Shown here: in pieces, positions 1 to 64,000 of the stretch
Numbering within the stretch: position 1 is the stretch's first letter
How the letters are laid out: every line of letters begins with the position of its first letter
Origin: a bacterium
Lineage (GTDB): Bacteria > Patescibacteriota > Minisyncoccia > Phycocordibacterales > UBA6899
Length of the DNA stretch: 64,000 nucleotides
Reading direction: 5' to 3'
NCBI GenBank assembly: GCA_021851895.1
Contig: JAJZQJ010000004.1
Location: forward strand, 9,127-73,126
Notes under the pieces: generated by a model
The model's input: only the letters and a program-made list of their open reading frames with translations
The model's database searches: none
What the model was told of the DNA's origin: nothing
Made by a program: the position numbers and the translations under genes

Positions 1-156
1 CTGTTCCAATGAGGGTAAAACCATTCTTTCTCTCCATGTATATATTATAATGGTGCGGCTTTTACTATACAAGTAGTAGTATTGCGTATTCAGAACGAAT
101 TTTCATAAGGTTGTCCCCAGTTGGACCGTTGTCGTTTTTGGCTGTATAAGTAGTGG

Positions 157-1122
157 ATGAAGAAGACGCTCCTTTATGGTATCTCTCTAATTTCAATCGT
201 GTTACTTATTCTCGTCGCAGCCTATGCTCGCAATGGGTTTTTAAAAAGCCATGATACTGAGTCGAAGGAGCATTCTTTCCTTGATGTATTCGAAGTCGAG
301 CAAGCAACTTATCCAAGCCCTGAGACGATCGATAAGACGGGGAGCAAAGAGGCGAGTTTCGACGATGAATTCTCTACGTCGACAGCGCACGTCACTTCGC
401 ATAATCCTGTTGCGGGGTATGTCGTTACGGCGACATCCTCTACGTCAGTACTTCGTGTGCCCGTAATGATCTATCACAGCGTGCGGCCGCATGTTTCTGA
501 AAGCTCGCTGCAGGATGCATACGATATCACTCCTGAGTTGCTTGCGCAGGAGATCGAGTTCTTGAAAGTGAATGGTTACACATGCATACGTTTTTCTGAT
601 CTTGTTGCCGCAATGGATGGTACAACGACCCTCCCCGCAAAGCCCGTCATCCTCTCTTTCGATGATGGATGGGAAAATCAGTATGTCTATGCATTTCCTA
701 TTCTCAAGAAATATAAAGTCCCAGGAACGTTTTTCATCTATACGAATCCTGTTGGTCGCAACCCGCATTGGATGACATGGTCACAGATCGTAGAGATGGA
801 TAGGGCAGGTATGGAGATAGGCGGCCATTCGCGTACACATCCGTATCTTACGAAGATCATCGATAATCATTTGCTCGACAAAGAGATCGCAGAACCAAAA
901 GCGATCATCGAGGCACACATTGGACACCCTATTTACGCATTTGCATACCCTTTTGGATTTTATAATGCGCGTGTGGTCGCTGCGGTGAAACGTGCGGGAT
1001 ATGTAGTCGCACGAAATGTGTTTAACGGTGTATGGCAAGACGCCGCACATCGCTATGAAGTGCGCGGTGCATTGTCGACCGATCGCATCACTGATTTCGA
1101 GCGATATCTTAAGATGCCATAA
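157..1122 (+). CDS. polysaccharide deacetylase family protein (NodB homology domain), N-terminal membrane anchor
   Basis: NodB-like motifs VPVMIYHSV, ILSFDDGWENQ, HSRTHPYL; TM helix at N-terminus; ATG at 157. Confidence 0.75.
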   Translation: MKKTLLYGISLISIVLLILVAAYARNGFLKSHDTESKEHSFLDVFEVEQATYPSPETIDKTGSKEASFDDEFSTSTAHVTSHNPVAGYVVTATSSTSVLRVPVMIYHSVRPHVSESSLQDAYDITPELLAQEIEFLKVNGYTCIRFSDLVAAMDGTTTLPAKPVILSFDDGWENQYVYAFPILKKYKVPGTFFIYTNPVGRNPHWMTWSQIVEMDRAGMEIGGHSRTHPYLTKIIDNHLLDKEIAEPKAIIEAHIGHPIYAFAYPFGFYNARVVAAVKRAGYVVARNVFNGVWQDAAHRYEVRGALSTDRITDFERYLKMP

Positions 1123-1123
1123 A

Positions 1124-1150
1124 GAAAACGCCCTTGGGCGTTTTCTTTAT
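1124..1150. terminator. bidirectional rho-independent terminator
   Basis: hairpin aaaacgcccttgggcgtttt flanked by A-run/T-run between convergent genes. Confidence 0.7.
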
Positions 1151-1653
1151 GGGATACAGCGACAGTTTGCATATTGTCCGCCTGAAGAAGGTTGGTTGTA
1201 CCCACCGCAGTCCGTGAATGGATATTTCGGTGGTACATAGGTGTAGAAGTGAATGATCGCTTTGATCGTACTTGTACAGAAATCGTTTCCTGACCCGGAA
1301 GTGTAGTCACCAAGGCGGTAATAATAGTAGTTGTCGTTTTGGAATACGAAAGGACGAGAGAGATAACCTCCACTCACGAGATTGTCCATGAATGGTGTCG
1401 ATGTTGATTGGCTGAGATCCGCCCAGCCATCGGAGCGCAGTGGTACGGGGTTTGGAAGTGTATCATTGTTGGAGTCGGCATAATTCATGATCGCGAGATA
1501 AAGCTGGTCCATCTCCGCAAATGCACGTGCGTCGCGTGCTTTGAGCCGCGCACTATTAAGCGTTGCGAGCACGACACTCGAAAGAAGAGAAATGATCGCG
1601 ATGACGACGAGCAATTCGATGAGGGTGAATCCGCGACGTGTTTTCATCTTCAT
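1147..1653 (-). CDS. type IV pilin-like protein (prepilin-type N-terminal cleavage/methylation domain)
   Basis: N-terminus MKMKTRRGFTLIELLVVIAIISLLSSVVLATL = class III signal peptide G|FTLIELL. Confidence 0.8.
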   Translation of the reverse strand: MKMKTRRGFTLIELLVVIAIISLLSSVVLATLNSARLKARDARAFAEMDQLYLAIMNYADSNNDTLPNPVPLRSDGWADLSQSTSTPFMDNLVSGGYLSRPFVFQNDNYYYYRLGDYTSGSGNDFCTSTIKAIIHFYTYVPPKYPFTDCGGYNQPSSGGQYANCRCIP

Positions 1654-1757
1654 ATTTTACCGTCCGACACTATATTTGCAACAGTATGGGCTTGATTTTC
1701 ATATCTCGATGTGGAGAATTCGTCAGTCGCAAAATATTCTCATGCTATGATGGAGTG

Positions 1758-2363
1758 ATGGAAAGTGATTCATACACACAGCATCATCCACATACGCTTG
1801 GAGATTATCTCTCGCGAGGGCTCGTGCTTTTCGTCTATCGTCTCGCAAGGATCATCTTTAGGTCTTCTTTCGCGGAACATACGCTCGTCTTGGAGGCAAC
1901 CCTTTCGTCGATGCAAACCTCCGCTGCGGCGCATGTACATTATGCAGCCATCCGTAATGTACGCGCGGACAGAGAGCGTATCGAAGAGCTTCTTGGCGAG
2001 GCAAGTGTTGAACACTTACATGTCCTAGTATTAAAGCGCATCACGGAGCTTTCATGGTATGGAAGACTCGCGATCTGGAAGATGCAATTCATCTATGTTC
2101 CGATCTATCGTTTACTGTATATGCTGTCGCCCTCAGCAGCACATCGCCTCATTGCATATAGTGAAGAGCGTCTCGCGGGTATCTATGCAGATTGGTTGCT
2201 AGCGCTCATGTGTGGTGCTGCGGAAAATAAGGATGCACCATCTTTAGCGATTCAATACTGGGAGCTTGAGGACGATGCGTCACTCATCGATGTTGTGAAT
2301 ATGTTTATTGCAGACACCGCGAAGCATCGCGATCACAATCACTTGATCGCGGATGGAGAATGA
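1758..2363 (+). CDS. hypothetical protein (start uncertain; ORF opens at 1638)
   Basis: ORF only; internal ATG at 1758 preceded by ggag; terminator follows. Confidence 0.4.
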   Translation: MESDSYTQHHPHTLGDYLSRGLVLFVYRLARIIFRSSFAEHTLVLEATLSSMQTSAAAHVHYAAIRNVRADRERIEELLGEASVEHLHVLVLKRITELSWYGRLAIWKMQFIYVPIYRLLYMLSPSAAHRLIAYSEERLAGIYADWLLALMCGAAENKDAPSLAIQYWELEDDASLIDVVNMFIADTAKHRDHNHLIADGE

Positions 2364-2395
2364 ATACTCACCTGAGTGTTCATTTTTTTTGTATA

Positions 2396-2430
2396 TGAAA
2401 AAGCGAGCGCAATGCGCTCGCTCGGTATAT
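2396..2430. terminator. bidirectional terminator hairpin
   Basis: agcgagcgcaatgcgctcgct palindrome flanked by A/T runs between convergent genes. Confidence 0.5.
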
Positions 2431-3968
2431 TATTTCGAATTTCTTGATCGGTTTTTATCCCGAATACCGCGTTCAGCGATAAAATCAGTGAGCTCTTCGG
2501 CAGCTTCGGGGTGGCGTCCATACACGCCAAGGGTGTCCCGAATCTCAATGAGCTCTTTCTTGTAGAACGCGTATTTGTTGTATCTGCTCTCCGCCTCCCA
2601 GGCGGTTTTCACGAAACGGATGAGCTGTCCGACATCAGGGGAGGAATCTCCTCTCTCGACTCGGTTGAGTCGATTTGCGATCTCGAGGCAAGTCCTCTGG
2701 ACTTCTGCGGGGAAGCGCTGGATCGCAAACTTGATCCGACTCCACTCCGGCTTTCCGGCGATATGCGTGCGCCCCTTACTGAACATCAGGAGGAGTGTAT
2801 ACATATAATCCGGATTGGTGACGAACTCCCAGGCGTGGTGCTCAGTGCGGTGAAACAGTTCGCCCAGCTCAGGGGTCATCTTCTTATCCGCGTGACGGAT
2901 GAGTGCAGCGAGCGTCTTTGCGAAACTAAGCTTCTCCGGCTCGAGCATCGACAAGAAGCGTTCTTTGGGGAGATTCAGAAAATATTGCCAGATCGCAGCT
3001 TGGTGCAGCATCGTGATATACGTGTAGTCGAAACTATATCCCTGTTTGCGTCGTTGGAGGAGCTCTATGTCCATGTGCTCCAACTTCCTTCCGAATAAAC
3101 TGATTGCTTCATCGGGCAATATGCTTGGCATGCGCCAAGCGACTGCATGAAGTGCGGTCACATTGCCCGGAAACTCGAAGAACGAGAACAGGGAAAGGAG
3201 GAGCAACTGCCGCTTCTCATCCCCCTTGTGGTCGTCGTGGAGGATCGAAAACATCGCAGCGCGGAGTTCGGGAAGTATTCCGTATGAGTGGATACTCGCG
3301 AGAAGCACATTGCTCGGAAAGAAGTTGCGGTATTGGAGCATGAGCTCACGCGCAGTACGAAGGAGGTCGTCAGGCATCGCGCTCTCGGTACGCGCAAGAG
3401 CGCAGAGCGCATGTCCCGCAAGATCCCAATGACCGATGAGGCTGAGTGCCGCACAGAGTCGTAGGAGCTTGGTCGATTCACGGTGCGCCGTCGTCCAATC
3501 ATTGAAATGTTCGAACGGGGCACCTCCATACTTGAGTATCTTCCCAATACGCTCGATGAAGATCTCGGGATAGATCTTATTCTCTGTGATGCGACCGAGT
3601 TCATCGTTGATGATTCCCCAAACCCCCGCGCCGTAGTTTTCAAAAGCGAGTTCGAAGGTCAGGGAGTCATATTCGGCATACAGCAGGGCGTTGCGAATGT
3701 GGAGGCCGATCGAAGTTTCGCCCTTTTCGACTGCGCCGATAGGGGTACGCTCCATCATTAGGCGGAGGATAAGTCCTCTCCATGTGTTCGGCTCCGCGAG
3801 CGTTGCCTCGAGAAGTTCTTCAAGCGGTGCCGCAAGGATGCGATCACCGACTTCGTTATAAGTCCCTATGAAAAAGGGATGGGAGGGTTTTTGGTCGACG
3901 GACATCGTCGCTCCTTGTGTGAGGCCAAAGGGAATTCCCTTCGGGCATAGAAAGAACGCCAGGGCCAT
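2430..3968 (-). CDS. hypothetical protein (alternative starts 4034 or 3905)
   Basis: long ORF; ATG at 3968 preceded by aaaggag RBS and an upstream TTGACG-16-TATAAC promoter; no recognisable domain. Confidence 0.55.
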   Translation of the reverse strand: MALAFFLCPKGIPFGLTQGATMSVDQKPSHPFFIGTYNEVGDRILAAPLEELLEATLAEPNTWRGLILRLMMERTPIGAVEKGETSIGLHIRNALLYAEYDSLTFELAFENYGAGVWGIINDELGRITENKIYPEIFIERIGKILKYGGAPFEHFNDWTTAHRESTKLLRLCAALSLIGHWDLAGHALCALARTESAMPDDLLRTARELMLQYRNFFPSNVLLASIHSYGILPELRAAMFSILHDDHKGDEKRQLLLLSLFSFFEFPGNVTALHAVAWRMPSILPDEAISLFGRKLEHMDIELLQRRKQGYSFDYTYITMLHQAAIWQYFLNLPKERFLSMLEPEKLSFAKTLAALIRHADKKMTPELGELFHRTEHHAWEFVTNPDYMYTLLLMFSKGRTHIAGKPEWSRIKFAIQRFPAEVQRTCLEIANRLNRVERGDSSPDVGQLIRFVKTAWEAESRYNKYAFYKKELIEIRDTLGVYGRHPEAAEELTDFIAERGIRDKNRSRNSK

Positions 3969-4001
3969 GCGCTCCTTTGAGCGTATGGATGGATTCCTTT
4001 T

Positions 4002-4056
4002 TGTTATAGCACTCTCTCCTCCCGCGTCAAACAAAAACCACCGATGGTGGTTAGTG
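4002..4056 (-). promoter_or_regulatory. capA terminator hairpin (aaccaccatcggtggtt) followed by sigma70-like promoter TTGACG-17-TATAAC
   Basis: read on minus strand from sequence. Confidence 0.4.
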
Positions 4057-4059
4057 TGT

Positions 4060-5190
4060 TCATTCCTCTGTGGTGAGTGAAAACGTGCATCCGTCGGGGC
4101 TGATGTTTGGCATCACACCGAGATATCCCGCACACCACTTATTTGCCTCAAGTGGGGAGAGAAATGTTGGTGTCGCATGTGTGATCGTGTATGGGTAGAT
4201 CATGAACTCTGCGCTCCCCGAGTAAAGGGTCATACCAACTCCCATACCCTCGTTTTCCTTTACTCCGATCTGGTCAAAGATGAAATTTCCAAGCGCATAG
4301 AAAATCGCATGCCCTTTGTAGTTTTCGACGTTCTCGACGACATGGGGATGATTGCCGATGATGACATCAGCACCTGCGTCGATCCATGTATGCGCGAGTG
4401 CCTTTTGTGTAGCATTTGCTCGGAGTGCATATTCGTCGCCCCAGTGGACGGTGACGAGAACGATATCATGCGTGCGTTTAAGATCGGCGATGAGTTGAGG
4501 TATGCCATCGAGCGGCATCGCTCCTATCGTTGCGTCGACTCCGACGATCGCAACACTCGTGCCATTCTCCATCGTCATGTCTACCCATGTGCGTGCTGTT
4601 GTTGGATAACCGGTGACGAATAGGCCCGCATCCTTGATATAACGCACGCTCTCATCGAGACCCTCTTGATTACAGTCGAGCATGTGGTTGTTTGCCATGG
4701 TGACTCCAGTGAAGTTCGCATCGCGCAAAAGAAGGGCGGTCGTCGTGGGGAATTGGAAGTTGAGCTCCTTTTGCTGACATACTTCACGCCGAATCGCCGT
4801 GATCGGTCCCTCAAGATTCAGCATGCGAATCGCATAGTCGCTCATGATGTCTACACTGCGGAGGCTAGAGAATGGATCAACACCGTTATCGATGTTCTTT
4901 CGCACACCTCTGTCGAACATCGCATCGCCGAAGTGTAAGATCTTCACGGGATTGAAGTTCACTCCATGCTTTTTGACTGCGAGTACTGTGGATGTCGCTG
5001 GTGTGCTTGTTGGTAGGACATCATCAACGATCGGCGCCGACGACGTTGCCGCGAGCATGCCCCCGGTGAATGTCCGTGTGCCCGTATGGCCAGCCACCTT
5101 GCTCCATGCGGAGGAGAATATGAATACATTGATCACTGATGTGATCACGATGAGTAGGCCGATATAGAAGTGGTGCTTGCGACCGTGCAT
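4060..5190 (-). CDS. CapA/PgsA-family metallophosphatase (poly-gamma-glutamate synthesis-like), membrane anchored
   Basis: motifs VTVHWGDEY and GADVIIGNHPHV typical of the CapA family; N-terminal TM segment. Confidence 0.7.
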   Translation of the reverse strand: MHGRKHHFYIGLLIVITSVINVFIFSSAWSKVAGHTGTRTFTGGMLAATSSAPIVDDVLPTSTPATSTVLAVKKHGVNFNPVKILHFGDAMFDRGVRKNIDNGVDPFSSLRSVDIMSDYAIRMLNLEGPITAIRREVCQQKELNFQFPTTTALLLRDANFTGVTMANNHMLDCNQEGLDESVRYIKDAGLFVTGYPTTARTWVDMTMENGTSVAIVGVDATIGAMPLDGIPQLIADLKRTHDIVLVTVHWGDEYALRANATQKALAHTWIDAGADVIIGNHPHVVENVENYKGHAIFYALGNFIFDQIGVKENEGMGVGMTLYSGSAEFMIYPYTITHATPTFLSPLEANKWCAGYLGVMPNISPDGCTFSLTTEE

Positions 5191-5269
5191 GAAATCATAG
5201 TACCTCTAATTAACAAAGAGTAAAGTAAACAGTTATTGCAAAAGAGGACCATTCTAGTACTATGAGCTC

Positions 5270-6349
5270 ATGATATCCCTAGATGATTATGATTACGATC
5301 TTCCGCAGGAACATATCGCGAAGGATCCCGCGCAGCCACGAGAGAGCGCACGTCTTTTCGTATACAACACGGCAACTGATGAGATCTCCTTTGATACGTT
5401 TGCGAATATAAGGCAGTATCTTCCGAAAGACACACTTCTTGTATTCAATAATACTCGCGTCATCCCCGCACGCCTTTGGCTTAAAAAGGAGACTGGAGGG
5501 AAGATCGAGGTCTTGCTCATGATGAATGAATACCGTGCTGGCGATGCGCTCATCAAGGGTGTTGTGGATCGCAAGATCACGAAGGGTGCGAAATTGTATT
5601 TTAGGAATGGTGCATGGCTCGAAGTCGATCACCAGGAAGAGCAGTATTTTTTCTTTAAGCCCAGCTTCTCTATGCCTGAGATATGGACATTGCTCGATGA
5701 CGAAGGAGTCACCCCGATACCTCCATATATAAAAGGGTCTTCGCTCAATGAAAAGGCATTGCGCGAAGAATATCAAAGCGTACTTGCAAAGGTGCCTGCG
5801 TCGGTCGCCGCACCGACCGCATCGTTGCATTTCTCCGATGTCCTCCTTGGTGAGCTTGAGGAGAAAGGTGTACAGCGTGCAGAGGTCACACTCCATGTTG
5901 GCGCAGGAACGTTTGCTCCGATCGGGCCAGAGAATTTCGCATCGAAGAAGTTGTTCACTGAATATTTTTCGGTAGACGATGAGAATGCAGAGAAGATCAA
6001 TATTGCAAAAGCTGATCGCGTATCGGTGATTCCCGTAGGGACCACGGCACTACGCACATTGGAGTCTGCTGCGGTGATCGATCATATCGACGAGCGCGGT
6101 GAAACCCACTACAAAATCGCGGTCGAGCATGGCAAGCCGACGGACATCTTTGTCTATCCACCGTATGATTTCAAGATCGCCGATGCGCTCATCACGAATT
6201 TTCATGTTCCACGCTCATCACTCATGCTCCTCGTGGACGCGATGCTTGAAGCGAAAGGTGCAAAGCGTCGCATCAAAGAGCTCTATGCGATCGCAATGAA
6301 AGAAAACTTTCGTTTCTACTCATTTGGTGATGGAATGCTGATCTTGTGA
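5270..6349 (+). CDS. queA: S-adenosylmethionine:tRNA ribosyltransferase-isomerase
   Basis: N-terminus MISLDDYDYDLPQEHIA, LLVFNNTRVIPARL, TTALRTLES, YSFGDGMLI all match QueA. Confidence 0.8.
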   Translation: MISLDDYDYDLPQEHIAKDPAQPRESARLFVYNTATDEISFDTFANIRQYLPKDTLLVFNNTRVIPARLWLKKETGGKIEVLLMMNEYRAGDALIKGVVDRKITKGAKLYFRNGAWLEVDHQEEQYFFFKPSFSMPEIWTLLDDEGVTPIPPYIKGSSLNEKALREEYQSVLAKVPASVAAPTASLHFSDVLLGELEEKGVQRAEVTLHVGAGTFAPIGPENFASKKLFTEYFSVDDENAEKINIAKADRVSVIPVGTTALRTLESAAVIDHIDERGETHYKIAVEHGKPTDIFVYPPYDFKIADALITNFHVPRSSLMLLVDAMLEAKGAKRRIKELYAIAMKENFRFYSFGDGMLIL

Positions 6350-6478
6350 GTTTTCGAAAGGACGCCCTCTGTGGCGTTTTTTCTTTACTTTGCATATGAA
6401 GAGTGCTACTATGCGCGCAGAATTTTTCGCATTGAGTTTTCTTGATGCGTCCGCATAAGTGCGGGGGAGGTAAGAGCA

Positions 6479-7066
6479 ATGCGCATTGCCGCCACCCTTG
6501 GTGTCGATGAAGGATCTCGCGTGGCTCGCACGATCGTGTCTGCGATCAACGAAGCGAAGTCGTGCCCCGAGCAGACCGCGAACTTCAATTGTCTTGGGGT
6601 GACCATCGCGGTCAACCCCGATTCCGTACCGCGACTGATCTTTGACGAATTTCTCCGTGTCCTCAACGGGCGCCTCGAAGGGGTGGTCGGTCCATACCCA
6701 ATCGATATCCCCATCGAAGACCTTTCTGTGCCTTCTTTGCGTGCGCGCATAGAAGCGGAGCTTGCGTTCGCGGAGCCCATGGCCGTCAATAGTGAGCCCG
6801 CATGGACCGAGTTCAAGACGATGAATCGGGATGTCTGCGGATACGCCCAAAGCATGGTTGAGTATATCGAGCGATGGGCTCGATTGATGCAGGTGCGGAT
6901 ACGCGCGGGGCAGAAGATTGAAGACGTAGCCATCGGTGCCTCGTATGAGGCAGATTTCGATGGTATCCGTCTGCTCGTGTTTCAGCGAGCTATGGTCGAG
7001 CTTTCTTTGCACTGGAAATTCGGTAAGGAACTTCTGCGCGAGCGGTGGCGTGGCCTCTATTGGTAA
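6479..7066 (+). CDS. hypothetical protein
   Basis: strong RBS gggggaggtaagagcaATG; terminator after queA upstream; own terminator downstream. Confidence 0.5.
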   Translation: MRIAATLGVDEGSRVARTIVSAINEAKSCPEQTANFNCLGVTIAVNPDSVPRLIFDEFLRVLNGRLEGVVGPYPIDIPIEDLSVPSLRARIEAELAFAEPMAVNSEPAWTEFKTMNRDVCGYAQSMVEYIERWARLMQVRIRAGQKIEDVAIGASYEADFDGIRLLVFQRAMVELSLHWKFGKELLRERWRGLYW

Positions 7067-7073
7067 ACAACGC

Positions 7074-7110
7074 AAAACTCTGTTAGGCATAGCCTTGGCA
7101 GAGTTTTTTA
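7074..7110 (+). terminator. rho-independent terminator
   Basis: stem ctctg...cagag followed by ttttt. Confidence 0.6.
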
Positions 7111-7244
7111 TAAATACGGCTCTGCGTAGTCATATTTTCCTATGTCCTTGAGTAGTGGGGTGCCCCATTCTTAAGGACATGTGGTCCAATACTATACTTT
7201 GCTGAAAAAAATCAATAAATAGTGCTAAATAAGGCTAAAATCGA

Positions 7245-7273
7245 TTGACAAAAGTAAAATTTGAGAGTAGTAT
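7245..7273 (+). promoter_or_regulatory. sigma70-like promoter TTGACA-17-TAGTAT upstream of rpsS, followed by a ~300-nt leader
   Basis: consensus hexamers read from sequence; leader contains a tandem 14-mer (7411-7438) and a perfect palindrome agaaggcatatgccttct (7538-7556). Confidence 0.45.
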
Positions 7274-7578
7274 CGAATCCAAGCTAATTGAATAAGGAAA
7301 TTTCTACGCCGTGGGAGGATCAGGGGCGCTAGATTTTCTATGTCAATACGCGGTCGAGTAGTGCATGGGAGATAGGATGTAGGTGCTAGTGAATGCAATT
7401 TGTATTTCACTATTCCCTATACCCTATTCCCTATACCCTCGGCATTTAATAGTATCGTTAAACTCCGCATCTTCTTAGAGAAGCTATACGACATCCTCCC
7501 TCGTGTCGGTGATCCTTCGTAAGATTCGGCAGGAACATACAGGGAGAAGGCATATGCCTTCTACCTTCAATCAACAAC

Positions 7579-7923
7579 ATGACGCGTTCACTTAAAAAGG
7601 GTCCTTACGTCTACGATCGCCTCCTCAAGAAAATCGAGGGGAAGCGTCCAGAAGACATGGGGGTCATCAAGACTTGGGCACGTGCGTCGGTCATCTCACC
7701 AGAGATGCTCAACTTCACGTTCGGTGTCCACAATGGAAAGGACTTCATCGAAGTCAAGGTTACTGAGGATATGATCGGACATCGCTTTGGCGAGTTCTCT
7801 CAGACTCGTAAGTTTACAAGACACGGAGGTAAGATGCAGAAGGAGCTCGAGCAGAAGCAGAAGCTCGCTGAGGTAGCTGCAGCAAAGGCAGCAAAGGCTT
7901 CCGGTGATGCTAAGAAGAAGTAA
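7579..7923 (+). CDS. rpsS: 30S ribosomal protein S19 with Lys/Ala-rich C-terminal extension
   Basis: MTRSLKKGPYVYDRLLKKIE...HNGKDFIEV...GHRFGEF matches S19. Confidence 0.9.
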   Translation: MTRSLKKGPYVYDRLLKKIEGKRPEDMGVIKTWARASVISPEMLNFTFGVHNGKDFIEVKVTEDMIGHRFGEFSQTRKFTRHGGKMQKELEQKQKLAEVAAAKAAKASGDAKKK

Positions 7924-7931
7924 AGACGCAT

Positions 7932-8402
7932 ATGCAATACGCAACAGCAAAACTCTCTGCTTATCGCACATCACCTCGTAAGATGGGTCTCGTCGCGGGT
8001 CTCATCCGTGGCATGAAGGCATCACAAGCAGCAGCTGAACTCGAGCATTGTGCAAAGCGCGCAGCTCCAGTCATCGGCAAGCTCCTTGCATCAGCAGTCG
8101 CTAACGCAAAGGCGCTCGGCATGAATGTCGACGCACTTCGCGTCGTCGAGGTCCGTGTAGACAAAGGTTCGGTACTCAAGCGCTCAATGCCACGTGCATA
8201 TGGTCGCGCATATCCGATCCACAAGCACACGAGCCATGTCATCATTAAGCTCGCAGAAGACGTTGCAGCGATCAAGCCAGCAACGAAGGAAACAAAGGCA
8301 GTAAAGGAGGTCAAGGAGACGAAGGTCGCCAAGAAGACCACCGCAAAGAAGGAGGCTAAGGTCGACGCCCCAGCAAAGAAGACCGTAAAGAAGACAAAGT
8401 AA
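7932..8402 (+). CDS. rplV: 50S ribosomal protein L22 with Lys-rich C-terminal tail
   Basis: conserved L22 core then KETKAVKEVKETKVAKK tail. Confidence 0.9.
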   Translation: MQYATAKLSAYRTSPRKMGLVAGLIRGMKASQAAAELEHCAKRAAPVIGKLLASAVANAKALGMNVDALRVVEVRVDKGSVLKRSMPRAYGRAYPIHKHTSHVIIKLAEDVAAIKPATKETKAVKEVKETKVAKKTTAKKEAKVDAPAKKTVKKTK

Positions 8403-8403
8403 T

Positions 8404-9219
8404 ATGTCACATCACGTACATCCCTATGCACACCGCCTTGGCACCATCCGCGGATGGCAGTCACGTTGGTTCGCAGACAACAACAAGGGTGATTACCAGG
8501 CAAATCTTCGCGCCGATGTCCTCCTTCGCCAGTACTTGGAGAAGCGACTTCGCGGCATGCACATTGCAGCGATCGAAATGGAGCGCAATGAGAAGCAGTG
8601 GAAGGTCATCATCAAGACGGGCCGCCCAGGTTTCGTCATCGGCCGTCAGGGCGAGGGCGCAACGAAGCTCAAGGCAGACATTCTCAGCAAGTGTGCACGT
8701 TGGAAGCTCAAGGCTCCAAAGGACATTCGCATCGAGATCGAGGAGGTGCGCACACCAGAGGCAAATGCAGCGATCGTTTCACAGATGGTTGCAGAGGGTC
8801 TTGAGAAGCGCCTTCCTTTCAAGCGTGTCATCAAGCAGACACTCGAGCGTGTTATGCAGACCTATGGCGTTAAGGGAGCTCGCATCGAGATCTCGGGTCG
8901 CTTGGGTGGTGCAGAAATGTCACGTCGCGAATTCGTGAAGGGAGGAAACCTTCCTCTCCAGACGATCCGCGCAGACGTTGAGTTCGCACGCGAGAAGGCA
9001 TACATGACTTACGGAGTCATCGGTATCCAGGTTTGGATTTATAAGGGTGAGGTCTTCGATGGTATGGAGCAGCGCGAAGAGCGCGCACCACGCCGTGATG
9101 ACAATCGTCGCGATGGTCGTCGCGATGGCCGTCCAGCACGTGATTCGCGCGGTCCCCGCGCACCACGCGCAGGGGCACCACGCGCGCCACGTGCACCACG
9201 TGCAGCAGCAACTAATTAA
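8404..9219 (+). CDS. rpsC: 30S ribosomal protein S3 with Arg-rich C-terminal tail
   Basis: KH/S3-C domain GRLGGAEMSRREFVKGG...; tail RRDDNRRDGRRDGRPARDSRGPRAPRAGAPRAPRAPR. Confidence 0.9.
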   Translation: MSHHVHPYAHRLGTIRGWQSRWFADNNKGDYQANLRADVLLRQYLEKRLRGMHIAAIEMERNEKQWKVIIKTGRPGFVIGRQGEGATKLKADILSKCARWKLKAPKDIRIEIEEVRTPEANAAIVSQMVAEGLEKRLPFKRVIKQTLERVMQTYGVKGARIEISGRLGGAEMSRREFVKGGNLPLQTIRADVEFAREKAYMTYGVIGIQVWIYKGEVFDGMEQREERAPRRDDNRRDGRRDGRPARDSRGPRAPRAGAPRAPRAPRAAATN

Positions 9220-9227
9220 TTCGGCAT

Positions 9228-9650
9228 ATGTTATTTCCGAAGAAGGTCAAGCATCGCAAATGGCAGAGTAACCGTTGGAACCCACGCTTCACGCATACGG
9301 AGTCACGCGGTATCACACTCGCATACGGTGCATATGGTTTGAAGGCTGAGTCCGCAGCGCGTATCACCTCGAATCAGATCGAGGCAGCACGCCGCGTGCT
9401 CTCACGCACGATCGGCAAGACTGGCCGTATCTTTATCCGCATCTTCCCTGATCGTCCATACACCGCAAAGGGTGCAGAGACGCCGATGGGTAAGGGAAAG
9501 GGAGATCCGCAGGGCTTCGTTTGCGAAGTGCTTCCGGGTCGTGTCCTCTTTGAGCTCGATGGAGTTACTCCAGAGATCGCTAAGGAGGCAGTGCGTAAGG
9601 CAGGCACGAAGCTCGCCGTCCGCTCTCGTTTCATCACTCGCGTAATCTAA
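9228..9650 (+). CDS. rplP: 50S ribosomal protein L16
   Basis: MLFPKKVKHRKWQ...QIEAARRVLSR...MGKGKGDPQGFV. Confidence 0.9.
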   Translation: MLFPKKVKHRKWQSNRWNPRFTHTESRGITLAYGAYGLKAESAARITSNQIEAARRVLSRTIGKTGRIFIRIFPDRPYTAKGAETPMGKGKGDPQGFVCEVLPGRVLFELDGVTPEIAKEAVRKAGTKLAVRSRFITRVI

Positions 9651-9655
9651 ATCAT

Positions 9656-9844
9656 ATGAAGAAATACGCAGAAATTTCAAAGTTCACTTCCTCTGAGATC
9701 ACGAAGGAGCTCGCAGAGGTTCGCCTCAAGCTCCGCGAATTTCGTGTCGGTATGGCAGGAAGTCGCGTGAAGAACGTCAAGGAGGGCCGTGTGCTTCGCA
9801 AGACGATCGCACGTTTGTTAACCGCACGTAAGGGTGCCAACTAA
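9656..9844 (+). CDS. rpmC: 50S ribosomal protein L29
   Basis: size, position and helical L29 pattern. Confidence 0.85.
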   Translation: MKKYAEISKFTSSEITKELAEVRLKLREFRVGMAGSRVKNVKEGRVLRKTIARLLTARKGAN

Positions 9845-9846
9845 AT

Positions 9847-10140
9847 ATGGAAAACACAAAAAAGCAATCACTCAATGGTGTTGTTGTTTCCGACAAGATG
9901 GACAAGACACGCGTTGTCTTGGTCACCCGTTACGAGCAGCACCCAAAGTACAAGAAGTACGTGAAGCTCCAGAAGCGCTACAAGGCGCATGATGCAACGA
10001 ACACCTACAAGGTAGGTGACAAGGTGCGCATGGAGGCTATCGCTCCGATCTCTCGCCACAAGCAGTTCGCTATCGTCGAGAAGCTCGGTCACCAGGATGT
10101 CGAGCAGTACCTCAAGGTACGTGCACAGGCACACAATTAA
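9847..10140 (+). CDS. rpsQ: 30S ribosomal protein S17
   Basis: GVVVSDKMDKTRVVLVTR...HPKYKKY matches S17. Confidence 0.9.
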   Translation: MENTKKQSLNGVVVSDKMDKTRVVLVTRYEQHPKYKKYVKLQKRYKAHDATNTYKVGDKVRMEAIAPISRHKQFAIVEKLGHQDVEQYLKVRAQAHN

Positions 10141-10167
10141 TTATCCGCAAGCTTAAATTGAAATCTT

Positions 10168-10536
10168 ATGATTCAACCACGTTCAATAGTGAAGATTGCG
10201 GATAACACCGGAGGAAAGATCGGTCGTATCTTCAAGGTCTTGGGTGGCAGCAAGCGCCGCTACGCAGGACTCGGGGATATCGTCGTCCTTTCTATCCAGA
10301 CCGCAGAGCCTCGCAAGACAGTGAAGAAGGGTGACGTTTGTAAGGCAGTTGTCGTTCGCCAGGCGAACGCACAGCGCCGTGCGGACGGTTCATACATCCG
10401 TTTCGATGAGAACGCAGTCGTGCTTCTCGATGCAAAGGGAGAGCCACGAGGCTCACGCGTCTTCGGACCAATCCCACGAGAGCTCGTTGAGAAGGGCTTC
10501 CAGAAGATCGGTACTTTGGCCCCTGAAGTTATCTAA
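10168..10536 (+). CDS. rplN: 50S ribosomal protein L14
   Basis: MIQPRSIVKIADNTGGK...IRFDENAVVLL...FGPIPREL. Confidence 0.9.
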   Translation: MIQPRSIVKIADNTGGKIGRIFKVLGGSKRRYAGLGDIVVLSIQTAEPRKTVKKGDVCKAVVVRQANAQRRADGSYIRFDENAVVLLDAKGEPRGSRVFGPIPRELVEKGFQKIGTLAPEVI

Positions 10537-10705
10537 TTAGGTGCGCGTATTTTTGACACATATTGCATGCTTCACTTTGCGACTCGCTCAATGGGCAATG
10601 AGCCCATCTCGCTTGAGTTCGCAAAGCTCCAGCATAGCAATCTGTATTCAAAATTACTTTGCACGTACGCAACTCATAAAATTATAAGTAGCAATAAAAA
10701 CTAAT

Positions 10706-10924
10706 ATGGCAAACTTCAAAAAGGGAGACACTGTTGTCGTTCTCGCGGGAGATGACAAGGGCAAGAAGGGCAAGGTCCTTCACGTGTTCACGCGAGAGGG
10801 TAAGGCGCTCGTCGAGGGCATCAATATCAAGAAGGATCACATCAAGCCTCGTGAAGAGGGTAAGAAGGGTCAGGTTATTGATAAGCCACATCCTGTGAAC
10901 CTCTCTAACCTCAAAGCGGCGTAG
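10706..10924 (+). CDS. rplX: 50S ribosomal protein L24
   Basis: MANFKKGDTVVVLAGDDKGKKGKV KOW motif. Confidence 0.85.
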   Translation: MANFKKGDTVVVLAGDDKGKKGKVLHVFTREGKALVEGINIKKDHIKPREEGKKGQVIDKPHPVNLSNLKAA

Positions 10925-11093
10925 TGAGAAGGAAGAAGGAAGAAGTAAGAAGGAGCTGTAAAAGCAATTCTTGATTTCTCCTAAGGATCCTCTTGCATTT
11001 ATAAGGAATTAAATTCCATTGCAGAATGGTACAGTGAGTGTGCAGTGACAGTAGGTGGCTCTAGCTTCTTACTTCTCACTTCTTACTTCTCAC
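10925..11093. repeat. heptamer-built inverted-repeat element, copy 1 (arms of tandem GTRAGAA units flanking ~100-nt core)
   Basis: left arm gtgagaaggaagaaggaagaagtaagaagg, right arm cttcttacttctcacttcttacttctcac; sits inside the operon between rplX and rplE. Confidence 0.8.
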
Positions 11094-11115
11094 TAATCTC
11101 TGTAAAAACACATAT

Positions 11116-11748
11116 ATGGCAAAAGTACAAACAATGAAGGAGAAGGCACTCGCTGCTTTCCCTCTCATGAAGAAGGAGTTCGGTTACACGAACCCAATGC
11201 AGGCACCAAAGCTCGAGAAGGTACTCGTTTCAGTCGGTACTGGTAAGTTGAGTCGTGGTGACAAGAAGCGCACAGAGTTTATCGTGAGCCGCCTTTCGAC
11301 CATCACTGGACAGAAGGCATCACCACGAAAGGCAAAGAAGTCGATCGCTACGTTCAAGCTCCGTGAGGGCGAGATCATCGGTCAGCTCGTTACGCTTCGA
11401 GGAGCACGCATGTACGCGTTTCTCGACAAGTACCTCAACATCGCAATTCCACGTACGAAGGACTTCCGAGGTTTCTCGGTGAAGTCGATCGATGCGATGG
11501 GTAATGTGACGTTCGGTATCAAGGAGCACACGGTGTTCCCTGAGCACGCAGATGAGAACCTCGCAGATGTCTTCGGTATGGCGATCACGATCGTCACGAA
11601 CTGCAAGACAAAGGCAGAGGCTGAGGCATTCCTCACGAATCTTGGTTTCCCATTCCGTCCTGAGGCTGAGCTTGCGACCCGTCGCGGACTCAAGCGTTCA
11701 AAGAAGGGTGGCATGGCAACCAACATGACGCGCGGAAAGAAGAAGTAA
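11116..11748 (+). CDS. rplE: 50S ribosomal protein L5 with C-terminal extension
   Basis: L5 core motifs; extra ~30 basic residues at C-terminus. Confidence 0.9.
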   Translation: MAKVQTMKEKALAAFPLMKKEFGYTNPMQAPKLEKVLVSVGTGKLSRGDKKRTEFIVSRLSTITGQKASPRKAKKSIATFKLREGEIIGQLVTLRGARMYAFLDKYLNIAIPRTKDFRGFSVKSIDAMGNVTFGIKEHTVFPEHADENLADVFGMAITIVTNCKTKAEAEAFLTNLGFPFRPEAELATRRGLKRSKKGGMATNMTRGKKK

Positions 11749-11764
11749 TTCTCTTTCTCGCACA

Positions 11765-11792
11765 AAAAGAACCCGAAAGGGTTCTTTTTCGT
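11765..11792 (+). terminator. rho-independent terminator after rplE
   Basis: agaacccgaaagggttct + ttttt. Confidence 0.7.
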
Positions 11793-11810
11793 TCGTGCTA
11801 TACTATATAT

Positions 11811-12347
11811 ATGAAACTACGGTCACGAAGCGGTTTTACACTCATTGAATTATTGGTGGTCATTGCGATCATTGCCTTGCTCTCGAGTGTTGTACTCGCG
11901 ACACTTTCCACGGCACGTGCGAAGGCACGAGATGCACGCAGAATACAGGATATCAGGCAGTTGCAGCGTGCGATCGAACTCTATGCCGATGATCATGGTG
12001 GCCTCTATCCAACATCGGCGAATTTCGCGACGGTTGCGGATGTGGGTACGACTACCGCATATGGATCGAAGCGCATCACGAGTTCTGTTTACACGACTTG
12101 GGAAACCGATCTTGGACCGTTGCTTGCTCCGTATTTCTCAAAGATGCCGAAGGATCCGATCAATGTCGCGCCATATAGTTATGACTATCTTCCGGATGGA
12201 TATTCGCAATGTCCATCGTCGGCTCCGATGGGGAGTACGACCAAGTATGCGATCATCTTCTCTACTGAAGTGAATACGTATGACCTTTCACCACTTGAAG
12301 CACCGACATATCTTGGCGCAATCGGACGATATTGTGTGACCCCATAA
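11811..12347 (+). CDS. type IV pilin-like protein (prepilin N-terminal domain); paralog of 34635..35165
   Basis: MKLRSRSGFTLIELLVVIAIIALL...; shares ...LYADDHGGLYPTSA... and C-terminal RYCVTP with 34635..35165; preceded by tgctatactatatatATG. Confidence 0.8.
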   Translation: MKLRSRSGFTLIELLVVIAIIALLSSVVLATLSTARAKARDARRIQDIRQLQRAIELYADDHGGLYPTSANFATVADVGTTTAYGSKRITSSVYTTWETDLGPLLAPYFSKMPKDPINVAPYSYDYLPDGYSQCPSSAPMGSTTKYAIIFSTEVNTYDLSPLEAPTYLGAIGRYCVTP

Positions 12348-12350
12348 GAT

Positions 12351-12377
12351 AAAAAGACCCGATTGGGTCTTTTTTAG
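12351..12377. terminator. bidirectional terminator
   Basis: agacccgattgggtct flanked by A and T runs. Confidence 0.7.
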
Positions 12378-12961
12378 TGGAGCAAGTCGGCATGCGAAAG
12401 CTCAATGTGAAGAAGTTCGCAATTCGCATAAAGCGCCCTGCAGTTGCATGAAGGACTCTCGAATTCTGACTTGAGGTGTGTGATTGCGAGTGCGCTTCGT
12501 GCGAGAAAGCGAACGCGATCATCATTCTCAGCTCTTAAGGCAGCCGCTTTTTCGAATGCAGTATCAAGCACTCCTTGGAGTAGGGCAGATGCGATACTTT
12601 TATCGCTGTAATCAGCCCTGTCAGCGAGCGCATTTTCGTAGATGCGCGAAAGCATGTGTGCACGACGCTCGAGCAGGGCATAATCTTTCTTGAGTACGCG
12701 AAGCGACAGTGATTTCGCTGCATGCTGTTCGTCGAGTTTCCGATAGTGCATGCAGAGAGATTTCAATATCTCCGCGTGGAGAAGTGCGGGATCTCGCTGT
12801 GCATAATTCGTGATCGCCCGACAGAGCATGTGTAGCGCGCGAACGCAGTCATGCTGTAATCGTATAAAGCGTTTTTGTTTTATGATGATGAGCAGCTTGG
12901 CGCCGAGTGCGCCAAACGTGAACAGGAGAGCAATAAGGAGCATGTTGTGGAGGGAAAGCAT
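12374..12961 (-). CDS. hypothetical membrane-anchored protein (ORF extends to 13030)
   Basis: N-terminal TM helix then helical domain; ATG at 12961 with ggagaag RBS. Confidence 0.45.
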   Translation of the reverse strand: MLSLHNMLLIALLFTFGALGAKLLIIIKQKRFIRLQHDCVRALHMLCRAITNYAQRDPALLHAEILKSLCMHYRKLDEQHAAKSLSLRVLKKDYALLERRAHMLSRIYENALADRADYSDKSIASALLQGVLDTAFEKAAALRAENDDRVRFLARSALAITHLKSEFESPSCNCRALYANCELLHIELSHADLLH

Positions 12962-13075
12962 GATCTTCTCCGCCGTGATCTCACCATAGAGTACATGAGC
13001 ATGGGTATCTGTCAAAAATGTATTGCGCATTCAGTCTATTGATGATAGAAACGGTACAGAACGAAGGAGAGTGTC

Positions 13076-13645
13076 ATGAGTATTGCCATTGTTCTCGATG
13101 GACGGGAAATCGACATCACGCATCCGCGTGAGGTCTCTGCGAGTGATCGAAAGCTTATCGCCAAGTGCTTGGAAAAGGATTGGAATGACTATATCGATCT
13201 ACAAGTAGAGGAAATGGAGACCGATGGTCGGGGTGTCAGCCCACTTGCGGTGCAGGTATTCGAGTCTGCTCGGCTCGTACGGAGACTCTACCTTCCGAAA
13301 GAGAAGATGGAGAATGATGTCGAAGAGACTTACCGCGTAGGGAGATTCACGGTGAAGTTGCTGGCTTCTTGTTGCCCTACGCTGAGCAGTATGCATATCA
13401 CCGTTGTGCATGCTGGCCGTCGCTTCGCGCAGATATCGTTTCACGTGAATCCGTATGGAACTCCGCACTATGATACCGACCGCTTCAACGAGCGAAATCG
13501 TTTGAATCGGGCTTTCATCGATGCGGTGCTCAGATTCAAGGAGTCCGCGCGCACTGATGTCGAACGTATTGTGATCTTTCACAATCTGAGCCATCTCACG
13601 TTCGCCGCGTACCCGAACTATTTCCGTCGCCGTCTGCAGAAGTGA
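13076..13645 (+). CDS. hypothetical protein
   Basis: RBS aaggagag; terminator ccccgtgttgcacgggg + T-run at 13652-13678. Confidence 0.5.
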   Translation: MSIAIVLDGREIDITHPREVSASDRKLIAKCLEKDWNDYIDLQVEEMETDGRGVSPLAVQVFESARLVRRLYLPKEKMENDVEETYRVGRFTVKLLASCCPTLSSMHITVVHAGRRFAQISFHVNPYGTPHYDTDRFNERNRLNRAFIDAVLRFKESARTDVERIVIFHNLSHLTFAAYPNYFRRRLQK

Positions 13646-13699
13646 GATCAAATGCCCCGTGTTGCACGGGGTTTTCTATTGGGAAGAATACGTTCGATA

Positions 13700-13722
13700 T
13701 GAAAAACCCGCCATGGCGGGTG
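13700..13722 (-). terminator. terminator for 13727..14275
   Basis: acccgccatggcgggt hairpin followed on the minus strand by ttttt. Confidence 0.6.
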
Positions 13723-13726
13723 TCGT

Positions 13727-14275
13727 TTATGCGTAGATGACGAAATTATCCATTTCAGCCATTGCGATCGCACAGCGTCGGTAGGCGAAGAGGGGTTCCG
13801 TATTGTCCGCGGCTCCTGCATCTCGTGCAGCTTGTTCCGCACGCTCGATCGCGCGCGCCAGCATGAGACTTGGCTTCAGGGAGCTTGCTTTTGCTTTCTT
13901 GATCGCACGCGGAAGTTTCTCCGCGAAGAGCTCATTGCACGCTAGGGCAAAGCGATCTTCGTCGAGGTGTGAGAGCAGGAGCGGTGACGTAATGAATTCC
14001 ATCTCTAGAATGAAACAGCGCATTGCGAGAAGTTTCGGGACGAGGGCAGGAAGAGATAAGGTTCTTTCTTCAAAGGACTTACGGGTCGCGGTGATTGACG
14101 CGCACATGTCCGTCATGCTCCCGACGGGCAGGGCTGGGTTCAGTGCAAAAGTATGGCAGGCTTCCTCGAATCTCTTGAGGTCATTTGAAAATGACGAGGT
14201 GATGCGTCGCTTGATGGCTGTAAAAAATAGCCAAATGAAGACGAGTGAGATGAGGAGGGAGAGCTTGAAAAGCAT
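13727..14275 (-). CDS. hypothetical membrane-anchored protein
   Basis: N-terminal TM helix; RBS ggaga; -10 taatat upstream. Confidence 0.5.
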   Translation of the reverse strand: MLFKLSLLISLVFIWLFFTAIKRRITSSFSNDLKRFEEACHTFALNPALPVGSMTDMCASITATRKSFEERTLSLPALVPKLLAMRCFILEMEFITSPLLLSHLDEDRFALACNELFAEKLPRAIKKAKASSLKPSLMLARAIERAEQAARDAGAADNTEPLFAYRRCAIAMAEMDNFVIYA

Positions 14276-14418
14276 GGTGTCTCCAGGGAACAGGGCCTAT
14301 CTTCATATTACCTCCGACCCCAATTGTGTCAAAACGGCCAATGTTAGGGCTATATATGCACTTATGTGTAAATGACGGTTTTTAGTCAATTGGTGAGCTG
14401 GTTTTAGTCATAGATATC

Positions 14419-14448
14419 TTGACTTTTCTTCACTTTTCCGGTAAATTG
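14419..14448 (+). promoter_or_regulatory. sigma70-like promoter TTGACT-18-TAAATT re-initiating the rpsN-secY part of the r-protein cluster, followed by a ~150-nt structured leader
   Basis: hexamers read from sequence; leader hairpin ctccttttgtg...cacaaaagaag. Confidence 0.4.
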
Positions 14449-14603
14449 AGCGAACGGAGATGTCATCCGCCACTCTCCTTTTGTGCCCACTTGGACACAA
14501 AAGAAGTGTTGCGCGATATGCTCTTCGTTTATAAACCCAGCCGCTTAGGAAAGCGTGCTTTTGCGTCATGCAGAAGTACATTCCTTCGCGAAAGCAAATA
14601 AGA

Positions 14604-14789
14604 ATGGCAAAAAAGTCAGTCATCGCACGCTCGAAGAAGACCCCAAAGTTTTCTACGCGCGCAGTGAACCGCTGTTTCAAATGCGGTCGCAAGCATGGTT
14701 ACATTCGCGACTTCGATCTCTGTCGCATCTGTTTCCGTGAATTAGCAAACGAGGGTAAGATCCCGGGAGTAACGAAGTCATCATGGTAG
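14604..14789 (+). CDS. rpsN: 30S ribosomal protein S14 (Zn-ribbon type Z)
   Basis: [12 protein letters not shown]...[25 protein letters not shown]...SW, 61 aa, CxxC...CxxC. Confidence 0.85.
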
Positions 14790-15190
14790 TCACCGATCCT
14801 ATCGCAGACATGTTGGTGCGTATCAAGAATGCAGGAGATGCAGGCAAGGCAATTGTCGACGTTCCACATTCTGATATCAAGCTCCGCATCGCAAATGTCC
14901 TCATCAAGGAGGGATTCGTCGAGTACGCGACGAAGAAGATCAAGAAGGTCGGCAATCGCCAGGTTCGTGTGATCGAGATCGGTCTCAAGAATCAGGCAGG
15001 AGCACCTTATATCCGCGGCATGGAGCGCGTATCGCGTTCATCCGTCCGTGTTTACAAGGGAGCAGCAGAGTTGCGCCCAGTAAAGAACGGTTATGGCATC
15101 ATGGTCGTCTCGACGCCAAAGGGAATTATGAGCGACGCACAGGCACGCAAGGAGCATGTCGGTGGTGAAGTCATCTGTAAGGTCTGGTAA
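14783..15190 (+). CDS. rpsH: 30S ribosomal protein S8
   Basis: [18 protein letters not shown]... Confidence 0.9.
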
Positions 15191-15191
15191 T

Positions 15192-15725
15192 ATGTCACGT
15201 CTCGCAAAAAAGCCGCTCGTGCTTCCTAAGGGAGTCGAGGCGAAGCTTGATGGTACAACGCTTACCGTCAAGGGTCCAAAGGGTGAACTTACACGTTCAT
15301 TCCCAGAATTCGTAAAGTTCGTTATTGCAGACAATGCAATCACCGTAAGCATCGATTCAGTTGAGCGTAAGGATCAGCCGATGCTCGGAACCTCAGCTGC
15401 GCTCGCGCGCAATATGGTTGTCGGAGTTACGGAGGGTTTCAAGAAGCAGCTCCTCATCGAGGGTGTCGGCTTCAAGGCAGATGCAAAGGGTGAAGAGCTC
15501 CACATGGCGCTCGGGTTCTCGCATCCTGTCGTCGTTGCAGTGCCTAAGGGACTCAAGGTCACCACAGGTAAGGGAACGATCGACGTCGAAGGTATCGATA
15601 AGGAACTTGTCGGTGCATTCGCAGCTGATGTGCGCGCGCTCAAGAAGCCTGAGCCATTCAAGGGTAAGGGCATCCGCTATGTCGATGAGGTTATTCGCCG
15701 TAAGCAGGGTAAGAAGTCTGCATAA
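15192..15725 (+). CDS. rplF: 50S ribosomal protein L6
   Basis: MSRLAKKPLVLPKGV...GVTEGF...PEPYKGKGIRY pattern. Confidence 0.9.
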   Translation: MSRLAKKPLVLPKGVEAKLDGTTLTVKGPKGELTRSFPEFVKFVIADNAITVSIDSVERKDQPMLGTSAALARNMVVGVTEGFKKQLLIEGVGFKADAKGEELHMALGFSHPVVVAVPKGLKVTTGKGTIDVEGIDKELVGAFAADVRALKKPEPFKGKGIRYVDEVIRRKQGKKSA

Positions 15726-15730
15726 TACTA

Positions 15731-15823
15731 AGTAAGAAGGAAACAGTAAGAAGTAAGAAGGAAAAACTAGAACGTATTTGCGCTTCAGGATCACCTTCTC
15801 ACTTCTCACTTCTCACTTCTCAC
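15731..15823. repeat. heptamer-built inverted-repeat element, copy 2
   Basis: left arm agtaagaaggaaacagtaagaagtaagaagg, right arm ccttctcacttctcacttctcacttctcac; between rplF and rplR. Confidence 0.8.
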
Positions 15824-15834
15824 TACTTAAACTT

Positions 15835-16188
15835 ATGATGAATAAAACACAGCAAAAGCAGTACAACCTCATGCGCCGAAGCAATCGCATTCGCGCAAAG
15901 ATCGTTGGAACTGCAGCAAAGCCTCGTCTCGCGGTCTTTCGTTCGACCGTACACATGCAGGCACAGCTCATCGATGATGTGAAGGGAATCACCCTCGCAG
16001 CCGCTCATGACCTCAAGGACATGAAGGGTACAAAGATGGAGCGCGCAGTCGCAGTGGGCAAGCAGCTCGCAGCAGCCGCAAAGGCAAAGGGTATTACAGC
16101 AGTCGTCTTTGATCGTGGAGGTTTCCTCTACGCAGGTCGCGTCAAGGCACTCGCAGATGCAGCTCGCGAAGGCGGTCTCGTCTTCTAA
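15835..16188 (+). CDS. rplR: 50S ribosomal protein L18
   Basis: ...RLAVFRS...[17 protein letters not shown]; start moved to ATG 15835 because the ORF's 5' end is the repeat arm. Confidence 0.85.
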
Positions 16189-16202
16189 TTCGAAATATCT
16201 AT

Positions 16203-16883
16203 ATGGAAGCAAATAACAAGACAGCAGAAGCAGCAGCTCCAGCAGCAGCTCGCCCAGCAGGCGCACGCCCAATGGGTCCTCGCACTGGTGGACGCCCAGG
16301 TTTCGGTGGTGCTCGCGGTGGTGCTCGCGGTGGCCGTGATGGTCAGCGCGGAGGTCGTGACGGTCAGCGCGGAGGTCGCGCAGAGCGTCCAAAGCCTGAG
16401 TTCGACCAGAAGTCGATCGACGTTCGTCGCGTGGCCCGCGTGGTCACCGGAGGTCGCCGTTTCTCATTCTCAGTTGCGATGATCATCGGTGACCGAAAGG
16501 GTCGCGTTGGTGTCGGTACGGGAAAGGCAGGAGATATCTCTCTTGCTATGGAGAAGGCAGTGAAGGATGCAAAGAAGCACATGATCACTGTCCGCACGAC
16601 GAAGTCACATTCGATCGCGCATGACGTTAAGGCAAAGAGCTCTTCGGCGATCATTGAGATCCGTCCAGCTCCAGAGCGCGGTCTCGTCGCAGGTTCAGCA
16701 GTACGTAACGTACTTGAGCTTGCAGGTGTGACTGATGTCACCGCGAAGATCCTCTCGGGAAGCAAGAACAAGCTTAACATTGCCCGTGCAACGATCGTTG
16801 CACTCGAAAATCTCCGTGCGCCAAAGAAGGCGAAGGAGGCCGCTCCAAAGGTCGAAGAGGTGGCAGCAGAAACTAAAGCGTAA
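16203..16883 (+). CDS. rpsE: 30S ribosomal protein S5 with N-terminal RGG-repeat extension
   Basis: S5 core RVARVVTGGRRFSF...; N-terminus GGARGGARGGRDGQRGGRDGQRGG. Confidence 0.9.
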   Translation: MEANNKTAEAAAPAAARPAGARPMGPRTGGRPGFGGARGGARGGRDGQRGGRDGQRGGRAERPKPEFDQKSIDVRRVARVVTGGRRFSFSVAMIIGDRKGRVGVGTGKAGDISLAMEKAVKDAKKHMITVRTTKSHSIAHDVKAKSSSAIIEIRPAPERGLVAGSAVRNVLELAGVTDVTAKILSGSKNKLNIARATIVALENLRAPKKAKEAAPKVEEVAAETKA

Positions 16884-16888
16884 AACAT

Positions 16889-17320
16889 ATGCAGTTAAAT
16901 GAACTCAAGCGCGCAAACGCAAACATCGGCACAAGTCGTGTCGGTCGTGGTGGTAAGCGCGGAAAGACCGCAGGTCGTGGTACCAAGGGTCAGAAGGCAC
17001 GTTCAGGACATCGCATCCGTCCGAATATGCGCGATATCATCAAGAAGTATCCAAAGCTTCGTGGCTACAAGTTCTCTTCAACAGAGGTGAAGCCAGAGGT
17101 GGTGAATCTTGCTGTGATCGAATTGCATTTTGAGAATGGTGATACCGTTTCTCCTGCAACACTCATCGAAAAGAAGCTCGTACGTAAGTTCGCTGGTCGC
17201 ACCCCAGAGGTCAAGATCCTCGCAACAGGTGCGCTTTCAAAGAAGCTTACTGTTACTGGATGCATTCTCTCTGCGGCCGCAAAGGCAGCAGTAGAGAAGG
17301 CTGGTGGGAAGGTTGCGTAA
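16889..17320 (+). CDS. rplO: 50S ribosomal protein L15 (no L30 gene between S5 and L15)
   Basis: GRGGKRGKTAGRGTKGQKARSG motif. Confidence 0.85.
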   Translation: MQLNELKRANANIGTSRVGRGGKRGKTAGRGTKGQKARSGHRIRPNMRDIIKKYPKLRGYKFSSTEVKPEVVNLAVIELHFENGDTVSPATLIEKKLVRKFAGRTPEVKILATGALSKKLTVTGCILSAAAKAAVEKAGGKVA

Positions 17321-17420
17321 TTATCCAATAGTGTAAGCGTGCGGAGTCGTGCTGCCGCAGCCCATGTTTCATGAGTTGCGCACACACTCCGACTGCTTAC
17401 TACTTCTAAACATTACGCGT

Positions 17421-18692
17421 ATGACCAACTTCTTCAATAAGGTCCACGCGATCTTCGCGGATCCAGTGCTCCGTCGCCGAATGCTCTTCACGATCGGCGC
17501 ACTCGTACTTTTCCGCCTTGCTGCGGCAGTGCCTATTCCAGGTGTTGACGCAACACGACTCGCGCGTGTCCTCGAGCAAAACCAGTTTCTCGGTCTGCTC
17601 AATGTGTTCTCTGGTTCCGGTTTGGGCAATCTCTCGATAGTGATGCTCGGTGTCGGTCCAAGTATCACTGCATCGATCATCATGCAGCTCCTTACGATGC
17701 TCTCGCCGAAATTGAAGGCGATGTATCACGAGGAGGGCGAGCTTGGTCGAAAGAAGTTCTATCAGGTAAGTCGCTTGATCACCATTCCACTCGCGCTCAT
17801 TCAGGGTTTTGGACTTTTGATCTTGCTTCGTAATCAGGGCGTTTTGGGCGCATCGACTCCGTTTACATTGTTCATGAACGTGCTCGTCGTGACGGCAGGA
17901 TCGATCCTCCTTATGTGGCTCGGTGAACTCATTACGGAGTTCGGTGTCGGAAACGGCTCCTCGCTCATCATCTTCGCAGGTATCGTTGTCCGTATCCCGA
18001 GCATCATCGCTCAGGTTGCGGCGAACTACACACCTTCTGACATCCCTATGTATATCGGATTTGCAGTCGTCGCATTCGGCGTTCTTGCAGCGATCATTTT
18101 GATGTCGGAGGCGGAACGTCCTGTTCCGATAACCTATGCGAAATCGGTTGCAGGCGGTCGTCAGATCGGTGGTGTTGCCACCTACTTGCCACTTCGTGTG
18201 AATCAGGCAGGTGTCATCCCAATAATCTTCGCTTTGTCGATGTTCCTCTTCCCACAGCTTATTGGTGGATTCTTGAAGGGACTCGCAAGTCCGACCGCAC
18301 AAAGTATAGGAAACTTTTTGGTGACCTATATCTCAGGCGGATGGATTCACGCAGTGCTCTACTTCTTATTGGTGCTCTTCTTCACGTATTTCTATACAGC
18401 GGTCACTTTCGATCCAGAAGCGATCGCGAAGAATTTGCAGCAGTCAGGAGCATTCATTCCAGGTATACGTCCAGGTGTTTCGACTTCCGAGTATCTCGCG
18501 AAGGTCGTCGCACGTGTGACCTTCCCTGGTGCAGTCTTCCTCGCAGTCATCGCCGTGTTGCCATTCGTGATGCAGAGCATCACCGGCAATCAGGCGCTCG
18601 CGATCGGAGGTACGGCGATCCTCATCGTCGTGTCTGTGGTCACGGATCTTGTGAAGCAGATGAATGCGCAGCTTTCGATGCGCGAATACTAA
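17421..18692 (+). CDS. secY: preprotein translocase subunit SecY
   Basis: 10-TM SecY pattern, N-terminus MTNFFNKVHAIFADPVLRRRMLFT. Confidence 0.9.
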   Translation: MTNFFNKVHAIFADPVLRRRMLFTIGALVLFRLAAAVPIPGVDATRLARVLEQNQFLGLLNVFSGSGLGNLSIVMLGVGPSITASIIMQLLTMLSPKLKAMYHEEGELGRKKFYQVSRLITIPLALIQGFGLLILLRNQGVLGASTPFTLFMNVLVVTAGSILLMWLGELITEFGVGNGSSLIIFAGIVVRIPSIIAQVAANYTPSDIPMYIGFAVVAFGVLAAIILMSEAERPVPITYAKSVAGGRQIGGVATYLPLRVNQAGVIPIIFALSMFLFPQLIGGFLKGLASPTAQSIGNFLVTYISGGWIHAVLYFLLVLFFTYFYTAVTFDPEAIAKNLQQSGAFIPGIRPGVSTSEYLAKVVARVTFPGAVFLAVIAVLPFVMQSITGNQALAIGGTAILIVVSVVTDLVKQMNAQLSMREY

Positions 18693-18722
18693 AAACAAAC
18701 CCCGCAAGGGGTTTGTTTTTAG
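18693..18722 (+). terminator. rho-independent terminator after secY
   Basis: aaacaaaccccgcaaggggtttgttttt. Confidence 0.75.
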
Positions 18723-18749
18723 TACTTCGCACGTCAGCTGCTTTACGGC

Positions 18750-18855
18750 ACTGGTCTTTTCGCCGGGGGTTGCCTCACGCTTCGCCCTCGCCGTACCATC
18801 GTACGTCGTCGGGCTCCAGCGAGGCCACCGCCGACAAAAATCCACAGTGCAATGT
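18750..18855 (+). repeat. ~110-nt long-hairpin dispersed repeat, copy A
   Basis: modules ctcacgcttcgcc / ccgtaccatcgtacg / ggctccagcgagg / gccgacaaaaatcc shared with copies B-E. Confidence 0.75.
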
Positions 18856-18890
18856 ATATTTTCGTTCGGCGCGTGAAACTATGATTTTGA

Positions 18891-18953
18891 AAATAACCAA
18901 CCCTTCGGGGTTGGTTATTTTTTGCATGAAGAAAAACCACCTTGCGGTGGTTG
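18891..18953. terminator. two back-to-back terminator hairpins (bidirectional)
   Basis: aaataaccaacccttcggggttggttatttttt and aaaccaccttgcggtggtt. Confidence 0.65.
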
Positions 18954-18956
18954 GGG

Positions 18957-19583
18957 TCACTTCACGTAGCGCTGCGCGAGTGATGTGTGAATGAGATCCG
19001 CTCGGTGCACGATGTCGTTGAGCTCAGTGACTGCCGCGGTGATCTCGCCGAACGTCTGCAGCTCTCGGTGCATTTGTGCATACTGCGTACGCGTCGGAAT
19101 GAGTGCGAGCGCACCGAGGAGTGTTCGATCGGCTTCCCGAATCTCCGCGATATGCTCGCTGATGATATCGTCGATGTACTTATTCGAGGTGTCGAGCAGA
19201 TCGAGCAACAATGCGAGCTGCTCGCGCTGCGCATGCTCTCTTTCTGTGCTCGCGATCTTGGCGAAAAGAGTCGGTCGCTCCGCGAGATCGAGAACGAAAG
19301 AGTTCCAGGCGTCGTACACGCTGCAGAGGTGCTTCAGGGAGGCGAACCTGCCAGGAATTTCGAAGCGATCATGGAACTGGTGATACGCCTCGACGAATTC
19401 GATGTAGTCAGTCTCAATTGTATCCGCCGTTGCGAAATATCCGCGGTCTCGGATGCTGCGTATCATTGGATAGATCTGCTGATCGTAGAACATGACTGCA
19501 TTACTGAACAGCTTTTGCGCTTCGGCTACTTTTGCTTCAATGCCTTCGCGCAGGTTCTTGCAGTCGCGCTTGTTATGCATCAA
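18957..19583 (-). CDS. hypothetical helical protein, paralog family member 1 of 4
   Basis: ORF with own terminator; weak shared motifs with 19891, 20575, 21350 genes. Confidence 0.5.
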   Translation of the reverse strand: MMHNKRDCKNLREGIEAKVAEAQKLFSNAVMFYDQQIYPMIRSIRDRGYFATADTIETDYIEFVEAYHQFHDRFEIPGRFASLKHLCSVYDAWNSFVLDLAERPTLFAKIASTEREHAQREQLALLLDLLDTSNKYIDDIISEHIAEIREADRTLLGALALIPTRTQYAQMHRELQTFGEITAAVTELNDIVHRADLIHTSLAQRYVK

Positions 19584-19653
19584 TGGTCTCCTCTAGACTT
19601 CTGATGGCATCCTACCGTATAGAAAATATATTGCAACGAAGGCGCTGAGGTGA

Positions 19654-19821
19654 TCAGTATCCTCTTGTCCAGCGGAAGGCCACGTATATGCCAAGGATGG
19701 CACCAACTGCGCCAAGCAAAAGACCCCAGAAGGAAAAAAGATCTGCACCCCAAAGTGAAGGGATCATGCTGCCGAGCGACGATCCGACGAACATTCCGAG
19801 CCAAATGAATTTACGGTCCAT
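19654..19821 (-). CDS. GlsB/YeaQ/YmgE-family small membrane protein
   Basis: MDRKFIWLGMFVGSSLGSMIPSLWGADLFSFWGLLLGAVGAILGIYVAF matches family pattern. Confidence 0.6.
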   Translation of the reverse strand: MDRKFIWLGMFVGSSLGSMIPSLWGADLFSFWGLLLGAVGAILGIYVAFRWTRGY

Positions 19822-19890
19822 GAATATATGATAGCACAGTACACTCCGTTGTGTCGGCATAAGAAAAAGCCCGCAGCTGCGGGCTTTCGA

Positions 19891-20496
19891 TCATCGAAGA
19901 TTCGATCTGAATAGGCGGAGTGCCGCGACATGGCGCTGTAGTCCCTCATAGTGCTTCGTGAGCGCAAGAAAACTGTCGAGCACCCTCGGGCGCATGATCT
20001 CTAAATGCTGCGTGCGCAGTTCGCGAAATCCAGCGATCATTGAGGGGTGCTCGGTGCCACGAGTCTTCGGTTCGGCAGACATTCTTCCGGAAAGTTCCTG
20101 AATGAGATGATCTGCCTCCTCAGCGAGGCCGTCAATGCCAATGCGCAGAATGATCTCATCTGCAGGATCGAAGTCGCTCGCGTCTGGGGGAGCGAAATAT
20201 CGCAGTGCTACGCGATGCTGTTCGAAGCGCAGAAGCTCCTGGGTGAGATTTTCTGTGTCGAGTATTGCGATATGCCCAAGGTCTTTCGAAAGAAGTTCGT
20301 GCATCTCGAGTAGTGCAGTGACGCGTGCGGCGCATTCGTGTGCGGTCGCGGGGTTGCCATCCGCGCGCAGCTTATCTGCCTGTGCGCGTATGGTATCGAA
20401 TGCTGCACGTTTCGACTCCAAAAGTACATCGGCTTCCTTCTTGCACGCGAGGATCATCTCGCGGAGCTTTCGTTTCTTTCCAAAAAAGCTGAACAT
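19891..20496 (-). CDS. hypothetical helical protein, paralog family member 2
   Basis: ADGNPATAHECAARVTALLE and ..AGFRELRTQHLE.. segments align to members 3/4; own terminator 19863-19888. Confidence 0.5.
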   Translation of the reverse strand: MFSFFGKKRKLREMILACKKEADVLLESKRAAFDTIRAQADKLRADGNPATAHECAARVTALLEMHELLSKDLGHIAILDTENLTQELLRFEQHRVALRYFAPPDASDFDPADEIILRIGIDGLAEEADHLIQELSGRMSAEPKTRGTEHPSMIAGFRELRTQHLEIMRPRVLDSFLALTKHYEGLQRHVAALRLFRSNLR

Positions 20497-20574
20497 ATGT
20501 CCTCCATGCTTCTCGCTCCTTTATACATGACCGTGCTGTATTGTCAAAGAAAAACCGCCAGAGGCGGTTGAAGA

Positions 20575-21219
20575 TCAATGCATTTGTTTGAGCGTATCCA
20601 TGAGATCATGCATACGCACGCTGAGGCGCGTAAGCGTCTCAAGGTGTGCTCGAAGTCCGTTGAAGTTATGGATCCGGGGGGCGTGATTGAGTCGTGACCA
20701 TTCCTCGATGATGTGCGCGAACTCGATGATGGGCTCAGTGTCGTGCACCGTGAGCATGCCCATCTTTCGGATCATGAGCACGGTGAGGTCTGACTTCAGG
20801 TTATCCACGCTTCGCGCGCGGTCGCCGATCTCTCTGCGGAGTGCTTTTTCATGCGCAGGGGAAGTCGAGAGCCCCTCGCTGAAGTCTGTTGCGATCACGC
20901 GCTTCTTGTAGTCCCCGAGTTCGTCGATGATCTCTCGAAGCATTCCCTTGTTCGCAATCGCGATGGCCGCCTGTTTTTCCTCGAGATACGCTGCGAAATT
21001 CTTGTCGAGTGCAGCATACCATTCATTGATCGCCGTTGCGGTCGCGGTGTGGTCGCATTCATCGAGCTTCGATGCTTCGGCGCGCAGTTCGACATAGCGC
21101 GAAAGCGAGTCGATCTGGGCGCTCCTAACGGTAGCGAGGAGCGCTGTTGCTTCTTCGCGGAGTGCGCGTTTCGTGCGAAATGCAGAAAGCGCGGAGAAAA
21201 ACTGCAATATTTTTTGCAT
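20575..21219 (-). CDS. hypothetical helical protein, paralog family member 3
   Basis: KLDECDHTATATAINEWYAALDKNFAAYLEEKQ aligns with member 4 KFAEEGHTATAARMLEPAQKFFLEWEQHKEQ; own terminator 20551-20567. Confidence 0.5.
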   Translation of the reverse strand: MQKILQFFSALSAFRTKRALREEATALLATVRSAQIDSLSRYVELRAEASKLDECDHTATATAINEWYAALDKNFAAYLEEKQAAIAIANKGMLREIIDELGDYKKRVIATDFSEGLSTSPAHEKALRREIGDRARSVDNLKSDLTVLMIRKMGMLTVHDTEPIIEFAHIIEEWSRLNHAPRIHNFNGLRAHLETLTRLSVRMHDLMDTLKQMH

Positions 21220-21349
21220 GATGACCTCACTTGAGGGGTTGTGGGGAAGGTGCTCTTGCCGGATTTTAACACACTTTTAGAATTAAAGCAATATGCTCAA
21301 GTTATGAAAATAGCCCGCCGAAGCGGGCTATTGTTGTGGGCGACCATGA

Positions 21350-21976
21350 CTACTCGGACTTGAACCCCGCGTAGTTCGTGATCCGGTGGGTGCAGTTGAG
21401 GATCACCAGGCGCGCATCTTCGATCCGCGCCATGAGCTTGTCCAGTTCCTTGAAGGAGTGGACGCGTCCATAGCGCTCGATCCCATTGAAGGTCTCGAAT
21501 GCCGTCGCGGCGCTCGAGAGGATGTGCGGCTCCTTCCTCTGGATGATTTGCAGCATGTCCGCGATGAGCTTATTCAGCTCGTTGCGCGCGCAGAGCGTCT
21601 CCGTGTAGCGCTCGCCGATCTTCCTGCGGTAGGCCACTTCTTCTCCCGACGTGTCCGCATAGGGTTCGACGAGGGTGGCGAAGTAGTCGATGCGGGGGAG
21701 TAGGTTCACGTAGTAGGCGCGGGTCTTCTGCAGGTCGGCCCTGCCCATCGTGTCGATGGTCTTGCTGAACTGCTCCTTGTGCTGCTCCCACTCGAGGAAG
21801 AACTTCTGGGCCGGCTCGAGCATGCGCGCGGCGGTCGCAGTGTGGCCTTCCTCGGCGAATTTCGCCGCGGCCGCGTAGAAGGGGCGCAGGTGGTCTTCGG
21901 TGTCCGCGACCGCCTTGCAGATCCCCTTGTGGAACTCGATCAGCTTGGCGCGCAGGGTCGAATTCAGAACGTACAT
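21350..21976 (-). CDS. hypothetical helical protein, paralog family member 4 (ORF opens at 22015)
   Basis: HTATA and FNG motifs shared with member 3; higher local GC; own terminator 21310-21337. Confidence 0.5.
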   Translation of the reverse strand: MYVLNSTLRAKLIEFHKGICKAVADTEDHLRPFYAAAAKFAEEGHTATAARMLEPAQKFFLEWEQHKEQFSKTIDTMGRADLQKTRAYYVNLLPRIDYFATLVEPYADTSGEEVAYRRKIGERYTETLCARNELNKLIADMLQIIQRKEPHILSSAATAFETFNGIERYGRVHSFKELDKLMARIEDARLVILNCTHRITNYAGFKSE

Positions 21977-22082
21977 GTTGCCTCCGTGGCAAAAGTGCCA
22001 TTGCAATATTAACACTATATATTGCTTTTGTCAATATGCTCGCCACGTCGCTCCTAAATGAAAATGGCCGAACAGGGCCATT

Positions 22083-22709
22083 TTAGAGAACTTCGCGGAT
22101 TTCCGTAAACACTTTTTTGATGATTTCCTGGTATACCGCCTCAATTGTTTGCTCGCCGTTGATTTCGACGAAATCATAGTCACGATCGCGACGATAATGT
22201 TCGACGACGGGGAGTACGTCACTCTCATACCAAGCAAGGCGTTTCTCGATCGCTTCCTTTGTGTCATCTGCGCGCCCTTCCTCCTTTGCTCTTCCCAGCA
22301 TGCGTTCAAGTGCCCAGTCATGGGAGACCTGCATATAGATCACCGTTGGCTGAGTCCGCTTGAAGAACTTCAGTGCGATATCGAGATTCTGCTGTTCATT
22401 AAGTGAGCGCGGAGATCCGTCGATGATGAGATGTTCATGACCATGGAGGTTTTCAATGAACGTATTCGACCAGATCCACATTGCAAGAAAATCAGGCTGG
22501 CGCTCACCGTTGTTAAGTGCATTGCGCGAGATGTCTGCGGCGTAGGTAGCGCCTTTTACGAATTCGCGGAAATAGTTTCCTGATTGATGATAGAAGATCT
22601 CGCAGGTGGGATCTTGTTCCCTAAGGTAGTTCTGGAGCAGTTTCACTTGTGTGCCTTTTCCACATCCTGACGGTCCAATGAAGATGAATGTTCGTTGTGG
22701 TGTATTCAT
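22083..22709 (-). CDS. adk: adenylate kinase family protein
   Basis: P-loop IFIGPSGCGKGTQ, LID-like DGSPRSLNEQ; on the opposite strand to the r-protein cluster. Confidence 0.7.
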   Translation of the reverse strand: MNTPQRTFIFIGPSGCGKGTQVKLLQNYLREQDPTCEIFYHQSGNYFREFVKGATYAADISRNALNNGERQPDFLAMWIWSNTFIENLHGHEHLIIDGSPRSLNEQQNLDIALKFFKRTQPTVIYMQVSHDWALERMLGRAKEEGRADDTKEAIEKRLAWYESDVLPVVEHYRRDRDYDFVEINGEQTIEAVYQEIIKKVFTEIREVL

Positions 22710-22798
22710 GCACCTATCATAGCATAAATTGCGAAAGCCCCGCGGGAAAATATTTTGCTGTTTTGACACAAAGTCGTGATATACTGAGGGCGATTATC

Positions 22799-23290
22799 AT
22801 GAAAAGAGGCTTTACACTCATCGAATTATTGGTCGTCATCGCAATCATCGGGCTGCTTTCGAGTGTCGTTCTTGTAACGCTTTCGACGGCTCGTGCAAAA
22901 GGGAGGTTCGCACGTACGATCGCGGATATGCATCAGGTACAGATCGCGGCGGATGCATTCGCTGCCAGTACGGGCGACTACCCCGATGATGCAGTCAATG
23001 GGCAGCTCCCTCCGAATGCGACCAGTGATTTTTTGAGTTCGTGGCCATCCGCGCCCTGTCCTGGCTGGACATATGATTATGATTATTGGCGTCCGACCGA
23101 TTACAGCGTCGTCGCTCCTGAGCAAGAGAAGATGTCGCGTATCGTGTTCCTGCGATCAGGCGTTCCGAGATTCTACTATTGTATAAAACCCGGGATTTCG
23201 AATCTCTGTAAACATCCCGTCGATGAATCGGATCCCACATTCATCGATATCCGAGATAAGGAAATCAAGGAAATAACTTGTGCCGAATGA
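22799..23290 (+). CDS. type IV pilin-like protein
   Basis: MKRGFTLIELLVVIAIIGLLSSVVLVTL; -10 TATACT 13 nt upstream of ATG. Confidence 0.75.
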   Translation: MKRGFTLIELLVVIAIIGLLSSVVLVTLSTARAKGRFARTIADMHQVQIAADAFAASTGDYPDDAVNGQLPPNATSDFLSSWPSAPCPGWTYDYDYWRPTDYSVVAPEQEKMSRIVFLRSGVPRFYYCIKPGISNLCKHPVDESDPTFIDIRDKEIKEITCAE

Positions 23291-23326
23291 TCGACAACCG
23301 ATATTTTTTGATGCTATACTATATAT

Positions 23327-23815
23327 ATGAAAGTGCAGAATAAAGGTTTCACACTCATCGAACTCCTCGTCGTGATTGCAATAATCGCCTTGCTCTCGAG
23401 TGTTGTCCTTGCGACACTTGCGGTATCTCGGGCAAAAGGGAGAGATGCCAAGCGCAGGAGTGATCTTGAGCAGATGCGCATCGCTTTGGAATTATATTAT
23501 GATGCCACAGGTGGATATCCTTCATCGAGTGATGGAAATTGTGACGCGATTGACGATCGTAGTTTTCTGCCCGGGGGTTGTCTCGAGGTACTTGTAACGG
23601 GAGGATATCTTCCGAGACTTCCCGAAGATCCACTCGCAACATCGACCGATCCGCTCTACCGCTACGATGATTACTGTGCACTTCCTGCTCCCGCTGCGCG
23701 CAATAACCAGCGCTATCGTTTCATTGCAGATACTGAGTTGCCTGCTGGTGGACTCGCCAATAATCTCTGGGGAGAGAATCAGGTAGTCATCGCTTCGTGC
23801 GCTGACCCAAAGTAA
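23327..23815 (+). CDS. type IV pilin-like protein
   Basis: MKVQNKGFTLIELLVVIAIIALL; upstream tgctatactatatatATG identical to the motif at 11811. Confidence 0.8.
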   Translation: MKVQNKGFTLIELLVVIAIIALLSSVVLATLAVSRAKGRDAKRRSDLEQMRIALELYYDATGGYPSSSDGNCDAIDDRSFLPGGCLEVLVTGGYLPRLPEDPLATSTDPLYRYDDYCALPAPAARNNQRYRFIADTELPAGGLANNLWGENQVVIASCADPK

Positions 23816-23861
23816 AAGCGAGTACACTCGCTTTTTTCGTACATTTTGATAGTATGGGGCA

Positions 23862-24629
23862 ATGTCTTTGATCAAAACTCCGGGAGAAATAGAAATATTA
23901 CGTGAGGGCGGGAAGCGCCTCGCGAAGGTTTTGCGTATGACCCGCGATTACATCAAGCCGGGGATGACCACGCGCGAGATCGATGCGTATGCTGAAAAGC
24001 TCATTCTCGATTTCGGTGATACGACCCCATTCAAGAATTATCAGCCGCGTGGAGCACGCAAGCCATTTCCTGCTGCACTTTGTATTTCCGTAAACGATGA
24101 GATCGTGCACGGCATCCCTGGTGATCGTGTTATTAAGGATGGAGATGTTGTGAGTATCGATCTTGGTCTCACACATCGAGGACTCGTAACCGATCATGCG
24201 CTTTCGGTGATCGTTGGTGATGCTCCGCAGCGCGTAAAAGATCTCCTTCGTTATACCGAAGAAGCATTATGGAAGGGTATCGACGCAGCGAAGATCGGAG
24301 GCCATATTGGCGATATCTCCGCAGCGATCGAAGAGGTACAGGTAAAGCATAAGTATGGCAATGTGCGTGAACTCGGTGGTCACGGTGTCGGGCATGGTGT
24401 GCATGAGGATCCCTATGTACCAAATTACGGACGCAAAGGGACGGGCCCGCGCTTACAGCAGGGTATGGTACTCGCAATCGAGCCAATGTTCATACTTGAT
24501 GGTACTGAGGATATTCGTCAGATGCCGGACGGTTGGACGATCGTCACCCATTCGGGCGCGACAGCAGCACACTTTGAGCATACGATTGCATTCACGGATA
24601 AGGGTGTGGAGGTGCTTACAATGGAGTAA
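23862..24629 (+). CDS. map: type I methionine aminopeptidase
   Basis: metal ligand pattern D..D..H..E..E and MAP core, 255 aa. Confidence 0.9.
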   Translation: MSLIKTPGEIEILREGGKRLAKVLRMTRDYIKPGMTTREIDAYAEKLILDFGDTTPFKNYQPRGARKPFPAALCISVNDEIVHGIPGDRVIKDGDVVSIDLGLTHRGLVTDHALSVIVGDAPQRVKDLLRYTEEALWKGIDAAKIGGHIGDISAAIEEVQVKHKYGNVRELGGHGVGHGVHEDPYVPNYGRKGTGPRLQQGMVLAIEPMFILDGTEDIRQMPDGWTIVTHSGATAAHFEHTIAFTDKGVEVLTME

Positions 24630-24853
24630 GAACGCCACTTCGTGGGCCAGGCGTTCTTGCCTGTAGATGAGCCGCCACCGCGGCACACAACAACTCAATT
24701 AAAACCACCACTAAAGCATAGTGGTTTTAATTTTTCAGGTAAGAAATACCCTTCGTGGGCCAGGCGTTCTTGCCTGTAGATGAGCCGCCACCGCGGCACA
24801 CAACAACTCAATTAAAACCACCACCAAAGCATAGTGGTCTTAATTTTTCAGGT
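24628..24853 (+). repeat. two tandem direct repeats (~113 nt each), each carrying two hairpins
   Basis: unit aagaacgcc...ggccaggcgttcttgcctgtagatgagccgccaccgcggcacacaacaactcaattaaaaccaccac.aaagcatagtgg.tttaatttttcaggta repeated; followed by a third terminator 24855-24887. Confidence 0.85.
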
Positions 24854-24996
24854 AGAACAAAAGACCCCCTTGGGGTCTTTTGTTCTGTGCGAACCCTACG
24901 GAGCTTTGTCCAACGAATGCCACTGATATGATCTCTTGATTGACCTTTATGTAAAGTCATGCCTACACGGTATTTACTGTGATACAATATGCGCAT

Positions 24997-26622
24997 ATGC
25001 GATCGTTGAAAGAAGGTTTCACGCTTATTGAATTGTTGGTGGTCATTGCAATAATCGCCTTACTTTCAAGTGTTGTGCTCACTGTGCTCACCACGGCACG
25101 TTCGAAGGCGCGCGATAGCCAGCGTATTCGGAATGCACACGAGCTTTCTCTGGCGCTCGAGCAGTATGAGTCGACCGAAAATACTTACAGGGTCGCGGGT
25201 GCAGGATACGCAAATTCTGGTGGCGGTTATGTTGCAAAAGGCGCAGAGACTTTAGGATATTCAAACTCGATCATCACGGTACTTAGTGCGAAGGGTTACT
25301 ATACGGCGGACACTTTATCAGATCCAATATATGGAACGGATAATTATTATCTCGGGATGTGCACTTCAACGTATAGTGTCTTTTTGAAAGTTGAGCAACC
25401 AGAATTGCAGCAATCTTCTTCAACGATTGCTTCTGCGTGCGATGGTGTAAATGCCTCCGCAGCAGGATTCAATTTTATTGCTGGTGGTGGTGATTATGGG
25501 GCGGCCAGTGGCGTTGCGGCAGGTGGCGGTTTCATTACTTCACTTACGGGTGATGTAGATCCGACGTTTGTCTCTGGGCAATATGGGGGCGCCGATGGCT
25601 CCATTTATGATCTTAGGATCCAGAGTGATGGCAAGGTTGTCGTTGTCGGCAACTTCTCCAGCATGTTCAATGGATCGTCTCGGCGAGGCGTTGCAAGAGT
25701 CAATGGAGATGGCTCTCTCGATGCGAATTTTGCAGCAACTTGTGGGCTTGACGTCGGAGGGTCGACCCTGGAGACACAGTCAGACGGCAAGATCATCGTG
25801 GGTGGTGGTTTTTCGACATACTGTGGTAGCTCATCAAAAAATCTTGTACGCTTAAATCCTGATGGTTCGATCGATACGAGTTTCATTGGAAATGGTGCCC
25901 CCGATGGCGCTGTGCGTACGATGAAGTTCCAGCAAGATGGGAAATTGATCATTGGTGGTGATTTCTTGAAGGTGGGTGGAGTATCGAGTCCACATATAGC
26001 AAGATTGAATGTCGACGGTTCCCTTGATTCTTCCTTCTCGGTTGGTTCTGGTTTCGATCAATATCCGCTTTCATTGGCTGTACAGTCAGACGGGAAGATT
26101 GTTGCGGCGGGTATTTTCGTCTCATTCAACGGAACAGCTCGAAATCACGTTGCTCGCCTGAATGGAGATGGTTCTCTTGATGTAACCTTCACTTCTCCGA
26201 TCATCGGAGGAAGTTTTGCACAGGCCTTGAGTATACAGAGTGATGGAAAGATCATCGTCGGTGGGGGATTCGGTGCGTGGAATTTTTCATATTATAACTT
26301 GCTGCGGATGCTACCCGATGGAACCATTGATTCGAGCTTTAATACAGGTACTGCTCCTGATAGCACGGTGTATAGCACTCTCGTGCTTCCAAACGGGGAG
26401 ATCCTCATTTCGGGTGCGTTCAATCATTATAATGGGGTGACGAGAAACAAAGTGGCGTTGCTCAAGTCCGATGGCACACTCGACACAGGTTTCGCATCGG
26501 TAGCGGATACGATTAATTACATTCTTGCTCTCGGTCTACAAAGTGATGGTCGCGTGATTCTTGGAGGAACCTTCACGAGTTATGGGGGAATACCTCAGTC
26601 AGATCTCGCACGTGTCCAATGA
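24997..26622 (+). CDS. prepilin-type N-terminal domain fused to delta-60-repeat beta-propeller domain
   Basis: MRSLKEGFTLIELLVVIAIIALL N-terminus; at least 7 repeats of ..DGS[LI]D.[ST]F..G.. about every 55-60 aa (GDGSLDANF, PDGSIDTSF, VDGSLDSSF, GDGSLDVTF, PDGTIDSSF, SDGTLDTGF). Confidence 0.7.
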   Translation: MRSLKEGFTLIELLVVIAIIALLSSVVLTVLTTARSKARDSQRIRNAHELSLALEQYESTENTYRVAGAGYANSGGGYVAKGAETLGYSNSIITVLSAKGYYTADTLSDPIYGTDNYYLGMCTSTYSVFLKVEQPELQQSSSTIASACDGVNASAAGFNFIAGGGDYGAASGVAAGGGFITSLTGDVDPTFVSGQYGGADGSIYDLRIQSDGKVVVVGNFSSMFNGSSRRGVARVNGDGSLDANFAATCGLDVGGSTLETQSDGKIIVGGGFSTYCGSSSKNLVRLNPDGSIDTSFIGNGAPDGAVRTMKFQQDGKLIIGGDFLKVGGVSSPHIARLNVDGSLDSSFSVGSGFDQYPLSLAVQSDGKIVAAGIFVSFNGTARNHVARLNGDGSLDVTFTSPIIGGSFAQALSIQSDGKIIVGGGFGAWNFSYYNLLRMLPDGTIDSSFNTGTAPDSTVYSTLVLPNGEILISGAFNHYNGVTRNKVALLKSDGTLDTGFASVADTINYILALGLQSDGRVILGGTFTSYGGIPQSDLARVQ

Positions 26623-26655
26623 TGTTCGTGTTCTCAGCTCATTTCTGATTTTCTA

Positions 26656-26694
26656 AAAACAAAAAAAAGACCCCTTGGGGTCTTTTTGTTTTGG
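26656..26694. terminator. bidirectional terminator
   Basis: aaaaaaaagaccccttggggtctttttgtttt. Confidence 0.75.
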
Positions 26695-26696
26695 CT

Positions 26697-27110
26697 TTAG
26701 TAGCCCATCATGTTTTGGACAGGAAGTCCTGGCTGTGCGCTTGGGCTTACCTGGAGGTAGTAGCCTCCCATCGTTCCACGACCCTGGCCGTAATAGTTTA
26801 CATTACGCATCATGCCACTGCGGTAACCGTAGTCACCATAGCCATAATCCATCATGCGTCCATAACCATACTCACCTCGGAACTCGCCTACTTTGACGCC
26901 GAGCCAAAAGACGAAGAAGAGCATACCGAGAAGGAGCACAATGCGAAGGACACGGTGCTTGTTCCATAGGCAATGACCGTACATATGGTCGTGCTTATGC
27001 ATTTGCTCGCCCATTTCGCCACCATTGTGATGATGGTCGTGATCACAGAATTCACACATATTATGATGTTGTTTATTGTTAATATGTACACCGCAGTCGC
27101 GGTTATGCAT
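26697..27110 (-). CDS. His-rich / Gly-Tyr-rich small membrane protein (possible metal-binding), probably leaderless
   Basis: HNMCEFCDHDHHHNGGEMGEQMHKHDHMYGHC then TM helix VLRIVLLLGMLFFVFWLGV then GYGYGRMMDYGYGDYGYRSG; TATAAT immediately before the ATG. Confidence 0.4.
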   Translation of the reverse strand: MHNRDCGVHINNKQHHNMCEFCDHDHHHNGGEMGEQMHKHDHMYGHCLWNKHRVLRIVLLLGMLFFVFWLGVKVGEFRGEYGYGRMMDYGYGDYGYRSGMMRNVNYYGQGRGTMGGYYLQVSPSAQPGLPVQNMMGY

Positions 27111-27234
27111 TCATTATACGCCCAATACTGTATTTATGAAAGCAAAGAGATGAAGAAAGCATGAAGTGCTGTGTATATTGACAGCGCTGCCGCACAAGTC
27201 TAGTCTCAAGTGAGAAAACATAGAGGAGCTGCAT

Positions 27235-27804
27235 ATGCATTTCGTTTATGTTGTACTCGGCAAACGGCTTTCGCGGAAGGTGTATCTCAACACAACAGAA
27301 GAGGTCGCTCTGCATCCTGACGCGATGATCCGAGTTGAAGCACTCGCGATGATCTCCCGGGAGTCGCCGATCGACATCGCCGTTTTCACCGGCGGTAAGA
27401 CTGCGGGGGATGATCTTCCGAGCGAAGCCGAATCGATGCTCTTTCATTACCTCGGGTTCCCTCACGGTCCGGTGACACCACGCTGTATTTGCGAGCGGAG
27501 TGCTCGGAATACTCGTGAAAATGCGATCGGTGTGAAGTGTGCGCTCAAAGATGTGCAGTACCTTACTGTACACGTCATCACGAATAGATATCACATGAAT
27601 CGCGTGCAGAAGATCTTCAAATCTGCAGGACTCAATGTGGTCGTACTCAGCGCGGAGGATGTGATCGCAAACATCGATCCTTCTCGAAAGGAAGAGATGC
27701 TGCGCTATAAGCGAAGTCTCCCTGTGCGCATGGAGCAGTGCAAGGAGTGGATCATCGAGCATCTCCCCGTGCGTATCGCGAAGCGGTTTAGGTTGTGCTT
27801 TTGA
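27235..27804 (+). CDS. YdcF/DUF218-family protein
   Basis: ERSARNTRENA matches the DUF218 ExxxNTxENA signature. Confidence 0.6.
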   Translation: MHFVYVVLGKRLSRKVYLNTTEEVALHPDAMIRVEALAMISRESPIDIAVFTGGKTAGDDLPSEAESMLFHYLGFPHGPVTPRCICERSARNTRENAIGVKCALKDVQYLTVHVITNRYHMNRVQKIFKSAGLNVVVLSAEDVIANIDPSRKEEMLRYKRSLPVRMEQCKEWIIEHLPVRIAKRFRLCF

Positions 27805-27812
27805 TAGATCAA

Positions 27813-27838
27813 TGAAGGCCTTCGGGCCTTTTTGTTTC
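27813..27838 (+). terminator. rho-independent terminator
   Basis: aaggccttcgggcctttttg. Confidence 0.7.
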
Positions 27839-27953
27839 TTTTGGCGCTCGCTGTACAGCAATATATTTTTGGAATATTAAGCGCTTCTACGGGAGGAAAT
27901 GGGAAAGTATAGAAAAGCGTATATATAGATTCATTTTTCTGTGGAATGGTCGC

Positions 27954-27981
27954 TTGACAGTATTTCGGATTCTGCTATACT
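27954..27981 (+). promoter_or_regulatory. rRNA promoter P1, TTGACA-16-TATACT
   Basis: consensus hexamers. Confidence 0.55.
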
Positions 27982-28055
27982 CGTCATCAGCTCACGAGGA
28001 ATTTGGTCCGCAGGAATCAGCCTAAAAGTCGAAATACTGCAGGGGAGAAAATTGC

Positions 28056-28083
28056 TTGACAGTTTTCAAAATCCGAATATACT
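28056..28083 (+). promoter_or_regulatory. rRNA promoter P2, TTGACA-16-TATACT
   Basis: second near-identical promoter 100 nt downstream of P1. Confidence 0.55.
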
Positions 28084-28421
28084 TGAGAGCACCTGAAATA
28101 TGTTTAACTCCTACTAAGAAACGCAACTTGCACGGACGTCTTAAACAGACATCTGCGCGCAAAGCGCTTTTTTATTCGGAAAACGATTCGGGTACGAACA
28201 TTGAAAATTGAATCCACTGATGATTGTGAGGAGATGAGTAATCGACTTGCGTGAATCATACAGTGTAACAAAAGGTGTAATCATTGAGCAACACTCTGAG
28301 AAGCACTCTTCTATTAAGAATTTTCTCGAAAGAGAGGTCTTTTCGTCGGAAGAGCAGCGAAGAACAGAGAAAAGTAGATCGTGTAGTACACGATCCACTC
28401 GAATATGTTGCGGTTATGGTT

Positions 28422-31400
<2,979 letters not shown>

Positions 31401-31513
31401 AGTCAGTTGACGACTTATGTTCTGAAACACGCAACATGTTCGACGCAGAAATGCGATAGTTGCTCAATGATTACACTTTTTGTTCAAGGATTCAGTTTAC
31501 TGATCCATTGTTT

Positions 31514-31638
31514 GCATTGATAGAGGTGGCTCGACGTTGTGGACCCACCCGGTCTCATTCCGAACCCGGAAGTGAAACATGATAGTGCCGATGATACTCC
31601 TCAGAAGGGGGAAAAGTAGGTAGCTGCCTCGATCAATG
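31514..31638 (+). rRNA. rrf: 5S ribosomal RNA
   Basis: ccggaagtgaaacatgatagtgccgatg... typical 5S; terminal helix cattgatagaggtggc / gctgcctcgatcaatg. Confidence 0.8.
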
Positions 31639-32290
31639 TAAAGAATGTAGAAAAACACCAGCGATGGTGTTTTTCTTTTTTTGGAGAAAATTCTAAATGC
31701 TTGGTCTCTTCCTTGCGGAAGAGTCATTGATTATTCAGAAGGGGTCAAAGTAAGAACGCCCCTTCGGGGACCAGGGCGTTCTTGCCCGACAAGGTGTCGC
31801 CACTGCGACGCTGTTCAACTCAAGCCGTCGCTCCGCTCCGTCTCTCACGGGTAGGTACGCTGCCTCGATCAATGCAAAGAATAAAGAAGCACCCGAAAGG
31901 GTGTTTTTCTTTATATATTCAATTCTCGATGCGCGGTCTCTCCCCTTTGGGGAGAGTCATTGATTTGTCCGGAAGTGAAACATGATAAGAACGCCGCCGA
32001 GGACGGCGGACCAGGGCGTTCTTGCCCGACAAGGAGCGGCCACCGCCGCCCACTTCAACTCACGCCTCAGCTGCGCTGAGTCGCTCACGGGTAAGCCGAT
32101 GATACATAAATACATCTGTTTACCACGGGTAGGAACGCTGCCTCGATCAATGCAAAGAATAGAAATAAAACACCAGTAATGGTGTTTTTTGATAATCCCT
32201 CAATGCTCGATTTCTTCCTTGCGGAAGAGTCAGAAATTTTTTTCGAAGAGGTATGAAAAGAGACGTTTAGGACGAACATCATAAACGTCC
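31611..32290 (+). repeat. about 2.7 degenerate tandem repeats of ~240 nt, each = 5S 3'-end-like segment + terminator hairpin + structured hairpins
   Basis: gtaggta.gctgcctcgatcaatg.aaagaat recurs at 31614, 31851, 32130; unit 2 also repeats 5S-internal ggaagtgaaacatgata. Confidence 0.75.
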
Positions 32291-32315
32291 TTTTGCCAAA
32301 ATAGTGAGACAGAGC

Positions 32316-32343
32316 TTGACATTTTGTCAGCTTGAATTAATAT
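32316..32343 (+). promoter_or_regulatory. promoter TTGACA-16-TAATAT upstream of the tRNA-like RNA; a degenerate copy of the same motif at 32494-32516
   Basis: hexamers read from sequence. Confidence 0.45.
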
Positions 32344-32377
32344 TATGAAGCTCCGTTCTTTCCGAGTACATCCCCAG

Positions 32378-32442
32378 GGGGCCGTCAGGCCGACGTTTGC
32401 GCTGTGCTCAAACGCATGGGTTCGATCCCATCGGCCCCGCCA
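32378..32442 (+). ncRNA. tRNA-like small RNA (acceptor stem ggggccg/cggcccc + T-arm + encoded GCCA 3' end; non-canonical D/anticodon region) with its own terminator at 32453-32478
   Basis: atgggttcgatcccat T-arm-like, 7-bp acceptor pairing, discriminator G + CCA; only ~31 nt between acceptor and T-arm, T-loop 6 nt. Confidence 0.3.
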
Positions 32443-32556
32443 GGGAACTTTACGCCTCCTCCGGGGGGCTTTTGTTTTGTTACAAATTTGTTATTGACAT
32501 TTTGAATTAATATTGTATCTTGTGTACGTTCAGCTCTTTCCAACAAGGAGGATTCC

Positions 32557-32973
32557 ATGTCACCAGAGGATGAGGTTTGTATGCGTGATCGGGCCTACAT
32601 CGAGAAGATGCTCGGGCTGACGCTCGCGAAACTCGAGCTCGCCATGCGTGGCGTCGTATCGCATAATCTGCTCTCCGCGGAGAGCTGCGTCTCGAGCACG
32701 CTTTTCTGCGCTTTTGATCCGGCGTATCACATGCAGGGGTCGCACGATGACCTCGTCGAGCAGGAACTCGGGAGGGTGCACGCTGCGCTCAGGCAGGCGG
32801 TTGCTTCGTCGAGTGATGAGGCTGCATTTGCTGCTGCGATCCTCGATGCTGCTGTCGTCATCGTTGACGCTGCTGCGGTGCTCCGTGGCGGCACTGCACC
32901 GACGATCTTCGTCGCTGTTCGGACGGATATTGCGATGCAGTACATCGAATTCGCGGCTTTGCAGCCCCTTTAA
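32557..32973 (+). CDS. hypothetical protein
   Basis: RBS aaggaggattccATG; terminator ggacgtttacgc...gcgtaaacgtcc at 32984-33015. Confidence 0.45.
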   Translation: MSPEDEVCMRDRAYIEKMLGLTLAKLELAMRGVVSHNLLSAESCVSSTLFCAFDPAYHMQGSHDDLVEQELGRVHAALRQAVASSSDEAAFAAAILDAAVVIVDAAAVLRGGTAPTIFVAVRTDIAMQYIEFAALQPL

Positions 32974-33180
32974 TCTTCATTTCGGACGTTTACGCTGTTT
33001 GGCGTAAACGTCCTTTTCTTTAGCATACTGCATTGACTTTTCCGTGAAAAACAGTAATATGTAAGTCAACGCTGAAGACAGCAGGTGTCCCGATAAAGGG
33101 GCTTAATCTCCTGCCGAAGTAACCAACTCTACCCCTTTTTGGGGCGGTTGATCTTCTCGTTAAGGTCGATCTTTTTATTA

Positions 33181-33274
33181 GTGAGAAGTAAGAAGTGAGA
33201 AGTGAGAAGAAATTCAATATACCTCAGGGTTCTTGAATTTCCTTCTTTCTTCTTGCTTCTCACTTCTTACTTAT
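33181..33274. repeat. heptamer-built inverted-repeat element, copy 3
   Basis: left arm gtgagaagtaagaagtgagaagtgagaag, right arm cttctttcttcttgcttctcacttcttac; immediately upstream of rplJ. Confidence 0.8.
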
Positions 33275-33281
33275 TACATAT

Positions 33282-33770
33282 ATGGCAATCACAAAGCAGA
33301 AGAAGGCAGAGATCACAGAGAAACTTTCTCTCGGTCTCTCATCAGCAGCAGGCGCAGCATTCGTCTCCGCTCGCGGTATCACCGCAAACGAAATGAATAC
33401 GCTTCGCCGTGAGCTTCGCGAGAAGGGAGTCAAGTATGCCGTTGCGAAGAAGTCGCTCATGAAGCGCGCATTCGCAGAGCGCGGTATCACTGGAACCCTT
33501 CCTGAGCTTCCAGGTGAGGTTGCAATCGCATGGTCAGCAGACCCGATCGCAGCATCAAAGGGGGTCTACGAGTTCGCGAAGGCAAACAAGGAGCGCATGC
33601 AGCTCGTCGGAGGAATCTACGAGGGCGCGTTCATGTCGAAGGAGGAGATCATGCAGCTCGCACTCGTTCCATCATACAAGGAACTCCAGGGCAAGTTCGC
33701 TGGTGTACTCAGTGCGGTCGTCACGAAGTTCGTTCGTGTAGTCGACGCAAAGGCAGCAAAGGGCGAATAA
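33282..33770 (+). CDS. rplJ: 50S ribosomal protein L10
   Basis: MAITKQKKAEITEKL...FVSARGITANEMNTLRRELREKGVKYAVAKKSL. Confidence 0.85.
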   Translation: MAITKQKKAEITEKLSLGLSSAAGAAFVSARGITANEMNTLRRELREKGVKYAVAKKSLMKRAFAERGITGTLPELPGEVAIAWSADPIAASKGVYEFAKANKERMQLVGGIYEGAFMSKEEIMQLALVPSYKELQGKFAGVLSAVVTKFVRVVDAKAAKGE

Positions 33771-33829
33771 TTTTCTCTCGAAGAATATTTGCAAAGAATT
33801 TATTTTAGTTTCATTTAATTCATAAAAAC

Positions 33830-34225
33830 ATGGAAGAGAAGTCAACAGTTGAGGTTCCTGCAAAGTTTGCAGCAATCGTCACCGCAGTTGAGAAGCTCAC
33901 GCTTCTCGAACTCAATGAGCTCGTAAAGCTCCTCGAGGCAAAGTGGGAGGTATCAGCAGCAGCAGTCGCAGTTGTAGGTCCTGCAGCAGCAGGCGCAGCA
34001 GCAGCGGAGGAGAAGACATCATTTGATGTTGAGCTCGCAGCAGCAGGTGCAACCCCAGTTCAGGTCATCAAGGCGATCAAGGAGGTGCTTGGTCTCGGAC
34101 TCAAGGAGGCTAAGGACATCGTCGATGCAGCACCAGCAATGGTGAAGCAGGGCCTCAAGAAGGAGGAGGCAGATGCACTCAAGGCGAAGATCGAGGCAGC
34201 AGGTGGATCTGTAACGCTTAAGTAA
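33830..34225 (+). CDS. rplL: 50S ribosomal protein L7/L12
   Basis: Ala-rich hinge then [24 protein letters not shown]...KIEAAGG. Confidence 0.9.
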
Positions 34226-34232
34226 TACAAAT

Positions 34233-34262
34233 AAAAAAGACCCCTTGGGTCTTTTTTATTTG
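34233..34262 (+). terminator. rho-independent terminator
   Basis: aaaaaagaccccttgggtcttttttatttg. Confidence 0.75.
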
Positions 34263-34294
34263 CATAACTTAAGCTCGACTGCATAGTGGCGGCC

Positions 34295-34548
34295 GCGGTC
34301 TTTTTCGCGGGGAAGGGTTCAGGCTTCGCTATCGCGGTACCATTGTACCGCTTCAAGCTCCAGCCAACCCTTCGCCGCGAAAAATCCGCGCGGTTTCATG
34401 ATGTAGATTGTGTTAGGATATAACGCTCCAGCCAAGCCGCCGCAGACAAAAATCCTCAGTGTTTCATAGTGTGACATATGTATAATAGTGTCATTCGTCG
34501 TCAAGCTCCAGCCAACCCTTCGCCACGAAAATCCCACGCGGTTTCATG
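34295..34548 (+). repeat. long-hairpin repeat copy B plus two partial tandem copies of its 3' module
   Basis: aagctccagccaacccttcgccgcgaaaaatccgcgcggtttcatg (34352-34400) repeated at 34501-34548 and degenerate at 34425-34468. Confidence 0.75.
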
Positions 34549-34634
34549 GCGTTGCATTTGTCAAAATTCCTCGCTATACATGGAGATTATCAGGTTTCAG
34601 TGGCTGTAAGCAAAGTCTCTGGTATACTATCATC

Positions 34635-35165
34635 ATGAAAGCGTCGAACGAAAAAGGTTTTACACTGATCGAACTTCTGGTTGTCATTGCGATCATCGGA
34701 TTGCTTTCGAGCGTCATCGTCGCTACGTTGTCTACGGCGCGAGCGAAGTCAAGAGATGCGCGTCGCATAAGTGACATACGAGAGATTCAGAAAGCCCTCG
34801 AGCTTTATGCGGACGATCATGGTGGACTCTATCCGACTTCAGCGAGCTTTGCGGATTATACGGAGGACGCAGGAGCGCTTGGTGCGAAGAAATATGTCAC
34901 AAGTAGGATGACTGAGTGGGATACAGTCTTTGCGCCACTAATTGCGGCATATATGAAGACAGTACCGAAAGACCCACTCAATGACCCTTGGCCCTATGTC
35001 TATTATTATCTTCCTGAAGGTCATGTCGCGTGTACATCCTCTGGTGTTATTGATGGCATGACGCGATATACATTGGTATTCTCGACAGAAGTAAGCAATT
35101 TCGATCTTCAGCAGATCTCCGCAGGGCAGGGAGGATCACAGGCGCGCTATTGTATGACGCCATAA
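34635..35165 (+). CDS. type IV pilin-like protein; paralog of 11811..12347
   Basis: MKASNEKGFTLIELLVVIAIIGLL...; ends RYCMTP; TATACT 6 nt upstream of ATG. Confidence 0.8.
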   Translation: MKASNEKGFTLIELLVVIAIIGLLSSVIVATLSTARAKSRDARRISDIREIQKALELYADDHGGLYPTSASFADYTEDAGALGAKKYVTSRMTEWDTVFAPLIAAYMKTVPKDPLNDPWPYVYYYLPEGHVACTSSGVIDGMTRYTLVFSTEVSNFDLQQISAGQGGSQARYCMTP

Positions 35166-35231
35166 TGAGTAAACGAGTATAGCGCTCGTTTTTCATTTGT
35201 ATGCAGGGGGAAACAATGGTATAACTTTTCT

Positions 35232-36686
35232 ATGTCAGACGATAAAGCAGTCTATATTACTACGACGCTCCCTTATGTGAATGCCGCGCCGCATGTCGGT
35301 TTTGCCATGGAGATCATCCGTGCCGATAGCCTTGCGCGCTATTACCGTTCACTTGGAAAAGAGGTATTTCTCAATACTGGAACCGATGAGCATGGAGCAA
35401 AGATCCACGAGGCTGCAATGGCAGAAGGTATTTCTCCTCAAGAGTACACAGACAAGCTCGCAGTACGTTTTAAGGACCTTGCACCCGCGCTTAATCTCAA
35501 GATCGACAATTTCATTCGCACGACGGATGCACATCATGTCGCTGCTGCTCAGGAATTTTGGAAGCTTTGTGCGAAGAAGGGCGATATCTACAAGAAGCAG
35601 TACTCCGTGAAGTATTGTGTGGGCTGTGAGCTTGAGAAGACGGATTCAGAACTTGTCGATGGTCGCTGTGCGATCCATCCGAATCGTGAGATCGAGCTGC
35701 GCGATGAGGAAAACTATTTCTTCAAATTCTCAAACTACGAGAAGCCGCTGCTCGCCTTCTATGAAGCGCACCCAGATTTCGTCATTCCGGATTTCCGTTT
35801 CAATGAGATGCGTGCATTCGTCGGAAATGGTTTGCAGGATTTCTCGATCTCACGTCTTGCAACAAAGATGCCTTGGGGTGTTCCCGTTCCTGGCGACGAA
35901 GAGCATGTCATGTATGTGTGGTTCGATGCGCTCGTAAACTATATCTCCGCGATCGGATGGCCGACGGATATGTCGCAGTTCAATAAGCTTTGGCCAGTTA
36001 TCCAATATTGCGGCAAGGACAACAATCGTCAGCAGTCCGCGATGTGGCAAGCAATGCTCATGAGTGCCGGAATCGAGAATTCGAAGCATATCATCATCAA
36101 CGGTTTCATCGTTTCGGGTGGGCAGAAGATGAGTAAGTCCCTCGGTAATGTCATCAGTCCATTCGATGTGATCGAACGCTATAAGCCACTCACTCCGTTC
36201 CCTGAGGACGTGCTCCGTTTCGTACTCCTTCACGATATTCCATCATTTGAAGATGGTGATATGACGATGGAGTCGATCGCGATTTCGTATGCGGCAAATT
36301 TGCAGAATGGTATCGGCAATCTCACTAATCGCATCATGAAGATGGCGACAACCTATGGCGCAAATGCTTCATTCGAAGAGCTTGATGGAGCAACCGCTAC
36401 CGTAGAACTTTCACTTATGATGGAGTCATTTGATCTACAGAAGGGGATCGGTGCGGTCGTTGAACGTATGCGTGAGCTCGATCGTACCATTCAGTCGACA
36501 GAGCCATTCAAGAAGATCAAGGTAGAACCCGAGGAGGCAAAGCGTGATGTCCATGCGATGCTCATCGAGCTTTATGCAATCGGTCGTGACCTCGCGGTCT
36601 TCCTCCCGCGCACCGGCGAGGCAGTCATGAATTTCGTTAAAGAAAACAAGATGCCCGAGACTCCGCTCTTTGCGCGAGTGGGTTGA
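35232..36686 (+). CDS. metG: methionyl-tRNA synthetase, short form
   Basis: LPYVNAAPHVGF (HIGH-type), KMSKSLGN, Zn-knuckle CVGCELEK...CAIHPN; collinear with MetRS catalytic core. Confidence 0.8.
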   Translation: MSDDKAVYITTTLPYVNAAPHVGFAMEIIRADSLARYYRSLGKEVFLNTGTDEHGAKIHEAAMAEGISPQEYTDKLAVRFKDLAPALNLKIDNFIRTTDAHHVAAAQEFWKLCAKKGDIYKKQYSVKYCVGCELEKTDSELVDGRCAIHPNREIELRDEENYFFKFSNYEKPLLAFYEAHPDFVIPDFRFNEMRAFVGNGLQDFSISRLATKMPWGVPVPGDEEHVMYVWFDALVNYISAIGWPTDMSQFNKLWPVIQYCGKDNNRQQSAMWQAMLMSAGIENSKHIIINGFIVSGGQKMSKSLGNVISPFDVIERYKPLTPFPEDVLRFVLLHDIPSFEDGDMTMESIAISYAANLQNGIGNLTNRIMKMATTYGANASFEELDGATATVELSLMMESFDLQKGIGAVVERMRELDRTIQSTEPFKKIKVEPEEAKRDVHAMLIELYAIGRDLAVFLPRTGEAVMNFVKENKMPETPLFARVG

Positions 36687-36692
36687 TGGAAG

Positions 36693-36730
36693 ATACAAAC
36701 ATAAAAACCTGTGCCTTGGCACAGGTTTTG
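36693..36730. terminator. bidirectional terminator
   Basis: aaaaacctgtgccttggcacaggttttg. Confidence 0.7.
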
Positions 36731-36732
36731 CG

Positions 36733-37119
36733 TTATCGAGATGGTTTGAAGTAGAACTTTTTGCAGGACATGCAGAACAGCCCTGTGAATGATCTCCCTT
36801 GGATCACCGCTTGGTTGCAGTGAGGGCAGAAGGGTTTCTGCACGATTTCTGGCACATGCTCAGGCGTCTTGCCGCAGAGCTCACAGACGCCATCTTCTGT
36901 GAGCATCCCAGCGCATTCGGGGGTAGCGTGCTGCGCTTTGAACTGTACTGGTTCGAGGTGGTGGCACTCCTTGAGGTGTTCATCCATGTAGCCGAAAATG
37001 ATCGCGGTGCCACAGAGCACACATTTCCCGCTGCAGCATGGCGCGCAGTGGCGCACCATGGAATTACTATGGCAATCACAAGAACAAGCATGCATGCATC
37101 CCATAGGACATCCTTTCAA
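36733..37119 (-). CDS. cysteine-rich protein with multiple CxxC zinc-ribbon motifs
   Basis: about 20 Cys in 128 aa incl. CPMGC, CSCDC, CAPCC, CVLCG, CELCG, CPHC, CMSC; preferred over the overlapping + ORF. Confidence 0.45.
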   Translation of the reverse strand: MKGCPMGCMHACSCDCHSNSMVRHCAPCCSGKCVLCGTAIIFGYMDEHLKECHHLEPVQFKAQHATPECAGMLTEDGVCELCGKTPEHVPEIVQKPFCPHCNQAVIQGRSFTGLFCMSCKKFYFKPSR

Positions 37120-37241
37120 TGGGAGGTTTTTCTCCCCCTATACAAGCATGTATTCACAAAAAAGAAAAGCAGAAATAACGACTTGCTCGAGGTTTTCTTA
37201 TGGAGTATAGTTGCCAAAGACACGTTCATTTGGAGGCGTAA

Positions 37242-37613
37242 TTGTCCGGAGAGGCGAAGTTGCCCGGTATCCATTATGTCGAATTCAAGCGCCATCGTGA
37301 CCTTGAGCGCGCTCGGCTAGAGTCGCTTGAGGGGATCGGGGATGACAAGGGGCGTCGAGATCAGTTAGATCAGTATTGGCTCCAGGTGCAGCATGCAATG
37401 GCGGTCAATGTGTTGTGGAAGAGAAGGATCTTCATTCGCGACGCCTTCTCTGCTGATGGAGCGAGGGTGATGGGTAATTTCTTCGTCAAAGGAGTTGAGG
37501 TTTCACCCTCTGTTGGAAGAGGACTCGTGCTCCTCCAGCTGACGCAAGCGCTTCCCAATGAGCCCTTTACGGTTTCCGTTCGTCTCGAGACGTTCATTAT
37601 GTGCACGTCGTGA
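37242..37613 (+). CDS. hypothetical protein (weakly supported)
   Basis: ORF only. Confidence 0.3.
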   Translation: MSGEAKLPGIHYVEFKRHRDLERARLESLEGIGDDKGRRDQLDQYWLQVQHAMAVNVLWKRRIFIRDAFSADGARVMGNFFVKGVEVSPSVGRGLVLLQLTQALPNEPFTVSVRLETFIMCTS

Positions 37614-37628
37614 GGTCTTTCAATTGAT

Positions 37629-37656
37629 TTGACAAGGCATGCCGCTGCGCTAGTAT
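37629..37656 (+). promoter_or_regulatory. promoter TTGACA-16-TAGTAT
   Basis: consensus hexamers ~25 nt upstream of ggag RBS. Confidence 0.5.
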
Positions 37657-37683
37657 CGAAGCAGTCTTTCATTGGAGTCCTTT

Positions 37684-38055
37684 ATGGGTCGCAATACATC
37701 GGTTCGTACCGAGTTCAACTGGCACAAGCCGCAGCACCATCTCGCGTATGCTATCGCCTCTTCCGAGCGGAGTCGACTCGCTTTCCATGAATGCATGGAA
37801 ATGCTCGACATGATCCTCGCGCATGCTGAGGAGGAACTCCTCCATTATGCGCTCCTCGACATCGTTTCTGCGGCGCTTCCGGACGAGATGGGCTTCACGG
37901 GCCCTTTCAACGTGACGAAGGTGCGCATGCCCACCGCCGATGAATTCGATGGCGGAGCGCTTCTCGTGCTCATTGGGTATGCGCAAGACACGCCGCTTAC
38001 TGGCGAGCTCTCGATCTTCATCACTGAGCACACGGTTATTCGCTTCCAGCACTAA
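37684..38055 (+). CDS. hypothetical protein
   Basis: promoter + ggag RBS + downstream terminator aaacatgcttccgagcatgttttttt all in + orientation; chosen over the same-size minus-strand ORF. Confidence 0.45.
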   Translation: MGRNTSVRTEFNWHKPQHHLAYAIASSERSRLAFHECMEMLDMILAHAEEELLHYALLDIVSAALPDEMGFTGPFNVTKVRMPTADEFDGGALLVLIGYAQDTPLTGELSIFITEHTVIRFQH

Positions 38056-38108
38056 AGATCAAACATGCTTCCGAGCATGTTTTTTTAATTTTCTTCTTAT
38101 TCGGTATG

Positions 38109-38133
38109 AAAAAGCACGCAGTGCGTGCTTTTG
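38109..38133. terminator. bidirectional terminator
   Basis: aaaagcacgcagtgcgtgctttt. Confidence 0.65.
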
Positions 38134-38141
38134 AATTTGGA

Positions 38142-38750
38142 TCAGTGAAGATGGGAAAGTGCACGGCGAATGTCACCGATCGTTTGCAGGCCTGTCGGGA
38201 TGATGACGCGGAGGCCACAATCCGCGCAGAAGAGTACATCCTTGAAACGTGATGTGCGCTTCCTTGCGATCCTTCCTTCGCAGTAGCGGTGCTCGAATCG
38301 GCCCGCTTCGAATTTCACGCTGTCGGCGGTGTGATCATAGTGACGGCGACGTGCTGACTCTACGAGATATTCATCATCTCTCGTTAGCTTTATGGGCTTG
38401 AAAGCAAAGCCGTGTTTCTCGAGGTATTCGATGACGATATCGAGATGATCCGGAGCACCGAATTGCTCCTCGTTCGCCTGGACAAACCAGAGCAGTTTTC
38501 CTATCCACTCTTCCGCATCGCGATAGCGTCTTCCGTTCTCGTCGGTAATTTCGCAGAAGACAGCTGTCTGCAAACCGACTTCCTCTGTGACGAAGACGAT
38601 ATTGCCGAAATCGATGAGGGCATCTGAGAGTACTTTTTCGAGTACTTTACGATCGGATTCATTGAGTTCTCGGTAGCGCTCTTTCGTATACTTCTCACTT
38701 ATATCAGTAAGCCGCTTCGCGGTTTGCGTGAGGTATTCCTTGCTGCGCAT
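38142..38750 (-). CDS. hypothetical protein
   Basis: ORF with terminator; C-terminal C..C..CxxC cluster. Confidence 0.5.
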   Translation of the reverse strand: MRSKEYLTQTAKRLTDISEKYTKERYRELNESDRKVLEKVLSDALIDFGNIVFVTEEVGLQTAVFCEITDENGRRYRDAEEWIGKLLWFVQANEEQFGAPDHLDIVIEYLEKHGFAFKPIKLTRDDEYLVESARRRHYDHTADSVKFEAGRFEHRYCEGRIARKRTSRFKDVLFCADCGLRVIIPTGLQTIGDIRRALSHLH

Positions 38751-38829
38751 GATTCCTCCGGTTGGTGGTCATCTTATTCCATACTATGTGTGTTTCCTAT
38801 TGTGTCAATTCTGGATTTTATGGTTCCGC

Positions 38830-38886
38830 TTGACTCTCAAAAGGGTTGGTGTATTATACCTAGTACCTGGGTAGGGGGTACCTACG
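38830..38886 (+). promoter_or_regulatory. promoter TTGACT-17-TATTAT plus GC-rich pseudo-palindrome tacctgggtagggggtacctac (candidate CsoR operator)
   Basis: hexamers; operator resembles the TACC...GGGGGTA type bound by CsoR-family repressors. Confidence 0.45.
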
Positions 38887-38895
38887 CTCAAACAT

Positions 38896-39174
38896 ATGCA
38901 CAACCATGGACACACCTGCACGCCCGACAAGTCGCGTGCGCTCAAATTAGCAAAACAGGCAGAGGGAACGCTCCGCAAGGTCATTACGATGATCGAGGAG
39001 GATGTCTACTGTCCTGAGATCATTCAGCAGGCAGATAGTGCGATGGGTCTTTTGCGTACGATGCGCAAGGATCTCCTCGCGGGGCACTTGGATAGCTGCG
39101 CATTCGAACGCCTCAAGGAAAACAAGAAAGAGGCGATCGATGAACTGATGAAGATCTATAATCTCAATAGTTAA
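38896..39174 (+). CDS. csoR: CsoR/RcnR-family metal-sensing transcriptional repressor (Cu-type C-H-C ligand set)
   Basis: ...[20 protein letters not shown]...GHLDSC, 92 aa, directly upstream of the Cu-ATPase gene. Confidence 0.75.
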
Positions 39175-39175
39175 T

Positions 39176-41437
39176 ATGCAAACATCGACATATAAGATCA
39201 AGGGCATGCATTGCGCATCATGCGCAATAAGTATTGAGGATACCTTCAAGAAGACTGCAGGTGTTGTGTCTGCGAATGTGAACTACGGGACAGAGGCCGC
39301 AAAGGTCTCATTCGACGAAAGTACTATTTCGCCCGCAGATCTTTCAAAGAAGATCGAGCCATTAGGGTACTCGCTCGTCGTTGAGGAGGAGCAGACGATG
39401 GCGGGGATGGATCATGCAAAGATGGAGTCCGCAGATGAACTCAAAGTGATGGGACAGAAGGTCTTCTCGATGATCCCATTTGCGGTCATGAGTATCTTCA
39501 TCATGACTTGGGATATTCTCGGGAGCTTGCGGTATGTCCCGAAGATGTCAAATACTGAAGCTACCTTTTTCCATCACCTCTTGCCAGTGATGGCAACAGC
39601 AACACTCGCCGTGCTCGGACGACCTTATCTCTTGGGTATCTATCGTTTCATTCGTTATGGAAAGGCGAATATGGATACACTTGTCGGTATTGGTACTTCG
39701 GCCGCATTCCTCTATAGTTTTGCGCTCGGAGCTTTCGAAAATGTGCTTCGTCCATATCTCAACGTCGATCAAGGGTATTACGATGTGACCGTGGTCGTTC
39801 TCGTATTCATCGCGCTTGGTAAATATCTCGAGTTGCGCTCGAAACGCAAGACGGGAGATGCAATCGAGAAGCTGCTCAATCTGCAGGCAAAGAAAGCGCT
39901 CGTGCGTCGACAGGATGGCGAGATCGAAATCCCCATGGAAGAGGTCGTGCACGGCGACATCGTCATCGTGAAGCCCGCAGAAAAGATTCCTGTCGATGGT
40001 ACGATCATCGAGGGATCGACCTATGTCGATGAATCGATGATCTCAGGGGAACCGATGCCTGTAAAGAAGAATGTGGGCGATAGTGTCGTTTCGGGAACGA
40101 TCAATACGACGGGGGCATTTAGCTTTAAGGCGACAAAGGTCGGTAGTGAGACCATGCTCGCACGCATTATTGCGATGGTGGAAGATGCACAGGGAAGTAA
40201 GGCGCCGATCCAAGCGCTCGCAGATAAGATCTCTGCGGTATTCGTTCCTGTCGTTCTTGTGCTTGCCGTGCTTGCATTTGGATCTTGGCTGCTTGTCGCA
40301 CCGCAATATATCGGTTTTGCGAAGGCGCTCTCTGCCGGCCTCGTTTCATTCGTTGGTATCCTCGTGATCGCTTGTCCTTGTGCGCTCGGACTTGCAACGC
40401 CGACTGCGATCATCGTCGGTGTGGGCAAAGGTGCCCGTGAAGGAATACTTGTGAAGGATGCTGCAACACTTGAGACACTGCACAAGGCGAATGTCGTCGT
40501 ATTAGATAAGACGGGAACGATCACCAAGGGAAAGCCTGAGCTTGCCTCAGTCATGAACTTCTCTGGCCAGGACGATGAAGAGGTGCTCAGTGTGCTTGCG
40601 TCCCTCGAAAAGAAGTCTGAACATCCGATCGCACACGCTATTGTGACGCATGCAGCGGAGCGCAAGATCGCACTCAAGGAAGTCAAAGATTTCCAAGCGA
40701 TCAAAGGCAAGGGAATAGAGGGAACCATCGAAGATGTTGTCTATTATGCAGGAAATACAAAGCTCATCGCAGATCTTCGTCTTGCTTTCGATACCGCGAC
40801 GTTGGCTGAGGAAACGAAGAGAGGGAAGACACCGATCATCCTCGCAACAAAAGAAAAGGTCGTAGGAGTGGTTATGGTCGCTGATGCAGTGAAGCCGGAG
40901 GCTATTGTGGCGATCGCACACCTCCATAAGCTGGGTATCAAAACGGTGCTGCTTACGGGTGATGATAGCAATACTGCACTCGCCATCGCAAAAGAAGTCG
41001 GCATTGATGATGTGGTCGCAGAGGTGCTCCCTGAGGATAAACTCAATAAGGTAAAGGAATTACAGGCAAAGGGGCTTGTCGTTGCAATGGCTGGAGATGG
41101 CGTCAACGACGCACCCGCACTCGCACAGGCAAATGTTGGCATCGCGATGGCAACAGGCACTGATGTGGCGATTGAATCTGCAGGGATCACATTGCTTCAC
41201 GGTGACATTGCAAAACTCGTGAAGGCTATCGAGCTCTCCCGTGTCACCATGCGTACGATAAAACAGAATCTCTTTTGGGCTTTTATCTACAACATCATCG
41301 GCATCCCGCTCGCAGGCGGCGCATTCTATCCACTCTTCGGTTGGTTGCTCTCACCGATCTTTGCTGGACTTGCAATGGCATTCTCGAGCGTCTCCGTTGT
41401 TTCGAATTCATTGCGTTTGAAGATGATAAAACTTTAA
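39176..41437 (+). CDS. copA: copper-translocating P1B-type ATPase
   Basis: N-terminal [11 protein letters not shown]; CPC in TM6; DKTGTIT; [10 protein letters not shown]; YN....P and M..SS motifs of Cu(I) subtype. Confidence 0.9.
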
Positions 41438-41440
41438 TTC

Positions 41441-42475
41441 ATGGAAAATAAAAACACATATACATTTCACGTTAGCGGAATGCATTGCAAATCTTGCGTG
41501 CTTGTGACGGAAAGCAAGATCGGCGAAGCTGAGGGCGTAAGCGATGTGAAGACTGACCTCGCGACACAAACAGTACACGTCGTCGGCGACTTCTCGGGAA
41601 AGACGAGGGAGGAGGTGCGGGGTCTACTCTCTGCGACCATCGAAAAGCATGGATATGCCCTCGATGATGGAGCAGTAGAAGCTGATGGCGGAAAACGTTG
41701 GTCAGAGTTCGCATACGCACTTCCAATAGCGATGCTCTTCGTTTTTCTCTTCATCTTCTTGCAGCGCGTGGGGCTCGTGAATCTCATCGGTACAGGTAAG
41801 CCGACCTATGGCACCGCATTCATCGTCGGCATTGTCGCCTCGCTTTCATCATGTATGGCGGTTGTCGGAGGCCTCGTCCTCTCGATGGCAGCAACCTTCG
41901 CAAGGACAGGTGATCGCGTGAAGCCGCAGGTACTCTTTCACGTTGGTAGACTCGTTTCATTCTTCATCCTCGGTGGAGTTATTGGCATGCTCGGTTCTGC
42001 CTTTCAATTGAACGGATTGGGAACATTCATATTGTCGCTTGTCATCGGTGTGACAATGTTCATACTTGGTGTGAATCTCCTTGACATATTCCATGTAGCC
42101 AAAAAATTTCAGCTTGCGATGCCGAAGTTCCTTGGCGCTCATGCGATGAATCTTACGAAGGTCAATCACGCACTTACACCATTTCTCGTCGGTGTGGCGA
42201 CATTCTTTCTTCCTTGTGGTTTCACGCAATCGATGCAGATATATTCGCTTGGCACGGGGAGTTTCACGGTGGGCGCACTTACCATGTTCACCTTCGCACT
42301 GGGTACGCTTCCTGTACTTGCGCTGCTCTCATTCAGTTCGTTCGGAATTGCCGATGGTAAATGGTCTGGAGTGTTCTTTAAGACTGCCGGACTCATCGTC
42401 ATTGTCTTCGCGATTTTCAATATTATTAATGGGGCGGCCGCATTTGGTCTTATCCGTCCTGTCTTCAGCTTTTAA
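41441..42475 (+). CDS. HMA (CopZ-like) domain fused to a polytopic membrane domain (DsbD_2/TauE-like permease)
   Basis: N-terminus HVSGMHCKSCV; about 7 predicted TM helices. Confidence 0.5.
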   Translation: MENKNTYTFHVSGMHCKSCVLVTESKIGEAEGVSDVKTDLATQTVHVVGDFSGKTREEVRGLLSATIEKHGYALDDGAVEADGGKRWSEFAYALPIAMLFVFLFIFLQRVGLVNLIGTGKPTYGTAFIVGIVASLSSCMAVVGGLVLSMAATFARTGDRVKPQVLFHVGRLVSFFILGGVIGMLGSAFQLNGLGTFILSLVIGVTMFILGVNLLDIFHVAKKFQLAMPKFLGAHAMNLTKVNHALTPFLVGVATFFLPCGFTQSMQIYSLGTGSFTVGALTMFTFALGTLPVLALLSFSSFGIADGKWSGVFFKTAGLIVIVFAIFNIINGAAAFGLIRPVFSF

Positions 42476-42478
42476 TCG

Positions 42479-42895
42479 ATGAAAGAGATTTTTATAAGTG
42501 TTGTTGTTGCAGTCAGCCTCATGCTGATCGGGATGTTCTTTGCGGGAAGATTGAGTATCGGTGGAGCAGCGCAGGGTGATGCGGATAGTGGCAATCAGGC
42601 AAGTGTTCAGAATGTGAGTATGGTTGATGGCAAGCAAATCATCGAGGTTACCGCGCGTGGTGGCTACTCTCCACGTTTCTCGGTCGCAAAGGCAGGTGTA
42701 CCAACGGTCATTCGCATGAAAACAGAAGGGACGTTCGATTGCTCGTCGATATTCACATTACCATCGCTCGGTATACGTGAGGCGCTTCCATCGTCTGGGG
42801 TAAAGGATATCGACATACCCGCACAAGTATCAGGCACGACGCTCACGGGCACCTGTGCGATGGGTATGTATAGCCTCCAGGTACAATTCCAGTAG
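42479..42895 (+). CDS. membrane-anchored cupredoxin-like domain protein
   Basis: TM anchor then IEVTARGGYSPRFSVAKAGVPTVIRMKTEG...TGTCAMGMYS resembling the Cupredoxin_1 fold with C/M ligands. Confidence 0.45.
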   Translation: MKEIFISVVVAVSLMLIGMFFAGRLSIGGAAQGDADSGNQASVQNVSMVDGKQIIEVTARGGYSPRFSVAKAGVPTVIRMKTEGTFDCSSIFTLPSLGIREALPSSGVKDIDIPAQVSGTTLTGTCAMGMYSLQVQFQ

Positions 42896-43073
42896 AGTCA
42901 AAGTCATGAGTCCTTGTTTCAAGTCATGAGTCATGAGTGTGAGTCATGAGATAAATATAGGAATTCACAAAGAATACACAAGCAAAAATGCTCGTGTATT
43001 TTTCGTATTTGTTTGTTCTCATGACTCATGACTTTAACTCATGACATGAAACAAGGGCTCATGACTTGGCATT
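42896..43073. repeat. inverted-repeat element built from tandem GTCATGA/AGTCATG heptamers, with an internal terminator-like hairpin
   Basis: arms gagtcaaagtcatgagtccttgtttcaagtcatgagtcatgagtgtgagtcatgag and ctcatgactcatgactttaactcatgacatgaaacaagggctcatgac; core atacacaagcaaaaatgctcgtgtattttt. Confidence 0.8.
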
Positions 43074-43090
43074 ACGCCTGTGTTATTATT

Positions 43091-46000
43091 ATGGGAGCTA
43101 TGTTACCTAATGAGGAAATGCATGAAGTCGTACCAGCAGCGCCGATAGTCGAATCGGAACTCGCACACGTTCGTGAGCAGGTTTCTTTGCGCGAGGCAGT
43201 CGCCCAGGCTAAAGGCGTCGAGATGCCGCGCAGTCAGATCGTATCTAAGGTGCTTGCAGAGTATGCAGATCAGAAGCCCGAAGATGTACTTCCAGAACAT
43301 GCGATCATCGGCAATCCGAAATTCGAGGAGATCGTGCGCTCTGTCGATGCGCTTCCGCATCGCGAGAAGATTCGTGAGCTCTATGCGATCATGCAGGAGC
43401 GTGGCATATTGAATGCGATAAAAATCGCAGAAGGGCTCGGCAATCCTCACGTTGAGGAAGATTTTCATCATGTGCTCGTCCATTATGTGCATACCGGATC
43501 ACTTATACCTGGTCTCGATAAGGAAAAGGAGCTGCGTAAGGAATTAGATCGCACGGTATTTCAGGTGGTTGTTCCATTGCAGAAAGAGCGCGGTGAGGTG
43601 GATCCCCAGCAGGTACTGCTCTCTATGCAGCGTTTTCTCTCGGGCATCTTTGGTCAAGGTGGAGGTGACGTGCAGTATGCATTCGAGATAGCGCTCCCGA
43701 ACTTCTCCTCAGACGTTTCATTTTTTGTCACTGTTCCTGATGAGCAGAAAGACCTTTTCTTGAAGCAATTCTTGGGTAATTTCCCTACTGCAAGGGCGAT
43801 GCCGATCGATGATGACTACAATATCTTTAATGAGTTTGGTGTCTCAGCGGTCGCCGTCGGTAGGCATGAAAAGCGTTTCGCCTATGCACTTTCGGTTCCT
43901 GAGGGGGCGATGGAGTCCCTCTCACCTATCCTTGCTGCTTTTTCAAACATCGCGCATCAGGGTGAAGCTGCCGCGATTCAGTACATCGTTCGTAAAGACG
44001 ATCGGGATCTCTTGAAGAAGACCCGTTCCGCTATAGGAAAGATAAACGGTGGCATGAAGATCGGTGAGGCGACAGATATTCCGCTCACTCTTGGTGGCGA
44101 TACGATGAAATTCATCGGCAATCTTTTCTCTTCTGAAAAAGAGAAGTCGAAAGAGATCTCTCCTGAGGAGCAAGAACGACGTAATAGGGAGATCAAGGTC
44201 ATTGAAAATAAGACCGTTGCACCTTTTGTGCGTGTCGATCTGCGCATCATTGTGTCCTCTCCTGACCGCGATCGAACGATGCAAATTCTCAATGCACTCA
44301 TCGCGGCTTTTGGACAATTTGCGAACCGCGAATCGTCTGGTGGGCTACGCTTCGATGTGATCACGCGGGGAAGTGCGTTCGATGAGCAGCTCCACGCATT
44401 CACCTATCGCCTGGGAACGAATGATGCTCTTGTGTTGAATCACAATGAATTTTCTGGACTCTTTCATCCACCGCTTGCGATCACTGCAGCAGAAGCACCG
44501 AACCTCGCATCGATAAAATCTGCTACGGCTCCGCCCCCAGCACAACTTTCAGAGGAGGGGACTTTGCTCGGTGAAAGCGTCTATCGCGGTGTGCGAAAGC
44601 CTGTTCGCATGCTTCCACAGGATCGTCTCCGTCATCTCTATGTTATCGGTCAAACCGGTACAGGTAAGACCACGATCATGAAGAACATGATCATCGAGGA
44701 CATTAAGGCAGGTAATGGTGCGTGCTTCATTGATCCGCATGGTTCTGATGTGCAGGATATTCTCGCAAACATTCCCAGAGACCGTATTGATGATGTCATC
44801 TATTTTGATCCCTCATATACTGCGCGTCCGTTTGGGCTCAACATGCTCGAGTATGATGAATCTCGCCCCGAGCAGAAGATCTTTGTCGTGAATGAGCTGC
44901 TCGCGATCTTCAAGAAACTCTATTCGTCCTCACCAGAGTCGATGGGTCCCGCATTCGAGCAATATTTCCGTAACGCAACGATGCTCGTTATGGAGGATCC
45001 CGAAACAGGGAACACGATGCTCGAGATCACGCGCGTGCTTGCCGATGCGAAGTTCAGAGATTTGAAGCTCAGTAGGTGTAAGAACCCGATCGTCACACAG
45101 TTTTGGAGAGACATCGCAACAAAATCGACCGGTGAAGCATCGCTTGCGAACATGGTCCCGTACATCACGAATAAATTCGATGTATTCATTTCGAATGACG
45201 TGATGCGTCCGATCATCGCCCAGCAACGTTCCTCGTTCAACTTCCGGGATATCATGGATAACAAGAAGATCCTTCTTGTGAATCTCGCAAAAGGAAAGCT
45301 TGGTGAGATGAATGCGAATCTCCTCGGTATGATCATCGTTGGTAAGCTCTTCCTTGCTGCAATGAGTCGCGTGGATTCTTATGGTATGAAGTTGCCAGAC
45401 TTCTACCTCTATATCGATGAATTCCAAAACATCTCTACGCCATCGATCGCAGGAATCCTCTCTGAAGCAAGAAAGTATGGTCTTTCACTCAATATCGCAC
45501 ACCAGTTCATTGCGCAGATCGACCCTGAAATACGTGACGCGGTATTCGGTAATGTTGGTTCAATGGCAGTATTCCGTATCAGCGCAGACGATGCGCAGTA
45601 TCTCGAGTCGCACTTCTCTCCGACTTTCACCGCGACCGATCTTATGAAGATCGAGAGTCATAATTGCTATCTGAAGCCACTTATCAACGGAGTACCTGTT
45701 GCTCCATTCAATATTGCTGTATATCCGCCAAATAAGGGCGTTCCTCAAATCGTTGAGCAGTTACAGCAGCTCTCATACATGAAATATGGAAGAGAGCGTG
45801 AAGTGGTTGATAGTGCAATCGTAAAGAAATATCAGCAAACTGCAGCAGCGGCTTCGAATCAGCCAAAACCATCTGCGCCGGCAGCACCAGCACCAAAGCC
45901 TGCGCCAGCGCCGATGGTCCAGCAGCCATTTGTTCCGTCGCCGCAGGCTCTCGCATACCCTCAGCAGCAACCATTTGCGCAGCCACAAATGCAGCCTTAC

Positions 46001-46252
46001 CCACCACAGGGTTATGCATATCCTGCTCCGCAGATGCCGCCACAATATGCGGTCCCTCCGCAACCTTTCGTTCCCCATGGAAATACGGCACCATATATGT
46101 ATCCGCCCGTATATCCGCCGCCAATGTATCCTCCGCACCCAATGCAGGCGGGGCCCTATGGATATCCTCCGCAGTATATTCCGCCGCAGCAATATCCGCA
46201 GCCACCAGTCATGCCGCCGGAAATACATGAACATACGGATGATCAAAGATAA
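43091..46252 (+). CDS. HerA/VirB4/VirD4-superfamily (FtsK-HerA clade) P-loop ATPase with ~520-aa N-terminal domain and Pro/Gln/Tyr-rich C-terminal tail (start 43091/43100/43118 uncertain)
   Basis: Walker A VIGQTGTGKTT followed by FIDPHGSD; Walker B LYIDEFQNI; ARKYGLSLNIAHQ; tail PSAPAAPAPKPAPAP...YPPQ repeats. Confidence 0.55.
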   Translation: MGAMLPNEEMHEVVPAAPIVESELAHVREQVSLREAVAQAKGVEMPRSQIVSKVLAEYADQKPEDVLPEHAIIGNPKFEEIVRSVDALPHREKIRELYAIMQERGILNAIKIAEGLGNPHVEEDFHHVLVHYVHTGSLIPGLDKEKELRKELDRTVFQVVVPLQKERGEVDPQQVLLSMQRFLSGIFGQGGGDVQYAFEIALPNFSSDVSFFVTVPDEQKDLFLKQFLGNFPTARAMPIDDDYNIFNEFGVSAVAVGRHEKRFAYALSVPEGAMESLSPILAAFSNIAHQGEAAAIQYIVRKDDRDLLKKTRSAIGKINGGMKIGEATDIPLTLGGDTMKFIGNLFSSEKEKSKEISPEEQERRNREIKVIENKTVAPFVRVDLRIIVSSPDRDRTMQILNALIAAFGQFANRESSGGLRFDVITRGSAFDEQLHAFTYRLGTNDALVLNHNEFSGLFHPPLAITAAEAPNLASIKSATAPPPAQLSEEGTLLGESVYRGVRKPVRMLPQDRLRHLYVIGQTGTGKTTIMKNMIIEDIKAGNGACFIDPHGSDVQDILANIPRDRIDDVIYFDPSYTARPFGLNMLEYDESRPEQKIFVVNELLAIFKKLYSSSPESMGPAFEQYFRNATMLVMEDPETGNTMLEITRVLADAKFRDLKLSRCKNPIVTQFWRDIATKSTGEASLANMVPYITNKFDVFISNDVMRPIIAQQRSSFNFRDIMDNKKILLVNLAKGKLGEMNANLLGMIIVGKLFLAAMSRVDSYGMKLPDFYLYIDEFQNISTPSIAGILSEARKYGLSLNIAHQFIAQIDPEIRDAVFGNVGSMAVFRISADDAQYLESHFSPTFTATDLMKIESHNCYLKPLINGVPVAPFNIAVYPPNKGVPQIVEQLQQLSYMKYGREREVVDSAIVKKYQQTAAAASNQPKPSAPAAPAPKPAPAPMVQQPFVPSPQALAYPQQQPFAQPQMQPYPPQGYAYPAPQMPPQYAVPPQPFVPHGNTAPYMYPPVYPPPMYPPHPMQAGPYGYPPQYIPPQQYPQPPVMPPEIHEHTDDQR

Positions 46253-46280
46253 AAGACACCCTAATGGGTGTCTTTTATCG
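46252..46280. terminator. bidirectional terminator
   Basis: aaaagacaccctaatgggtgtctttt. Confidence 0.65.
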
Positions 46281-47015
46281 TAGTGCCGCTTTGAATCTAT
46301 CGATCACACTATCGAATAGTGCGAGTTCTTGTATCGTGCATATCGCGTGCTTTTCCTTTCGTGCGTCGCTCATGCGCATTGATATGTTTCCTGCAATGCC
46401 GAGCACGGTTGTTGCAGCACCGACGAGTGCGGCGATGGTGGTTATCCCTGCATTGGCCTCGCTCATGACGTCAGAGACGACCGCCCCGATGACGCAAAAG
46501 AGTGCAACAGAGAATCCGATCATAAACACGCGGTGTTGTGCATCTCTGTTGCGGAAATGGCGTGCATAGAGCTTCCGCTCAAGCTCATCGGTGGGGAGTC
46601 CGACGATATCATGAAGTGGAAGCTCTATATATTTCGCGAGCTCCACGCGTGCGCGTGTACGTGCGTCATCGAGTTTCGTGATAATACGATTGGCAGAGGC
46701 GGCATCAACCTCTATGGTCCGTGAGGTGATCTCTCCATCGCTGACTTCCTTTAGGCGCGTAATGCACTGTTCGTCCGAGTAGGGGATTCGCGCATAGGGA
46801 GTATTCATATTCTGCGCCATGCTTGGGATGCCAAAGCTCGTGAACTGCACAGTGACTTTTCTTGATTGGCGATCATTTATATCATGTTCATTCGGCTGCA
46901 TATGCCCGAAATATGCCTCAGCTCCTCGTGCGATACGCGAAGTCTCACCTTGGTTGTCTGGCTGCACTTCTCCTTCGTTTGTTTCCGCACCCTTCTCTGA
47001 AGATTCATTCATCAC
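46275..47015 (-). CDS. hypothetical membrane protein (C-terminal TM helices)
   Basis: ORF; hydrophobic segments FMIGFSVALFCVIGAVV and TTIAALVGAATTVLGIAG. Confidence 0.45.
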   Translation of the reverse strand: MMNESSEKGAETNEGEVQPDNQGETSRIARGAEAYFGHMQPNEHDINDRQSRKVTVQFTSFGIPSMAQNMNTPYARIPYSDEQCITRLKEVSDGEITSRTIEVDAASANRIITKLDDARTRARVELAKYIELPLHDIVGLPTDELERKLYARHFRNRDAQHRVFMIGFSVALFCVIGAVVSDVMSEANAGITTIAALVGAATTVLGIAGNISMRMSDARKEKHAICTIQELALFDSVIDRFKAALR

Positions 47016-47163
47016 TTTATTATACTACAGCATTTGTTATCAGCGGTGCTGTCCAAAATTTATTGCATGTATACTGCACGTCCATGCTGATTTTGTGTTA
47101 CAATGTATACATTATTGCCTTTCTTGGAGGAGGGCATGCTTTGTCAATAAATAATCTTTTACC

Positions 47164-50100
47164 ATGGGAAAACGCGAAGGACAATCGATAGGAGGATTCT
47201 CGGCGCTTGGCGCAGCATTCGAGGGGCAAGAGCTTCCGATAGCTCCTGAGCCGAGACCAGCAGAGGAGGATCCGATCCCGAACAGCGCAGACACTGCTGG
47301 CGACCCTATCATCTTCGAAAATCATAGATATATTTTTGATGGTTATGATGCTGATGGTATGGCACGCCTTGAGGATTATTACTCTGGTGATATGAATGTT
47401 CCTCCAACGATAAAGCTCGTGACGCGCGAGCAGCTCCTCGAAGGTTTTCGTTTGGCAAAAGAGGATGAAGCAGCGGAAGAACGTCGAGCAATAGAAGGAG
47501 GTGAGCGCGCAGAGCGCGAGGCGGCTGCACGCATGGCGCAGGATATCGAGCATGGTATCGCACCATCATTGGCAGTAGATAATGAAATCGCGCGCGACGA
47601 GGTTGCTGTACAAGCGGCGGTCGATGTGGCAGAAGCAGTTCCTGCTCTTGCATCAGATGAATCAATGACTACCCCTCCTGGCATGGAGCCCGTTCCACCA
47701 CAGCCTGAAGGCGAGCTTTCTGTGGATGATCAGCCCGAGAGGGCAAAGTGGCTCAACGTGGCGATTACACGCCTTATCGAGGTTGAAGGGCAGCTCAGGG
47801 CTCTAAAAAATAAAAATGGTCAAAAGCGTAAGGTTGGAGAATTATATCTGAAGCGCGACAAACTCGATGAAGAGATCCATGGAGTATTGAATGAAGTTGC
47901 ACCCGAGGTACTCAAAAGCATAAGGGTTGATGATTACGCACATATTGAAAATATGCGAGAGCTCTTCGGTAGTGAAAGAGATATTGTTGCACGCAAGGAG
48001 AAGGAGCAAGCATTGATCGCAGAGGGGAAGATCACTCAAGATGATCTCGATGCCTACAAAGCAGCACTTGCAAAGCGTAGCGAATTCATCAGCTCAATGA
48101 AAAAGATCGGTGTTCCTCATCACGTCGCAACGCGTCTCTTCCGAAATGAAGTAGACGAATTGCGCGCATTGGAGCAGGTCATTGCACGTGCCGATGTCCG
48201 AGACGCAAAGGTCTTGGATACACGGCAGGCGAAGCATCTTCTATCGCGTTTCGGTGTTAAGGATGAAAAAATTGAGTGGTATAAGGAAGTCATGCGTAAG
48301 AAGATCGAAGCAAATGAACCGCTGGCTCCAGACGAGTTTTCATCCTTTGTTTCGCGAGGCCAAGAGAGGCCGGTAGTGCCCGCTGCTCCAGATGTGCTTT
48401 CTGCAACTGAAGCATCAGCGCAACACTCAGACACCTCGGGGAATGAATCTGCTTTAGTTACTAATGCGAGCGAGGACATTGATCGTGAGATAGCAAGACT
48501 CGAATATAAATTGAAGAATACAGGATTCAGTTCTCTTACTGAAATGCGTGCTGCAAAAACTCGACTTGAAGAGTTGAAGCAAGACAAGGCAACGCTAGTG
48601 GGGAGAAATAAGCCTACTGCTTCAAAAAAGGATGATAGTGCATCTCCTGAGGTGAAGCGTGAGGATATTGCAGGAGTACTCGCCGAGGAACAAGAAGTTA
48701 AGGAGACCATTGCAAGAGATCGTCAACTCCAAGATGAAGCAGAACTTATCATCAAGCTCGAAGAGGAGATCGCGGGACTTACTGGTGGCAATAGAAAGGA
48801 ATATTTCGAGAATGTATTACGTGGTCTTACTGATGCGCACGAGGCGTTCTCTCGAGATAAGAAGGCGAGGTTATCGGACGGTCCACTTGCGCAATTGAAA
48901 AAATTGTCTGGAGAGATCGTTGCTCTACGAGAAGAGGGCGCTGCGCTTAGTGAGCGTAACCCGATTTCTCTACACGTACTCGAGGCGTTCAGTAAAGAAG
49001 GTGTCGAGTATGCCGACCTTGAAGCTATTCCAGGTTTCGTGGGGCTTAGTGAGGGGCAACAATTGTTGATGCTCAAGAACTATAGCACCGCGGTCGTCAA
49101 TAAAGTGAAGCGCGAGGCGAAGAGCGAGTCTGATGCAGCATGGAGTGAGCGAACATTCCTCGGCAAGCTTGGTCTCAGCATGCTGACGCTTGGTCTAGCA
49201 AAGAACATCAGTGAGCAGGCAAGACAGCGTGATATCGCACGAAAATTGAGCTCGGGAGAGAAGCTGGTCAAAGAGGAGCGTAGAGTCATGCTCGAAGCGT
49301 TTGCGAAGATCGCTATAGAGGGACCAGAAGTGGAACGAAGTGCAGACGGAGCCTTGCATACGCATTATCTTGCAACGGAGCGTTTCAAGGATGACAAGGA
49401 GGCACTCGAAGCAGTCAATGCGTATAATCGTGTAGCAGAAAAGTTCGCGAAATTGCCGAAGCAGTGGATCGATGCGGATCTTGCATTGCCACGTAATGAG
49501 CAACAGAGTTATTTCTCTAAATTGCTCGGCAAGAAGCACATGATGCTTTCTGGCAAAGAACACCTCGAGGTTGCAGAGACGAAGGAGGAATATCAAGAGT
49601 CGAGGAAACGCTTGCTCGCGGTCCTTGAGAAGCACAATGATAAGGAGCCGGGTGTAGAGGCGCGACGTAGCGCGATGCTCGAGATGAATGCGCTCGATGA
49701 ACGCGTCCAGCTCGATCAATTGTTCGCCTCGAATCCTGATGCCGAGGAGGCACTGCAGGACATAAGGGATACGAATGTGTTCACGCGTGCACTCAGTGAG
49801 TTCGGTAAACACCGCGGTCAATATATCGCATATGGTGCGGCGACGCGCTTTGTAGCGACAGCTGTCGTGGGTGCTATCGCAATACCGGGCACTATGGCTA
49901 TTGCCGGTGGTGCGGTCGCTGTCGGTGTCGCAGGCGCGGTCGGATATTTCCAGGCGCGCCGAGAGGCAAAGGAACTTTTGAAGACACGAAGAGCTTCGGG
50001 GCTCCTTAGTGATGAAGATCTTCGTGAGGATGTTGCATATACCGTCAACAACAGTGAGATCCTCGGACGTAAGGAAGAGGCGCACGCAGCAGCCCTAGAG

Positions 50101-52488
50101 AAGGGTGATCAAGAGCTTGCGAATCTCATAAAGCAGGACATCGATATCTTGCGCGGCAAGGTGAAGTCCGGTTCAGTAATTGAGCGAAGGATCAAACAGT
50201 TGAAGGAGTTCAAAGATGCGAAGTTCTATACTGATCGCATTGAACGCCTGCTGACGAAACTTGATGTAGCGAACGATATGGGTGATAAGGCGGCTGCAGA
50301 GACGATCGAGCGCAAGATCGCGCAAACCGCAACACTTATGCGTGAGCTCATGAAGCAGGGTATGCTGAGTTTTGGTGCCGAGAGTAGACTCGCGCGGGTA
50401 CATACGCGCCTCGATGGCGGTCCGCAGAAGGACCGTCATGATGATGCGGATGTTGCAATAAATAGCCTTGCATTCATGCAGGCACTCGGTCATGCAGATG
50501 CGGTCCATTCGCTCGACATGTCTGCGATAGAAGAGAAGCTCGAGAAGACACTCGGCGGATATCGTGAAGATATTGATGCCGCAGCGCGAAAGCGAAGTAC
50601 AAAACATGTCGCAAAAGCAGTTGCATTGCGTGCTGGATTCGGACTCGCAGGTTATGGTCTCGCGCGCGCAGGTATGCAATTCTTTGGAGGACATGGGGAA
50701 CAGGTCACACAACATGCGCATGGTGCAACACATGGACAGCCACATCAGTGGGCATTACCGAAGACTCCAGCACCAAAGACACATACTTGGGCATTGCCGG
50801 AGACGCCACGACCACCAGTTGCAAGCATAGAGCATGGCGGCCTTGCGCTTGGAGTACATACGGTCGCACATGGAGAGACGTTGACCGCGATCGCACGAAA
50901 GTTCCCTGAAATTGCGAAGCTTTCGGGGCATGACCAAGAAGTCGCTATTGCGAATCTCGTGAAGCATCTTTCTCCAGAGAAATTGAAGCTTCTTGGTATC
51001 TCAAGTGGTAACCCTAATCTCATTCGCACGGGTGAACATATCGATCTTACGAAGCTCCACGAGGAATTCGTCTCACTGAAGACCAGTGGTGCGCAGGTGG
51101 CAGCACATGCGGACAAGGTGATTCATCATGAGGTCGCTCCACGAGCAGGGGGTCAGGTCGTTCACGAAGACATGGGTGCAGAGAAGGAGGCTCAAGAAGC
51201 AGCGCATGCGCCGATGCGCATTCCTGCTCGCGGAAGAGTCAATCTTCCTCCTGGGTCACGACATGATGGGGTTGATGAGAGTATGCCCCATCCTCGACAT
51301 AAGGGTGGGTTCACGCTACCTCCTCCTGTCCCAGGTCAAGAAATACCACATTTCGGTTCTCCAATGGAGGCAGCTGCAGTCGTTCAGAATAAGATGGATC
51401 ATGCATTGAAGAGCATATTCGGTCAAAAGGGTCTCTTTGGTAGAGATCATACGAGGGAATGGGAAGGTGATCCACTTTCTCGAGTGCATGGACTCAAGGA
51501 TGCACCCGCACAACGTATGCTTGAGCATCGTTCCGGACTCCTTGCGGAATCTCGAACGCGTATGGGGCTGCGCAACTATATGCAAGAGTTGCATGGTCGC
51601 ACGCATATTGAGCCGCGCACGGGTGAGACGACGGAGATGTATATAAGACGCGCATTACTCTCTGAGGAGGGTGGTGTGCATGATGCGGTGAAGGCTCCCG
51701 TCAGTGAAATGAAGGAACTCGTACTCTCGCGCGTAGCTGAGGAGGTACATTCGACGAACGAAGCACTCGATGCATTTATTCCGAAGTTCATGAAGCGGTT
51801 TCCTGAAATCGCGCATGAGAGTGAGAGTGCTCGCGTGCAGACGATCGTCAATTTCTTACGCACTGCGAAGCCACAGCATTTTAAAGCGCTCGGCCTGAAC
51901 GGAGACGATATGCAGGCGCATATCGCGGGTGGAAGGCTTGATGCTGCACGTCTTACCGCATATCTTCATCAGCAAGGAGGAGCATCGCAGTCGATGCCGC
52001 ATGCAGTTGCTGAGAGTGCGCATCAGACTGTGCAAGCGCACATTCCGTCTGCAGAGAAGGTGATTCCAGGACCTGCGACGGCAACTGAAGGCGGACATTT
52101 GGCTCCGCTTTCACATGACGATGTCGTCATCATGGAGAAACGTTGGGATGATCTTACTGTGCTCAATAGGTCAGAGCTCGCTAATCGTATGGTTCCTGAT
52201 TACATCGATCGGGACATCGTGTCGCATCTGAAAGGCGCAGACCCAGAACATCTCATGAGCGCGCTGAAGGATCTTCCGATGCGCTTACTCTTCGCTGATA
52301 AGGAGAGTCTCGCAAAGACGATGGATCCAGGTGTTGCTGACGGTGTTGTCGCGCTTGGAAAGATCGTTACTGAAAGACATCTCATGAATATGGAAGAGGG
52401 TATCGACTGGGAGCAGCCAATTTCTACTTTTGTGAAAGAGGCTTACTTGAAGAAGTTACTCAGTGAGGGTCCTACTGCATTCAAATGA
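47164..52488 (+). CDS. giant (1774 aa) charged, coiled-coil-rich protein with central glycine-zipper TM hairpin, His-rich segment, WALP.TP.P mini-repeat and LysM-like segment
   Basis: E/K/R/A-rich heptad-like sequence over about 850 aa; FVATAVVGAIAIPGTMAIAGGAVAVGVAGAVGYF; HTVAHGETLTAIARKF...NLIRTGEHIDL resembles LysM. Confidence 0.6.
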   Translation: MGKREGQSIGGFSALGAAFEGQELPIAPEPRPAEEDPIPNSADTAGDPIIFENHRYIFDGYDADGMARLEDYYSGDMNVPPTIKLVTREQLLEGFRLAKEDEAAEERRAIEGGERAEREAAARMAQDIEHGIAPSLAVDNEIARDEVAVQAAVDVAEAVPALASDESMTTPPGMEPVPPQPEGELSVDDQPERAKWLNVAITRLIEVEGQLRALKNKNGQKRKVGELYLKRDKLDEEIHGVLNEVAPEVLKSIRVDDYAHIENMRELFGSERDIVARKEKEQALIAEGKITQDDLDAYKAALAKRSEFISSMKKIGVPHHVATRLFRNEVDELRALEQVIARADVRDAKVLDTRQAKHLLSRFGVKDEKIEWYKEVMRKKIEANEPLAPDEFSSFVSRGQERPVVPAAPDVLSATEASAQHSDTSGNESALVTNASEDIDREIARLEYKLKNTGFSSLTEMRAAKTRLEELKQDKATLVGRNKPTASKKDDSASPEVKREDIAGVLAEEQEVKETIARDRQLQDEAELIIKLEEEIAGLTGGNRKEYFENVLRGLTDAHEAFSRDKKARLSDGPLAQLKKLSGEIVALREEGAALSERNPISLHVLEAFSKEGVEYADLEAIPGFVGLSEGQQLLMLKNYSTAVVNKVKREAKSESDAAWSERTFLGKLGLSMLTLGLAKNISEQARQRDIARKLSSGEKLVKEERRVMLEAFAKIAIEGPEVERSADGALHTHYLATERFKDDKEALEAVNAYNRVAEKFAKLPKQWIDADLALPRNEQQSYFSKLLGKKHMMLSGKEHLEVAETKEEYQESRKRLLAVLEKHNDKEPGVEARRSAMLEMNALDERVQLDQLFASNPDAEEALQDIRDTNVFTRALSEFGKHRGQYIAYGAATRFVATAVVGAIAIPGTMAIAGGAVAVGVAGAVGYFQARREAKELLKTRRASGLLSDEDLREDVAYTVNNSEILGRKEEAHAAALEKGDQELANLIKQDIDILRGKVKSGSVIERRIKQLKEFKDAKFYTDRIERLLTKLDVANDMGDKAAAETIERKIAQTATLMRELMKQGMLSFGAESRLARVHTRLDGGPQKDRHDDADVAINSLAFMQALGHADAVHSLDMSAIEEKLEKTLGGYREDIDAAARKRSTKHVAKAVALRAGFGLAGYGLARAGMQFFGGHGEQVTQHAHGATHGQPHQWALPKTPAPKTHTWALPETPRPPVASIEHGGLALGVHTVAHGETLTAIARKFPEIAKLSGHDQEVAIANLVKHLSPEKLKLLGISSGNPNLIRTGEHIDLTKLHEEFVSLKTSGAQVAAHADKVIHHEVAPRAGGQVVHEDMGAEKEAQEAAHAPMRIPARGRVNLPPGSRHDGVDESMPHPRHKGGFTLPPPVPGQEIPHFGSPMEAAAVVQNKMDHALKSIFGQKGLFGRDHTREWEGDPLSRVHGLKDAPAQRMLEHRSGLLAESRTRMGLRNYMQELHGRTHIEPRTGETTEMYIRRALLSEEGGVHDAVKAPVSEMKELVLSRVAEEVHSTNEALDAFIPKFMKRFPEIAHESESARVQTIVNFLRTAKPQHFKALGLNGDDMQAHIAGGRLDAARLTAYLHQQGGASQSMPHAVAESAHQTVQAHIPSAEKVIPGPATATEGGHLAPLSHDDVVIMEKRWDDLTVLNRSELANRMVPDYIDRDIVSHLKGADPEHLMSALKDLPMRLLFADKESLAKTMDPGVADGVVALGKIVTERHLMNMEEGIDWEQPISTFVKEAYLKKLLSEGPTAFK

Positions 52489-52491
52489 TAA

Positions 52492-52521
52492 AAACCAGAG
52501 CCTTGCTCTGGTTTTTGTTTT
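52492..52521. terminator. bidirectional terminator
   Basis: aaaccagagccttgctctggtttttgttttt. Confidence 0.75.
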
Positions 52522-53148
52522 TCAGTGATGGTGTGCGCAGCAGTGCTGTTTGCCACTGCGTGCGTCCTTCAGGATCTGCATCGTCCAAATAAACATCCAT
52601 AGTGCGATGCCAAAGGAGAGCAGTGGGTCAATGATGGGACGATGGGTGAATGCGATCACCATCGTACCGACGACGACTGCGACACTCTGCGCGAGATCGG
52701 AGAGGATGTGTACGTCGAGTGCGCGTTTGGTGATGTTGTGTGCCGTGTCCTTCGTAGTGACGATATAGTGCTGCGCGTAGTTGCCGAACGTACCCAAGAC
52801 GGCGATCGTAATGACCCAACCGAGGTCGAGTACGCGCGGAGCCTGGAGGCGTTCGTACGCTTCCTTTGTCATCCAGAGACAGACGATGATGAGCAGTAAG
52901 GCCTGGGCATAGGCTCCATACCTTCTGATCTTTGCGACGTGTTCAGGTTTCTTGTCGCGGACGAATAGCGAGATGGCAAGTGCCATGCTGATCGCTCCCG
53001 CGTCAGCAAGGACATGCCAGGCATCGCCAACGAGCGCGAGACTGTGTGCGTGACTGCCGACGACGATCTCCATGATGAAGATCATGACGGCGAGCAGAAG
53101 AACGAATGCATAGCGTTTCGGTTCATCGTGGTCGTGGGTATACCCCAT
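52522..53148 (-). CDS. cation diffusion facilitator (CDF) family transporter, TM-domain only, His-rich C-terminus
   Basis: HSLALVGDAWHVLADAGAI signature; 6 TM; RBS gaggtg before ATG 53148. Confidence 0.7.
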   Translation of the reverse strand: MGYTHDHDEPKRYAFVLLLAVMIFIMEIVVGSHAHSLALVGDAWHVLADAGAISMALAISLFVRDKKPEHVAKIRRYGAYAQALLLIIVCLWMTKEAYERLQAPRVLDLGWVITIAVLGTFGNYAQHYIVTTKDTAHNITKRALDVHILSDLAQSVAVVVGTMVIAFTHRPIIDPLLSFGIALWMFIWTMQILKDARSGKQHCCAHHH

Positions 53149-53269
53149 GAAACACCTCAAAAAGTACGAGCTCTTTCCAGATTAGGGGACTATGGTGTCA
53201 TTGTCAAACGTCATTGCGCAAACGATTGAGCATGCTATCATTCCGATATTAATATTTCATTTTCTGAAT

Positions 53270-53878
53270 ATGGATAAGAATCATCCTCGTTATGAACGTA
53301 CATTTGTGATTGTAAAACCTGATGGTGTGCAGCGTGGTCTCTCGGGAGAGGTCATCGAGCGCATCGAGCGCTCAGGCCTCAAGATGATCGGCATGAAGTT
53401 CATGGTTGCGACACGCGAGCAGGCAGCAAAGCATTATGGTAAGGACGATGCATGGTGTGCAAAGGTCGGTCAGCGCACCGTCGATCGCATCATCAGTGAG
53501 GGCGGAAAGCCAGAGAAGGAGGCAGTCGCATATGGTCGCGATGTCCTGAATGGACTCCTCGATTTCCTCACGTGCTCTCCGATCGTCGTGATGGCATGGG
53601 AGGGAAACCAGGCAGTTGGTATCGTCAAGAAGATCGTCGGTGGTACAGAGCCGCTTACAAGTGATGTGGGTACGATTCGTGGCGACCTCACGCTCGATTC
53701 CTATGACATCGCAAACATCGATGGACGTGCAGTCCGCAACTTGGTCCACTGCTCGGATATGGTAGAGGAGGCGAAGCGAGAGCTCGCGATCTGGTTCAAG
53801 GAGGAGGAGCTTATTAAGTGGAAGTCGATACAGGAGAAGATGCTGTATGATGTGAATCTCGACGGCATCCTAGAATAG
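53270..53878 (+). CDS. ndk: nucleoside diphosphate kinase with C-terminal extension
   Basis: ERTFVIVKPDGVQRGL..., catalytic region ...NLVHCSD; ORF opens at 53192. Confidence 0.75.
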   Translation: MDKNHPRYERTFVIVKPDGVQRGLSGEVIERIERSGLKMIGMKFMVATREQAAKHYGKDDAWCAKVGQRTVDRIISEGGKPEKEAVAYGRDVLNGLLDFLTCSPIVVMAWEGNQAVGIVKKIVGGTEPLTSDVGTIRGDLTLDSYDIANIDGRAVRNLVHCSDMVEEAKRELAIWFKEEELIKWKSIQEKMLYDVNLDGILE

Positions 53879-53883
53879 ACCGC

Positions 53884-53999
53884 ATATTTGGGCGATCTTG
53901 CCCTCACGCTTCGGCATGCGACTCGCTCACCGTAGAACACCTACGGCTCGCTAGAGTTCGCACGCCTCCAGCGAGGGCAATCTCATCCCAAATCTTCGG
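53884..53999 (+). repeat. long-hairpin dispersed repeat, copy C
   Basis: ccctcacgcttcgg...tcaccgtagaacacctacggctcgct...cgcctccagcgaggg...atcccaaatcttc; ends atttggg.../...cccaaat pair. Confidence 0.75.
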
Positions 54000-54045
54000 T
54001 CTTGAAATTCCAAATGCAATACGGTCTTTCATTTTGAGAATGCGA

Positions 54046-54125
54046 CAGATGCAAATGCTGTTGCATTTTTTTTGATTCAAAATGCGGTAGTAAAAACAGC
54101 TCACGAGGAGCTGTTTTTAGTGGTA
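54046..54125 (+). terminator. two tandem terminators after ndk
   Basis: tgcaaatgctgttgcatttttttt and aaaaacagctcacgaggagctgttttt. Confidence 0.65.
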
Positions 54126-54466
54126 TTGGGAATGAGCCTTAGTAGATAAGTGGGCGGCCGCAGCACGGCATCCAAGGATGACGGCGATATGAGCTAGCCC
54201 TTTGACTCAGTTAGGGTTTTTCCCAATACTTATTCATAGTAGCACAGATAGAATTTTTGCAATACACAGGACATCATTTTACGACACGAAGAATAGCTCA
54301 TATTATAGCCATTTTTTCACTGTTTAGCGCAAAGCTGTTTTGCTTGAATTTTTCTCGTTTTGTGTTTCGGGGTCATATTCATCATTGATGGTGGTGTGCG
54401 TTCGTGCGGAGTGAGTAAGGAGATCTCTCTGCCATAAAGTAGTAATTTGGGATATAATGGCTGCAT

Positions 54467-55840
54467 ATGTCACATAAAGCGCGAATTGGTTTTTTCGGAG
54501 CCGTCGATTCTGTAACGGGAAATAACTTCTATTTTGAGGCAAGCGGTAAGAAACTCATGATCGACTGCGGTCTCTATCAGGGTGCACATTATGCAGATGA
54601 GCGCAATCACGCGCCTTTTGCTGTTGATCCAAAGACGATCGATATATTGCTTGTCACTCATGCGCACATCGACCATATCGGTCGCATTCCAAAGTTCGTT
54701 AAGGAGGGTTTCAAGGGTCGGATCATTTCGACGGTCCCCACGAAGGAGCTCGCCGAGATCATGCTCCGCGATACGGTCAGCATTCTTGCGCATGAGGCGA
54801 CGAGGGATGGTACGGAGCCTATCTATGAAGAGCACGATGTTGAGCGCACTATGCATCTTTGGCATACCGAGGAGTATTATGAGCCGTTTCCGATCGCCGA
54901 CCACTTGTCGTGCGAGATGAAGGACGCTGGCCATATGCTCGGGTCTGCAATGATGTTCCTCAAATTGGGCAGTGAGATCATGGTCTTTACGGGTGATCTT
55001 GGTAATTCTCCAACGCCACTCATTCGCGACACTGACTCGATAGCGGGAGCGAAATATCTTTTGATGGAAGCGGTTTATGGTGATCGCAATCATGAGGATC
55101 GCGATGAGCGTAAAGAGAATCTCAAGAAGGCTATTCTCGCGAGTGTTGCTAAGGGTGGCACGCTGCTCTTGCCCGCGTTCTCGATCGAGCGCACACAAGA
55201 GTTGCTTTTCGAGCTCAATGCAATGGTCGAGCACCATCAACTGCCGAGCGTGAAGATCTTCGTTGATTCACCGCTCGCGATAAAGGCGACACAGGTTTAC
55301 CATCATAGCGAGCGTTACTTCAACAAGGAGGCACGTCATATCATCAAGAGTGGCGATGATGTATTCCGTTTCCCGAATTTACATTTCACAGAGACGCGTG
55401 CAGAAAGTATGGCAATATGGGATCAACATGGTCCGAAGGTCATCATGGCAGGATCAGGAATGCTTAACGGTGGACGCATCATGCATCACTTCAAACATTT
55501 CGCAGGTGATGAGAAGACCGCGATCCTGCTCGCGGGATATCAGGCAGCAGGGACTGTCGGGAGACGACTCATCGATGGTGAGCGCCGCATACGCATGGGG
55601 GATGCTGAAGTTGAGGTTCGTGCGCAGTTGTCCGTGCTGAATGGTTACTCCGGACACAAAGATATGGATCACCTCGTTGAGTTTGTGCAGAATGGTGCAC
55701 CGACGCTGAAGAAGATATTCGTCGCTATCGGCGAGCCCCGCAGTACCATGTTCCTTGCGCAGCGCATTCGTGATTATCTCGGACTCGATGCACAAGTTCC
55801 TGAACTTGGCACGACGATCGAGCTCGAGTTCGCAGAATAA
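54467..55840 (+). CDS. beta-CASP family MBL-fold ribonuclease (RNase J / CPSF-like)
   Basis: LVTHAHIDHIG (HxHxDH), further His/Asp ligands, beta-CASP-length 457 aa. Confidence 0.7.
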   Translation: MSHKARIGFFGAVDSVTGNNFYFEASGKKLMIDCGLYQGAHYADERNHAPFAVDPKTIDILLVTHAHIDHIGRIPKFVKEGFKGRIISTVPTKELAEIMLRDTVSILAHEATRDGTEPIYEEHDVERTMHLWHTEEYYEPFPIADHLSCEMKDAGHMLGSAMMFLKLGSEIMVFTGDLGNSPTPLIRDTDSIAGAKYLLMEAVYGDRNHEDRDERKENLKKAILASVAKGGTLLLPAFSIERTQELLFELNAMVEHHQLPSVKIFVDSPLAIKATQVYHHSERYFNKEARHIIKSGDDVFRFPNLHFTETRAESMAIWDQHGPKVIMAGSGMLNGGRIMHHFKHFAGDEKTAILLAGYQAAGTVGRRLIDGERRIRMGDAEVEVRAQLSVLNGYSGHKDMDHLVEFVQNGAPTLKKIFVAIGEPRSTMFLAQRIRDYLGLDAQVPELGTTIELEFAE

Positions 55841-55996
55841 GTGTGATTTCGCGTGTTCATCAAGAAAACCATCACTACACAACGGTAGTGATGGTTTTTC
55901 AATGGGAAATGCCTGGAAAGTCTTGATTTCTGGGCCTTTATTATTGGACAAAACTGAGAATATCTGCTATACTTTGACCACTAATTCATATTCCCC

Positions 55997-56566
55997 GTGA
56001 AAGAAAAAGTAAGGATAAATAATCAAATTCGTGCCCGTGAACTTCGGGTGATCGACGAAGAAAAGGGAAATCTCGGCATCATGCCTTTTGAGGATGCTTT
56101 CAAACTCGCCAAAGAGCGTGGTTTGGACCTCATCGAGATCTCTCCAGAAGCCGATCCACCTATTGCAAAAATTACCGATTATGGTAAGTTTCAGTACACT
56201 GCACAAAAAAAGGAGAGCGAAGCACGCGCGAAAGCGCACGTGACCGAAACCAAGAACGTTCAGGTGAAAATCGCAACCGGAGAGCACGATCTCGAGCTCA
56301 AAGCGAAGCGCATATCTGAATGGTTGAAGGAAGGACATCGTGTCAAGCTCGACCTTTATTTGGCTGGTCGAGCGAAATACCTCGATCCGAAGTTTCTCGA
56401 GGAGCGCTTGCATCGTATCCTTGTTCTCGTTTCCGAGGATTACAAAATAGCCGAAGCACCGAAGCGTGGACCTAAGGGTCTCTCGACCGTTCTTGAAAGG
56501 GGAAAGCCTAAGAAAGAGGCGAAGGACGAGAAGAGCGTTAACGTTGCAAAGGAGACAAAAGCATAA
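55997..56566 (+). CDS. infC: translation initiation factor IF-3
   Basis: INNQIRARELRVIDEEKGNLGIM...LDLIEISPEADPPIAKITDYGKFQY. Confidence 0.85.
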   Translation: MKEKVRINNQIRARELRVIDEEKGNLGIMPFEDAFKLAKERGLDLIEISPEADPPIAKITDYGKFQYTAQKKESEARAKAHVTETKNVQVKIATGEHDLELKAKRISEWLKEGHRVKLDLYLAGRAKYLDPKFLEERLHRILVLVSEDYKIAEAPKRGPKGLSTVLERGKPKKEAKDEKSVNVAKETKA

Positions 56567-56576
56567 AGAAATCATT

Positions 56577-56765
56577 ATGAAGACCAACAAGTCATACGCA
56601 AAGCGTGTAAAGGTTACGACCGCGGGTAAGGCACTCGTGCGCAAGCCAGGCCTCAACCACTACAACGCTCTTGAGAGCCGCAATGCCCAGCTTAAGCGCA
56701 AGGGTCGCATCGGCCTCAACATGTCGGCAAAGACTGCCGCACGTTTCCTCTCCAATATCGGCTAG
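56577..56765 (+). CDS. rpmI: 50S ribosomal protein L35
   Basis: MKTNKSYAKRVKVTTAGKALVRKPGLNHYNALE, 62 aa. Confidence 0.85.
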   Translation: MKTNKSYAKRVKVTTAGKALVRKPGLNHYNALESRNAQLKRKGRIGLNMSAKTAARFLSNIG

Positions 56766-56782
56766 GAACATTACCAACCGTA

Positions 56783-56900
56783 AATTTTCCTGATGACGAA
56801 CTTCTTCGTTATGGGGCCCCACCGCCTCGTCACCGTAGAGCTCCTACGGCTCCGTCGGTCGGTCACCCCATGCCTCGAATTTCATCCATCAGGAAAAATT
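56783..56900 (+). repeat. long-hairpin dispersed repeat, copy D (terminal pair ttttcctgatg / catcaggaaaa)
   Basis: tcaccgtagagctcctacggctccgtcgg... between rpmI and rplT. Confidence 0.75.
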
Positions 56901-56924
56901 CACACATAACTAATCAAAGAAAAT

Positions 56925-57272
56925 ATGTCACGTGTAAAGCGCGGTGTGATGTCCGTAAAGCGTCGCCGCAATGTGCTCAAAGCAGCAAAGGGTTTCCGCA
57001 ATGCTCGTAGCACCAAGGAAGCACAGGCGAAGGTTGCACTCCGCAAGGCGGGTGTGTACGCATTCGCTCATCGCCGCGACAAGAAAAATGATTTCCGCCG
57101 TCTCTGGCAGGTGCGCATCAGCGCAGCAGTGAAGCCACTCGGCTATTCATTCTCAAAGTTCATCGGAGCTGCAGCAAAGAAGAATATTGCGCTCGATCGC
57201 AAGATCCTCGCAACGCTCGCTACGGAGAACCCAGAGACCTTCACTCGTATCGTTAAGGAGGTCATGGCGTAA
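56925..57272 (+). CDS. rplT: 50S ribosomal protein L20
   Basis: MSRVKRGVMSVKRRRNVLKAAKGFRNARS. Confidence 0.9.
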   Translation: MSRVKRGVMSVKRRRNVLKAAKGFRNARSTKEAQAKVALRKAGVYAFAHRRDKKNDFRRLWQVRISAAVKPLGYSFSKFIGAAAKKNIALDRKILATLATENPETFTRIVKEVMA

Positions 57273-57273
57273 A

Positions 57274-57304
57274 AAATTCCCGAAAGGGGATTTTTTCTTT
57301 CAGC
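57274..57304 (+). terminator. rho-independent terminator
   Basis: aaaaaattcccgaaaggggattttttc. Confidence 0.75.
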
Positions 57305-57374
57305 TCACAAGTTTGACACTTAGCATAAAATATTGTAGAAATAGCAACGGATATTTCTTTCATTTGGAGGCCAT

Positions 57375-58754
57375 ATGAATGGCAATCAGGTCGCATTCCC
57401 GCTCTCCTATAGTGGTCGTATTCCGAAAGGGTCGGCGCTTAAGGAGGCTGAGGTGGAAATGGCGATGTCCACGCACACGTGCAGTGTGCGCGTCGCTAAG
57501 GTTTCTGCGCAGTTCATGAAGAAGATCGAGTCGGAATTGTGTACTACGTGTACGGTGGATGGAGTGGAAATCCCACTGCTCTTCCCACCGCGAGTCGCTA
57601 TCGAGCCTGGGCCTATCCCCGGGGATGATCCACGGGGGAAGGAACAATTCGAAGGGTTTCTCGCAGAGAACAAGGATATGTTCGAAAGGCTGTCCCTGTT
57701 CGCGGGATTCTTCGGTCTCGACCGCATCCTCATTCGATTCGAAAGAGGTGACGCACAGGCACCGTTTCCCGTGCGTTCCCGCTCCGAGCTCGATGTGCTC
57801 ATTTTCACTGGACCCATCAGTTCTGTGGACAAGAAGACGATGAAGAGCATCGGCGGCATGCCGATCAATGGAAATGATAAGGGCCGCCCGGTTCTCATGT
57901 CGCATTGCCCGATTCGTGGCGGAGTGCTCATTGAGGGCGAGCAAGTGCTCATGCAGTACATCGATAATACGATTTACACGCTGTTCCACCCCTCGACGCT
58001 TGTCGAACGCGGTGGCATCTATGCGACCGACTGTTATCTCGATGCATTGATCAATACCATTGCGCTTTGGCGTGCGAAGAAAACCGGCTATGAGGATGCT
58101 GATGCATCGCTTAAGCCAACATTTCTTCCCGTTGATGGCGAGGGTGTTGCGACTGAGTTCGCGCGTGCAGAAAAGAAGGTGCGCGATGAGTGCACGAGAG
58201 AAATCGGTGACCTCAACGAGCGAATTCGTAAGCAAGAGAAAGAGCTCTTGAGGTTGCGCAGGGAAGTCCTTGTGCTGCAGAAGCAGTGCACGATGCCGCT
58301 ACTTTTCAGTAATGCCGCATTTGTGCTCGATGAAGCGCGTCGTGATGAGCTGCTTGAGAGCGTGCGCCGCTTCTCGGTGCACCCGCTTGTGGAGAAGCTT
58401 CAAATCGTCTCTGACCTCGGCATCCACCTGCTCACGAAGGAGGTGGTCATTACGCACGAGTCGCAGCGCTATCGCATCGGAACGTTCAGTGCGCTCTTTC
58501 ACTACGATGGGAACATCAGCGTCTGGGCGACGACGACCCATCATCCCGATGGGGTCCCTCATCCGCATATCGAGCGAGATACAGGAATGTGCCTCGGCAA
58601 TGTGAGTGACGCGATCAGGCGTGCGCTTGCGGAATTTCGCTTCGGCGACGCGATCGAGTTCTTTCTCGTGTCGCTCGAAGAGGGCTACACTCATGAGAAT
58701 GTGCTATTCCACCCGGTTACCGAGTGGCCCATCGTTTGCAAAGAGGAGGCCTGA
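57375..58754 (+). CDS. multidomain protein with C-terminal E2-like (UBC-fold) domain: unknown N-terminal region, coiled coil, then HPH...C catalytic-type motif
   Basis: ...VWATTTHHPDGVPHPHIERDTGMCLGNVSDAI...EWP matches the HPN-x4-G-x-C-L signature of ubiquitin-conjugating enzymes; strong ggagg RBS; stop overlaps the next start (TGATG). Confidence 0.5.
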   Translation: MNGNQVAFPLSYSGRIPKGSALKEAEVEMAMSTHTCSVRVAKVSAQFMKKIESELCTTCTVDGVEIPLLFPPRVAIEPGPIPGDDPRGKEQFEGFLAENKDMFERLSLFAGFFGLDRILIRFERGDAQAPFPVRSRSELDVLIFTGPISSVDKKTMKSIGGMPINGNDKGRPVLMSHCPIRGGVLIEGEQVLMQYIDNTIYTLFHPSTLVERGGIYATDCYLDALINTIALWRAKKTGYEDADASLKPTFLPVDGEGVATEFARAEKKVRDECTREIGDLNERIRKQEKELLRLRREVLVLQKQCTMPLLFSNAAFVLDEARRDELLESVRRFSVHPLVEKLQIVSDLGIHLLTKEVVITHESQRYRIGTFSALFHYDGNISVWATTTHHPDGVPHPHIERDTGMCLGNVSDAIRRALAEFRFGDAIEFFLVSLEEGYTHENVLFHPVTEWPIVCKEEA

Positions 58755-59416
58755 TGCCGCGAATGAATTTTTCCATGCAGAATCGTCTGTTCGATCCTGA
58801 GCACGCGCGCTCGGTCACCGTTATCGGTGTGGGCTCTGTCGGCAGCAATGTCGCCGATATGCTCGCGCGCATCGGCGTGGAGCACCTTGCGGTCGTCGAT
58901 GGCGATTGTGTGGAGTCCCACAACATTCCCGCTTCGCGATTCGGTATTGCCGACCTTGGATATTTCAAGGCCGACATCGTCGCGAAGAGGCTGCTCAAGG
59001 AGACTGGCCTTACCGCCAAAGTCGAGCGCCGCTACTATGAGGGCAACGATCGCCTCAAGGGATCCGTCTTCTCCTGTGTCGACACCATGTCGGCGCGAAT
59101 GAAGATCTGGTCCGCAGTCAAAAAGAATCCGCTCGTCGATGTCTTTATCGACACGCGAGTGGCCGTACGTTTCTTCACCGTGTTCTGCGTGCGCCCCTCG
59201 GTTCCCGAGGATATCGCACATTACGAGCAGTTTCTCTATGAGGATGCCGAGGCGACCGGTCAGAGCTGTGGAGCGCACGGCATCATCACTGCGTCCGCAA
59301 TGGTCGCTGCTGAGGCTGTAGAGCGCTTGTGCGCATTTTGGTCTGATGGTAATATCCGCCTACAGACGGAAGGTCTCGTCGGTGGTGCACGTTTTCCCGT
59401 AACCCCTCACAACTAA
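58754..59416 (+). CDS. ThiF/MoeB/E1-like adenylyltransferase (minimal E1)
   Basis: VTVIGVGSVGSNVADMLARIGVEHLAVVDGDCVESHNI Rossmann/ATP-binding signature of the E1 superfamily; translationally coupled to upstream gene. Confidence 0.7.
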   Translation: MPRMNFSMQNRLFDPEHARSVTVIGVGSVGSNVADMLARIGVEHLAVVDGDCVESHNIPASRFGIADLGYFKADIVAKRLLKETGLTAKVERRYYEGNDRLKGSVFSCVDTMSARMKIWSAVKKNPLVDVFIDTRVAVRFFTVFCVRPSVPEDIAHYEQFLYEDAEATGQSCGAHGIITASAMVAAEAVERLCAFWSDGNIRLQTEGLVGGARFPVTPHN

Positions 59417-59426
59417 GGAGGAACTC

Positions 59427-59675
59427 GTGAGCAAACACGAGATCGAAATCAACCTGGAACAGATCCCCCTGGAGGGTGACACCCTCAACGCGAAGGTCAA
59501 GGTGCCCGCGAAGCTGGTGGAGACCCTCGGGGCCACCGTCGCCGACATCGCCGAGAGCCAGGGCATCTCCCTCAAGGGCAAGAACATCTACGTCAACGGC
59601 AAGCACGCCAACGAGAGCACTGTGGTGACGGGCAATGACACCGTCCGCTTCACTGAGCGCCCGAAGAGCTCTTAA
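59427..59675 (+). CDS. small beta-grasp (ubiquitin-like / ThiS-MoaD-like) protein, GTG start, C-terminus ...TERPKSS (no terminal Gly-Gly)
   Basis: 82 aa; ...KGKNIYVNGKHANESTVVTGNDTVRFTE resembles the VNG...v..GD.V pattern of sulfur-carrier/Ubl proteins; aaggagg RBS 5 nt before GTG; 10 nt after E1 stop. Confidence 0.4.
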   Translation: MSKHEIEINLEQIPLEGDTLNAKVKVPAKLVETLGATVADIAESQGISLKGKNIYVNGKHANESTVVTGNDTVRFTERPKSS

Positions 59676-59687
59676 GTTCTTATCAAT

Positions 59688-59714
59688 ACGACTCCGCTAC
59701 GGCGGAGTTTTTCA
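59688..59714 (+). terminator. rho-independent terminator ending the three-gene cassette
   Basis: actccgctacggcggagttttt. Confidence 0.7.
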
Positions 59715-59730
59715 TTGTGGATAACTTTTG

Positions 59731-59759
59731 TTGACGGTAATTACAAATGCAATATAATA
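59731..59759 (+). promoter_or_regulatory. promoter TTGACG-17-TATAAT followed by two hairpin+T-run structures (59763-59795, 59803-59835) in the leader of the next gene
   Basis: hexamers; hairpins aggaggcgtcgcctct+tttttt and aagaagagagtcaacgtctcttctt+tattt. Confidence 0.45.
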
Positions 59760-59857
59760 ACATTATTGGAGGAGGCGTCGCCTCTCTTTTTTGTCCAAAA
59801 ATTTTGGATGAAGAAGAGAGTCAACGTCTCTTCTTTATTTAGTTCTTAATAATTTCT

Positions 59858-60553
59858 ATGAAAGAAAAACATTCCGATGTGCATGTGCTTATGATTGCGG
59901 CGCTTCTCTTGGTCGCTGCGAGTGCGGTCATTCAGACCGCGATTGGATTGCAGTCCGATAAATTAAGTGCAGTAAGGTCACAGCAGATGTTTGCAGCGGT
60001 CGTCGCATCCTCTGCTGCATCGACGAATCCTCGCCTGCTTCAATTCGTCAACCAGACTATGAAAGTGGAAGTCAACGAGAAAGGAGACGCGACGCTTCGC
60101 GGTGTCGCCTATGCTGTCTCTGGTAATGCGGTGATTCTTCATACGTGGGGTGGGGATTGGCGTATCTTGCTTTCTCCTGCGACGAAGTACGCGGGTATCG
60201 CGAGACAAGCAAGCGCATCAGCGATAAAGCCGGGGGACATACTACAAGTAAAGGGTTTGGCGAGTGTTGCTACGCCGAATGTTGTCGCAGCTCAATTCGT
60301 CTACGATTTTACCTTGCCGCAAATAAAGGGCGCGAAGCTGATTATCCCATTTGAAGAGAAGGTCATATCGTCAGATTCGGTCCTTACAAACGGAACAGTC
60401 GCCACGAATACGGTGAATATCACTCAGCCTCGTCCCGAAGTTGAGTCTCCGATGATGAAGCAGAACACGAAGGGAGATATCGGTGTCGTGCCGAATCTCG
60501 ACGCTCGTTCTATGAACGACATGAAGGCACGATTGCAGAAATTGATGGAATAA
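59858..60553 (+). CDS. hypothetical exported/membrane-anchored protein
   Basis: N-terminal hydrophobic signal-anchor VHVLMIAALLLVAASAVIQTAIG. Confidence 0.5.
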   Translation: MKEKHSDVHVLMIAALLLVAASAVIQTAIGLQSDKLSAVRSQQMFAAVVASSAASTNPRLLQFVNQTMKVEVNEKGDATLRGVAYAVSGNAVILHTWGGDWRILLSPATKYAGIARQASASAIKPGDILQVKGLASVATPNVVAAQFVYDFTLPQIKGAKLIIPFEEKVISSDSVLTNGTVATNTVNITQPRPEVESPMMKQNTKGDIGVVPNLDARSMNDMKARLQKLME

Positions 60554-60565
60554 TACTTTTAACAT

Positions 60566-60593
60566 AAAAACACAGCCCGTACGCTGTGTTTTT
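60566..60593. terminator. bidirectional terminator
   Basis: aaaaacacagcccgtacgctgtgttttt. Confidence 0.75.
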
Positions 60594-61068
60594 ATGTTGC
60601 GAGTGGATGACTTTCTGCGTCGACACCTCCTTCGCGAAGGGACCGTACAGTGCGTGCATAGCGTTTTGCTATGACGATCTTTCCCGGACCGAGAAGGCAG
60701 ACTGCCGTCGTTGCCGCGAGGATGAGCAGTGAATATTCATAACCGCCATTCTCGACGAAGAATCCACGTCCACCTTGTGTGAGGAACATCGTAAAAAAGG
60801 TGATCGTGGCTTGGGTTGCTGCAGCGAGCTCGACGACAAAACCTGAGAGCATCATGATGCCCGAGAGTAATTCGATGGTTGCGATGATGAGACCAAGTGC
60901 CCCAGGGACGCCATAAGCCGTGAACGCATCAATCGTGTCATTAGCAAAAGCGATCATGATAGCCGCGTGAGCAACGAAGATGAATGCGAGCACGAAGCGA
61001 AGGAAGAACACCGCGAGGTCGAATTTGTGTGTTCGAGCGAAGAGCTTGTATTGTTCGATTTTCTCCAT
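60592..61068 (-). CDS. DoxX-family membrane protein
   Basis: 4-TM DoxX pattern FFLRFVLAFIFVAHAAIMIAF... Confidence 0.65.
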   Translation of the reverse strand: MEKIEQYKLFARTHKFDLAVFFLRFVLAFIFVAHAAIMIAFANDTIDAFTAYGVPGALGLIIATIELLSGIMMLSGFVVELAAATQATITFFTMFLTQGGRGFFVENGGYEYSLLILAATTAVCLLGPGKIVIAKRYARTVRSLREGGVDAESHPLAT

Positions 61069-61077
61069 GTTCAGTGG

Positions 61078-61269
61078 TTAGCCTTTTATGCCGCGGTCGC
61101 TGTGTTTCACACGTACACCATGACCAGCGCGATTCTGTAGTTTGATCTTGTTGTCCCATTTTGGCGAATGGCATTTCGCGCAGAATTTCGGTCTTGGGAC
61201 GCGTGGGATATATTGCGCAGCACAGTTCGCGCAATTGATCTCGCGATAGGGGAAATTTACATTGCTCAT
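61078..61269 (-). CDS. small zinc-ribbon protein (hypothetical)
   Basis: CANCAA...CAKCHSP, 63 aa. Confidence 0.35.
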   Translation of the reverse strand: MSNVNFPYREINCANCAAQYIPRVPRPKFCAKCHSPKWDNKIKLQNRAGHGVRVKHSDRGIKG

Positions 61270-61387
61270 ATGTATTTTATTACTTTACAATAGTATAGCA
61301 TGAAGATGCGAAGACGTCGGCATGGTGAGTGGATATCTTTCATGTAAAGCGTTTATTGTTTCCCATTCGGCATTTTTACGTTAGTAT

Positions 61388-61843
61388 ATGTCTGCGATGG
61401 CGAATTTGATCGAGCATAGACGAGTGCGTTTTGATTTCGAACTCCAGAAGACCTATGAAGCAGGTATGGAGCTTCTTGGTGGTGAGGTGAAATCCCTGCG
61501 CGCGCATCACGGCAAACTCGAGGGTGCTCATGTGACTGTTCGCGGGGGAGAAGCATATCTCATCGGTATGGAAATTCCTCCCTATCAATCACAGCCGATC
61601 TCCGAAGGATATGAGGCACAGCGCAATCGCAGGTTGCTCCTCAATAAAACAGAGCTTCGTGAATTAAGCGAAGCGGAGGAAACAAGAGGGTTGACAATAG
61701 TGCCAATTGCAGTGTATAATAAAGGGCGCGTTATCAAGATTTCCATCGCAATTGCGAAGGGAAAGAAGAAGGGTGATAAGCGCGAAACCATCAAAAAGCG
61801 TGAGGCGGAGCGAGAGATCGCCCGCGCCATGAAGATACGCTAG
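61388..61843 (+). CDS. smpB: SsrA-binding protein SmpB
   Basis: RVRFDFELQKTYEAGMELLGGEVKSLRAHHGKLEGAHVTVRGGEAYLIGMEI matches SmpB. Confidence 0.85.
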   Translation: MSAMANLIEHRRVRFDFELQKTYEAGMELLGGEVKSLRAHHGKLEGAHVTVRGGEAYLIGMEIPPYQSQPISEGYEAQRNRRLLLNKTELRELSEAEETRGLTIVPIAVYNKGRVIKISIAIAKGKKKGDKRETIKKREAEREIARAMKIR

Positions 61844-61915
61844 ATAGCTTGATCGTGCTTTAAGATTATTTTAGCTAATACTGAGTGTTGTAAAATACGC
61901 CAGCATTAGCGCGCA

Positions 61916-62022
61916 CAGATTTTGGATGCAGGTACCCTCCGCTGGAGCCAAGCGAACTCAAGCGAGCCGTACGTTGGTACGGTGAGTGAGTCGCTTGGCG
62001 AAGCGAGGGTATATGCGCCAAA
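61916..62022 (-). repeat. long-hairpin dispersed repeat, copy E (inverted orientation)
   Basis: reverse complement reads ...tcaccgtaccaacgtacggctcgcttgagttcgcttggctccagcggaggg...atccaaaatct, matching copies A-D. Confidence 0.75.
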
Positions 62023-62039
62023 ATATGTGTGCGACTACT

Positions 62040-62428
62040 GGGGATGACTTGGCTTCGACAAGTTGACTCGTAGTGAATCGTGCGTGCCGGAGATGCCGAT
62101 TGTCTCCGCAAAAACATCGGTAAACCATAAGTGCAAACAAAAGCACCGGAGTTGCTTCACCATATTTTGGTGCCAAGGACTTCTCATTCGCATACGCATA
62201 ATTGCGGCGACGTGGCATAGGGAGGACTCCTTATAGGCTCTATCCCACGATCACTTCATAAGGATAGGTGACTTCCGTACGATAAGTCATTCGAACATTA
62301 AGTACTCGTGTTGAGTGAATTTTGTTTCTTTCATATCACTCTTCATTAAACACTTAAAGAAACTACGCCCGTAGAAACATTCATTACTTCGATTTGGACG
62401 GGGGTTCAATTCCCCCCATCTCCACAAA
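62040..62428 (+). ncRNA. ssrA: tmRNA (SsrA); predicted tag ANKSTGVASPYFGAKDFSFAYA; CCA not encoded
   Basis: 5' ggggatgacttggcttcgaca..., 3' ...ggacgggggttcaattccccccatctcca; resume codon GCA then ORF ending ...FAYA taa; terminator 62432-62468; adjacent to smpB. Confidence 0.8.
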
Positions 62429-62858
62429 ATGACCACCCAGAAGCGAAAGCTTCTGGGTGGTTTCATTTTGCAGAGATGTGGGGAATTGAAAGACGGAGCC
62501 GGGTACCGTCACCCGGCGCAAGATTTATCCGAGCTTCGCTCGTGATAAATCCAGCCGCGTGCACGGTCGGCGAGTCGGGGTCGCGAGTACTTAGGCTTTT
62601 GACGTCTCGCAGAGCGTCAAAAGACTTAGTAACTTGTGACCGATGCCCCCATCTCTTATTTAGTGCGGCTTTGCGCTCAATGAAACTCAAACCGGAACGG
62701 TTTTACGTTTCCCTTATGTATTGTAATCTATTTAGTGACGAAGGGGCGATTCCCATTCCTGTTCTGCATGGCTTTACGCTCAATGAGTCAAAAACCCGAA
62801 GGGTTTTTCTGCTCCTTAATGCATTGCAATTAAAAAGCAGCCCCTAGGCTGCTCTCTC

Positions 62859-63527
62859 TTATCTCAATACCCGCGCCTCATACAGCGCTTGGATCAACTT
62901 CGTCCTATCCTTGTTCCCATCGAACATTCTTTCTCTGACCTGTTCATGATCGAGGCTTACTCCTTTATCCTCACGATGGAGCGCATCGTAGTAATCCGCG
63001 ATCGCGAGGATCCGTCCGTACTCCATGATGAGCAGCTTGTTTGCCTCATCGTATTCGTGGAGTGGGAAGGGGAGCTTTTTCGGATACCCATTCATCTGGA
63101 ACCGATGGTGGAGGACGATCACTTCTGCGGTGAAGTCGAGCCTCCCGCGCAGGATGCGATAGCCATCCATCACATGCAGGCGCATCCGTGCAGCATCCCC
63201 ACCATGCCAGCCACAGGTTTTTCCGAGCACCTCAGGAGGGCTCTGTACCTTCCCGAGATCGTGCAGGGCGCCTGCGAAGAGCAGTGGCTTCTCCTCATGA
63301 TGAATGAACCTGCCGATATCACGGCACAGGAGTCCCACTCGGAGCATGTGCAGATAGTGCTTGTGTGTGTGTTCATTCTTTTCACGCAGCGGCGAAAGGA
63401 GCGCATCGATCGTGCATTTATCTTCATTGCGGATGCCTACTTCATTACATGCGAGATCGAACAGGACTTCCGTCGTGTGTCTTGTCATGCATACCTCGTT
63501 ACGTTGTTTCTCATCGTACATTCCCAT
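62859..63527 (-). CDS. HD-domain phosphohydrolase
   Basis: H...HD...D pattern: HKHYLHMLRVG...GALHDLGK...; terminator 62832-62855. Confidence 0.65.
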   Translation of the reverse strand: MGMYDEKQRNEVCMTRHTTEVLFDLACNEVGIRNEDKCTIDALLSPLREKNEHTHKHYLHMLRVGLLCRDIGRFIHHEEKPLLFAGALHDLGKVQSPPEVLGKTCGWHGGDAARMRLHVMDGYRILRGRLDFTAEVIVLHHRFQMNGYPKKLPFPLHEYDEANKLLIMEYGRILAIADYYDALHREDKGVSLDHEQVRERMFDGNKDRTKLIQALYEARVLR

Positions 63528-63595
63528 ATCGTCTTCGCCTTGTCAATTCGTGTGATTTACAGTAGTCTTCTCGCTAGAATAAAGTGGAGGCTCTA

Positions 63596-64000
63596 TGCCG
63601 ATGCCTGAACCGAGACCTGCGTATCACAAGCATCCTGATTCAGGAGTTCCTCTCTACGGTATCCTCCTGAAGCCAGGAATGCGACTCTGGTCAAGTGATT
63701 TGCATGCGAGCATAAGCGGTGACTGGGAGCCGAATCCATTTCCTCCTGGCGTGCTGCTGCTCGAGAATGACGACAAGCGATGGGTACGACCAGTACCCGA
63801 AGGCGTGACCTCGAGTCTCGAATATGTGCCCGGCAACTATCGGCATCCGAAGTCGTCGGCACAGATCATCGGCACGGCAATCCTGCCGGGCACGCTGCTG
63901 CATCCCGGCGACGTGTACTCCGATCCGAATGGCAAGTGGGAATCCTGTCCCTGCCCAGGAGTTGTGCTTGAGTCGATTTCAGGTGGCGTGATTTGGATCC
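63596..64000 (+). CDS. hypothetical protein, 3' end beyond window (partial)
   Basis: open frame from ATG 63596 to window end; not in the ORF track because it has no stop. Confidence 0.3.

What the first reader, a model, noticed from the sequence alone, without database searches (positions are those of the whole stretch)
10925..11093. Heptamer-built inverted-repeat elements inserted inside r-protein operons (3 copies)
At 10925-11093 (rplX|rplE), 15731-15823 (rplF|rplR) and 33181-33274 (upstream of rplJ) there are elements whose two arms are 28-35 nt of tandem GTRAGAA heptamers (gtgagaa/gtaagaa/ggaagaa) in inverted orientation. They flank a 30-100-nt AT-rich core that has its own small palindrome. 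In typical bacteria rplX-rplE and rplF-rplR are separated by a few nt. Here the elements expand the spacers to 190 and 110 nt, and rplR's ORF even reads into the arm. Transcribed through, each would form a ~30-bp near-perfect dsRNA stem. That is an ideal RNase III substrate, so they may act as operon-processing or insulation sites. Alternatively they are MITE-like mobile insertions that target highly expressed operons.
Basis: seen in the sequence. Interest (0 to 1): 0.6.

Follow-up and report, generated by a model that had tools for sequence, protein, structure and literature searches.

The report
Heptamer-armed hairpin repeats in operon spacers
The inverted heptamer arrays are real: they are short, fast-evolving palindromic repeat elements that fill the gaps between genes in this candidate-phyla bacterium and its relatives, they resemble the poorly understood heptamer (STRR) hairpins of cyanobacteria, and nothing here shows that the cell uses them as RNA-processing sites.

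Summary
The window holds five hairpin elements with heptamer-periodic arms, not three. Three use GTRAGAA, one uses GTCATGA (42895-43068, not next to an r-protein gene) and one uses GGNNNTA/CTATWCC (7367-7440). All fold into long stems (z -4.4 to -13).

They are not one MITE with a shared core. The cores are unrelated. E1's core is an ancestral rplE-leader motif, and E1 is best read as two ~70-nt units flanking it.

Close relatives show rapid turnover. One 91%-identity relative lacks E1 and E2. An 87% relative carries GTAAGAA elements in other spacers of the same operon. More distant CPR relatives carry genome-specific heptamer families, in near-identical copies of ~80-90 nt, that fill stop-to-start spacers exactly. 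The same architecture recurs across many phyla and occasionally in phage contigs.

Arm mismatches show no bias toward G.U on the sense strand, so nothing indicates selection on the RNA stem.

Best reading: these are DNA-level palindromic repeats (STRR-hairpin-like, REP/MITE-like) whose arms grow by 7-nt slippage. They are probably tolerated in this Shine-Dalgarno-less genome because the hairpin loops itself out and keeps stop and start codons close. RNase III cleavage is plausible but untested. This is a new variant of a known kind, of moderate interest.

The parts
7367..7391 (+). E0 5' arm: degenerate heptamers GGAGATA GGATGTA GGTGCTA GTG, in the rpsS leader
   Evidence: Sequence. Pairs with 7408-7440 in the fold of 7340-7460 (-37.1 kcal/mol).
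7408..7440 (+). E0 3' arm: CTATTCC/CTATACC x4.3
   Evidence: TRF period 7, 4.3 copies; fold. A promoter-like site at 7245-7273 places it in a ~300-nt leader.
10922..10952 (+). E1 5' arm (GTGAGAA GGAAGAA GGAAGAA GTAAGAA), starting in the rplX stop codon TAG
10953..10996 (+). E1a loop plus degenerate pyrimidine array (TTCTTGA TTTCTCC). With the 5' arm it forms a local ~70-nt hairpin.
   Evidence: Fold of 10918-10998: -22.9 kcal/mol, z -2.6.
11004..11034 (+). Ancestral rplE-leader motif (small hairpin GGAATTAAATTCC plus ATTGCAGAATGGTACA) enclosed by E1. It is not part of a mobile core.
   Evidence: Conserved in L121, L126, L127, L130, L131 and L122 (alignment A1). No Rfam match.
11035..11064 (+). 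E1b degenerate purine array (GTGAGTG TGCAGTG ACAGTAG) plus short loop, at the position of the variable 'hairpin 2' of relatives
   Evidence: Fold of 11030-11100: -22.8 kcal/mol, z -2.9. Comparison with L121 and L127.
11065..11095 (+). E1 3' arm (CTTCTTA CTTCTCA x2), ending 20 nt before the rplE ATG (11116)
15730..15761 (+). E2 5' arm (GTAAGAA-type units), starting 4 nt after the rplF stop codon
15762..15793 (+). E2 core, unrelated to the other cores, with a small internal hairpin
15794..15824 (+). E2 3' arm (CTTCTCA x4.3, 100% internal identity), ending 10 nt before the rplR ATG (15835)
   Evidence: TRF.
33176..33212 (+). E3 5' arm (GTGAGAA GTAAGAA GTGAGAA GTGAGAA GAAA), just after a terminator-like hairpin in the rplJ leader
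33213..33245 (+). E3 core with its own small palindrome (AAATTCAA...TTGAATTT)
33246..33282 (+). E3 3' arm, running up to the rplJ start codon (ATG at 33282)
42895..42951 (+). E4 5' arm, GTCATGA-type heptamers, starting at the stop codon of the cupredoxin-like ORF
42970..43003 (+). Terminator-like hairpin with a U-run inside the E4 core
   Evidence: Fold of 42950-43020: z -4.2. Not flagged by the simple scan.
43017..43068 (+). E4 3' arm, CTCATGA-type heptamers, upstream of the VirD4/TraG-like ORF

Best explanation
The elements are small non-coding palindromic repeats. Each unit is typically ~70-110 nt, with two arms of about four tandem heptamers in inverted orientation around a short loop. They arise and spread at the DNA level and turn over quickly. 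Within a genome one or a few heptamer 'families' exist: GTRAGAA, GTCATGA and GGNNNTA here, and other units in other genomes. Copies occupy the only permissive places in a compact genome, which are the stop-to-start junctions inside operons and the 5' leaders. Arm length and unit sequence are shaped by 7-nt replication slippage within each arm, which explains why an arm is internally homogeneous yet can differ from its partner. Copying between sites explains the near-identical copies, loops included, seen in relatives. The elements are transcribed as part of the mRNA and fold into long hairpins. The hairpin loops the insertion out, so the upstream stop codon and the downstream start codon stay within about 5-25 nt of each other at the base of the stem. 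In this genome, which lacks Shine-Dalgarno sequences, that would preserve, and probably enforce, termination-reinitiation coupling. That is probably why only hairpin-shaped insertions persist here. Shown: the anatomy, the folding potential, the family structure, the turnover, the positions and the lack of an RNA-selection signature. Inferred: slippage as the source of the periodicity, the mode of spread, and the coupling-compatible geometry as the reason they are tolerated.
For: Real and non-random. Five elements with three unit types in 64 kb, with non-homologous cores. Turnover: L121 (L5 91% identical) has ~80-nt and 25-nt spacers without arms. The P0004 contig (91%) has a 193-nt rplX|rplE spacer like the window. 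L126 (87%) has GTAAGAA elements at rplP|rpmC, rpmC|rpsQ and rplX|rplE. L131 (79%) has a GAGAATA element at rpsQ|rplN. Dispersed families: in L188 five near-identical TAGCTTG/CTACCAG copies and three to four TAGTACC/TACTAAG copies (84-93 nt) fill successive spacers, whereas empty spacers are 22-29 nt; L143 has three TAGGCAC/CCTAGAG copies. Position: 17 of 21 paired elements in CPR relatives span stop to start, at -3 to +20 nt and -2 to +16 nt. Generality: period 7 dominates the tandem repeats (432 arrays in the cross-phylum loci, 137 in the CPR loci). 100 of 356 arrays have an inverted partner within 400 nt. Arms are ~31 nt everywhere. The architecture also occurs in phage contigs. Slippage signature: arms are internally uniform but differ from their partner (E2; L126). 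No RNA-level selection: sense-strand G.U against A.C is 10:9 (window), 7:21 (CPR) and 34:25 (cross-phylum). No SD: only 6 of 30 genes have even a loose SD-like tetramer, and native stops lie 4-14 nt before the next ATG. Precedents: STRR 7-bp hairpins in hupS-hupL and other cyanobacterial spacers (PMC2670836); TAACTGA heptamer repeats inside r-protein operons, and the polymerase-slippage explanation for heptamers from Mrazek 2007 as summarised in PMC4679880.
Against: No transposase, recombinase or target-site duplication was identified, so the mode of spread is unknown. The rest of the source genome could not be retrieved, so the genome-wide copy number and distribution of the window's families are unknown. 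Slippage alone does not explain how two arms become inverted copies of each other. It also does not explain why the same GTRAGAA unit, always with the purine arm at the 5' end (13 of 13; 77 against 5 overall), recurs in unrelated phyla. The modest enrichment of stop-containing units and the 'stops-first' polarity (p ~0.04) hint at some selection that this model does not require. Four of the five elements in the window are next to r-protein genes, which occupy ~13% of the window. This may reflect something beyond permissiveness.
Confidence: 0.6

Rival explanations
1. Selected RNase III (double-strand-specific RNase) processing or insulation sites. The long stems are cut to split the polycistronic r-protein mRNA into separately stable units, as at the intercistronic RNase III sites of phage T7 early mRNA or at Correia elements in Neisseria.
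For: The predicted stems of 25-50 bp are long enough for RNase III. All elements lie in transcribed spacers or leaders in the sense orientation. The base of each stem sits at the gene boundaries.
Against: There is no positional conservation: the same spacers are only 2-25 nt long in close relatives. There is no sense-strand G.U bias and there are no compensatory changes. E2 folds worse on the sense strand than on the antisense strand. The L126 arrays are poorly complementary (z -0.5 to -2.2). No RNase III gene lies in the window, which is not informative for the whole genome. Cleavage could occur as a side effect without being the reason the elements exist.
Confidence: 0.15
2. Classical MITEs: the heptamer arms are terminal inverted repeats recognised by a transposase encoded elsewhere in the genome, and the elements insert preferentially into highly expressed operons.
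For: Presence/absence polymorphism between close relatives. Near-identical copies, loops included, in L188 and L143. Three copies on one phage contig.
Against: The cores of the window's three GTRAGAA elements are unrelated. E1's arms flank ancestral sequence. The number of heptamers per arm varies. No target-site duplication is visible, and filled spacers have shorter native flanks than empty ones. The window holds no transposase. Unit sequences are genome-specific and very diverse (155 canonical heptamers), which is hard to reconcile with recognition by one transposase family.
Confidence: 0.12
3. Arrays of binding sites for a trans-acting factor. On the mRNA this could be a single-strand RNA-binding protein such as S1, Csp or CsrA-like proteins, as proposed for TAACTGA repeats. 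On the DNA it could be a protein that reads tandem heptads, like the omega repressor of inc18 plasmids. In this view the inverted arrangement is secondary.
For: The 3' array abuts the start codon in an SD-less genome. In L126 the two arrays keep their positions but are not complementary. Units are genome-specific, as expected for a co-evolving factor. The TAACTGA precedent (PMC4679880).
Against: No candidate factor was identified. Several unrelated units coexist in one genome (three in this window). Sites are gained and lost too quickly for a regulon. Most pairs are 80-90% complementary, which free single-stranded binding sites would not need.
Confidence: 0.08

Closest known systems
Cyanobacterial STRR (short tandemly repeated repetitive) heptamer hairpins, e.g. 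in the hupS-hupL spacer and upstream of hoxW (PMC2670836; STRR originally Mazel et al. 1990, from my own knowledge)
   Same: 7-bp tandem units. Located in intergenic and intra-operon spacers. Inverted arrays able to form a hairpin. Many loci per genome. Function unknown, with suggested roles in transcript stability or translational coupling.
   Different: Different phylum (CPR/Parcubacteria-like) and different units. Here the elements fill stop-to-start junctions of r-protein operons exactly. Site turnover between close relatives and the ~4+4 unit architecture are documented here. No homology is implied.
TAACTGA intergenic heptamer direct repeats of marine Beggiatoaceae, cyanobacteria and Bacteroidetes (MacGregor 2015, PMC4679880)
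   Same: Tandem heptamers just upstream of start codons, including inside r-protein operons. The genes concerned lack canonical ribosome-binding sites. The phylogenetic distribution is patchy across phyla. The unit contains stop codons.
   Different: Those are almost all direct repeats (169 direct sets against one indirect). Here the defining feature is the inverted pair that forms a long stem.
REP / REPIN elements (PMC3733652; PMC3116915)
   Same: Short palindromic extragenic repeats, often as inverted dimers that fold into larger hairpins. Mostly downstream of coding regions between co-directional or convergent genes. Families are species-specific.
   Different: REPs have no heptamer periodicity. 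They carry a GTAG or CGTC tag and are linked to RAYT transposases. Here a GTAG precedes only E1, and no RAYT was seen in the window.
Correia (Neisseria) and ERIC (Yersinia) elements; intercistronic RNase III sites of phage T7 (from my own knowledge)
   Same: Hairpin-forming insertions in transcribed spacers that can be processed by RNases and can change the expression of flanking genes.
   Different: Those have fixed consensus sequences. Correia elements also have TA target duplications, and cleavage has been demonstrated experimentally. None of this is shown here.

Membership tests
STRR-type / long-SSR heptamer repeats | Tandem repeats with a 7-nt unit, longer than chance allows, in non-coding DNA at several loci of a genome | tested here: met
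   TRF period-7 arrays at five loci, all intergenic. Pattern count 15 against 0.03 expected.
STRR-type / long-SSR heptamer repeats | Inverted arrays able to form a hairpin within an operon spacer (the hupS-hupL type) | tested here: met
   Folds with z -4.4 to -13. Positions rplX|rplE and rplF|rplR.
MITE | Copies share terminal inverted repeats AND internal sequence | tested here: not met
   In the window, arms are shared but cores are unrelated, and E1's core is ancestral. The feature is met for other families in relatives L188 and L143.
MITE | Target-site duplication flanking the insertion | tested here: inconclusive
   Comparisons of filled and empty sites (window against L121; L188 spacers) show no clean duplication. 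The native spacer appears replaced or shortened.
MITE | Cognate autonomous element or transposase with matching ends | not testable with these tools
   None among the window's ORFs. The rest of the genome could not be retrieved.
MITE | Insertion polymorphism between close relatives | tested here: met
   L121 is empty at both sites. L126 and L131 are filled at other sites.
REP/REPIN | Unpaired GTAG or CGTC tetranucleotide tag at one end of a 20-40-bp palindrome | tested here: not met
   GTAG precedes the E1 arm only (GCGTAGTGAG). E2, E3 and E4 lack it.
REP/REPIN | Associated RAYT (Y1 transposase) gene | not testable with these tools
   None in the window. The whole genome is unavailable.
RNase III processing site | About 20 bp or more of double-stranded RNA in the transcript | tested here: met
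   Predicted stems of 25-50 bp. E2 is weak on the sense strand.
RNase III processing site | Demonstrated cleavage, or evolutionary maintenance of the stem | tested here: not met
   Cleavage is not testable. Maintenance: no G.U bias or compensation, sites are not conserved, and the L126 arms are poorly complementary.
Integron attC site | Imperfect palindrome RYYYAAC...GTTRRRY between cassette ORFs, with an integrase nearby | tested here: not met
   The polarity is the opposite (purine arm at the 5' end) and the units do not fit the core-site consensus. The genes are a conserved r-protein operon, and the window holds no integrase. The attC consensus is taken from my own knowledge.

The most novel reading that the evidence does not exclude
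The ~80-110-nt unit of 'four heptamers, loop, four inverted heptamers' may be a distinct cross-phylum class of genetic element with its own dedicated but unknown machinery for generation or mobilisation. This would account for the constant arm length, the genome-specific units, the strand-invariant purine-first / stops-first polarity and the presence in phages. In Shine-Dalgarno-less bacteria it would act as a coupling device. The stem masks the downstream start codon. A ribosome terminating at the stop codon at the stem base opens the stem, and this makes translation of each cistron strictly dependent on the previous one.
Probability: 0.15. Interest if true: 0.8.

Novelty: new variant of a known kind. 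Interest (0 to 1): 0.55.

Why it matters
CPR/Patescibacteria genomes are small and streamlined, and r-protein operons are among the most conserved and tightly packed loci in bacteria. Finding them repeatedly invaded by fast-turning-over hairpin repeats, from at least two unrelated families, shows that intercistronic junctions tolerate large insertions if the insertion folds back on itself. The finding gives a concrete and testable link between repeat-element structure and translational coupling in organisms without Shine-Dalgarno sequences. It also extends the long-unexplained heptamer-repeat phenomenon (STRR, TAACTGA, 'long SSRs') to a common paired-array architecture seen across many phyla, with a defined polarity. 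That architecture may help explain how such repeats arise. In practice, these elements inflate spacers, create spurious long ORFs (such as the 'rplR' extension) and can mislead gene callers and RNA-motif searches.

Tried and rejected
(1) Retrieving the source genome failed. No genome-wide census was therefore possible.

It gave a useful cross-phylum sample but not the source genome.

(3) Rfam found nothing at the elements, at gathering thresholds over the whole window or at E-value thresholds over 10500-11150.

(4) Sense-strand G.U bias as a sign of RNA-level selection was absent.

(5) The 'local seed' idea. GTAAGAAG occurs in the 3' coding ends of rplX and rplF, 62 and 21 nt upstream of E1 and E2. 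The association does not hold in relatives, and Lys-Lys codons make AAGAAG common in r-protein genes, so the idea was dropped as a general explanation.

(6) The resemblance to integron attC sites was rejected because of the opposite polarity and the context.

(7) A single-insertion model for E1 was rejected because its core is ancestral. It was replaced by a model of two units flanking the motif.

(8) Pfam scans of about 60 window ORFs for a transposase, RAYT, integrase or RNase III found none.

(9) Literature searches for this architecture in CPR found nothing. Elhai's small-dispersed-repeat paper is not in the library.

Full report
OBSERVATION. E1 has arms at 10922-10952 and 11065-11095 (31 nt, 90% complementary, 112 nt apart). 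E2 has arms at 15730-15761 and 15794-15824. E3 has arms at 33176-33212 and 33246-33282 (37 nt, 84%). The pattern GTRAGAAGTRAGAA, with up to one mismatch, occurs 15 times in the window, always inside these elements, against 0.03 expected from dinucleotide shuffles. Folded as RNA with their flanks they give long stems: -66.7 kcal/mol (z -4.35), -30.7 (z -5.0) and -47.3 (z -8.7). Pfam confirms the flanking genes: uL24, uL5, uL6, uL18 and uL10.

Two further elements with the same architecture but different heptamers were missed. E4 (42895-43068; GTCATGA/CTCATGA arms of 51 nt; -95.2 kcal/mol, z -13) lies between a cupredoxin-like gene and a VirD4/TraG-like ATPase gene. E0 (7367-7440; degenerate GGNNNTA x3 against CTATWCC x4.3) lies in the ~300-nt leader of rpsS. 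The remark that the rplR ORF reads into the arm is an artefact of the longest-ORF rule. The conserved start is ATGATGAAT at 15835.

CONTEXT. The window comes from a CPR/Patescibacteria-type bacterium. The best named L5 homologues are Lloydbacteria and Parcubacteria at 63-67% identity. The 23S and 5S rRNA genes stand without a 16S gene or tRNAs. Type IV pilin-like genes sit inside the r-protein cluster. The genes essentially lack Shine-Dalgarno sequences: 6 of 30 have even a loose SD-like tetramer. In the native operon spacers the stop codon lies 4-14 nt before the next ATG.

NOT ONE MITE WITH A CORE. The cores of E1, E2 and E3 are unrelated in sequence. The 'small palindrome' in E1's core belongs to a motif (small hairpin plus ATTGCAGAATGGTACA) that is conserved upstream of rplE in relatives of 72-91% L5 identity that have no heptamer arms there (alignment A1). 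It has no Rfam match. The arms therefore flank ancestral spacer sequence. Reading the sequence between arm and motif resolves this. After the 5' arm comes a degenerate pyrimidine array, and before the 3' arm a degenerate purine array. Each half folds on its own (-22.9, z -2.6; -22.8, z -2.9). E1 is best read as two ~70-nt units of the GTRAGAA family on either side of the leader motif, with intact outer arms that can also pair over the long range. E4's core similarly contains a terminator-like hairpin with a U-run (z -4.2).

TURNOVER IN CLOSE RELATIVES. L121 (L5 91% identical, syntenic from rpsS to secY) has no period-7 arrays. Its rplX|rplE spacer is ~80 nt and its rplF|rplR spacer 25 nt. L126 (87%) carries GTAAGAA arrays in rplP|rpmC, rpmC|rpsQ and rplX|rplE. 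The first two of those spacers are 5 and 2 nt long in the window. L131 (79%) has a GAGAATA element at rpsQ|rplN. The family is therefore older than any individual copy, and the occupied sites differ from genome to genome.

FAMILIES IN MORE DISTANT CPR RELATIVES. Among 88 related loci (673 kb), period 7 is the most frequent tandem-repeat period (137 arrays). Twenty-one complementary array pairs were found in nine loci. The median total length is 81 nt, with arms of 31 nt (about 4.4 units), a loop of 20 nt and complementarity of 0.83. The units are genome-specific: TAGGCAC/CCTAGAG in L143, AGCTTAT/AAGCTAT in L148, TAGCTTG/CTACCAG and TAGTACC/TACTAAG in L188, AATCCTT/TTAAGGA in L158, and others. 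In L188, five near-identical copies of one family and three to four of another, loops included, fill successive intercistronic spacers (84-93 nt), whereas empty spacers are 22-29 nt. Seventeen of the 21 pairs span stop to start: the 5' array begins -3 to +20 nt from the stop codon and the 3' array ends -2 to +16 nt from the ATG. Only 6 of 54 loci of at least 3 kb carry such pairs, so these are sporadic lineage-specific blooms.

A CROSS-PHYLUM ARCHITECTURE. These came from Gemmatimonadota, Bacteroidota, Acidobacteriota, Planctomycetota, Nitrospirota, Cyanobacteria, Bacillota, Proteobacteria, Omnitrophota, CPR and others. In these loci period 7 dominates (432 arrays, against fewer than 130 for any other period), with 155 distinct units. 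Of 356 arrays, 100 have an inverted partner within 400 nt, against 37 with a direct one. Some elements have nested composite arms (L027, L046, L085). The purine-rich arm is at the 5' end in 77 cases against 5, and in 13 of 13 GTRAGAA pairs. This polarity is unchanged by reverse complementation. Fifty-five of 68 pairs abut a stop codon. Thirty-eight lie between co-directional genes and 7 between convergent genes. Twenty-eight viral contigs also carry the array. Five of 31 arrays there are paired, with the same polarity, and one contig has three copies.

IS THE RNA STEM UNDER SELECTION? Strand comparison is inconsistent. E1, E3 and E4 fold better on the sense strand and E2 on the antisense strand. 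Counting transition mismatches on the sense strand gives G.U against A.C of 10:9 in the window, 7:21 in CPR relatives and 34:25 cross-phylum, so the tolerated wobble is not preferred. In E2 and in L126 each arm is internally uniform but differs systematically from its partner (GTAAGAA against the complement of GTGAGAA; GTAAGAA against the complement of GTGAGTA). At L126 rplX|rplE the 3' array (CTAAYYA) is not complementary at all and looks seeded from the adjacent native CTAATTACAGAATGG. The L126 folds are barely better than shuffles (z -1.8, -2.2, -0.5). This is the signature of homogenisation within an arm by slippage and of decay of the palindrome, not of compensatory maintenance. A second, unrelated ~110-nt hairpin element in the same operons behaves differently: 20 of its 41 pairs show compensatory changes among only four copies.

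MECHANISM. The best-supported reading is that these are DNA-level palindromic repeats. Their arms expand, contract and homogenise in 7-nt steps. The preference for heptamers among long simple repeats, attributed to polymerase slippage, is established in the literature as summarised in PMC4679880. Copies spread between permissive sites by an unknown route. Because every element is transcribed within an operon or leader, it will form a hairpin. That hairpin removes the insertion from the linear path between the upstream stop and the downstream start, both of which sit at the stem base. In a genome without Shine-Dalgarno sequences, where internal cistrons probably depend on termination-reinitiation, this geometry would preserve coupling. 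A ribosome terminating at the stop would open the lowest turn of the stem and so expose the adjacent start codon. This last step is inference. It agrees with the suggestion made for cyanobacterial STRR hairpins, 'transcript stability or translation coupling' (PMC2670836). RNase III could well cut the more perfect stems, but nothing indicates that the elements exist for that purpose.

Two weak signals hint at some selection. Units containing stop codons are enriched (66 of 77 against 56.6 +/- 2.9 expected). On the sense strand the 5' arm closes all three reading frames more often than the 3' arm (13 of 18 against 4 of 18 in CPR; 15 of 29 against 6 of 29 cross-phylum; p ~0.04 each).

COMPARISON WITH KNOWN SYSTEMS. 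The closest known systems are the cyanobacterial STRR heptamer hairpins (hupS-hupL and others) and the TAACTGA heptamer repeats of Beggiatoaceae, cyanobacteria and Bacteroidetes. The TAACTGA repeats also sit just upstream of start codons inside r-protein operons that lack ribosome-binding sites. REP/REPIN elements share the palindromic, species-specific, downstream-of-gene character but lack heptamer periodicity and carry GTAG/CGTC tags. Correia and ERIC elements and the T7 RNase III sites are functional analogies only. I found no description of this paired-array architecture in CPR, or as a cross-phylum class, in the searchable library.

VERDICT. It is wrong in its specifics: they are not three copies of one MITE, they are not specific to r-protein operons, and nothing shows a selected RNase III role. 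Novelty: a new variant of a known kind. Interest is moderate (0.55), mainly for three reasons: the invasion of highly conserved operon junctions in streamlined genomes, the cross-phylum regularity of the architecture and its polarity, and the testable link to translational coupling.

Noticed in passing
window 10545-10660 (rplN|rplX spacer); also L126 1965-2085 and 2485-2600; L122 9785-9915: A second, unrelated spacer element: a ~110-nt rod-like hairpin with conserved blocks TTTTGAC / GCTTC / GACTC / GAGTTC / CTCCAGC / TTCAAAAT. It occupies different r-protein spacers in different genomes, and L127 has only 21 nt at rplN|rplX. Of 41 predicted pairs, 20 show compensatory changes among four copies. 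No Rfam match. It is a candidate mobile structured RNA.
   Followed up: partly
window 11004-11034 plus 11096-11115: A conserved rplE-leader motif: a small hairpin, ATTGCAGAATGGTACA, a variable second hairpin, then TAATCTCYGYAAAA. TTGCRGA / TCYGCAA covary between the window and L121. It is conserved in relatives of 72-91% identity and has no Rfam match. The position matches where S8 represses the spc operon in E. coli, so it is a possible autoregulatory site (inference).
   Followed up: partly
window 10860 and 15709: Outside the elements, GTAAGAAG occurs only three times on the + strand. Two of these lie in the 3' coding ends of rplX and rplF, 62 and 21 nt upstream of E1 and E2. It is a possible microhomology or seed, but the pattern is not seen in relatives.
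   Followed up: yes
window 24638-24854: A 113-nt tandem duplication (1.9 copies, 98% identical) between the methionine aminopeptidase gene and a pilin-like DUF5122 beta-propeller gene.
   Followed up: no
window 1638-2363: An ORF with a strong alternative oxidase (AOX, PF01786) match (E 3.8e-35). This is unexpected in a CPR-type genome, which normally lacks a respiratory chain.
   Followed up: no
window 28429-31632: The 23S and 5S rRNA genes stand alone, with no 16S gene or tRNA nearby. No tRNA genes were found anywhere in the 64 kb (only the tmRNA at 62040-62427, next to smpB).
   Followed up: no
window 7579-18692: The r-protein cluster starts at rpsS behind its own promoter-like site and a 300-nt leader, with no rpsJ-rplCDWB upstream. 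It is interrupted between rplE and rpsH by about 3 kb of pilin-like (N_methyl) and unknown genes, one of them on the opposite strand.
   Followed up: partly
window 43028-52488: A VirD4/TraG-like coupling ATPase (1074 aa) is followed by a 1774-aa ORF with no Pfam match, downstream of a copper-resistance cluster (copA, DsbD_2/HMA, cupredoxin). This may be part of an integrated conjugative element. E4 sits at its boundary.
   Followed up: no
L127 2246-2264: A CTCATGA x2.7 array (the E4 unit) abuts the rpsN start codon in an 82%-identity relative. The GTCATGA/CTCATGA family is therefore also shared across the clade.
   Followed up: partly
window 33146-33175: A terminator-like hairpin with a T-run lies in the rplJ leader just upstream of E3, downstream of a promoter-like site at 33033-33060. 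It is a possible L10-leader attenuator.
   Followed up: no

Follow-up and report, generated by a model that had tools for sequence, protein, structure and literature searches.

A 64-kb stretch of DNA from a Paceibacteria (Parcubacteria, CPR) genome, that of a tiny groundwater bacterium, was found to carry six full copies of a non-coding repeat, each 110–130 nt long and each able to fold into one long hairpin. We refer to this whole stretch as the window. Base pairing within the repeat is kept on one strand of the element whichever way the flanking genes run. Comparison with related genomes revealed polymorphism of the sites, replacement of alleles, swapping of arms between copies, and truncation and decay. 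With only slightly more confidence than doubt, we interpret the repeat as a lineage-restricted, non-coding palindromic family of a small Paceibacteria clade that behaves as REPIN/MITE-like mobile DNA and acts in single-stranded form.

Genomes of the CPR/Patescibacteria are small and streamlined. The repeat occurs about once every 10 kb in the window, in some cases within ribosomal-protein operons. Apart from these operons the window contains secY, a 23S–5S pair, ndk, rpmI-rplT, smpB and the tmRNA gene, and its closest named L14 proteins come from Candidatus Paceibacterota and Candidatus Lloydbacteria MAGs. Loci from relatives, designated by L-numbers, were retrieved via L14, SmpB and L7/L12 homologues. 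Throughout, F denotes the repeat strand as written in the first-pass annotation of the window and R its reverse complement, which is the better-pairing strand and reads 5'-GATTTT..GCTGGAG..apical hairpin..CGAAGC..AAAAT-3'.

A covariance model (R2) was built from family members and used to scan the whole window with filters off. The six full copies scored 50–108 bits (E-values of 6e-12 to 5e-29), and the scan returned no other convincing member of the family in the window (Table 1). All five copies described in the first-pass annotation were recovered where it had placed them and belong to one family; its minimum of five stands, but a sixth full copy, in the gap between rplN and rplX, had been missed. 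Two partial tandem copies had also been described after rplL. These are present, with corrected limits, and are 3' halves that each start exactly at the conserved GCTCCAGC motif. The half copies form no hairpin when taken alone (-9.2 kcal/mol for the upstream one). Copies within one genome have diverged from each other and are often 45–60% identical. The copy between smpB and the tmRNA gene is the only one in the window with R on the + strand, and the copy between rpmI and rplT lacks the GCTGGAG/CGAAGC loop motif.

Table 1. Full and partial copies of the hairpin repeat in the 64-kb window
Copy	Position	Strand	Location	Core	R2 score (bits)	E-value	Remarks
Full, long subtype	10541..10664	R on -	gap between rplN (10168-10536) and rplX (10707-)	10550-10656	100.7	5.5e-27	
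Full, short subtype	18748..18850	R on -	after the secY terminator, between convergent genes	18757-18842	54.7	3e-13	
Full, short subtype	34294..34390	R on -	after the rplL terminator	34301-34386	50.3	6.4e-12	fold z -7.2
Partial (3' half)	34421..34481	-	after rplL				one arm from GCTCCAGC plus ~25 nt of flank; direct-repeat families D6, D7
Partial (3' half)	34501..34561	-	after rplL				same arm plus flank; D6, D7; 84% identity with the corresponding part of the full copy
Full, long subtype	53877..54002	R on -	directly after the ndk stop codon (53878)	53886-53995	101.5		
Full, most divergent	56780..56903	R on -	inside the rpmI-rplT operon	56787-56897	59.6	1e-14	
Full, long subtype	61908..62036	R on +	gap between smpB (ends 61843) and the tmRNA gene (62040-62427)	61917-62024	107.6	4.8e-29	

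The claim that every copy lies just 3' of a gene terminator did not hold. Only the copies after secY and rplL follow a terminator hairpin (direct-repeat family D3); the other four do not. Three of these, after ndk, rpmI and rplN, start within a few bases of the stop codon, and the smpB copy starts about 65–75 nt past the smpB stop; none has a terminator in the intervening DNA, and terminator scans around three of the copies, including the smpB one, were empty there. The ndk copy precedes a T-tailed, terminator-like hairpin near 54050-54075, which was read from the sequence and not called by the scan. Proximity to the 3' ends of highly expressed genes, also proposed initially, partly reflects the gene content of the window; relatives also carry copies upstream of S14 and pilM.

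Pairing is kept on one strand of the element

The proposal that each copy is a single long imperfect hairpin was borne out by folding, with RNA z-scores of -3.5 to -11.9 and none of 200 shuffled sequences folding as well. The apical motif CCGTAS-N3-7-STACGG occurs three times, versus 0.01 occurrences expected. An outer stem, the sequence of which varies from copy to copy, extends pairing 5–9 bp beyond the modelled core and past the limits originally assigned to the copies. There are two subtypes: the long one contains an extra GCGAACTC...GAGTCGC stem, while the short one is found after secY and rplL. Of the sequence modules thought to be shared by all copies, CTCACGCTTCG is exact in only two, the others having variants. 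Conservation on R is highest in the GA-TTTT/AAAA foot, in an internal loop in which GGA faces GA, located between CGCU/AGCG and GC/GC stems, and in an apical GTAC or GTAT stem closed by a G·U pair.

Several known structures were considered and rejected. The repeat is not an intrinsic or bidirectional terminator, as on either strand its order is the reverse of a terminator's (T run, stem, stem, A run), and scans around three copies called no terminator-like site within the elements. The internal loop is not a kink-turn, which needs a 3-nt bulge and tandem G·A pairs; the loop has only GGA opposite GA. A retron msr/msd was dismissed because there are many dispersed copies and no reverse transcriptase in the DNA scanned.

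Covariation was analysed with 18 copies (17 distinct) from the window and the loci of relatives. Standard pairs accounted for 96.0% of the pair cells, compared to 68.6% after shuffling and 35–44% when the partners were slid by 1–3 columns. Double-sided changes were found at 36 of 40 pairs, and none of 500 shuffles reached any of five measures; although the alignment had been fitted to the model and includes orthologues among its rows, the margin is very large. Compensatory changes, on which the proposed pairing could have failed, thus support it strongly. Template switching from arm to arm can make and perfect DNA hairpins without selection (PMC8794818). As this process can yield matched double changes, covariation alone is not proof of an RNA function.

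The two strands differ in how well the pairing is kept. The 630 pair cells of R comprise 552 Watson–Crick pairs, 53 G·U, 3 A·C and 22 other combinations, such that 96% are standard pairs on R compared to 88% on F. Under RNA parameters each of the six window copies folded better as R than as F (R having 17 G·U pairs and F 1), and under DNA parameters this was true of five of the six. The asymmetry is not just inherited, as a similar bias was apparent between orthologues (smpB, window/L144; ndk, window/L143; secY, window/L122/L125; upstream of S14, L127/L122), where about 12 one-sided changes on R switched between Watson–Crick and G·U pairs versus one to A·C. The bias of G·U over A·C is present at sites with R on either chromosome strand. 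Because it is independent of the chromosome strand of R, it follows the element rather than replication or transcription, and strand-biased mutation was rejected as the source of the G·U excess for the same reason. From these data we conclude that the selected fold is that of one specific single strand.

Turnover of copies among related genomes

The family occupies 11 distinct sites in the window and the relatives' loci, at least five of which are filled in some relatives and empty in others. The rplN/rplX gap, 170 nt long and filled in the window, is empty and only 21–26 nt long in L122, L125 and L128. Between rpmI and rplT the window has a copy while L143 has an empty 32-nt gap, and the smpB/ssrA site is filled in the window and L144 and empty in L143. 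Other sites are filled elsewhere: the one upstream of S14 is empty in the window and filled in L122, L125 and L127; L128 carries a copy between rplX and rplE, where the window has none of this family, and another upstream of pilM; a copy absent from the window follows rplT in L143; and one follows tsf in L134. After rplL, where the window has a full copy and two halves, the copy of L146 is secY-like and truncated at its 3' end, and that of L145 is reduced to a remnant of ~16 nt.

Copies are also exchanged in whole or in part. L125 and L127 differ at about 5 positions in roughly 800 nt of flanking DNA (~99% identity), yet are only ~55% identical across ~190 nt at the S14 element. In L125 the copy at this site has outer arms that are 70% like the secY type and 43% like their positional counterpart. 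The inner part of the ndk orthologue in L143 (3489-3597) is kept, whereas its outer arms differ at 27 of 80 paired columns, with every difference compensated.

No target-site duplication or conserved target could be defined in the filled/empty comparisons at rplN/rplX, smpB/ssrA and rpmI/rplT, and the ends of the element differ between copies. The rplN and smpB insertions include about 45 extra AT-rich bases on the 5' side of R (10657-10705 and 61856-61907) that are absent from the empty sites of relatives. At smpB the AT-rich insert displaces the DNA formerly upstream of the tmRNA gene, and transcription of ssrA may therefore run through the hairpin in the window.

Copies that stay in place are well conserved. 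The secY copy is 82–93% identical to its orthologues in L122, L125 and L127, compared to 36–47% for the downstream intergenic DNA. Similarly, the smpB copy is 90% identical to that of L144, while the adjacent leader is 55% and the 5' part of the tmRNA 92% identical. Overall, retained orthologous copies are 82–93% identical and the surrounding non-coding DNA 36–61%. This conservation points to selection for a host function or to continuing homogenisation, and not to purely selfish decay. It is mainly because resident copies exceed their flanks in conservation that we do not place a purely selfish reading higher.

Among the 11 independent sites F is the sense strand at 8–9 and R at two (smpB/ssrA and upstream of S14); the excess of F-sense copies is suggestive, not significant.

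The family appears to be narrowly distributed. With filters off, it was absent from the 20-kb syntenic loci of relatives with 82–83% L14 identity. The stringent pattern CTCACGCTTCG-N25-55-CTCCAGCGAGG had no matches in viral contigs, and in a metagenome scan it returned eight loci, of which only L134 is a true member. One copy used as a BLAST query had no match among plasmids and phages. A genome-collection scan with GAGTTCGCNNNNCTCCAGC, in which 15 specified bases are too few, listed single matches in unrelated high-GC genomes; these were treated as chance uninspected. An Rfam check suggested by the first-pass annotation revealed no matching family: at gathering thresholds the whole window contained only 23S, 5S and tmRNA, and two copies searched at E-values up to 10 had no match. 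We found no published account of interspersed palindromic repeats in CPR/Patescibacteria.

What kind of element the repeat may be

The initial suggestion of a REP/MITE-like family is supported by the filled and empty sites, replaced alleles, truncated and decayed copies and narrow phylogenetic range. The element would be active as a single strand, most likely of DNA. An enzyme acting in trans, with its gene elsewhere, would recognise the hairpin via the purine-rich internal loop and the GA-TTTT/AAAA foot, and recombination between copies, together with templating from arm to arm, would keep the arms matched. With most copies located just past a stop codon or within an operon, the hairpin should also be transcribed, and a secondary influence on the processing or stability of the mRNA is probable.

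Several observations run against mobility or its proposed substrate. The DNA scanned contains no gene for a transposase, integrase, HUH enzyme or reverse transcriptase, either in the window ORFs or in the gene tables of ~125 kb of family-positive loci from relatives. The three filled/empty comparisons lack a definable target-site duplication, and identities of 45–60% within a genome are unlike those of a recent burst. [quoted passage not shown] A possible though unlikely extension is that CPR bacteria have a single-strand-specific system, as yet unrecognised, with the hairpin as its substrate. This could be either a new mobile-DNA mechanism without REP/RAYT or IS200-type features, or an element recruited by the host with its R strand acting as DNA or antisense RNA; selection would keep the resident copies and the arms would be exchanged as modules.

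The closest analogues of the repeat are the REPINs, doublets of inverted REP units that jointly form a long hairpin as single-stranded DNA or RNA and are mobilised by RAYT/TnpA-REP in Pseudomonas, E. coli and others. REPINs form long hairpins in which compensatory changes are common, and a single-stranded intermediate has been proposed (PMC3116915). TnpA-REP acts on only one strand of single-stranded REP, and a conserved GTAG tetranucleotide lies directly 5' of the REP palindrome (PMC8266576). The CPR repeat likewise consists of intergenic non-coding units of about 100 nt that form one long hairpin with common compensatory changes and leave partial-copy remnants, and it persists at conserved positions amid turnover of sites. 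The strand-specific, single-stranded recognition proposed or shown for REPINs has a parallel here as judged from pairing counts only, namely the G·U versus A·C counts and the orthologue changes given above. Unlike in REPINs, GTAG does not precede the palindrome: R starts with (A/G)GATTTT and F with GTCTTTT or ATATTT, and GTAG is present only inside the apical stem of two copies. The conserved blocks are the GCTGGAG/CGAAGC internal loop and the T-run/A-run foot rather than two terminal REPs of 16–25 nt, and two self-contained REP palindromes cannot be made out in the arms, beyond a weak CTCC-GCT-GGAG mini-palindrome in some copies. The host is also different, being a CPR bacterium with a genome of ~1 Mb or less. 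A RAYT/TnpA-REP gene (HUH Y1, PF01797) usually has the repeats on its flanks; none was present among the window ORFs or in gene tables from L122, L125, L128, L143, L144, L145 and L146, which cover part of each genome. Membership among the REPINs is not established because GTAG is absent, the arms are not recognisable REPs and the DNA scanned contains no RAYT gene.

The repeat was also compared with other small palindromic elements. As in MITEs, there are multiple dispersed copies with insertion polymorphism and no coding capacity, while the terminal inverted repeats with direct target-site duplication of a classical MITE were not seen. ERIC/IRU elements are imperfect palindromes of enterobacteria that, like the Correia elements, fall in the range of 100–160 bp. 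To our knowledge, an asymmetry of wobble pairs between strands has not been described for the ERIC or Correia families. Correia elements (CREE/NEMIS) are imperfect palindromes of Neisseria (PMC2649163). The CPR repeat resembles both ERIC/IRU and Correia elements in size, dyad symmetry over its whole length, a transcribed intergenic or 3' UTR location and insertion polymorphism between strains, as well as in the potential for RNase III cutting or protection to alter expression of neighbouring genes. It has no sequence similarity to them, its stems vary far more between copies, and none of the terminal inverted repeats, TA duplication or IHF site of Correia elements was seen.

Such precedents bear on a different explanation, in which the repeat is a cis-acting RNA structure that benefits the host. 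At highly expressed genes the hairpin would be part of the mRNA, in a 3' UTR or between cistrons, where it would offer a processing site to RNase III, stabilise the 3' end or insulate transcription, and it would spread by duplication. The predominance of F as the sense strand fits this explanation, as do copies located a few bases past a stop codon or within an operon (ndk, rplN/rplX, rpmI/rplT, rplX/rplE in L128, tsf in L134 and rplT in L143). The hairpins are long enough to be double-stranded RNase substrates, retained copies are more conserved than adjoining non-coding DNA, and Correia elements of Neisseria bind RNase III and alter expression (PMC2649163). However, the strand with preserved pairing is antisense at those sites, two sites have the opposite orientation, very close relatives lack the element at rplN/rplX, rpmI/rplT and smpB/ssrA, and the secY and rplL copies lie beyond terminators. 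We therefore regard a primary role of this kind as improbable, but not strongly so.

The conserved strand could instead give rise to independently transcribed small RNAs or antisense RNAs. Pairing is kept on R regardless of the orientation of the neighbouring gene, the purine-rich internal loop and strong covariation resemble those of a structured RNA, and the extra AT-rich DNA at the smpB and rplN insertions lies on the 5' side of R. Nevertheless, scans of three sites identified no consensus promoter pointing into R, the single match being on the wrong strand and pointing away. In addition, the copies share no conserved flank upstream of R, the rpmI copy being almost without one, no terminator follows R, Rfam contains no match, and presence/absence in near-identical strains together with decayed copies would be unusual for RNA genes. 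We consider R-strand RNAs quite unlikely. The first-pass annotation had offered a family of small structured RNAs, for example derived from 3' UTRs, as an alternative to mobile DNA; it is not well supported, as the preserved strand is antisense at most sites and has no consensus promoter pointing into it at the three sites scanned, and the element occurs in both orientations.

A reading that we judge very unlikely is that the copies are folded single-strand recombination sites, like integron attC sites, at which a site-specific recombinase exchanges DNA segments. The attC boxes are R'' (RYYYAAC) and R' (GTTRRRY). As in attC, the structure of one strand is conserved rather than the sequence, stems are variable, certain unpaired bases are conserved and the size range is similar; the half copies that start exactly at the conserved loop motif, the allele replacement at one site and the arm swapping at two would also be accounted for. 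In contrast to attC, the ends (GATTTT..AAAAT) do not match the R''/R' consensus, no integrase domain was found in the window or the relatives' loci, and the copies are in mixed orientation. There is no cassette array, the neighbours being essential, syntenic genes for ribosomal and other core proteins. Last and already disfavoured, with very little probability in our estimate, is a reading of the copies as passive palindromes lacking function or mobility, their arms matched by replication template switching and the copies merely inherited or deleted: the switching process weakens double-sided changes as functional evidence (PMC8794818), but the reading leaves unexplained the paralogous copies with shared loop motifs at 11 different sites, the G·U-over-A·C asymmetry tied to the element strand and the conservation above that of flanking DNA.

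Returning to REPIN/MITE-like mobile DNA, the CPR repeat in our interpretation adds a new family to a well-known class of small mobile elements, its peculiarity being that the fold is kept on one strand only. Reduced CPR genomes thus also carry active or recently active repeat families. These repeats remodel the DNA between genes, come between essential genes that are co-transcribed and vary among strains of otherwise ~99% identity. In practical terms, such hairpins can break assemblies and can act as strain markers. The conservation of resident copies, the pairing of one strand and the modular swapping of arms together make the family a tractable system in which to ask if REPIN-like elements are parasitic or have been recruited by the genome.

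Other repeats and structures in the window

A second, unrelated family of long hairpins was found at 10915-11112, 15720-15840 and 33170-33285. It consists of inverted runs of GAGAAGT/GTAAGAA heptamers with folding energies of -33 to -67 kcal/mol. One heptamer hairpin fills the rplX/rplE gap, which is 191 nt long in the window versus 32–79 nt in L122 and L125, and another is located just upstream of rplJ. A 178-nt near-perfect hairpin (42895-43072, -93 kcal/mol) with CATGAGTC-type repeats ends within the annotated start of a gene for a 1074-aa TraG/TrwB-like ATPase (43028-46252).

The rRNA genes of the window are a 23S and a 5S gene (28429-31632). The 64 kb contain no 16S rRNA or tRNA gene, and the only ARAGORN match is the tmRNA. 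The 3' end of the 5S gene and its terminator (GCTGCCTCGATCAATG..) are repeated at 31623, 31859 and 32137. A unit of ~113 nt is present four times, as a tandem pair at 24626-24851 and after the 5S rRNA at 31745-31860 and 31985-32100. It consists of GTAAGAACGCC..GGCGTTCTTGCC and an GCCGCCACCGCGGC hairpin, followed in the tandem copies by a terminator-like hairpin. Rfam contained no meaningful match.

A weak match of the R2 model at 62405-62492 was rejected as a family member, being an inverted duplication at the 3' end of the tmRNA gene. An inverted repeat of the 3' end of this gene (62405-62432) lies at 62463-62490, and the two make a 106-nt hairpin (-62.5 kcal/mol), the loop of which contains a GC-rich stem-loop. 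A terminator or a scar left by integration of an element at ssrA could account for it, and a weak, uninspected model match in L143 (10844-10935) may represent the same feature.

Genes with type IV pilin-like N-terminal methylation motifs are found among the ribosomal-protein genes (11811-12347, 23327-23815, 24979-26622, 34488-35165 and near 22800). These paralogues share a similar 139-nt 5' segment (direct-repeat family D1). Lastly, a segment upstream of S14 (14440-14530; CGAACGGAGA.GTCATCCGCCACTCTCCTTTTGTGCCC...AAAAGAAGTGTTGCGCGATATGCTC) is nearly invariant in four genomes (the window, L122, L125 and L127) amid variable surroundings, and may be a ribosomal-protein leader or a small RNA.

Follow-up and report, generated by a model that had tools for sequence, protein, structure and literature searches.

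The gene at 24997..26622 on the + strand of the window (the whole 64,000-nucleotide stretch of DNA that was analysed, here also called the 64-kb window) is complete, stop codon included, and its product joins a prepilin N-terminus to seven delta-60 repeats (open reading frame list; Pfam N_methyl and seven DUF5122 stretches; TIGR02532 and TIGR02608). In our reading, this product, the modular prepilin, is a minor type IV pilin built of two modules, belongs to a Paceibacteria-like CPR bacterium, and would act by the mechanism proposed below; we put the probability of this reading at about 60%. In the AlphaFold2 model of the full-length protein (mean pLDDT 87.9), a helix, a globular head, a disordered linker, and seven blades follow one another.

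The reading frame is open over 24979..26622 (+), and translation from the ATG at 24997 gives a protein of 541 aa. An earlier reading of this DNA, made from sequence only, had described a 540-aa protein with a prepilin start; the start was right and the length was not. The N-terminus consists of MRSLKEG followed directly by FTLIELLVVIAIIALL, with a basic leader of 7 residues (residues 1-7, 24997..25017, +), Gly at -1, Phe at +1, and Glu at +5, and cleavage by a prepilin peptidase is predicted after Gly7. The ~20-residue hydrophobic stretch expected of a class III signal comes next. It belongs to the alpha-1 helix (residues 8-61, 25018..25179, +), which begins FTLIELLVVIAIIALLSSVVL, carries Glu+5, and is the predicted assembly interface in the filament core. 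AlphaFold2 places a helix at residues 10-61 with pLDDT of ~90 or above, and the PDB sequence matches (Thermus PilA, Geobacter pilin, PilE1, and GspG) are limited to this helix. Two profiles exceed their cut-offs, Pfam N_methyl (PF07963) with 29.1 bits (cut-off 21.2) and TIGR02532 with 30.1 bits (cut-off 16.3), and Glu12 is conserved in at least 90% of the carrier-pilin family described below. The canonical class III signal and pilin helix proposed in the sequence-only reading are thus backed both by the residues at -1, +1, and +5 and by two profiles above their cut-offs.

Residues 62-162 (25180..25482, +) form the globular pilin head, which AlphaFold2 models with pLDDT mostly 80-95 and which includes a small beta-sheet. 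It contains Cys122, Cys148, and the motif DPIYGTDNYYLGxC, and the model and its conservation mark it as a "carrier" domain found family-wide: Cys122, Cys148, Y117, and Y118 are each conserved in at least 90% of 43 family members, and the head is 56-62% identical to those of metagenome orthologues. A Gly-rich flexible linker (GGGDYGAASGVAAGGGFIT, residues 163-181, 25483..25539, +) follows, in which the pLDDT of residues 165-181 falls below 50, as in disordered segments. Orthologues have a Gly-rich linker at the same place, and its length and sequence vary among them.

The remainder of the protein (residues 182-541, 25540..26619, +) is made up of seven delta-60/DUF5122 repeats, predicted by HMMs, blade register, AlphaFold2, and Foldseek to form a seven-bladed beta-propeller. 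Pfam DUF5122 (PF17164) matched in seven stretches with 265.9 bits (cut-off 27, E 1e-80), and TIGR02608, the delta-60 profile, matched in six with 178.5 bits (cut-off 76.5); because of their E-values, the repeat matches are far beyond chance. When the sequence is split wherever DGS[LI]D occurs, seven units result, each 50-53 residues long (184-541) and all in register, and the QSDGKxxxGGxF block noted in the sequence-only reading is present in every one of them. The delta-60 identity of the repeats assigned from sequence alone therefore stands, and "at least 7" becomes exactly seven, leaving no room for more.

The propeller that had also been forecast is supported at the level of modelled structure. 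AlphaFold2 gives pLDDT mostly >90 in this region, with seven like strand patterns (three long strands plus short strands each), and the Foldseek matches are seven-bladed propellers, namely Doa1 (3odt, E 1.3e-11, TMt 0.74), WDR5, BT4663, and CylK; across these matches, E ranges from 1e-11 to 1e-9, TMt reaches 0.74, and identity is 9-16%. We conclude that residues 182-541 are predicted with high confidence to fold as a seven-bladed beta-propeller. No DNA-level tandem repetition was found within the gene; the blades are therefore old and diverged, and recent blade amplification was rejected on the same ground. A Pfam scan of the protein (E<=0.01) returned DUF5122, N_methyl, and Rax2 only. Our literature searches found no functional information on "delta-60 repeat", on IPR013431 (which we take to be the delta-60 repeat entry), or on DUF5122, and no experimentally established ligand of such a repeat, and no solved structure of a natural delta-60/DUF5122 member was detectable by sequence in the PDB.

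In sequence, the propeller is closest to Bacteroidota delta-60 proteins with T9SS sorting domains, which match it over all seven blades at 42-47% identity and 267-289 bits. Those proteins differ from the modular prepilin: they are ~800-950 aa long with ~14 repeats, lack a pilin N-terminus, and rely on PF18962 tails for export through the type IX system. Pfam found no T9SS sorting domain (PF18962 or type C) in the modular prepilin, which stops at blade 7.

Searches with the pilin part against word-indexed databases had returned short pilins only and had suggested that there are no fusions. This result was dropped, as those searches missed the query's own protein, in favour of an exhaustive phmmer search with head residues 41-168 against 1.84 billion representatives. 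It yielded 82 clusters, and 44 cluster representatives scored E<=1e-10, most of them 330-920 aa long with the head at ~40-170. Different C-terminal modules sit behind the same head and linker: the 43 members scanned carry Kelch, DUF5122 (delta-60), Vgb-lyase/NHL-like, DUF6242, RCC1, Laminin_G_3 (LamG), and Fib_succ_major (FISUMP) domains, with RCC1 found on three sister carriers (P0276, P0280, and P0287). There are several full-length orthologues with pilin, linker, and delta-60 repeats; one of 544 aa (L085) is 43% identical to the modular prepilin from end to end, and the others are L086, L088/P0251, P0250, P0262, and P0275. On the evidence of these sequences, the pilin head is a dedicated carrier with varied modules.

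Similar heads need not carry the same type of module. The head nearest to that of the modular prepilin (66% identity) bears Kelch, delta-60 carriers are scattered over the head tree, and the propeller of the modular prepilin resembles Bacteroidota proteins more closely than it does the propellers on sister carriers. L086 and L088 have propellers that are 72% identical, whereas their heads are only 55% identical. This interspersion of module types among heads suggests, as far as sequence comparison can, that modules have been exchanged. We found no compositional trace of the propeller having been acquired recently: the head has a GC content of 46%, the propeller 49%, and the window 50%. In comparisons of head and propeller, dS was >1.1 or undefined in every pair, the synonymous sites being saturated. 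A tentative extension, which we consider less likely than not, is that the carrier head and Gly-rich linker serve as a universal socket in Paceibacteria-like CPR bacteria, onto which unrelated propeller or lectin modules (delta-60, Kelch, RCC1, NHL/Vgb-like, DUF6242, LamG, and FISUMP) may have been grafted repeatedly by recombination at the linker, and that the module would set the host or surface to which the cell can attach. If this were true, module swaps would act like the swaps of phage receptor-binding proteins that change host range.

SecY is 55-69% identical to that of Paceibacterota, Lloydbacteria, and Nomurabacteria MAGs, and judged by these relatives the organism is a Paceibacteria-like member of the CPR/Patescibacteria, in agreement with the CPR-like organism supposed beforehand. 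Six prepilin genes lie within the 64 kb, and the modular prepilin alone among them has an extra module. Two of the ordinary-size prepilins are candidate partners or major pilins: one of 163 aa (22799..23290, +; N_methyl 32.1 bits, motif scan) and one of 162 aa (23327..23815, +; N_methyl 34.6 bits, a weak T2SSG match, motif scan). The others have 178 aa (11811..12347, +; motif scan and alignment), ~176 aa counted from MKASNEKG, after which FTLIE follows (34635..35165, +; N_methyl 34.6 bits, motif scan), and 168 aa (1147..1653, -; motif scan and alignment). According to the motif scan, the leaders of these five are likewise short (4-8 residues), basic, and end in Gly. The alignment shows alpha-1N to be near-identical across all six prepilins, implying that they have a processing and assembly system in common.

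A scan of 40 other ORFs of the 64-kb window detected no pilB, pilC, pilT, pilM, or prepilin peptidase gene (Peptidase_A24, T2SSE, T2SSF), and no pilus machinery gene adjoins carrier-family members in the two neighbourhoods that could be read. Homologues of pilB/T/M/C are reported in most of 56 Patescibacteria phyla. In the SecY-anchored loci of 22 CPR relatives, there was no pilin plus delta-60 gene downstream of secY-adk-map. A terminator scan identified a bidirectional terminator-like hairpin (AAAAAGACCCCTTGGGGTCTTTTT, 26664..26687) with a 10-bp stem and T-runs on both strands, located between the modular prepilin gene and a convergent gene at 26697..27110. Upstream of the modular prepilin gene is a 113-bp tandem repeat with no credible Rfam match.

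Modular pilins are widespread, with 1,219 proteins in 264 architectures (Raynaud et al., 2021, PMC8179133), and their bulky module has been suggested to sit at the pilus tip, where it would bind ligands (PMC8179133). The protein described here has the same make-up: a pilin module (1-162), a disordered linker (163-181), and seven DUF5122 copies, which are not pilus-specific. It resembles Streptococcus sanguinis PilB (pilin plus vWA, in which the grafted vWA module works as an adhesin) and PilC (pilin plus lectin) in having a class III signal, a small pilin, a short linker, and a bulky non-pilus module (PMC8179133). It differs from them in that its module is a seven-bladed delta-60 propeller rather than a vWA or ConA-like domain and in belonging to a CPR organism. 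Dataset S1 of the same study contains the combination IPR012902-IPR013431(x1-2) in 5 proteins (PMC8179133), and the 2021 catalogue probably covers the union of pilin and delta-60 repeats.

A parallel in a CPR organism is PilX2 of TM7x (Nanosynbacter lyticus, Saccharibacteria). This minor pilin has a seven-bladed propeller of RCC1 type at its C-terminus and has been put forward as the adhesin of a type IV pilus in episymbiont-host binding. Efficient binding to the host depends on it: its deletion lowered host binding from ~10.6% to 4.6%, and filaments were still made (PMC11623550). Both proteins have a pilin-like N-terminus and a C-terminal seven-bladed beta-propeller. The repeats of the modular prepilin, however, are delta-60/DUF5122, with no RCC1 (PF00415) match; it has a canonical GFTLIE signal, whereas PilX2 was reported without a predicted PilD signal; and pilX2 shares its locus with pilA2 in TM7x, whereas the modular prepilin gene has no machinery gene nearby (PMC11623550). 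The novelty implied by the sequence-only reading is thus lessened by the prior publication of modular pilins and of PilX2 (PMC8179133, PMC11623550). The pilin plus propeller design is already known, and the modular prepilin extends known biology and overturns nothing.

Two further systems are alike in part. PilY1 and PilC of Pseudomonas and Neisseria also present an adhesive beta-propeller at the type IV pilus tip, but PilY1 is not a pilin and rides on a minor-pilin complex, whereas the modular prepilin is itself a pilin, and the PilY1 propeller entry (IPR008707, PMC8179133) has no match in it (Pfam scan, E<=0.01). The type IVb minor pilins CofB (ETEC) and TcpB (Vibrio cholerae), which sit at the tip and initiate assembly or bind partners, share the order of pilin domain, flexible linker, and extra beta-rich domains (PMC8179133). 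Their extra domains, unlike the propeller, are a beta-repeat and a beta-sandwich, the proteins work as trimers, and no sequence relation was detected.

On the strength of the modular pilins and PilX2 (PMC8179133, PMC11623550), we read the function of the modular prepilin as follows. Prepilin peptidase would cut the 7-residue leader after Gly7, and the hydrophobic alpha-1 helix, with Glu+5, would dock the subunit among the core helices of a type IV filament made mainly of one of the nearby ordinary pilins of 160-180 aa. The globular head would serve as the carrier, probably stabilised by a Cys122-Cys148 disulfide, and the flexible Gly-rich tether of ~19 residues would keep the 360-residue seven-bladed delta-60 propeller off the fibre. 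Because of its bulk, the modular subunit would be at the tip or sparsely incorporated. As the effector, the propeller would bind a ligand, in all likelihood a glycan or a protein, exposed at the surface of a host cell or of a substrate, and pilus retraction would then draw the small cell onto its target. Pilus display, a tip location, adhesin function, and host-surface recognition can all be reasonably inferred by analogy.

Other interpretations have to be set against this one. The pilin N-terminus could be a mere membrane anchor or a short pseudopilus stalk, with the propeller acting as a surface binding protein close to the envelope and outside long retractile pili, after the manner of the archaeal "bindosome" sugar-binding proteins (which have class III signal peptides) or of T2SS pseudopilins. 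The gene is unlinked to pilus machinery both here (40 other ORFs) and in two relatives, N-terminal matches to GspG/GspH/ComG pseudopilin HMMs are on a par with those to T4P pilin HMMs (all below cut-offs), and a bulky 360-aa module fits poorly in a filament body. We nevertheless regard this interpretation as unlikely, since the protein keeps a complete pilin head with a conserved Cys pair, more than simple anchoring would call for, PilB and PilX2, the precedents, belong with real pili, and six prepilin genes in 64 kb favour a genuine filament system. It is improbable, at perhaps one chance in a dozen in our judgement, that the propeller is instead a pilus-borne enzyme (a lyase, glycosidase, or alkylating enzyme) that modifies or breaches the host surface. 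In favour of an enzyme are the presence of CylK among the Foldseek matches, the Vgb-lyase-type propellers on sister carriers, and the modular pilins with peptidase modules already catalogued (PMC8179133). Against it, no catalytic-family HMM among the Pfam and TIGR profiles matched the modular prepilin, the Foldseek likeness is one to seven-bladed propellers in general, at 9-16% identity, and the same carrier elsewhere bears domains well known for binding (LamG lectin, FISUMP, Kelch, and RCC1).

A role in a competence (DNA-uptake) pilus, with the propeller capturing DNA or docking on lysed prey for nucleic-acid scavenging, would suit the reliance of CPR bacteria on scavenged nucleotides and the hint that one TM7x pilus may serve DNA uptake (PMC11623550). 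The weak N-terminal similarity to ComGC/D/E/F, however, is confined to the generic alpha-1N and lies far below cut-offs, no com genes are nearby, and the propeller showed no recognisable DNA-binding feature, so that we hold this role to be very improbable. That the fusion arose as an artefact in assembly or annotation, or that the gene is decaying and functionless, seems extremely unlikely. Its cluster at 90% identity has a single member, and a related locus (L083) has a frameshift, but an identical protein (P0001) is present in independent public assemblies (NCBI, ENA, and Logan), the reading frame is unbroken and has a strong terminator after it, and several full-length orthologues from different samples have the same architecture.

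How ultrasmall CPR/Patescibacteria recognize and hold their hosts is largely obscure beyond a few cultured Saccharibacteria, in which a propeller-bearing minor pilin appears to be the adhesin. The bimodular minor pilin proposed here would extend this design to an uncultured Paceibacteria-like lineage, with a propeller of another family. Its carrier-pilin family is well defined, and the C-terminal modules, which vary from member to member, are obvious candidate determinants of host range. Soluble modules, for example residues 182-541, may serve as probes (in glycan arrays, pull-downs, or the fluorescent labelling of environmental cells) for the hosts of uncultured CPR bacteria.

The ORF at 24979–26622 (+) encodes a prepilin with a modular architecture. 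From the ATG at 24997, translation yields a 541-aa product that begins MRSLKEG/FTLIELLVVIAIIALLSSVVL, in which a short, basic leader has Gly at −1, with Phe at +1 and Glu at +5, and leads into a hydrophobic helix. The N-terminus scores 29.1 bits against Pfam N_methyl (cut-off 21.2) and 30.1 against TIGR02532 (cut-off 16.3), and the C-terminal two thirds of the protein matches DUF5122 in seven stretches (Pfam; 265.9 bits, E 1e-80) and the delta-60 family TIGR02608 (178.5 bits; cut-off 76.5). These scores confirm the fusion of a prepilin-type N-terminus to delta-60 repeats that had been proposed in the sequence-only reading, and the “at least 7” repeats counted there are exactly seven when residues 184–541 are split at the DGS[LI]D motif, each unit being 50–53 residues long. 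Because the gene contains no DNA-level tandem repeat, the blades are old. An identical protein (P0001) is present in NCBI, ENA, and Logan assemblies.

We modeled the protein with AlphaFold2 from a 74-sequence alignment (mean pLDDT 87.9, pTM 0.72). The model consists of a single long helix (residues 10–61), a compact globular head reaching to residue ~162, a disordered Gly-rich segment (pLDDT <50 at 165–181), and a C-terminal module in which the same strand pattern is repeated seven times, mostly with pLDDT >90. Foldseek matched this module to seven-bladed propellers in the PDB, among them Doa1 WD40 (E 1.3e-11, TMt 0.74), WDR5, CylK, and the sensor domain of BT4663. The predicted structure supports the earlier suggestion that the repeats form a β-propeller, and a PDB sequence search detected no solved structure of a natural delta-60 protein. 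PDB sequence matches to the N-terminus were type IV pilins or pseudopilins only (Thermus PilA, E 9e-10 with a family profile; Geobacter pilin, PilE1, and GspG). Within the head, Cys122 and Cys148 are each at least 90% conserved among 43 relatives, which is the pattern expected of a putative pilin disulfide loop.

Queried alone, the propeller retrieves delta-60 proteins by the thousand. The top 119 matches are ~630–950 aa long and carry no pilin signal, most have T9SS sorting domains, and the named proteins among them are mostly from Bacteroidota. Word-indexed queries with the pilin portion gave a misleading picture: they missed P0001 itself, and negatives from such searches are untrustworthy for subdomains of long proteins. 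The true orthologues emerged when metagenomes were scanned with an alignment of the head alone. Locus L085 encodes a 544-aa protein comprising pilin, linker, and seven DUF5122 repeats, with 43% end-to-end identity to the modular prepilin, and the arrangement in L086 differs only in having a longer Gly linker. L084 shares the head (62% identity) and linker, yet its module is Fib_succ_major (FISUMP), and L083 contains a frameshift and then continues into the linker. In L088, another delta-60 version is followed directly by P0242 (L088:1476–1988), a 170-aa, module-less, stand-alone copy of the head. In L085, a second delta-60 ORF (L085:31–498) stops 68 bp before the modular pilin gene begins; members of the carrier family thus occur as tandem paralogues in L085 and L088. 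L090 (Logan SRR22388261, 2488–9255) contains two delta-60 modular pilins 1.6 kb apart, one of 553 aa and one of 921 aa with ~14 repeats, with ndk just upstream of each and adk nearby. Since adk is likewise close to the modular prepilin gene of the window and to its L085 orthologue, the neighborhood is loosely conserved.

SecY (17349–18692) is 55–69% identical to its counterparts in Paceibacterota, Lloydbacteria, Nomurabacteria, and Adlerbacteria MAGs and <50% identical to those of other phyla, which identifies the organism as a CPR/Patescibacteria bacterium. The window contains six prepilin genes with nearly identical N-termini (GFTLIELLVVIAII), five of which encode products of 160–180 aa (1147–1653 (−), 11811–12347, 22799–23290, 23327–23815, and 34635–35165); only the modular prepilin has an extra module. 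Its gene is preceded by adk (− strand), a pair of ordinary pilin genes, and map, and is followed by a strong bidirectional terminator-like hairpin (26664–26687) and a convergent His-rich 137-aa ORF (26697–27110, −). The five ordinary genes lie outside any pilus operon, dispersed among housekeeping regions (beside ribosomal-protein genes, secY-adk-map, and metG), and in L091 the gene for a related RCC1 modular pilin lies midway through a ribosomal-protein operon. Among 40 further ORFs of the window that were scanned with Pfam, none matched a PilB/PilT ATPase, the PilC platform, PilM/N/O, or a prepilin peptidase. Homologues of pilB, pilT, pilM, and pilC have been reported for the majority of 56 Patescibacteria phyla (PMC11623550).

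Between map and the modular prepilin gene lies a tandem duplication of a 113-bp unit (24638–24854; 1.9 copies, 98% identical). Each copy is closed by a terminator-like hairpin, and an extra GACCCC...GGGGTC hairpin (24861–24879) resembles the terminator at 26664–26687. One unit folds more stably than its shuffles (z −3.9), has no credible Rfam match, and has no further copies elsewhere in the window. The 23S and 5S rRNA genes (28429–31395 and 31522–31632) are present and the window contains no 16S rRNA or tRNA genes, so the rRNA operon appears split; a tmRNA (62040–62427) adjoins smpB (61388–61843). A 241-aa ORF (1638–2363, +) hits the Pfam alternative oxidase model (PF01786, E 3.8e-35), which is unexpected because, to our knowledge, CPR bacteria usually lack respiratory chains. 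A copper-handling cluster (39176–42895, +) comprises genes for an HMA-domain P-type ATPase and an HMA-DsbD_2 membrane protein, plus a cupredoxin-like ORF whose weak match falls below the Pfam cut-off. A 1,074-aa ORF (43028–46252, +) with weak VirD4/TraG-type coupling-protein signatures (TrwB_AAD_bind, TraG-D_C, DUF87) precedes a 1,774-aa ORF (47164–52488, +) with no Pfam matches; the two may belong to a conjugation-like or secretion module or encode giant surface proteins.

The modular prepilin is distinct from PilY1, from the RCC1-type PilX2, and from T9SS delta-60 cargo; it is a type IV prepilin at the sequence level, a modular pilin, and a delta-60 repeat protein. We take IPR013431 to be the delta-60 entry. 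Modular pilins were defined by Raynaud et al. (2021; PMC8179133), who catalogued 1,219 proteins with 264 architectures, many from CPR; Dataset S1 of that study lists the IPR012902-IPR013431 combination (1–2 copies) in five proteins, as well as Kelch, RCC1, FISUMP (40 proteins), and PF13385 architectures. The pilin-propeller architecture is already known in kind, and the modular prepilin is a further example. In Streptococcus sanguinis PilB, the grafted vWA module serves as an adhesin (PMC8179133). The minor pilin PilX2 of Saccharibacteria TM7x, which bears a seven-bladed RCC1 propeller, is required for efficient host binding but dispensable for filament formation (PMC11623550). Beyond these two studies, our literature search found no paper tying pilins, propellers, and Patescibacteria together.

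The sequence-only interpretation is partly supported, in that the architecture is shown and an adhesin-type function is inferred by analogy with these characterized modular pilins. A prepilin peptidase would cleave after Gly7, and the α1 helix would place the subunit in a filament built mainly of one of the small pilins. The bulky propeller, on its flexible tether, would be displayed at the fiber tip or at sparse positions along its length. The propeller would then bind a surface ligand, and retraction would pull the cell onto its target. Alternatively, the protein may belong to a short pseudopilus or be a membrane-anchored surface binder, it may be a pilus-borne enzyme, or it may have a role in DNA uptake. 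That the fusion is an artefact is unlikely because independent full-length orthologues exist.

An exhaustive phmmer search with the head (residues 41–168) retrieved 82 matches from 1.84 billion cluster representatives, of which 44 reached E<=1e-10; the majority are 330–920 aa long, with the head at ~residues 40–170. In a Pfam census of 43 of these proteins, N_methyl was found in 38, Kelch families in up to 8, DUF5122 and a Vgb-lyase-type propeller in 5 each, DUF6242 in 4, RCC1 in 3, Laminin_G_3 in 2, and Fib_succ_major in 1. The head is thus a dedicated carrier of varied modules, mostly β-propellers. Five giant proteins (P0266, P0273, P0277, P0282, and P0294; 986–2,860 aa) contain 4–6 internal stretches that resemble part of the head (query residues ~10–93), apparently as repeats of a head-like domain outside a pilin context.

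Several comparisons are indicative, though not proof, of module exchange among carrier heads. The modular prepilin and its delta-60 orthologues are 56–61% identical in the head and only 34–37% in the propeller; L086 and L088 share 72% identity in the propeller and only 55% in the head. The most similar head (P0243, 66%) carries Kelch repeats, and module types are interspersed across 45 heads in a neighbor-joining tree without support values. The propeller is closer to Bacteroidota proteins (42–47% identity, 267–289 bits) than to the delta-60 modules of sister carriers (177–210 bits), a comparison biased by the preselection of the Bacteroidota set as the best matches of billions. Synonymous sites are saturated between the relatives, which makes diversifying selection inseparable from module replacement. 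The most interesting by-product of the analysis is a carrier-pilin family whose propeller and lectin modules appear to be interchangeable.

What the first reader, a model, noticed from the sequence alone, without database searches (positions are those of the whole stretch)
32316..32478. Promoter-driven tRNA-like small RNA with non-canonical cloverleaf
A TTGACA-16-TAATAT promoter lies ~35 nt upstream, and a terminator hairpin (gcctcctccggggggc+tttt) lies ~10 nt downstream, of a 65-nt sequence. That sequence has a 7-bp acceptor stem (ggggccg/cggcccc), discriminator G, encoded CCA, and a T-arm-like atggg-ttcgat-cccat. However, only ~31 nt lie between the acceptor and the T-arm (one 6-bp stem cgtttg/caaacg with a 9-nt loop, no D-arm), and the T-loop is 6 nt. 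It is not the tmRNA, since a bona fide tmRNA is at 62040. Candidates are an armless/minimal tRNA (as in some reduced genomes), a tRNA-like RNase P substrate used as a processing signal, or a tRNA-derived regulatory RNA. The promoter motif is partially duplicated again at 32494-32516 in front of the next CDS.
Basis: partly seen in the sequence, partly recalled or inferred. Interest (0 to 1): 0.55.

Follow-up and report, generated by a model that had tools for sequence, protein, structure and literature searches.

The report
Conserved non-decoding tRNA-shaped small RNA gene
Between the ribosomal RNA genes and the L10 gene of an uncultured Paceibacteria (CPR) bacterium lies a small gene with its own promoter and terminator, encoding a 65-nt RNA that keeps a tRNA's acceptor end and T-arm but has no D-arm and no anticodon; four related lineages preserve it with compensating base changes, so it is real, but its job is unknown.

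Summary
A TTGACA-16-TAATAT promoter (32316-32343) precedes a 65-nt tRNA-shaped sequence (32378-32442), and an intrinsic terminator follows (32454-32478). A descriptor for acceptor stem, T-arm and NCCA hits only this site in the window and none of 200 shuffles.

ARAGORN and Rfam do not call it. Three other Paceibacteria lineages (L002, L164, L162) carry the same unit between 5S rRNA and the L10 operon. In them, 95% of stem cells pair and five pairs change on both sides, three of them in the T-stem. The acceptor stem plus GCCA is almost invariant (1 of 18 columns vary against 27 of 52 elsewhere), while the rest of the most divergent copy (L162) has drifted at about the rate of synonymous sites. 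Promoter and terminator persist in all four, and the terminator stem and a short leader-trailer helix covary.

The middle hairpin is a 9-10 bp stem capped by UGU, CGU, UAU or CUGG, so there is no conserved anticodon and the RNA cannot decode. In L164 and L162 a second, ~94-nt tRNA-like unit with G3·U70 precedes it.

Best reading: a stable, non-decoding tRNA mimic whose acceptor end is the working part. Maturation by tRNA-processing enzymes and any aminoacylation are inferred, not shown. Function is unknown.

The parts
32316..32343 (+). Promoter P1: -35 TTGACA (32316-32321), 16-nt spacer, -10 TAATAT (32338-32343)
   Evidence: 10 of 12 consensus matches. Both hexamers are conserved in L002, L164 and L162 (alignment A2).
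32350..32377 (+). Predicted 5' leader of about 28 nt, containing the invariant GTTCTTTCC (32355-32363). The transcription start is inferred from the -10 position.
   Evidence: GTTCTTTCC is invariant in all four lineages. In L164 and L162 the extra unit A is inserted directly after this motif.
32378..32442 (+). tRNA-shaped RNA ('unit B'), 65 nt. Acceptor 5' strand 32378-32384; connector 32385-32393 (in place of a D-arm); central hairpin 32394-32414; C 32415; T-arm 32416-32431 (loop TTCGAT 32421-32426); acceptor 3' strand 32432-32438; G73 32439; CCA 32440-32442.
   Evidence: Sequence. The MFE fold gives exactly this three-way junction. On four homologues 95% of stem cells pair, five pairs change on both sides, and slid controls give 32-54%. 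Acceptor plus NCCA varies in 1 of 18 columns against 27 of 52 elsewhere, Fisher p = 5e-4. It is unique in the window and absent from 200 shuffles.
32371..32375 (+). Leader strand of a short leader-trailer helix (UCCC/CCC)
   Evidence: Present in the MFE of the whole transcript. RNAalifold predicts it independently with covariation: UCCC/GGGA, UCCCU/AGGGA, AUCUCU/AGAGAU, CUCUUU/AAAGAG.
32442..32446 (+). Trailer strand of the leader-trailer helix (A76 plus GGGA)
32454..32478 (+). Intrinsic terminator: GCCTCC-TCCG-GGGGGC followed by TTTTGTTTT
   Evidence: A hairpin plus T run is present in all four lineages with different stem sequences (CCACTC/GAGTGG in L164, CCCCA/TGGGG in L162).
32494..32521 (+). 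Adjacent promoter P2 (TTGACA-16-TATCTT) for the downstream 138-aa ORF. It is a paralogue of P1 and its leader, not part of the RNA gene.
   Evidence: family D7. The leader GCTCTTTCC lies at 32533. By eye, a TTGAC(A/T)-16-TAnnnT promoter sits at the same place in L002, L164 and L162.

Best explanation
This is a separate gene for a small, stable, non-decoding tRNA-shaped RNA. Promoter P1 starts a transcript of about 125 nt that ends at the intrinsic terminator. The RNA folds into a three-way junction. One arm is a 7-bp acceptor stem stacked on a 5-bp T-arm, the 12-bp 'minihelix' of a tRNA. An unpaired 9-nt connector replaces the D-arm. A 9-10 bp hairpin closed by a 3-4 nt loop stands where the anticodon arm would be. 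Because it has the minihelix, a T-loop and an encoded GCCA, it is most likely matured like a tRNA: RNase P cuts at G1 and the 3' trailer is trimmed back to CCA (inferred, not shown). It cannot read codons. Selection acts on the sequence of the acceptor end and on the pairing of the other stems. The working part is therefore the acceptor/T-arm end, acting as a substrate or mimic for a protein that recognises tRNA acceptor ends, such as an aminoacyl-tRNA synthetase, an aminoacyl-tRNA-dependent transferase, EF-Tu or a tRNA-end enzyme. Which partner it has, and whether it is charged, is unknown. It probably arose from tRNA genes distal to the 23S-5S operon. In two relatives it is the second of two tandem tRNA-like units.
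For: Shown. (1) Anatomy, promoter and terminator are as described. (2) The fold is not chance: 0 hits in 200 shuffles. (3) Homologues lie in the same position (23S-5S, repeats, unit, ORF, L10, L7/L12) in L002, L164 and L162/L163, from independent assemblies. (4) The structure is conserved: 95.2% of cells pair against 32-54% when partners are slid. Five pairs change on both sides, including ATGGG/CCCAT, GTGGG/CCCAC and GAAGG/CCTTC in the T-stem. RNAalifold recovers the same fold plus a covarying leader-trailer helix and terminator. (5) Rates are uneven: 1 of 18 variable columns in acceptor plus NCCA against 27 of 52 elsewhere, p = 5e-4. Four-fold synonymous sites of L10, L12 and MetRS between the window and L162/L164 are only 41-78% identical. 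Outside the acceptor, the L162 copy has drifted at about the neutral rate while keeping its pairs. (6) It is not coding: lengths of 65, 64, 67 and 70 nt break any reading frame. (7) It is non-decoding: the apical loops are UGU, CGU, UAU and CUGG on long stems. (8) CCA is encoded in all six tRNA-like units, but not in the window's tmRNA and in only about 4 of 12 ordinary tRNAs of related loci. Inferred from established knowledge: an acceptor/T-arm minihelix with 3' RCCA is a sufficient substrate for bacterial RNase P, and G3·U70 (present in L162 unit B and both unit A copies) is the major AlaRS identity element.
Against: There are no expression data. Only four lineages are known, and three of them are close, so the covariation rests on few independent events. 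The L162 copy differs so much from L164 (23 of 70 columns, although MetRS four-fold sites are 88% identical) that part of it may have been swapped in by recombination rather than by stepwise compensation. The T-loop is 6 nt in three lineages and 7 nt in one. L002 has a bulged T-stem. Position 70 is C in three lineages and U in one, which would change Ala identity. Unit A was lost (or never gained) in the window's clade. These irregularities fit a loosely constrained or dispensable RNA. The flanking intergenic DNA is also 80-85% identical, so raw conservation alone proves little. No partner protein is identified. The adjacent ORF is an uninformative helical bundle.
Confidence: 0.68

Rival explanations
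1. Decaying relic. The units are remnants of tRNA genes that once followed the 5S gene. They have lost the D-arm and anticodon, are perhaps still transcribed, and have no function.
For: The distribution is narrow. The unit is absent next to L10 in the next relatives L003, L165, L168 and L169. Unit A is lost in the window and L002. There is a 6-nt T-loop, a bulged T-stem in L002, a variable central hairpin and a C70/U70 difference. The neighbourhood is full of 5S-derived pseudo-copies.
Against: At the window-L162 distance, four-fold sites are about 52% identical when L10, L12 and MetRS are pooled. Yet the 14 acceptor-stem bases show a single, wobble-preserving change, and GCCA shows none. Three T-stem pairs changed on both sides and still pair. 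Promoter, terminator and leader-trailer helix are all retained, the last two with compensating changes. None of the seven window-L164 substitutions breaks a pair.
Confidence: 0.12
2. Processing signal only. The tRNA shape recruits RNase P and 3' trimming enzymes to cut the transcript, and the useful product is something else, such as the conserved leader or the spacer.
For: The leader motif GTTCTTTCC is invariant. The leader-trailer helix looks like a precursor feature. tRNA-like punctuation is a known principle; mascRNA is one of the two best Rfam resemblances, at 22.9 bits.
Against: The transcript holds nothing else of size: a leader of about 28 nt and a trailer of about 11 nt before the terminator. 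The same leader motif recurs as GCTCTTTCC in the P2 leader, so its conservation may be promoter-linked. Invariance of the acceptor sequence, not only its pairing, is more than RNase P needs.
Confidence: 0.07
3. A tmRNA-like tRNA-domain-only RNA. It would be a paralogue or analogue of the tRNA-like domain of tmRNA that enters ribosomes with SmpB, or competes for SmpB, EF-Tu or AlaRS.
For: The architecture is the same: acceptor, unpaired D-region, one long helix, T-arm, no anticodon. The 5' end GGGGCCGUCAGGCCGAC loosely resembles the window's tmRNA 5' end GGGGAUGACUUGGCUUCGAC. G3·U70 is present in L162 unit B and in both unit A copies.
Against: G3-C70 in the window, L002 and L164 removes the Ala identity that defines tmRNA charging. 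The discriminator is G, not A. No tmRNA family matches at E <= 10. The tmRNA UUCGAC motif is absent, and the connector is not conserved in L162. A complete tmRNA exists in the same window.
Confidence: 0.05
4. Cis-acting leader or attenuator. The tRNA-like fold plus terminator would control read-through from P1 into the ORF and L10 operon.
For: The layout of promoter, structured RNA and terminator, followed by genes on the same strand, resembles an attenuator.
Against: All four lineages have a second promoter, P2, after the terminator. No conserved alternative (antiterminator) pairing exists: the window's terminator strand could pair with the acceptor, but L164's (CCACTC/GAGTGG) cannot. The genuine L10 leader RF00557 lies much further downstream, directly before L10, in L162 and L164.
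Confidence: 0.04
5. A real decoding D-armless tRNA of a reduced genome.
For: It has a 7-bp acceptor, T-arm, discriminator and CCA. The window and L002 could be drawn with loops centred on UGU and CGU, both Thr anticodons.
Against: There is no 7-nt loop with U33 in any copy. L164 has a GC-rich stem closed by UAU, and L162 a CUGG tetraloop. The variable region is 0-1 nt. ARAGORN calls none of them. The Rfam tRNA model finds no match in the window at E <= 10, and L162 scores 25.8 bits, below the gathering score of 29.
Confidence: 0.02

Closest known systems
tRNA-like domain (TLD) of tmRNA (Rfam RF00023 and its clan)
   Same: 7-bp GC-rich acceptor stem starting GGGG. No D-stem: an unpaired purine-rich connector with GG instead. 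A single long helix in place of the anticodon arm. A T-arm abutting the acceptor. No anticodon. Stable-RNA promoter and terminator.
   Different: No mRNA-like reading frame or pseudoknots. G3-C70 rather than G3·U70 in three of four lineages. Discriminator G instead of A. A 6-nt T-loop. No UUCGAC motif. No Rfam tmRNA match. A normal tmRNA is present in the same window.
mascRNA / menRNA tRNA-like RNAs (Rfam RF01684)
   Same: About 60 nt, with acceptor and T-arm, a rudimentary D-region and a non-decoding middle hairpin. One of the two best Rfam resemblances: L162 unit B scores 22.9 bits, E = 0.016.
   Different: Those are eukaryotic RNAs cut from the 3' end of long non-coding RNAs, and CCA is added after transcription. 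Here the gene is bacterial, with its own promoter and an encoded CCA. The score is far below the gathering score of 42.5.
D-armless mitochondrial tRNAs (for example metazoan tRNA-Ser(AGN))
   Same: The D-arm is replaced by a short unpaired connector, while acceptor and T-arm are retained.
   Different: Those keep a 5-bp anticodon stem and a 7-nt loop with a fixed anticodon, and they decode. This RNA has neither.
Non-canonical bacterial tRNA-like RNAs of unknown or non-translational role (tRNA-Other of Bacillus cereus; irregular tRNA polycistrons described in PMC5389517; YrlA Y-RNA tRNA-like modules, PMC4201824)
   Same: Bacterial, tRNA-derived shape, missed or mis-called by tRNA finders, sometimes in tandem, function outside ordinary decoding.
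   Different: tRNA-Other and allo-tRNAs keep a full cloverleaf with an anticodon loop. YrlA has no CCA end and pairs its termini for Ro binding. No sequence relationship to any of these was found.

Membership tests
Canonical tRNA (Rfam RF00005; ARAGORN) | 7-bp acceptor stem, discriminator base and 3' CCA site | tested here: met
   GGGGCCG/CGGCCCC, G73 and an encoded CCA. All 7 acceptor pairs are standard in all four homologues.
Canonical tRNA (Rfam RF00005; ARAGORN) | T-arm: 5-bp stem and 7-nt UUCRANN loop | tested here: inconclusive
   The stem is met and covaries. The loop is UUCGAU (6 nt) in the window, L002 and L164, and UUCAACU (7 nt) in L162.
Canonical tRNA (Rfam RF00005; ARAGORN) | D-arm (3-4 bp stem with a GG-containing loop) | tested here: not met
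   Only an unpaired 8-9 nt connector lies between the acceptor and the middle hairpin in every fold.
Canonical tRNA (Rfam RF00005; ARAGORN) | 5-bp anticodon stem, 7-nt loop with U33 and a conserved anticodon | tested here: not met
   The stems are 9-10 bp and are capped by UGU, CGU, UAU or CUGG.
Canonical tRNA (Rfam RF00005; ARAGORN) | Detected by family models at their thresholds | tested here: not met
   ARAGORN finds none. Rfam tRNA gives no match in the window at E <= 10. L162 scores 25.8 bits, below the gathering score of 29.
tmRNA (RF00023 and permuted or mitochondrial variants) | G3·U70 alanine identity pair and A73 | tested here: not met
   The window has G3-C70 and G73. Only L162 unit B and the unit A copies have G3·U70.
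tmRNA (RF00023 and permuted or mitochondrial variants) | mRNA-like tag reading frame and pseudoknots | tested here: not met
   The RNA is 65 nt in total with one hairpin between acceptor and T-arm. No tmRNA-clan match at E <= 10.
tmRNA (RF00023 and permuted or mitochondrial variants) | Binding of SmpB to the tRNA-like domain and entry into stalled ribosomes | not testable with these tools
   This needs biochemistry.
mascRNA-menRNA (RF01684) | Reaches the family gathering score, and is cut from the 3' end of a eukaryotic long non-coding RNA | tested here: not met
   22.9 bits against 42.5. The gene is bacterial and has its own promoter.
Ribosomal protein L10 leader (RF00557) | Matches the L10 leader model directly upstream of rplJ | tested here: not met
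   The L10 leader is a separate element, at L164 9825-9959 and L162 9812-9944, about 600-1,100 nt downstream of the tRNA-like unit.
RNase P substrate (functional class) | Acceptor/T-stem stack of 12 bp, a T-loop and 3' RCCA | tested here: met
   The sequence features are present in all four homologues. Actual cleavage was not tested.

The most novel reading that the evidence does not exclude
A clade of Paceibacteria maintains a dedicated operon of one or two anticodon-less tRNA mimics that are matured to a free GCCA end and aminoacylated, with alanine where G3·U70 is present. These RNAs would serve as amino-acid carriers outside codon-directed translation, for example in cell-wall or lipid aminoacylation or in a tag-less, tmRNA-like ribosome rescue. 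This would be a new class of bacterial 'acceptor-only' adaptor RNA.
Probability: 0.15. Interest if true: 0.8.

Novelty: new variant of a known kind. Interest (0 to 1): 0.6.

Why it matters
Bacterial tRNA-shaped RNAs that do not decode are few: the tmRNA tRNA-like domain, YrlA, and tRNA-Other of Bacillus cereus. Each has revealed a process that borrows the tRNA machinery. This one comes from the CPR/Patescibacteria, whose RNA biology is almost unexplored. It is invisible to ARAGORN and Rfam, and it shows a clear selection pattern: a frozen acceptor end, covarying stems and a free middle hairpin. That pattern points to an acceptor-end partner. If the RNA is charged, it would be an anticodon-less amino-acid carrier. 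If not, it would be a natural decoy for tRNA-end enzymes. Either way it gives a concrete, short RNA to test. It also warns that standard tRNA annotation of CPR genomes misses such genes.

Tried and rejected
1. ARAGORN on the window and on the related loci called neither unit B nor unit A.

2. Rfam at gathering scores found only 23S, 5S, tmRNA and the L10 leader. In E-value mode it gave only sub-threshold matches to tRNA, tRNA-Sec and mascRNA, plus a chance hammerhead fragment in L164 alone.

3. A structure-anchored DNA pattern scanned against three collections gave nothing useful:
- Genome contigs returned 0 hits. This null is suspect. The same pattern without CCA found more than 30 tRNA-Tyr 3' parts ending CCCCACCA in viral contigs derived from isolates, so some genome hits were expected.
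- Viral contigs returned 41 false positives.
- Metagenome contigs returned 38 false positives, none with a 7-bp acceptor. L002 itself was not recovered, so this collection does not hold it.

4. L10-anchored loci from 80 species genomes had no homologue by BLAST, by my descriptor or by covariance model R1 across 1.18 Mb. The extra R1 hits were ordinary tRNAs or, in L054, a coding region.

5. Further L10 relatives either lacked the rRNA synteny or sat on contigs too short to reach the unit.

6. The downstream ORF has only four family members in 5.8e9 proteins, no Pfam match and a confident helical-bundle model with no fold match. It gave no functional clue.

7. No similarity was found to phage or plasmid records.

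8. I rejected a boxA reading of the leader motif GTTCTTTCC. The 23S leader does not carry it and near-copies are common in the window.

9. I rejected an antiterminator reading, because the possible alternative pairing in the window is not conserved.

10. I rejected a coding reading of the overlapping 50-aa ORF (32345-32497), because indels in the relatives shift the frame.

Full report
**Context**

The window comes from a Patescibacteria (CPR) genome of the Paceibacteria/Parcubacteria type. The closest L10 relatives in species genomes are all MAGs named Paceibacterota, Parcubacteria or Saccharibacteria.

The local order of features is:
- two promoters in front of 23S rRNA, then 23S rRNA at 28429-31395;
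- 5S rRNA at 31522-31632;
- about 2.5 tandem units made of partial 5S copies, each with a terminator;
- the finding;
- a 138-aa ORF, then L10, L7/L12, a pilin-like protein and MetRS.

**Step 1: the observation**

- The promoter is TTGACA-16-TAATAT at 32316-32343.
- The element runs from 32378 to 32442 (65 nt) and has these parts:
  - a 7-bp acceptor stem GGGGCCG/CGGCCCC;
  - a 9-nt connector;
  - one hairpin;
  - a single C;
  - the T-arm ATGGG-TTCGAT-CCCAT;
  - discriminator G, then CCA.
- The terminator is GCCTCCTCCGGGGGGC plus a T run at 32454-32478.
- The partial promoter repeat at 32494 is real and scores as a second promoter, TTGACA-16-TATCTT.
- The tmRNA at 62040-62427 is genuine.

I wrote a descriptor to test for chance. 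It requires a 7-bp acceptor, an abutting 5-bp T-stem, a TTCRA loop of 6-7 nt and NCCA. It hits only this site in the window and none of 200 dinucleotide-preserving shuffles. The element has no similarity to the post-5S repeat units.

**Step 2: standard detectors**

- ARAGORN reports only the tmRNA.
- Rfam at gathering scores reports 23S, 5S and tmRNA.
- With E <= 10 on the 1.2-kb region, no tRNA, tmRNA or other relevant family matches the element.

**Step 3: relatives**

DNA-pattern scans of the genome, viral and metagenome collections gave nothing useful. The genome null is suspect and the metagenome collection lacks the one known relative, so these are weak negatives.

Protein-anchored retrieval worked.
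- The neighbouring ORF has one 80%-identical homologue. Its contig, L002, carries the whole unit.
- L10 homologues of 87-88% identity led to two more loci. L162 is from GCA_035583355.1, with an identical Logan copy, L163. L164 is from a groundwater metagenome. Both have the same order of 23S, 5S, repeats, unit, ORF, L10 leader, L10 and L7/L12.
- More distant L10 relatives (81% identity or less) have a different neighbourhood and no unit nearby.

So four distinct lineages are known, plus identical copies from independent assemblies (L001, L163).

**Step 4: what is conserved**

Alignment A2 shows that the -35 and -10 hexamers, the leader motif GTTCTTTCC, the element and a terminator are present in all four lineages.

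On the four element sequences (A4), the three-way-junction structure behaves as follows:
- 95.2% of stem cells form standard pairs, against 32-54% when the partners are slid.
- Five pairs change on both sides.
- Three of those lie in the five-pair T-stem: ATGGG/CCCAT, GTGGG/CCCAC and GAAGG/CCTTC.

RNAalifold on a longer stretch recovers the same fold. It also adds a short leader-trailer helix whose sequence differs in every lineage (UCCC/GGGA, UCCCU/AGGGA, AUCUCU/AGAGAU, CUCUUU/AAAGAG) and a covarying terminator.

Variation is very uneven. Only 1 of 18 columns varies in the acceptor stem plus GCCA, and that change is C70 to U, which still pairs. Elsewhere 27 of 52 columns vary (Fisher p = 5e-4). 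For scale, four-fold synonymous sites between the window and L162/L164 are 41% (MetRS), 58-62% (L10) and 76-78% (L12) identical. In the L162 copy, the connector, the middle hairpin and the T-stem have therefore drifted at about the neutral rate while keeping their pairs, and the acceptor end is frozen.

The lengths differ by amounts that are not multiples of three (65, 64, 67 and 70 nt). The overlapping 50-aa ORF is therefore not a gene.

**Step 5: it does not decode**

The middle hairpin folds as a 9-10 bp irregular stem closed by UGU (window), CGU (L002), UAU (L164) or CUGG (L162). There is no 7-nt loop with U33, no conserved triplet and almost no variable region. A decoding D-armless tRNA is excluded.

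**Step 6: a second unit in relatives**

In L164 and L162 a ~94-nt unit A is inserted directly after the leader motif. It contains:
- a 7-bp acceptor GGGGCUG/CAGCUCC with G3·U70;
- a long irregular arm;
- a 6-9 bp hairpin;
- a 5-bp T-arm;
- U73 and CCA.

About 15 nt later comes unit B, the homologue of the finding. All four stem substitutions between the two unit A copies keep pairing through wobble pairs. The window and L002 lack unit A.

L162 unit B has a canonical 7-nt T-loop and G3·U70. It reaches 25.8 bits on the Rfam tRNA model (gathering score 29) and 22.9 bits on mascRNA-menRNA. L164 unit B gives only 13.9 bits on tRNA-Sec. ARAGORN calls none of them.

Covariance model R1 was built from the four unit B sequences. 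In 1.18 Mb of Paceibacteria loci it finds only those four, plus ordinary tRNAs and one weak hit inside a coding region of L054, at E >= 0.09.

**Step 7: what it is not**

- It is not the L10 leader. RF00557 matches a separate site directly before L10 in L162 and L164.
- It is not an attenuator. A second promoter follows the terminator in all four lineages, and no alternative pairing is conserved.
- It is not mobile or phage DNA. There is no match in the phage or plasmid collections.
- It is not a tmRNA. There is no tag frame, no pseudoknot, G3-C70 in three lineages, G73, and no tmRNA-clan match. The resemblance to the tmRNA tRNA-like domain is architectural only.

**Step 8: mechanism**

Shown:
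- a conserved, independently promoted and terminated unit;
- a tRNA-like three-way junction maintained by compensating changes;
- an acceptor end under sequence constraint;
- no anticodon.

Inferred from established knowledge:
- The 12-bp acceptor/T-stem stack with a T-loop and 3' GCCA is what bacterial RNase P needs. The RNA is therefore probably cut at G1 and trimmed to the encoded CCA.
- CCA is encoded in all six units, but not in the window's tmRNA and in only about a third of ordinary tRNAs in related loci. This fits a need for a ready-made tRNA-type 3' end.
- Copies with G3·U70 should be alanylated by AlaRS. The window's copy has G3-C70 and should not be.

What the RNA does with its acceptor end is not known. 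It could be a charged carrier, a decoy or competitor for an acceptor-end enzyme, or a ribosome-entering mimic.

The neighbouring ORF occurs only in the same four lineages. Its model is a confident helical bundle (pLDDT 88) with no Pfam or fold match, so it gives no lead.

**Step 9: comparison and novelty**

The closest known things are the tmRNA tRNA-like domain, mascRNA, D-armless mitochondrial tRNAs and the loose group of irregular bacterial tRNA-like RNAs (PMC5389517, PMC4201824). It fails the defining tests of each family; see the membership table.

Full-text searches found no paper linking tRNA-like RNAs with Patescibacteria or describing one in the candidate phyla radiation (a single, unrelated paper on release-factor evolution). 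I rate it a new variant of a known kind: non-decoding tRNA mimics.

**Verdict**

The 'minimal tRNA' reading is rejected. The function is open. Interest is moderate to high (0.6). The selection pattern is clean and the lineage is poorly known, but only four lineages and no expression data are available.

Noticed in passing
window 31633-32240: About 2.5 tandem units downstream of 5S are built from partial 5S copies. A 19-nt exact copy of 5S 31566-31584 lies at 31969-31987. The 5S 3' end, with its processing-stem strand and a terminator, recurs at 31623, 31859 and 32137. A GC-rich insert separates the pieces. The array is conserved at 75-85% in L162 and L164.
   Followed up: partly
window 32494-32541: The second promoter P2 (TTGACA-16-TATCTT) and its leader GCTCTTTCC are a paralogue of P1 and its leader GTTCTTTCC. 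It looks as if the promoter-leader module was duplicated around the inserted RNA gene. A P2 is present in all four lineages.
   Followed up: partly
window 32557-32973: The 138-aa ORF directly downstream of the RNA gene has only four members in 5.8 billion proteins, exactly the four lineages that carry the RNA. The members are 25-30% identical across the clade. The AlphaFold model is a confident helical bundle (pLDDT 88) with no Pfam or PDB fold match.
   Followed up: yes
window 27940-28429: The rRNA operon here is 23S-5S only, with no 16S upstream in the window. It is preceded by two tandem TTGACA...TATACT promoters at about 27955 and 28055.
   Followed up: no
window 62040-62427: The tmRNA (tag ANKSTGVASPYFGAKDFSFAYA) has G3·U70 but no encoded CCA: the gene ends ...CATCTCCA|CAAAA. 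Every tRNA-like unit, by contrast, encodes CCA.
   Followed up: partly
L164 9039-9131 and L162 8562-8655: Unit A is a second, ~94-nt four-arm tRNA-like unit with a G3·U70 acceptor GGGGCUG/CAGCUCC, U73 and CCA. It is transcribed from the same promoter ahead of unit B in two relatives and is absent from the window and L002.
   Followed up: partly
L075 15935-16009: Another Paceibacterota MAG has an ARAGORN 'tRNA-???' with a 6-nt anticodon loop and a GCCA end, about 500 nt before its 5S gene. Irregular tRNA-like genes near rRNA may be more common in this group.
   Followed up: no
Genome-contig scan: The pattern scan of 185,579 species genomes returned zero hits. The same pattern without CCA matched more than 30 tRNA-Tyr 3' parts ending CCCCACCA in viral contigs derived from isolate genomes. 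That negative result should not be trusted.
   Followed up: no
L164 9825-9959, L162 9812-9944; window about 33100-33280: The L10 leader (RF00557) reaches its gathering score in both relatives, but nothing was reported at the equivalent place in the window at gathering scores.
   Followed up: no
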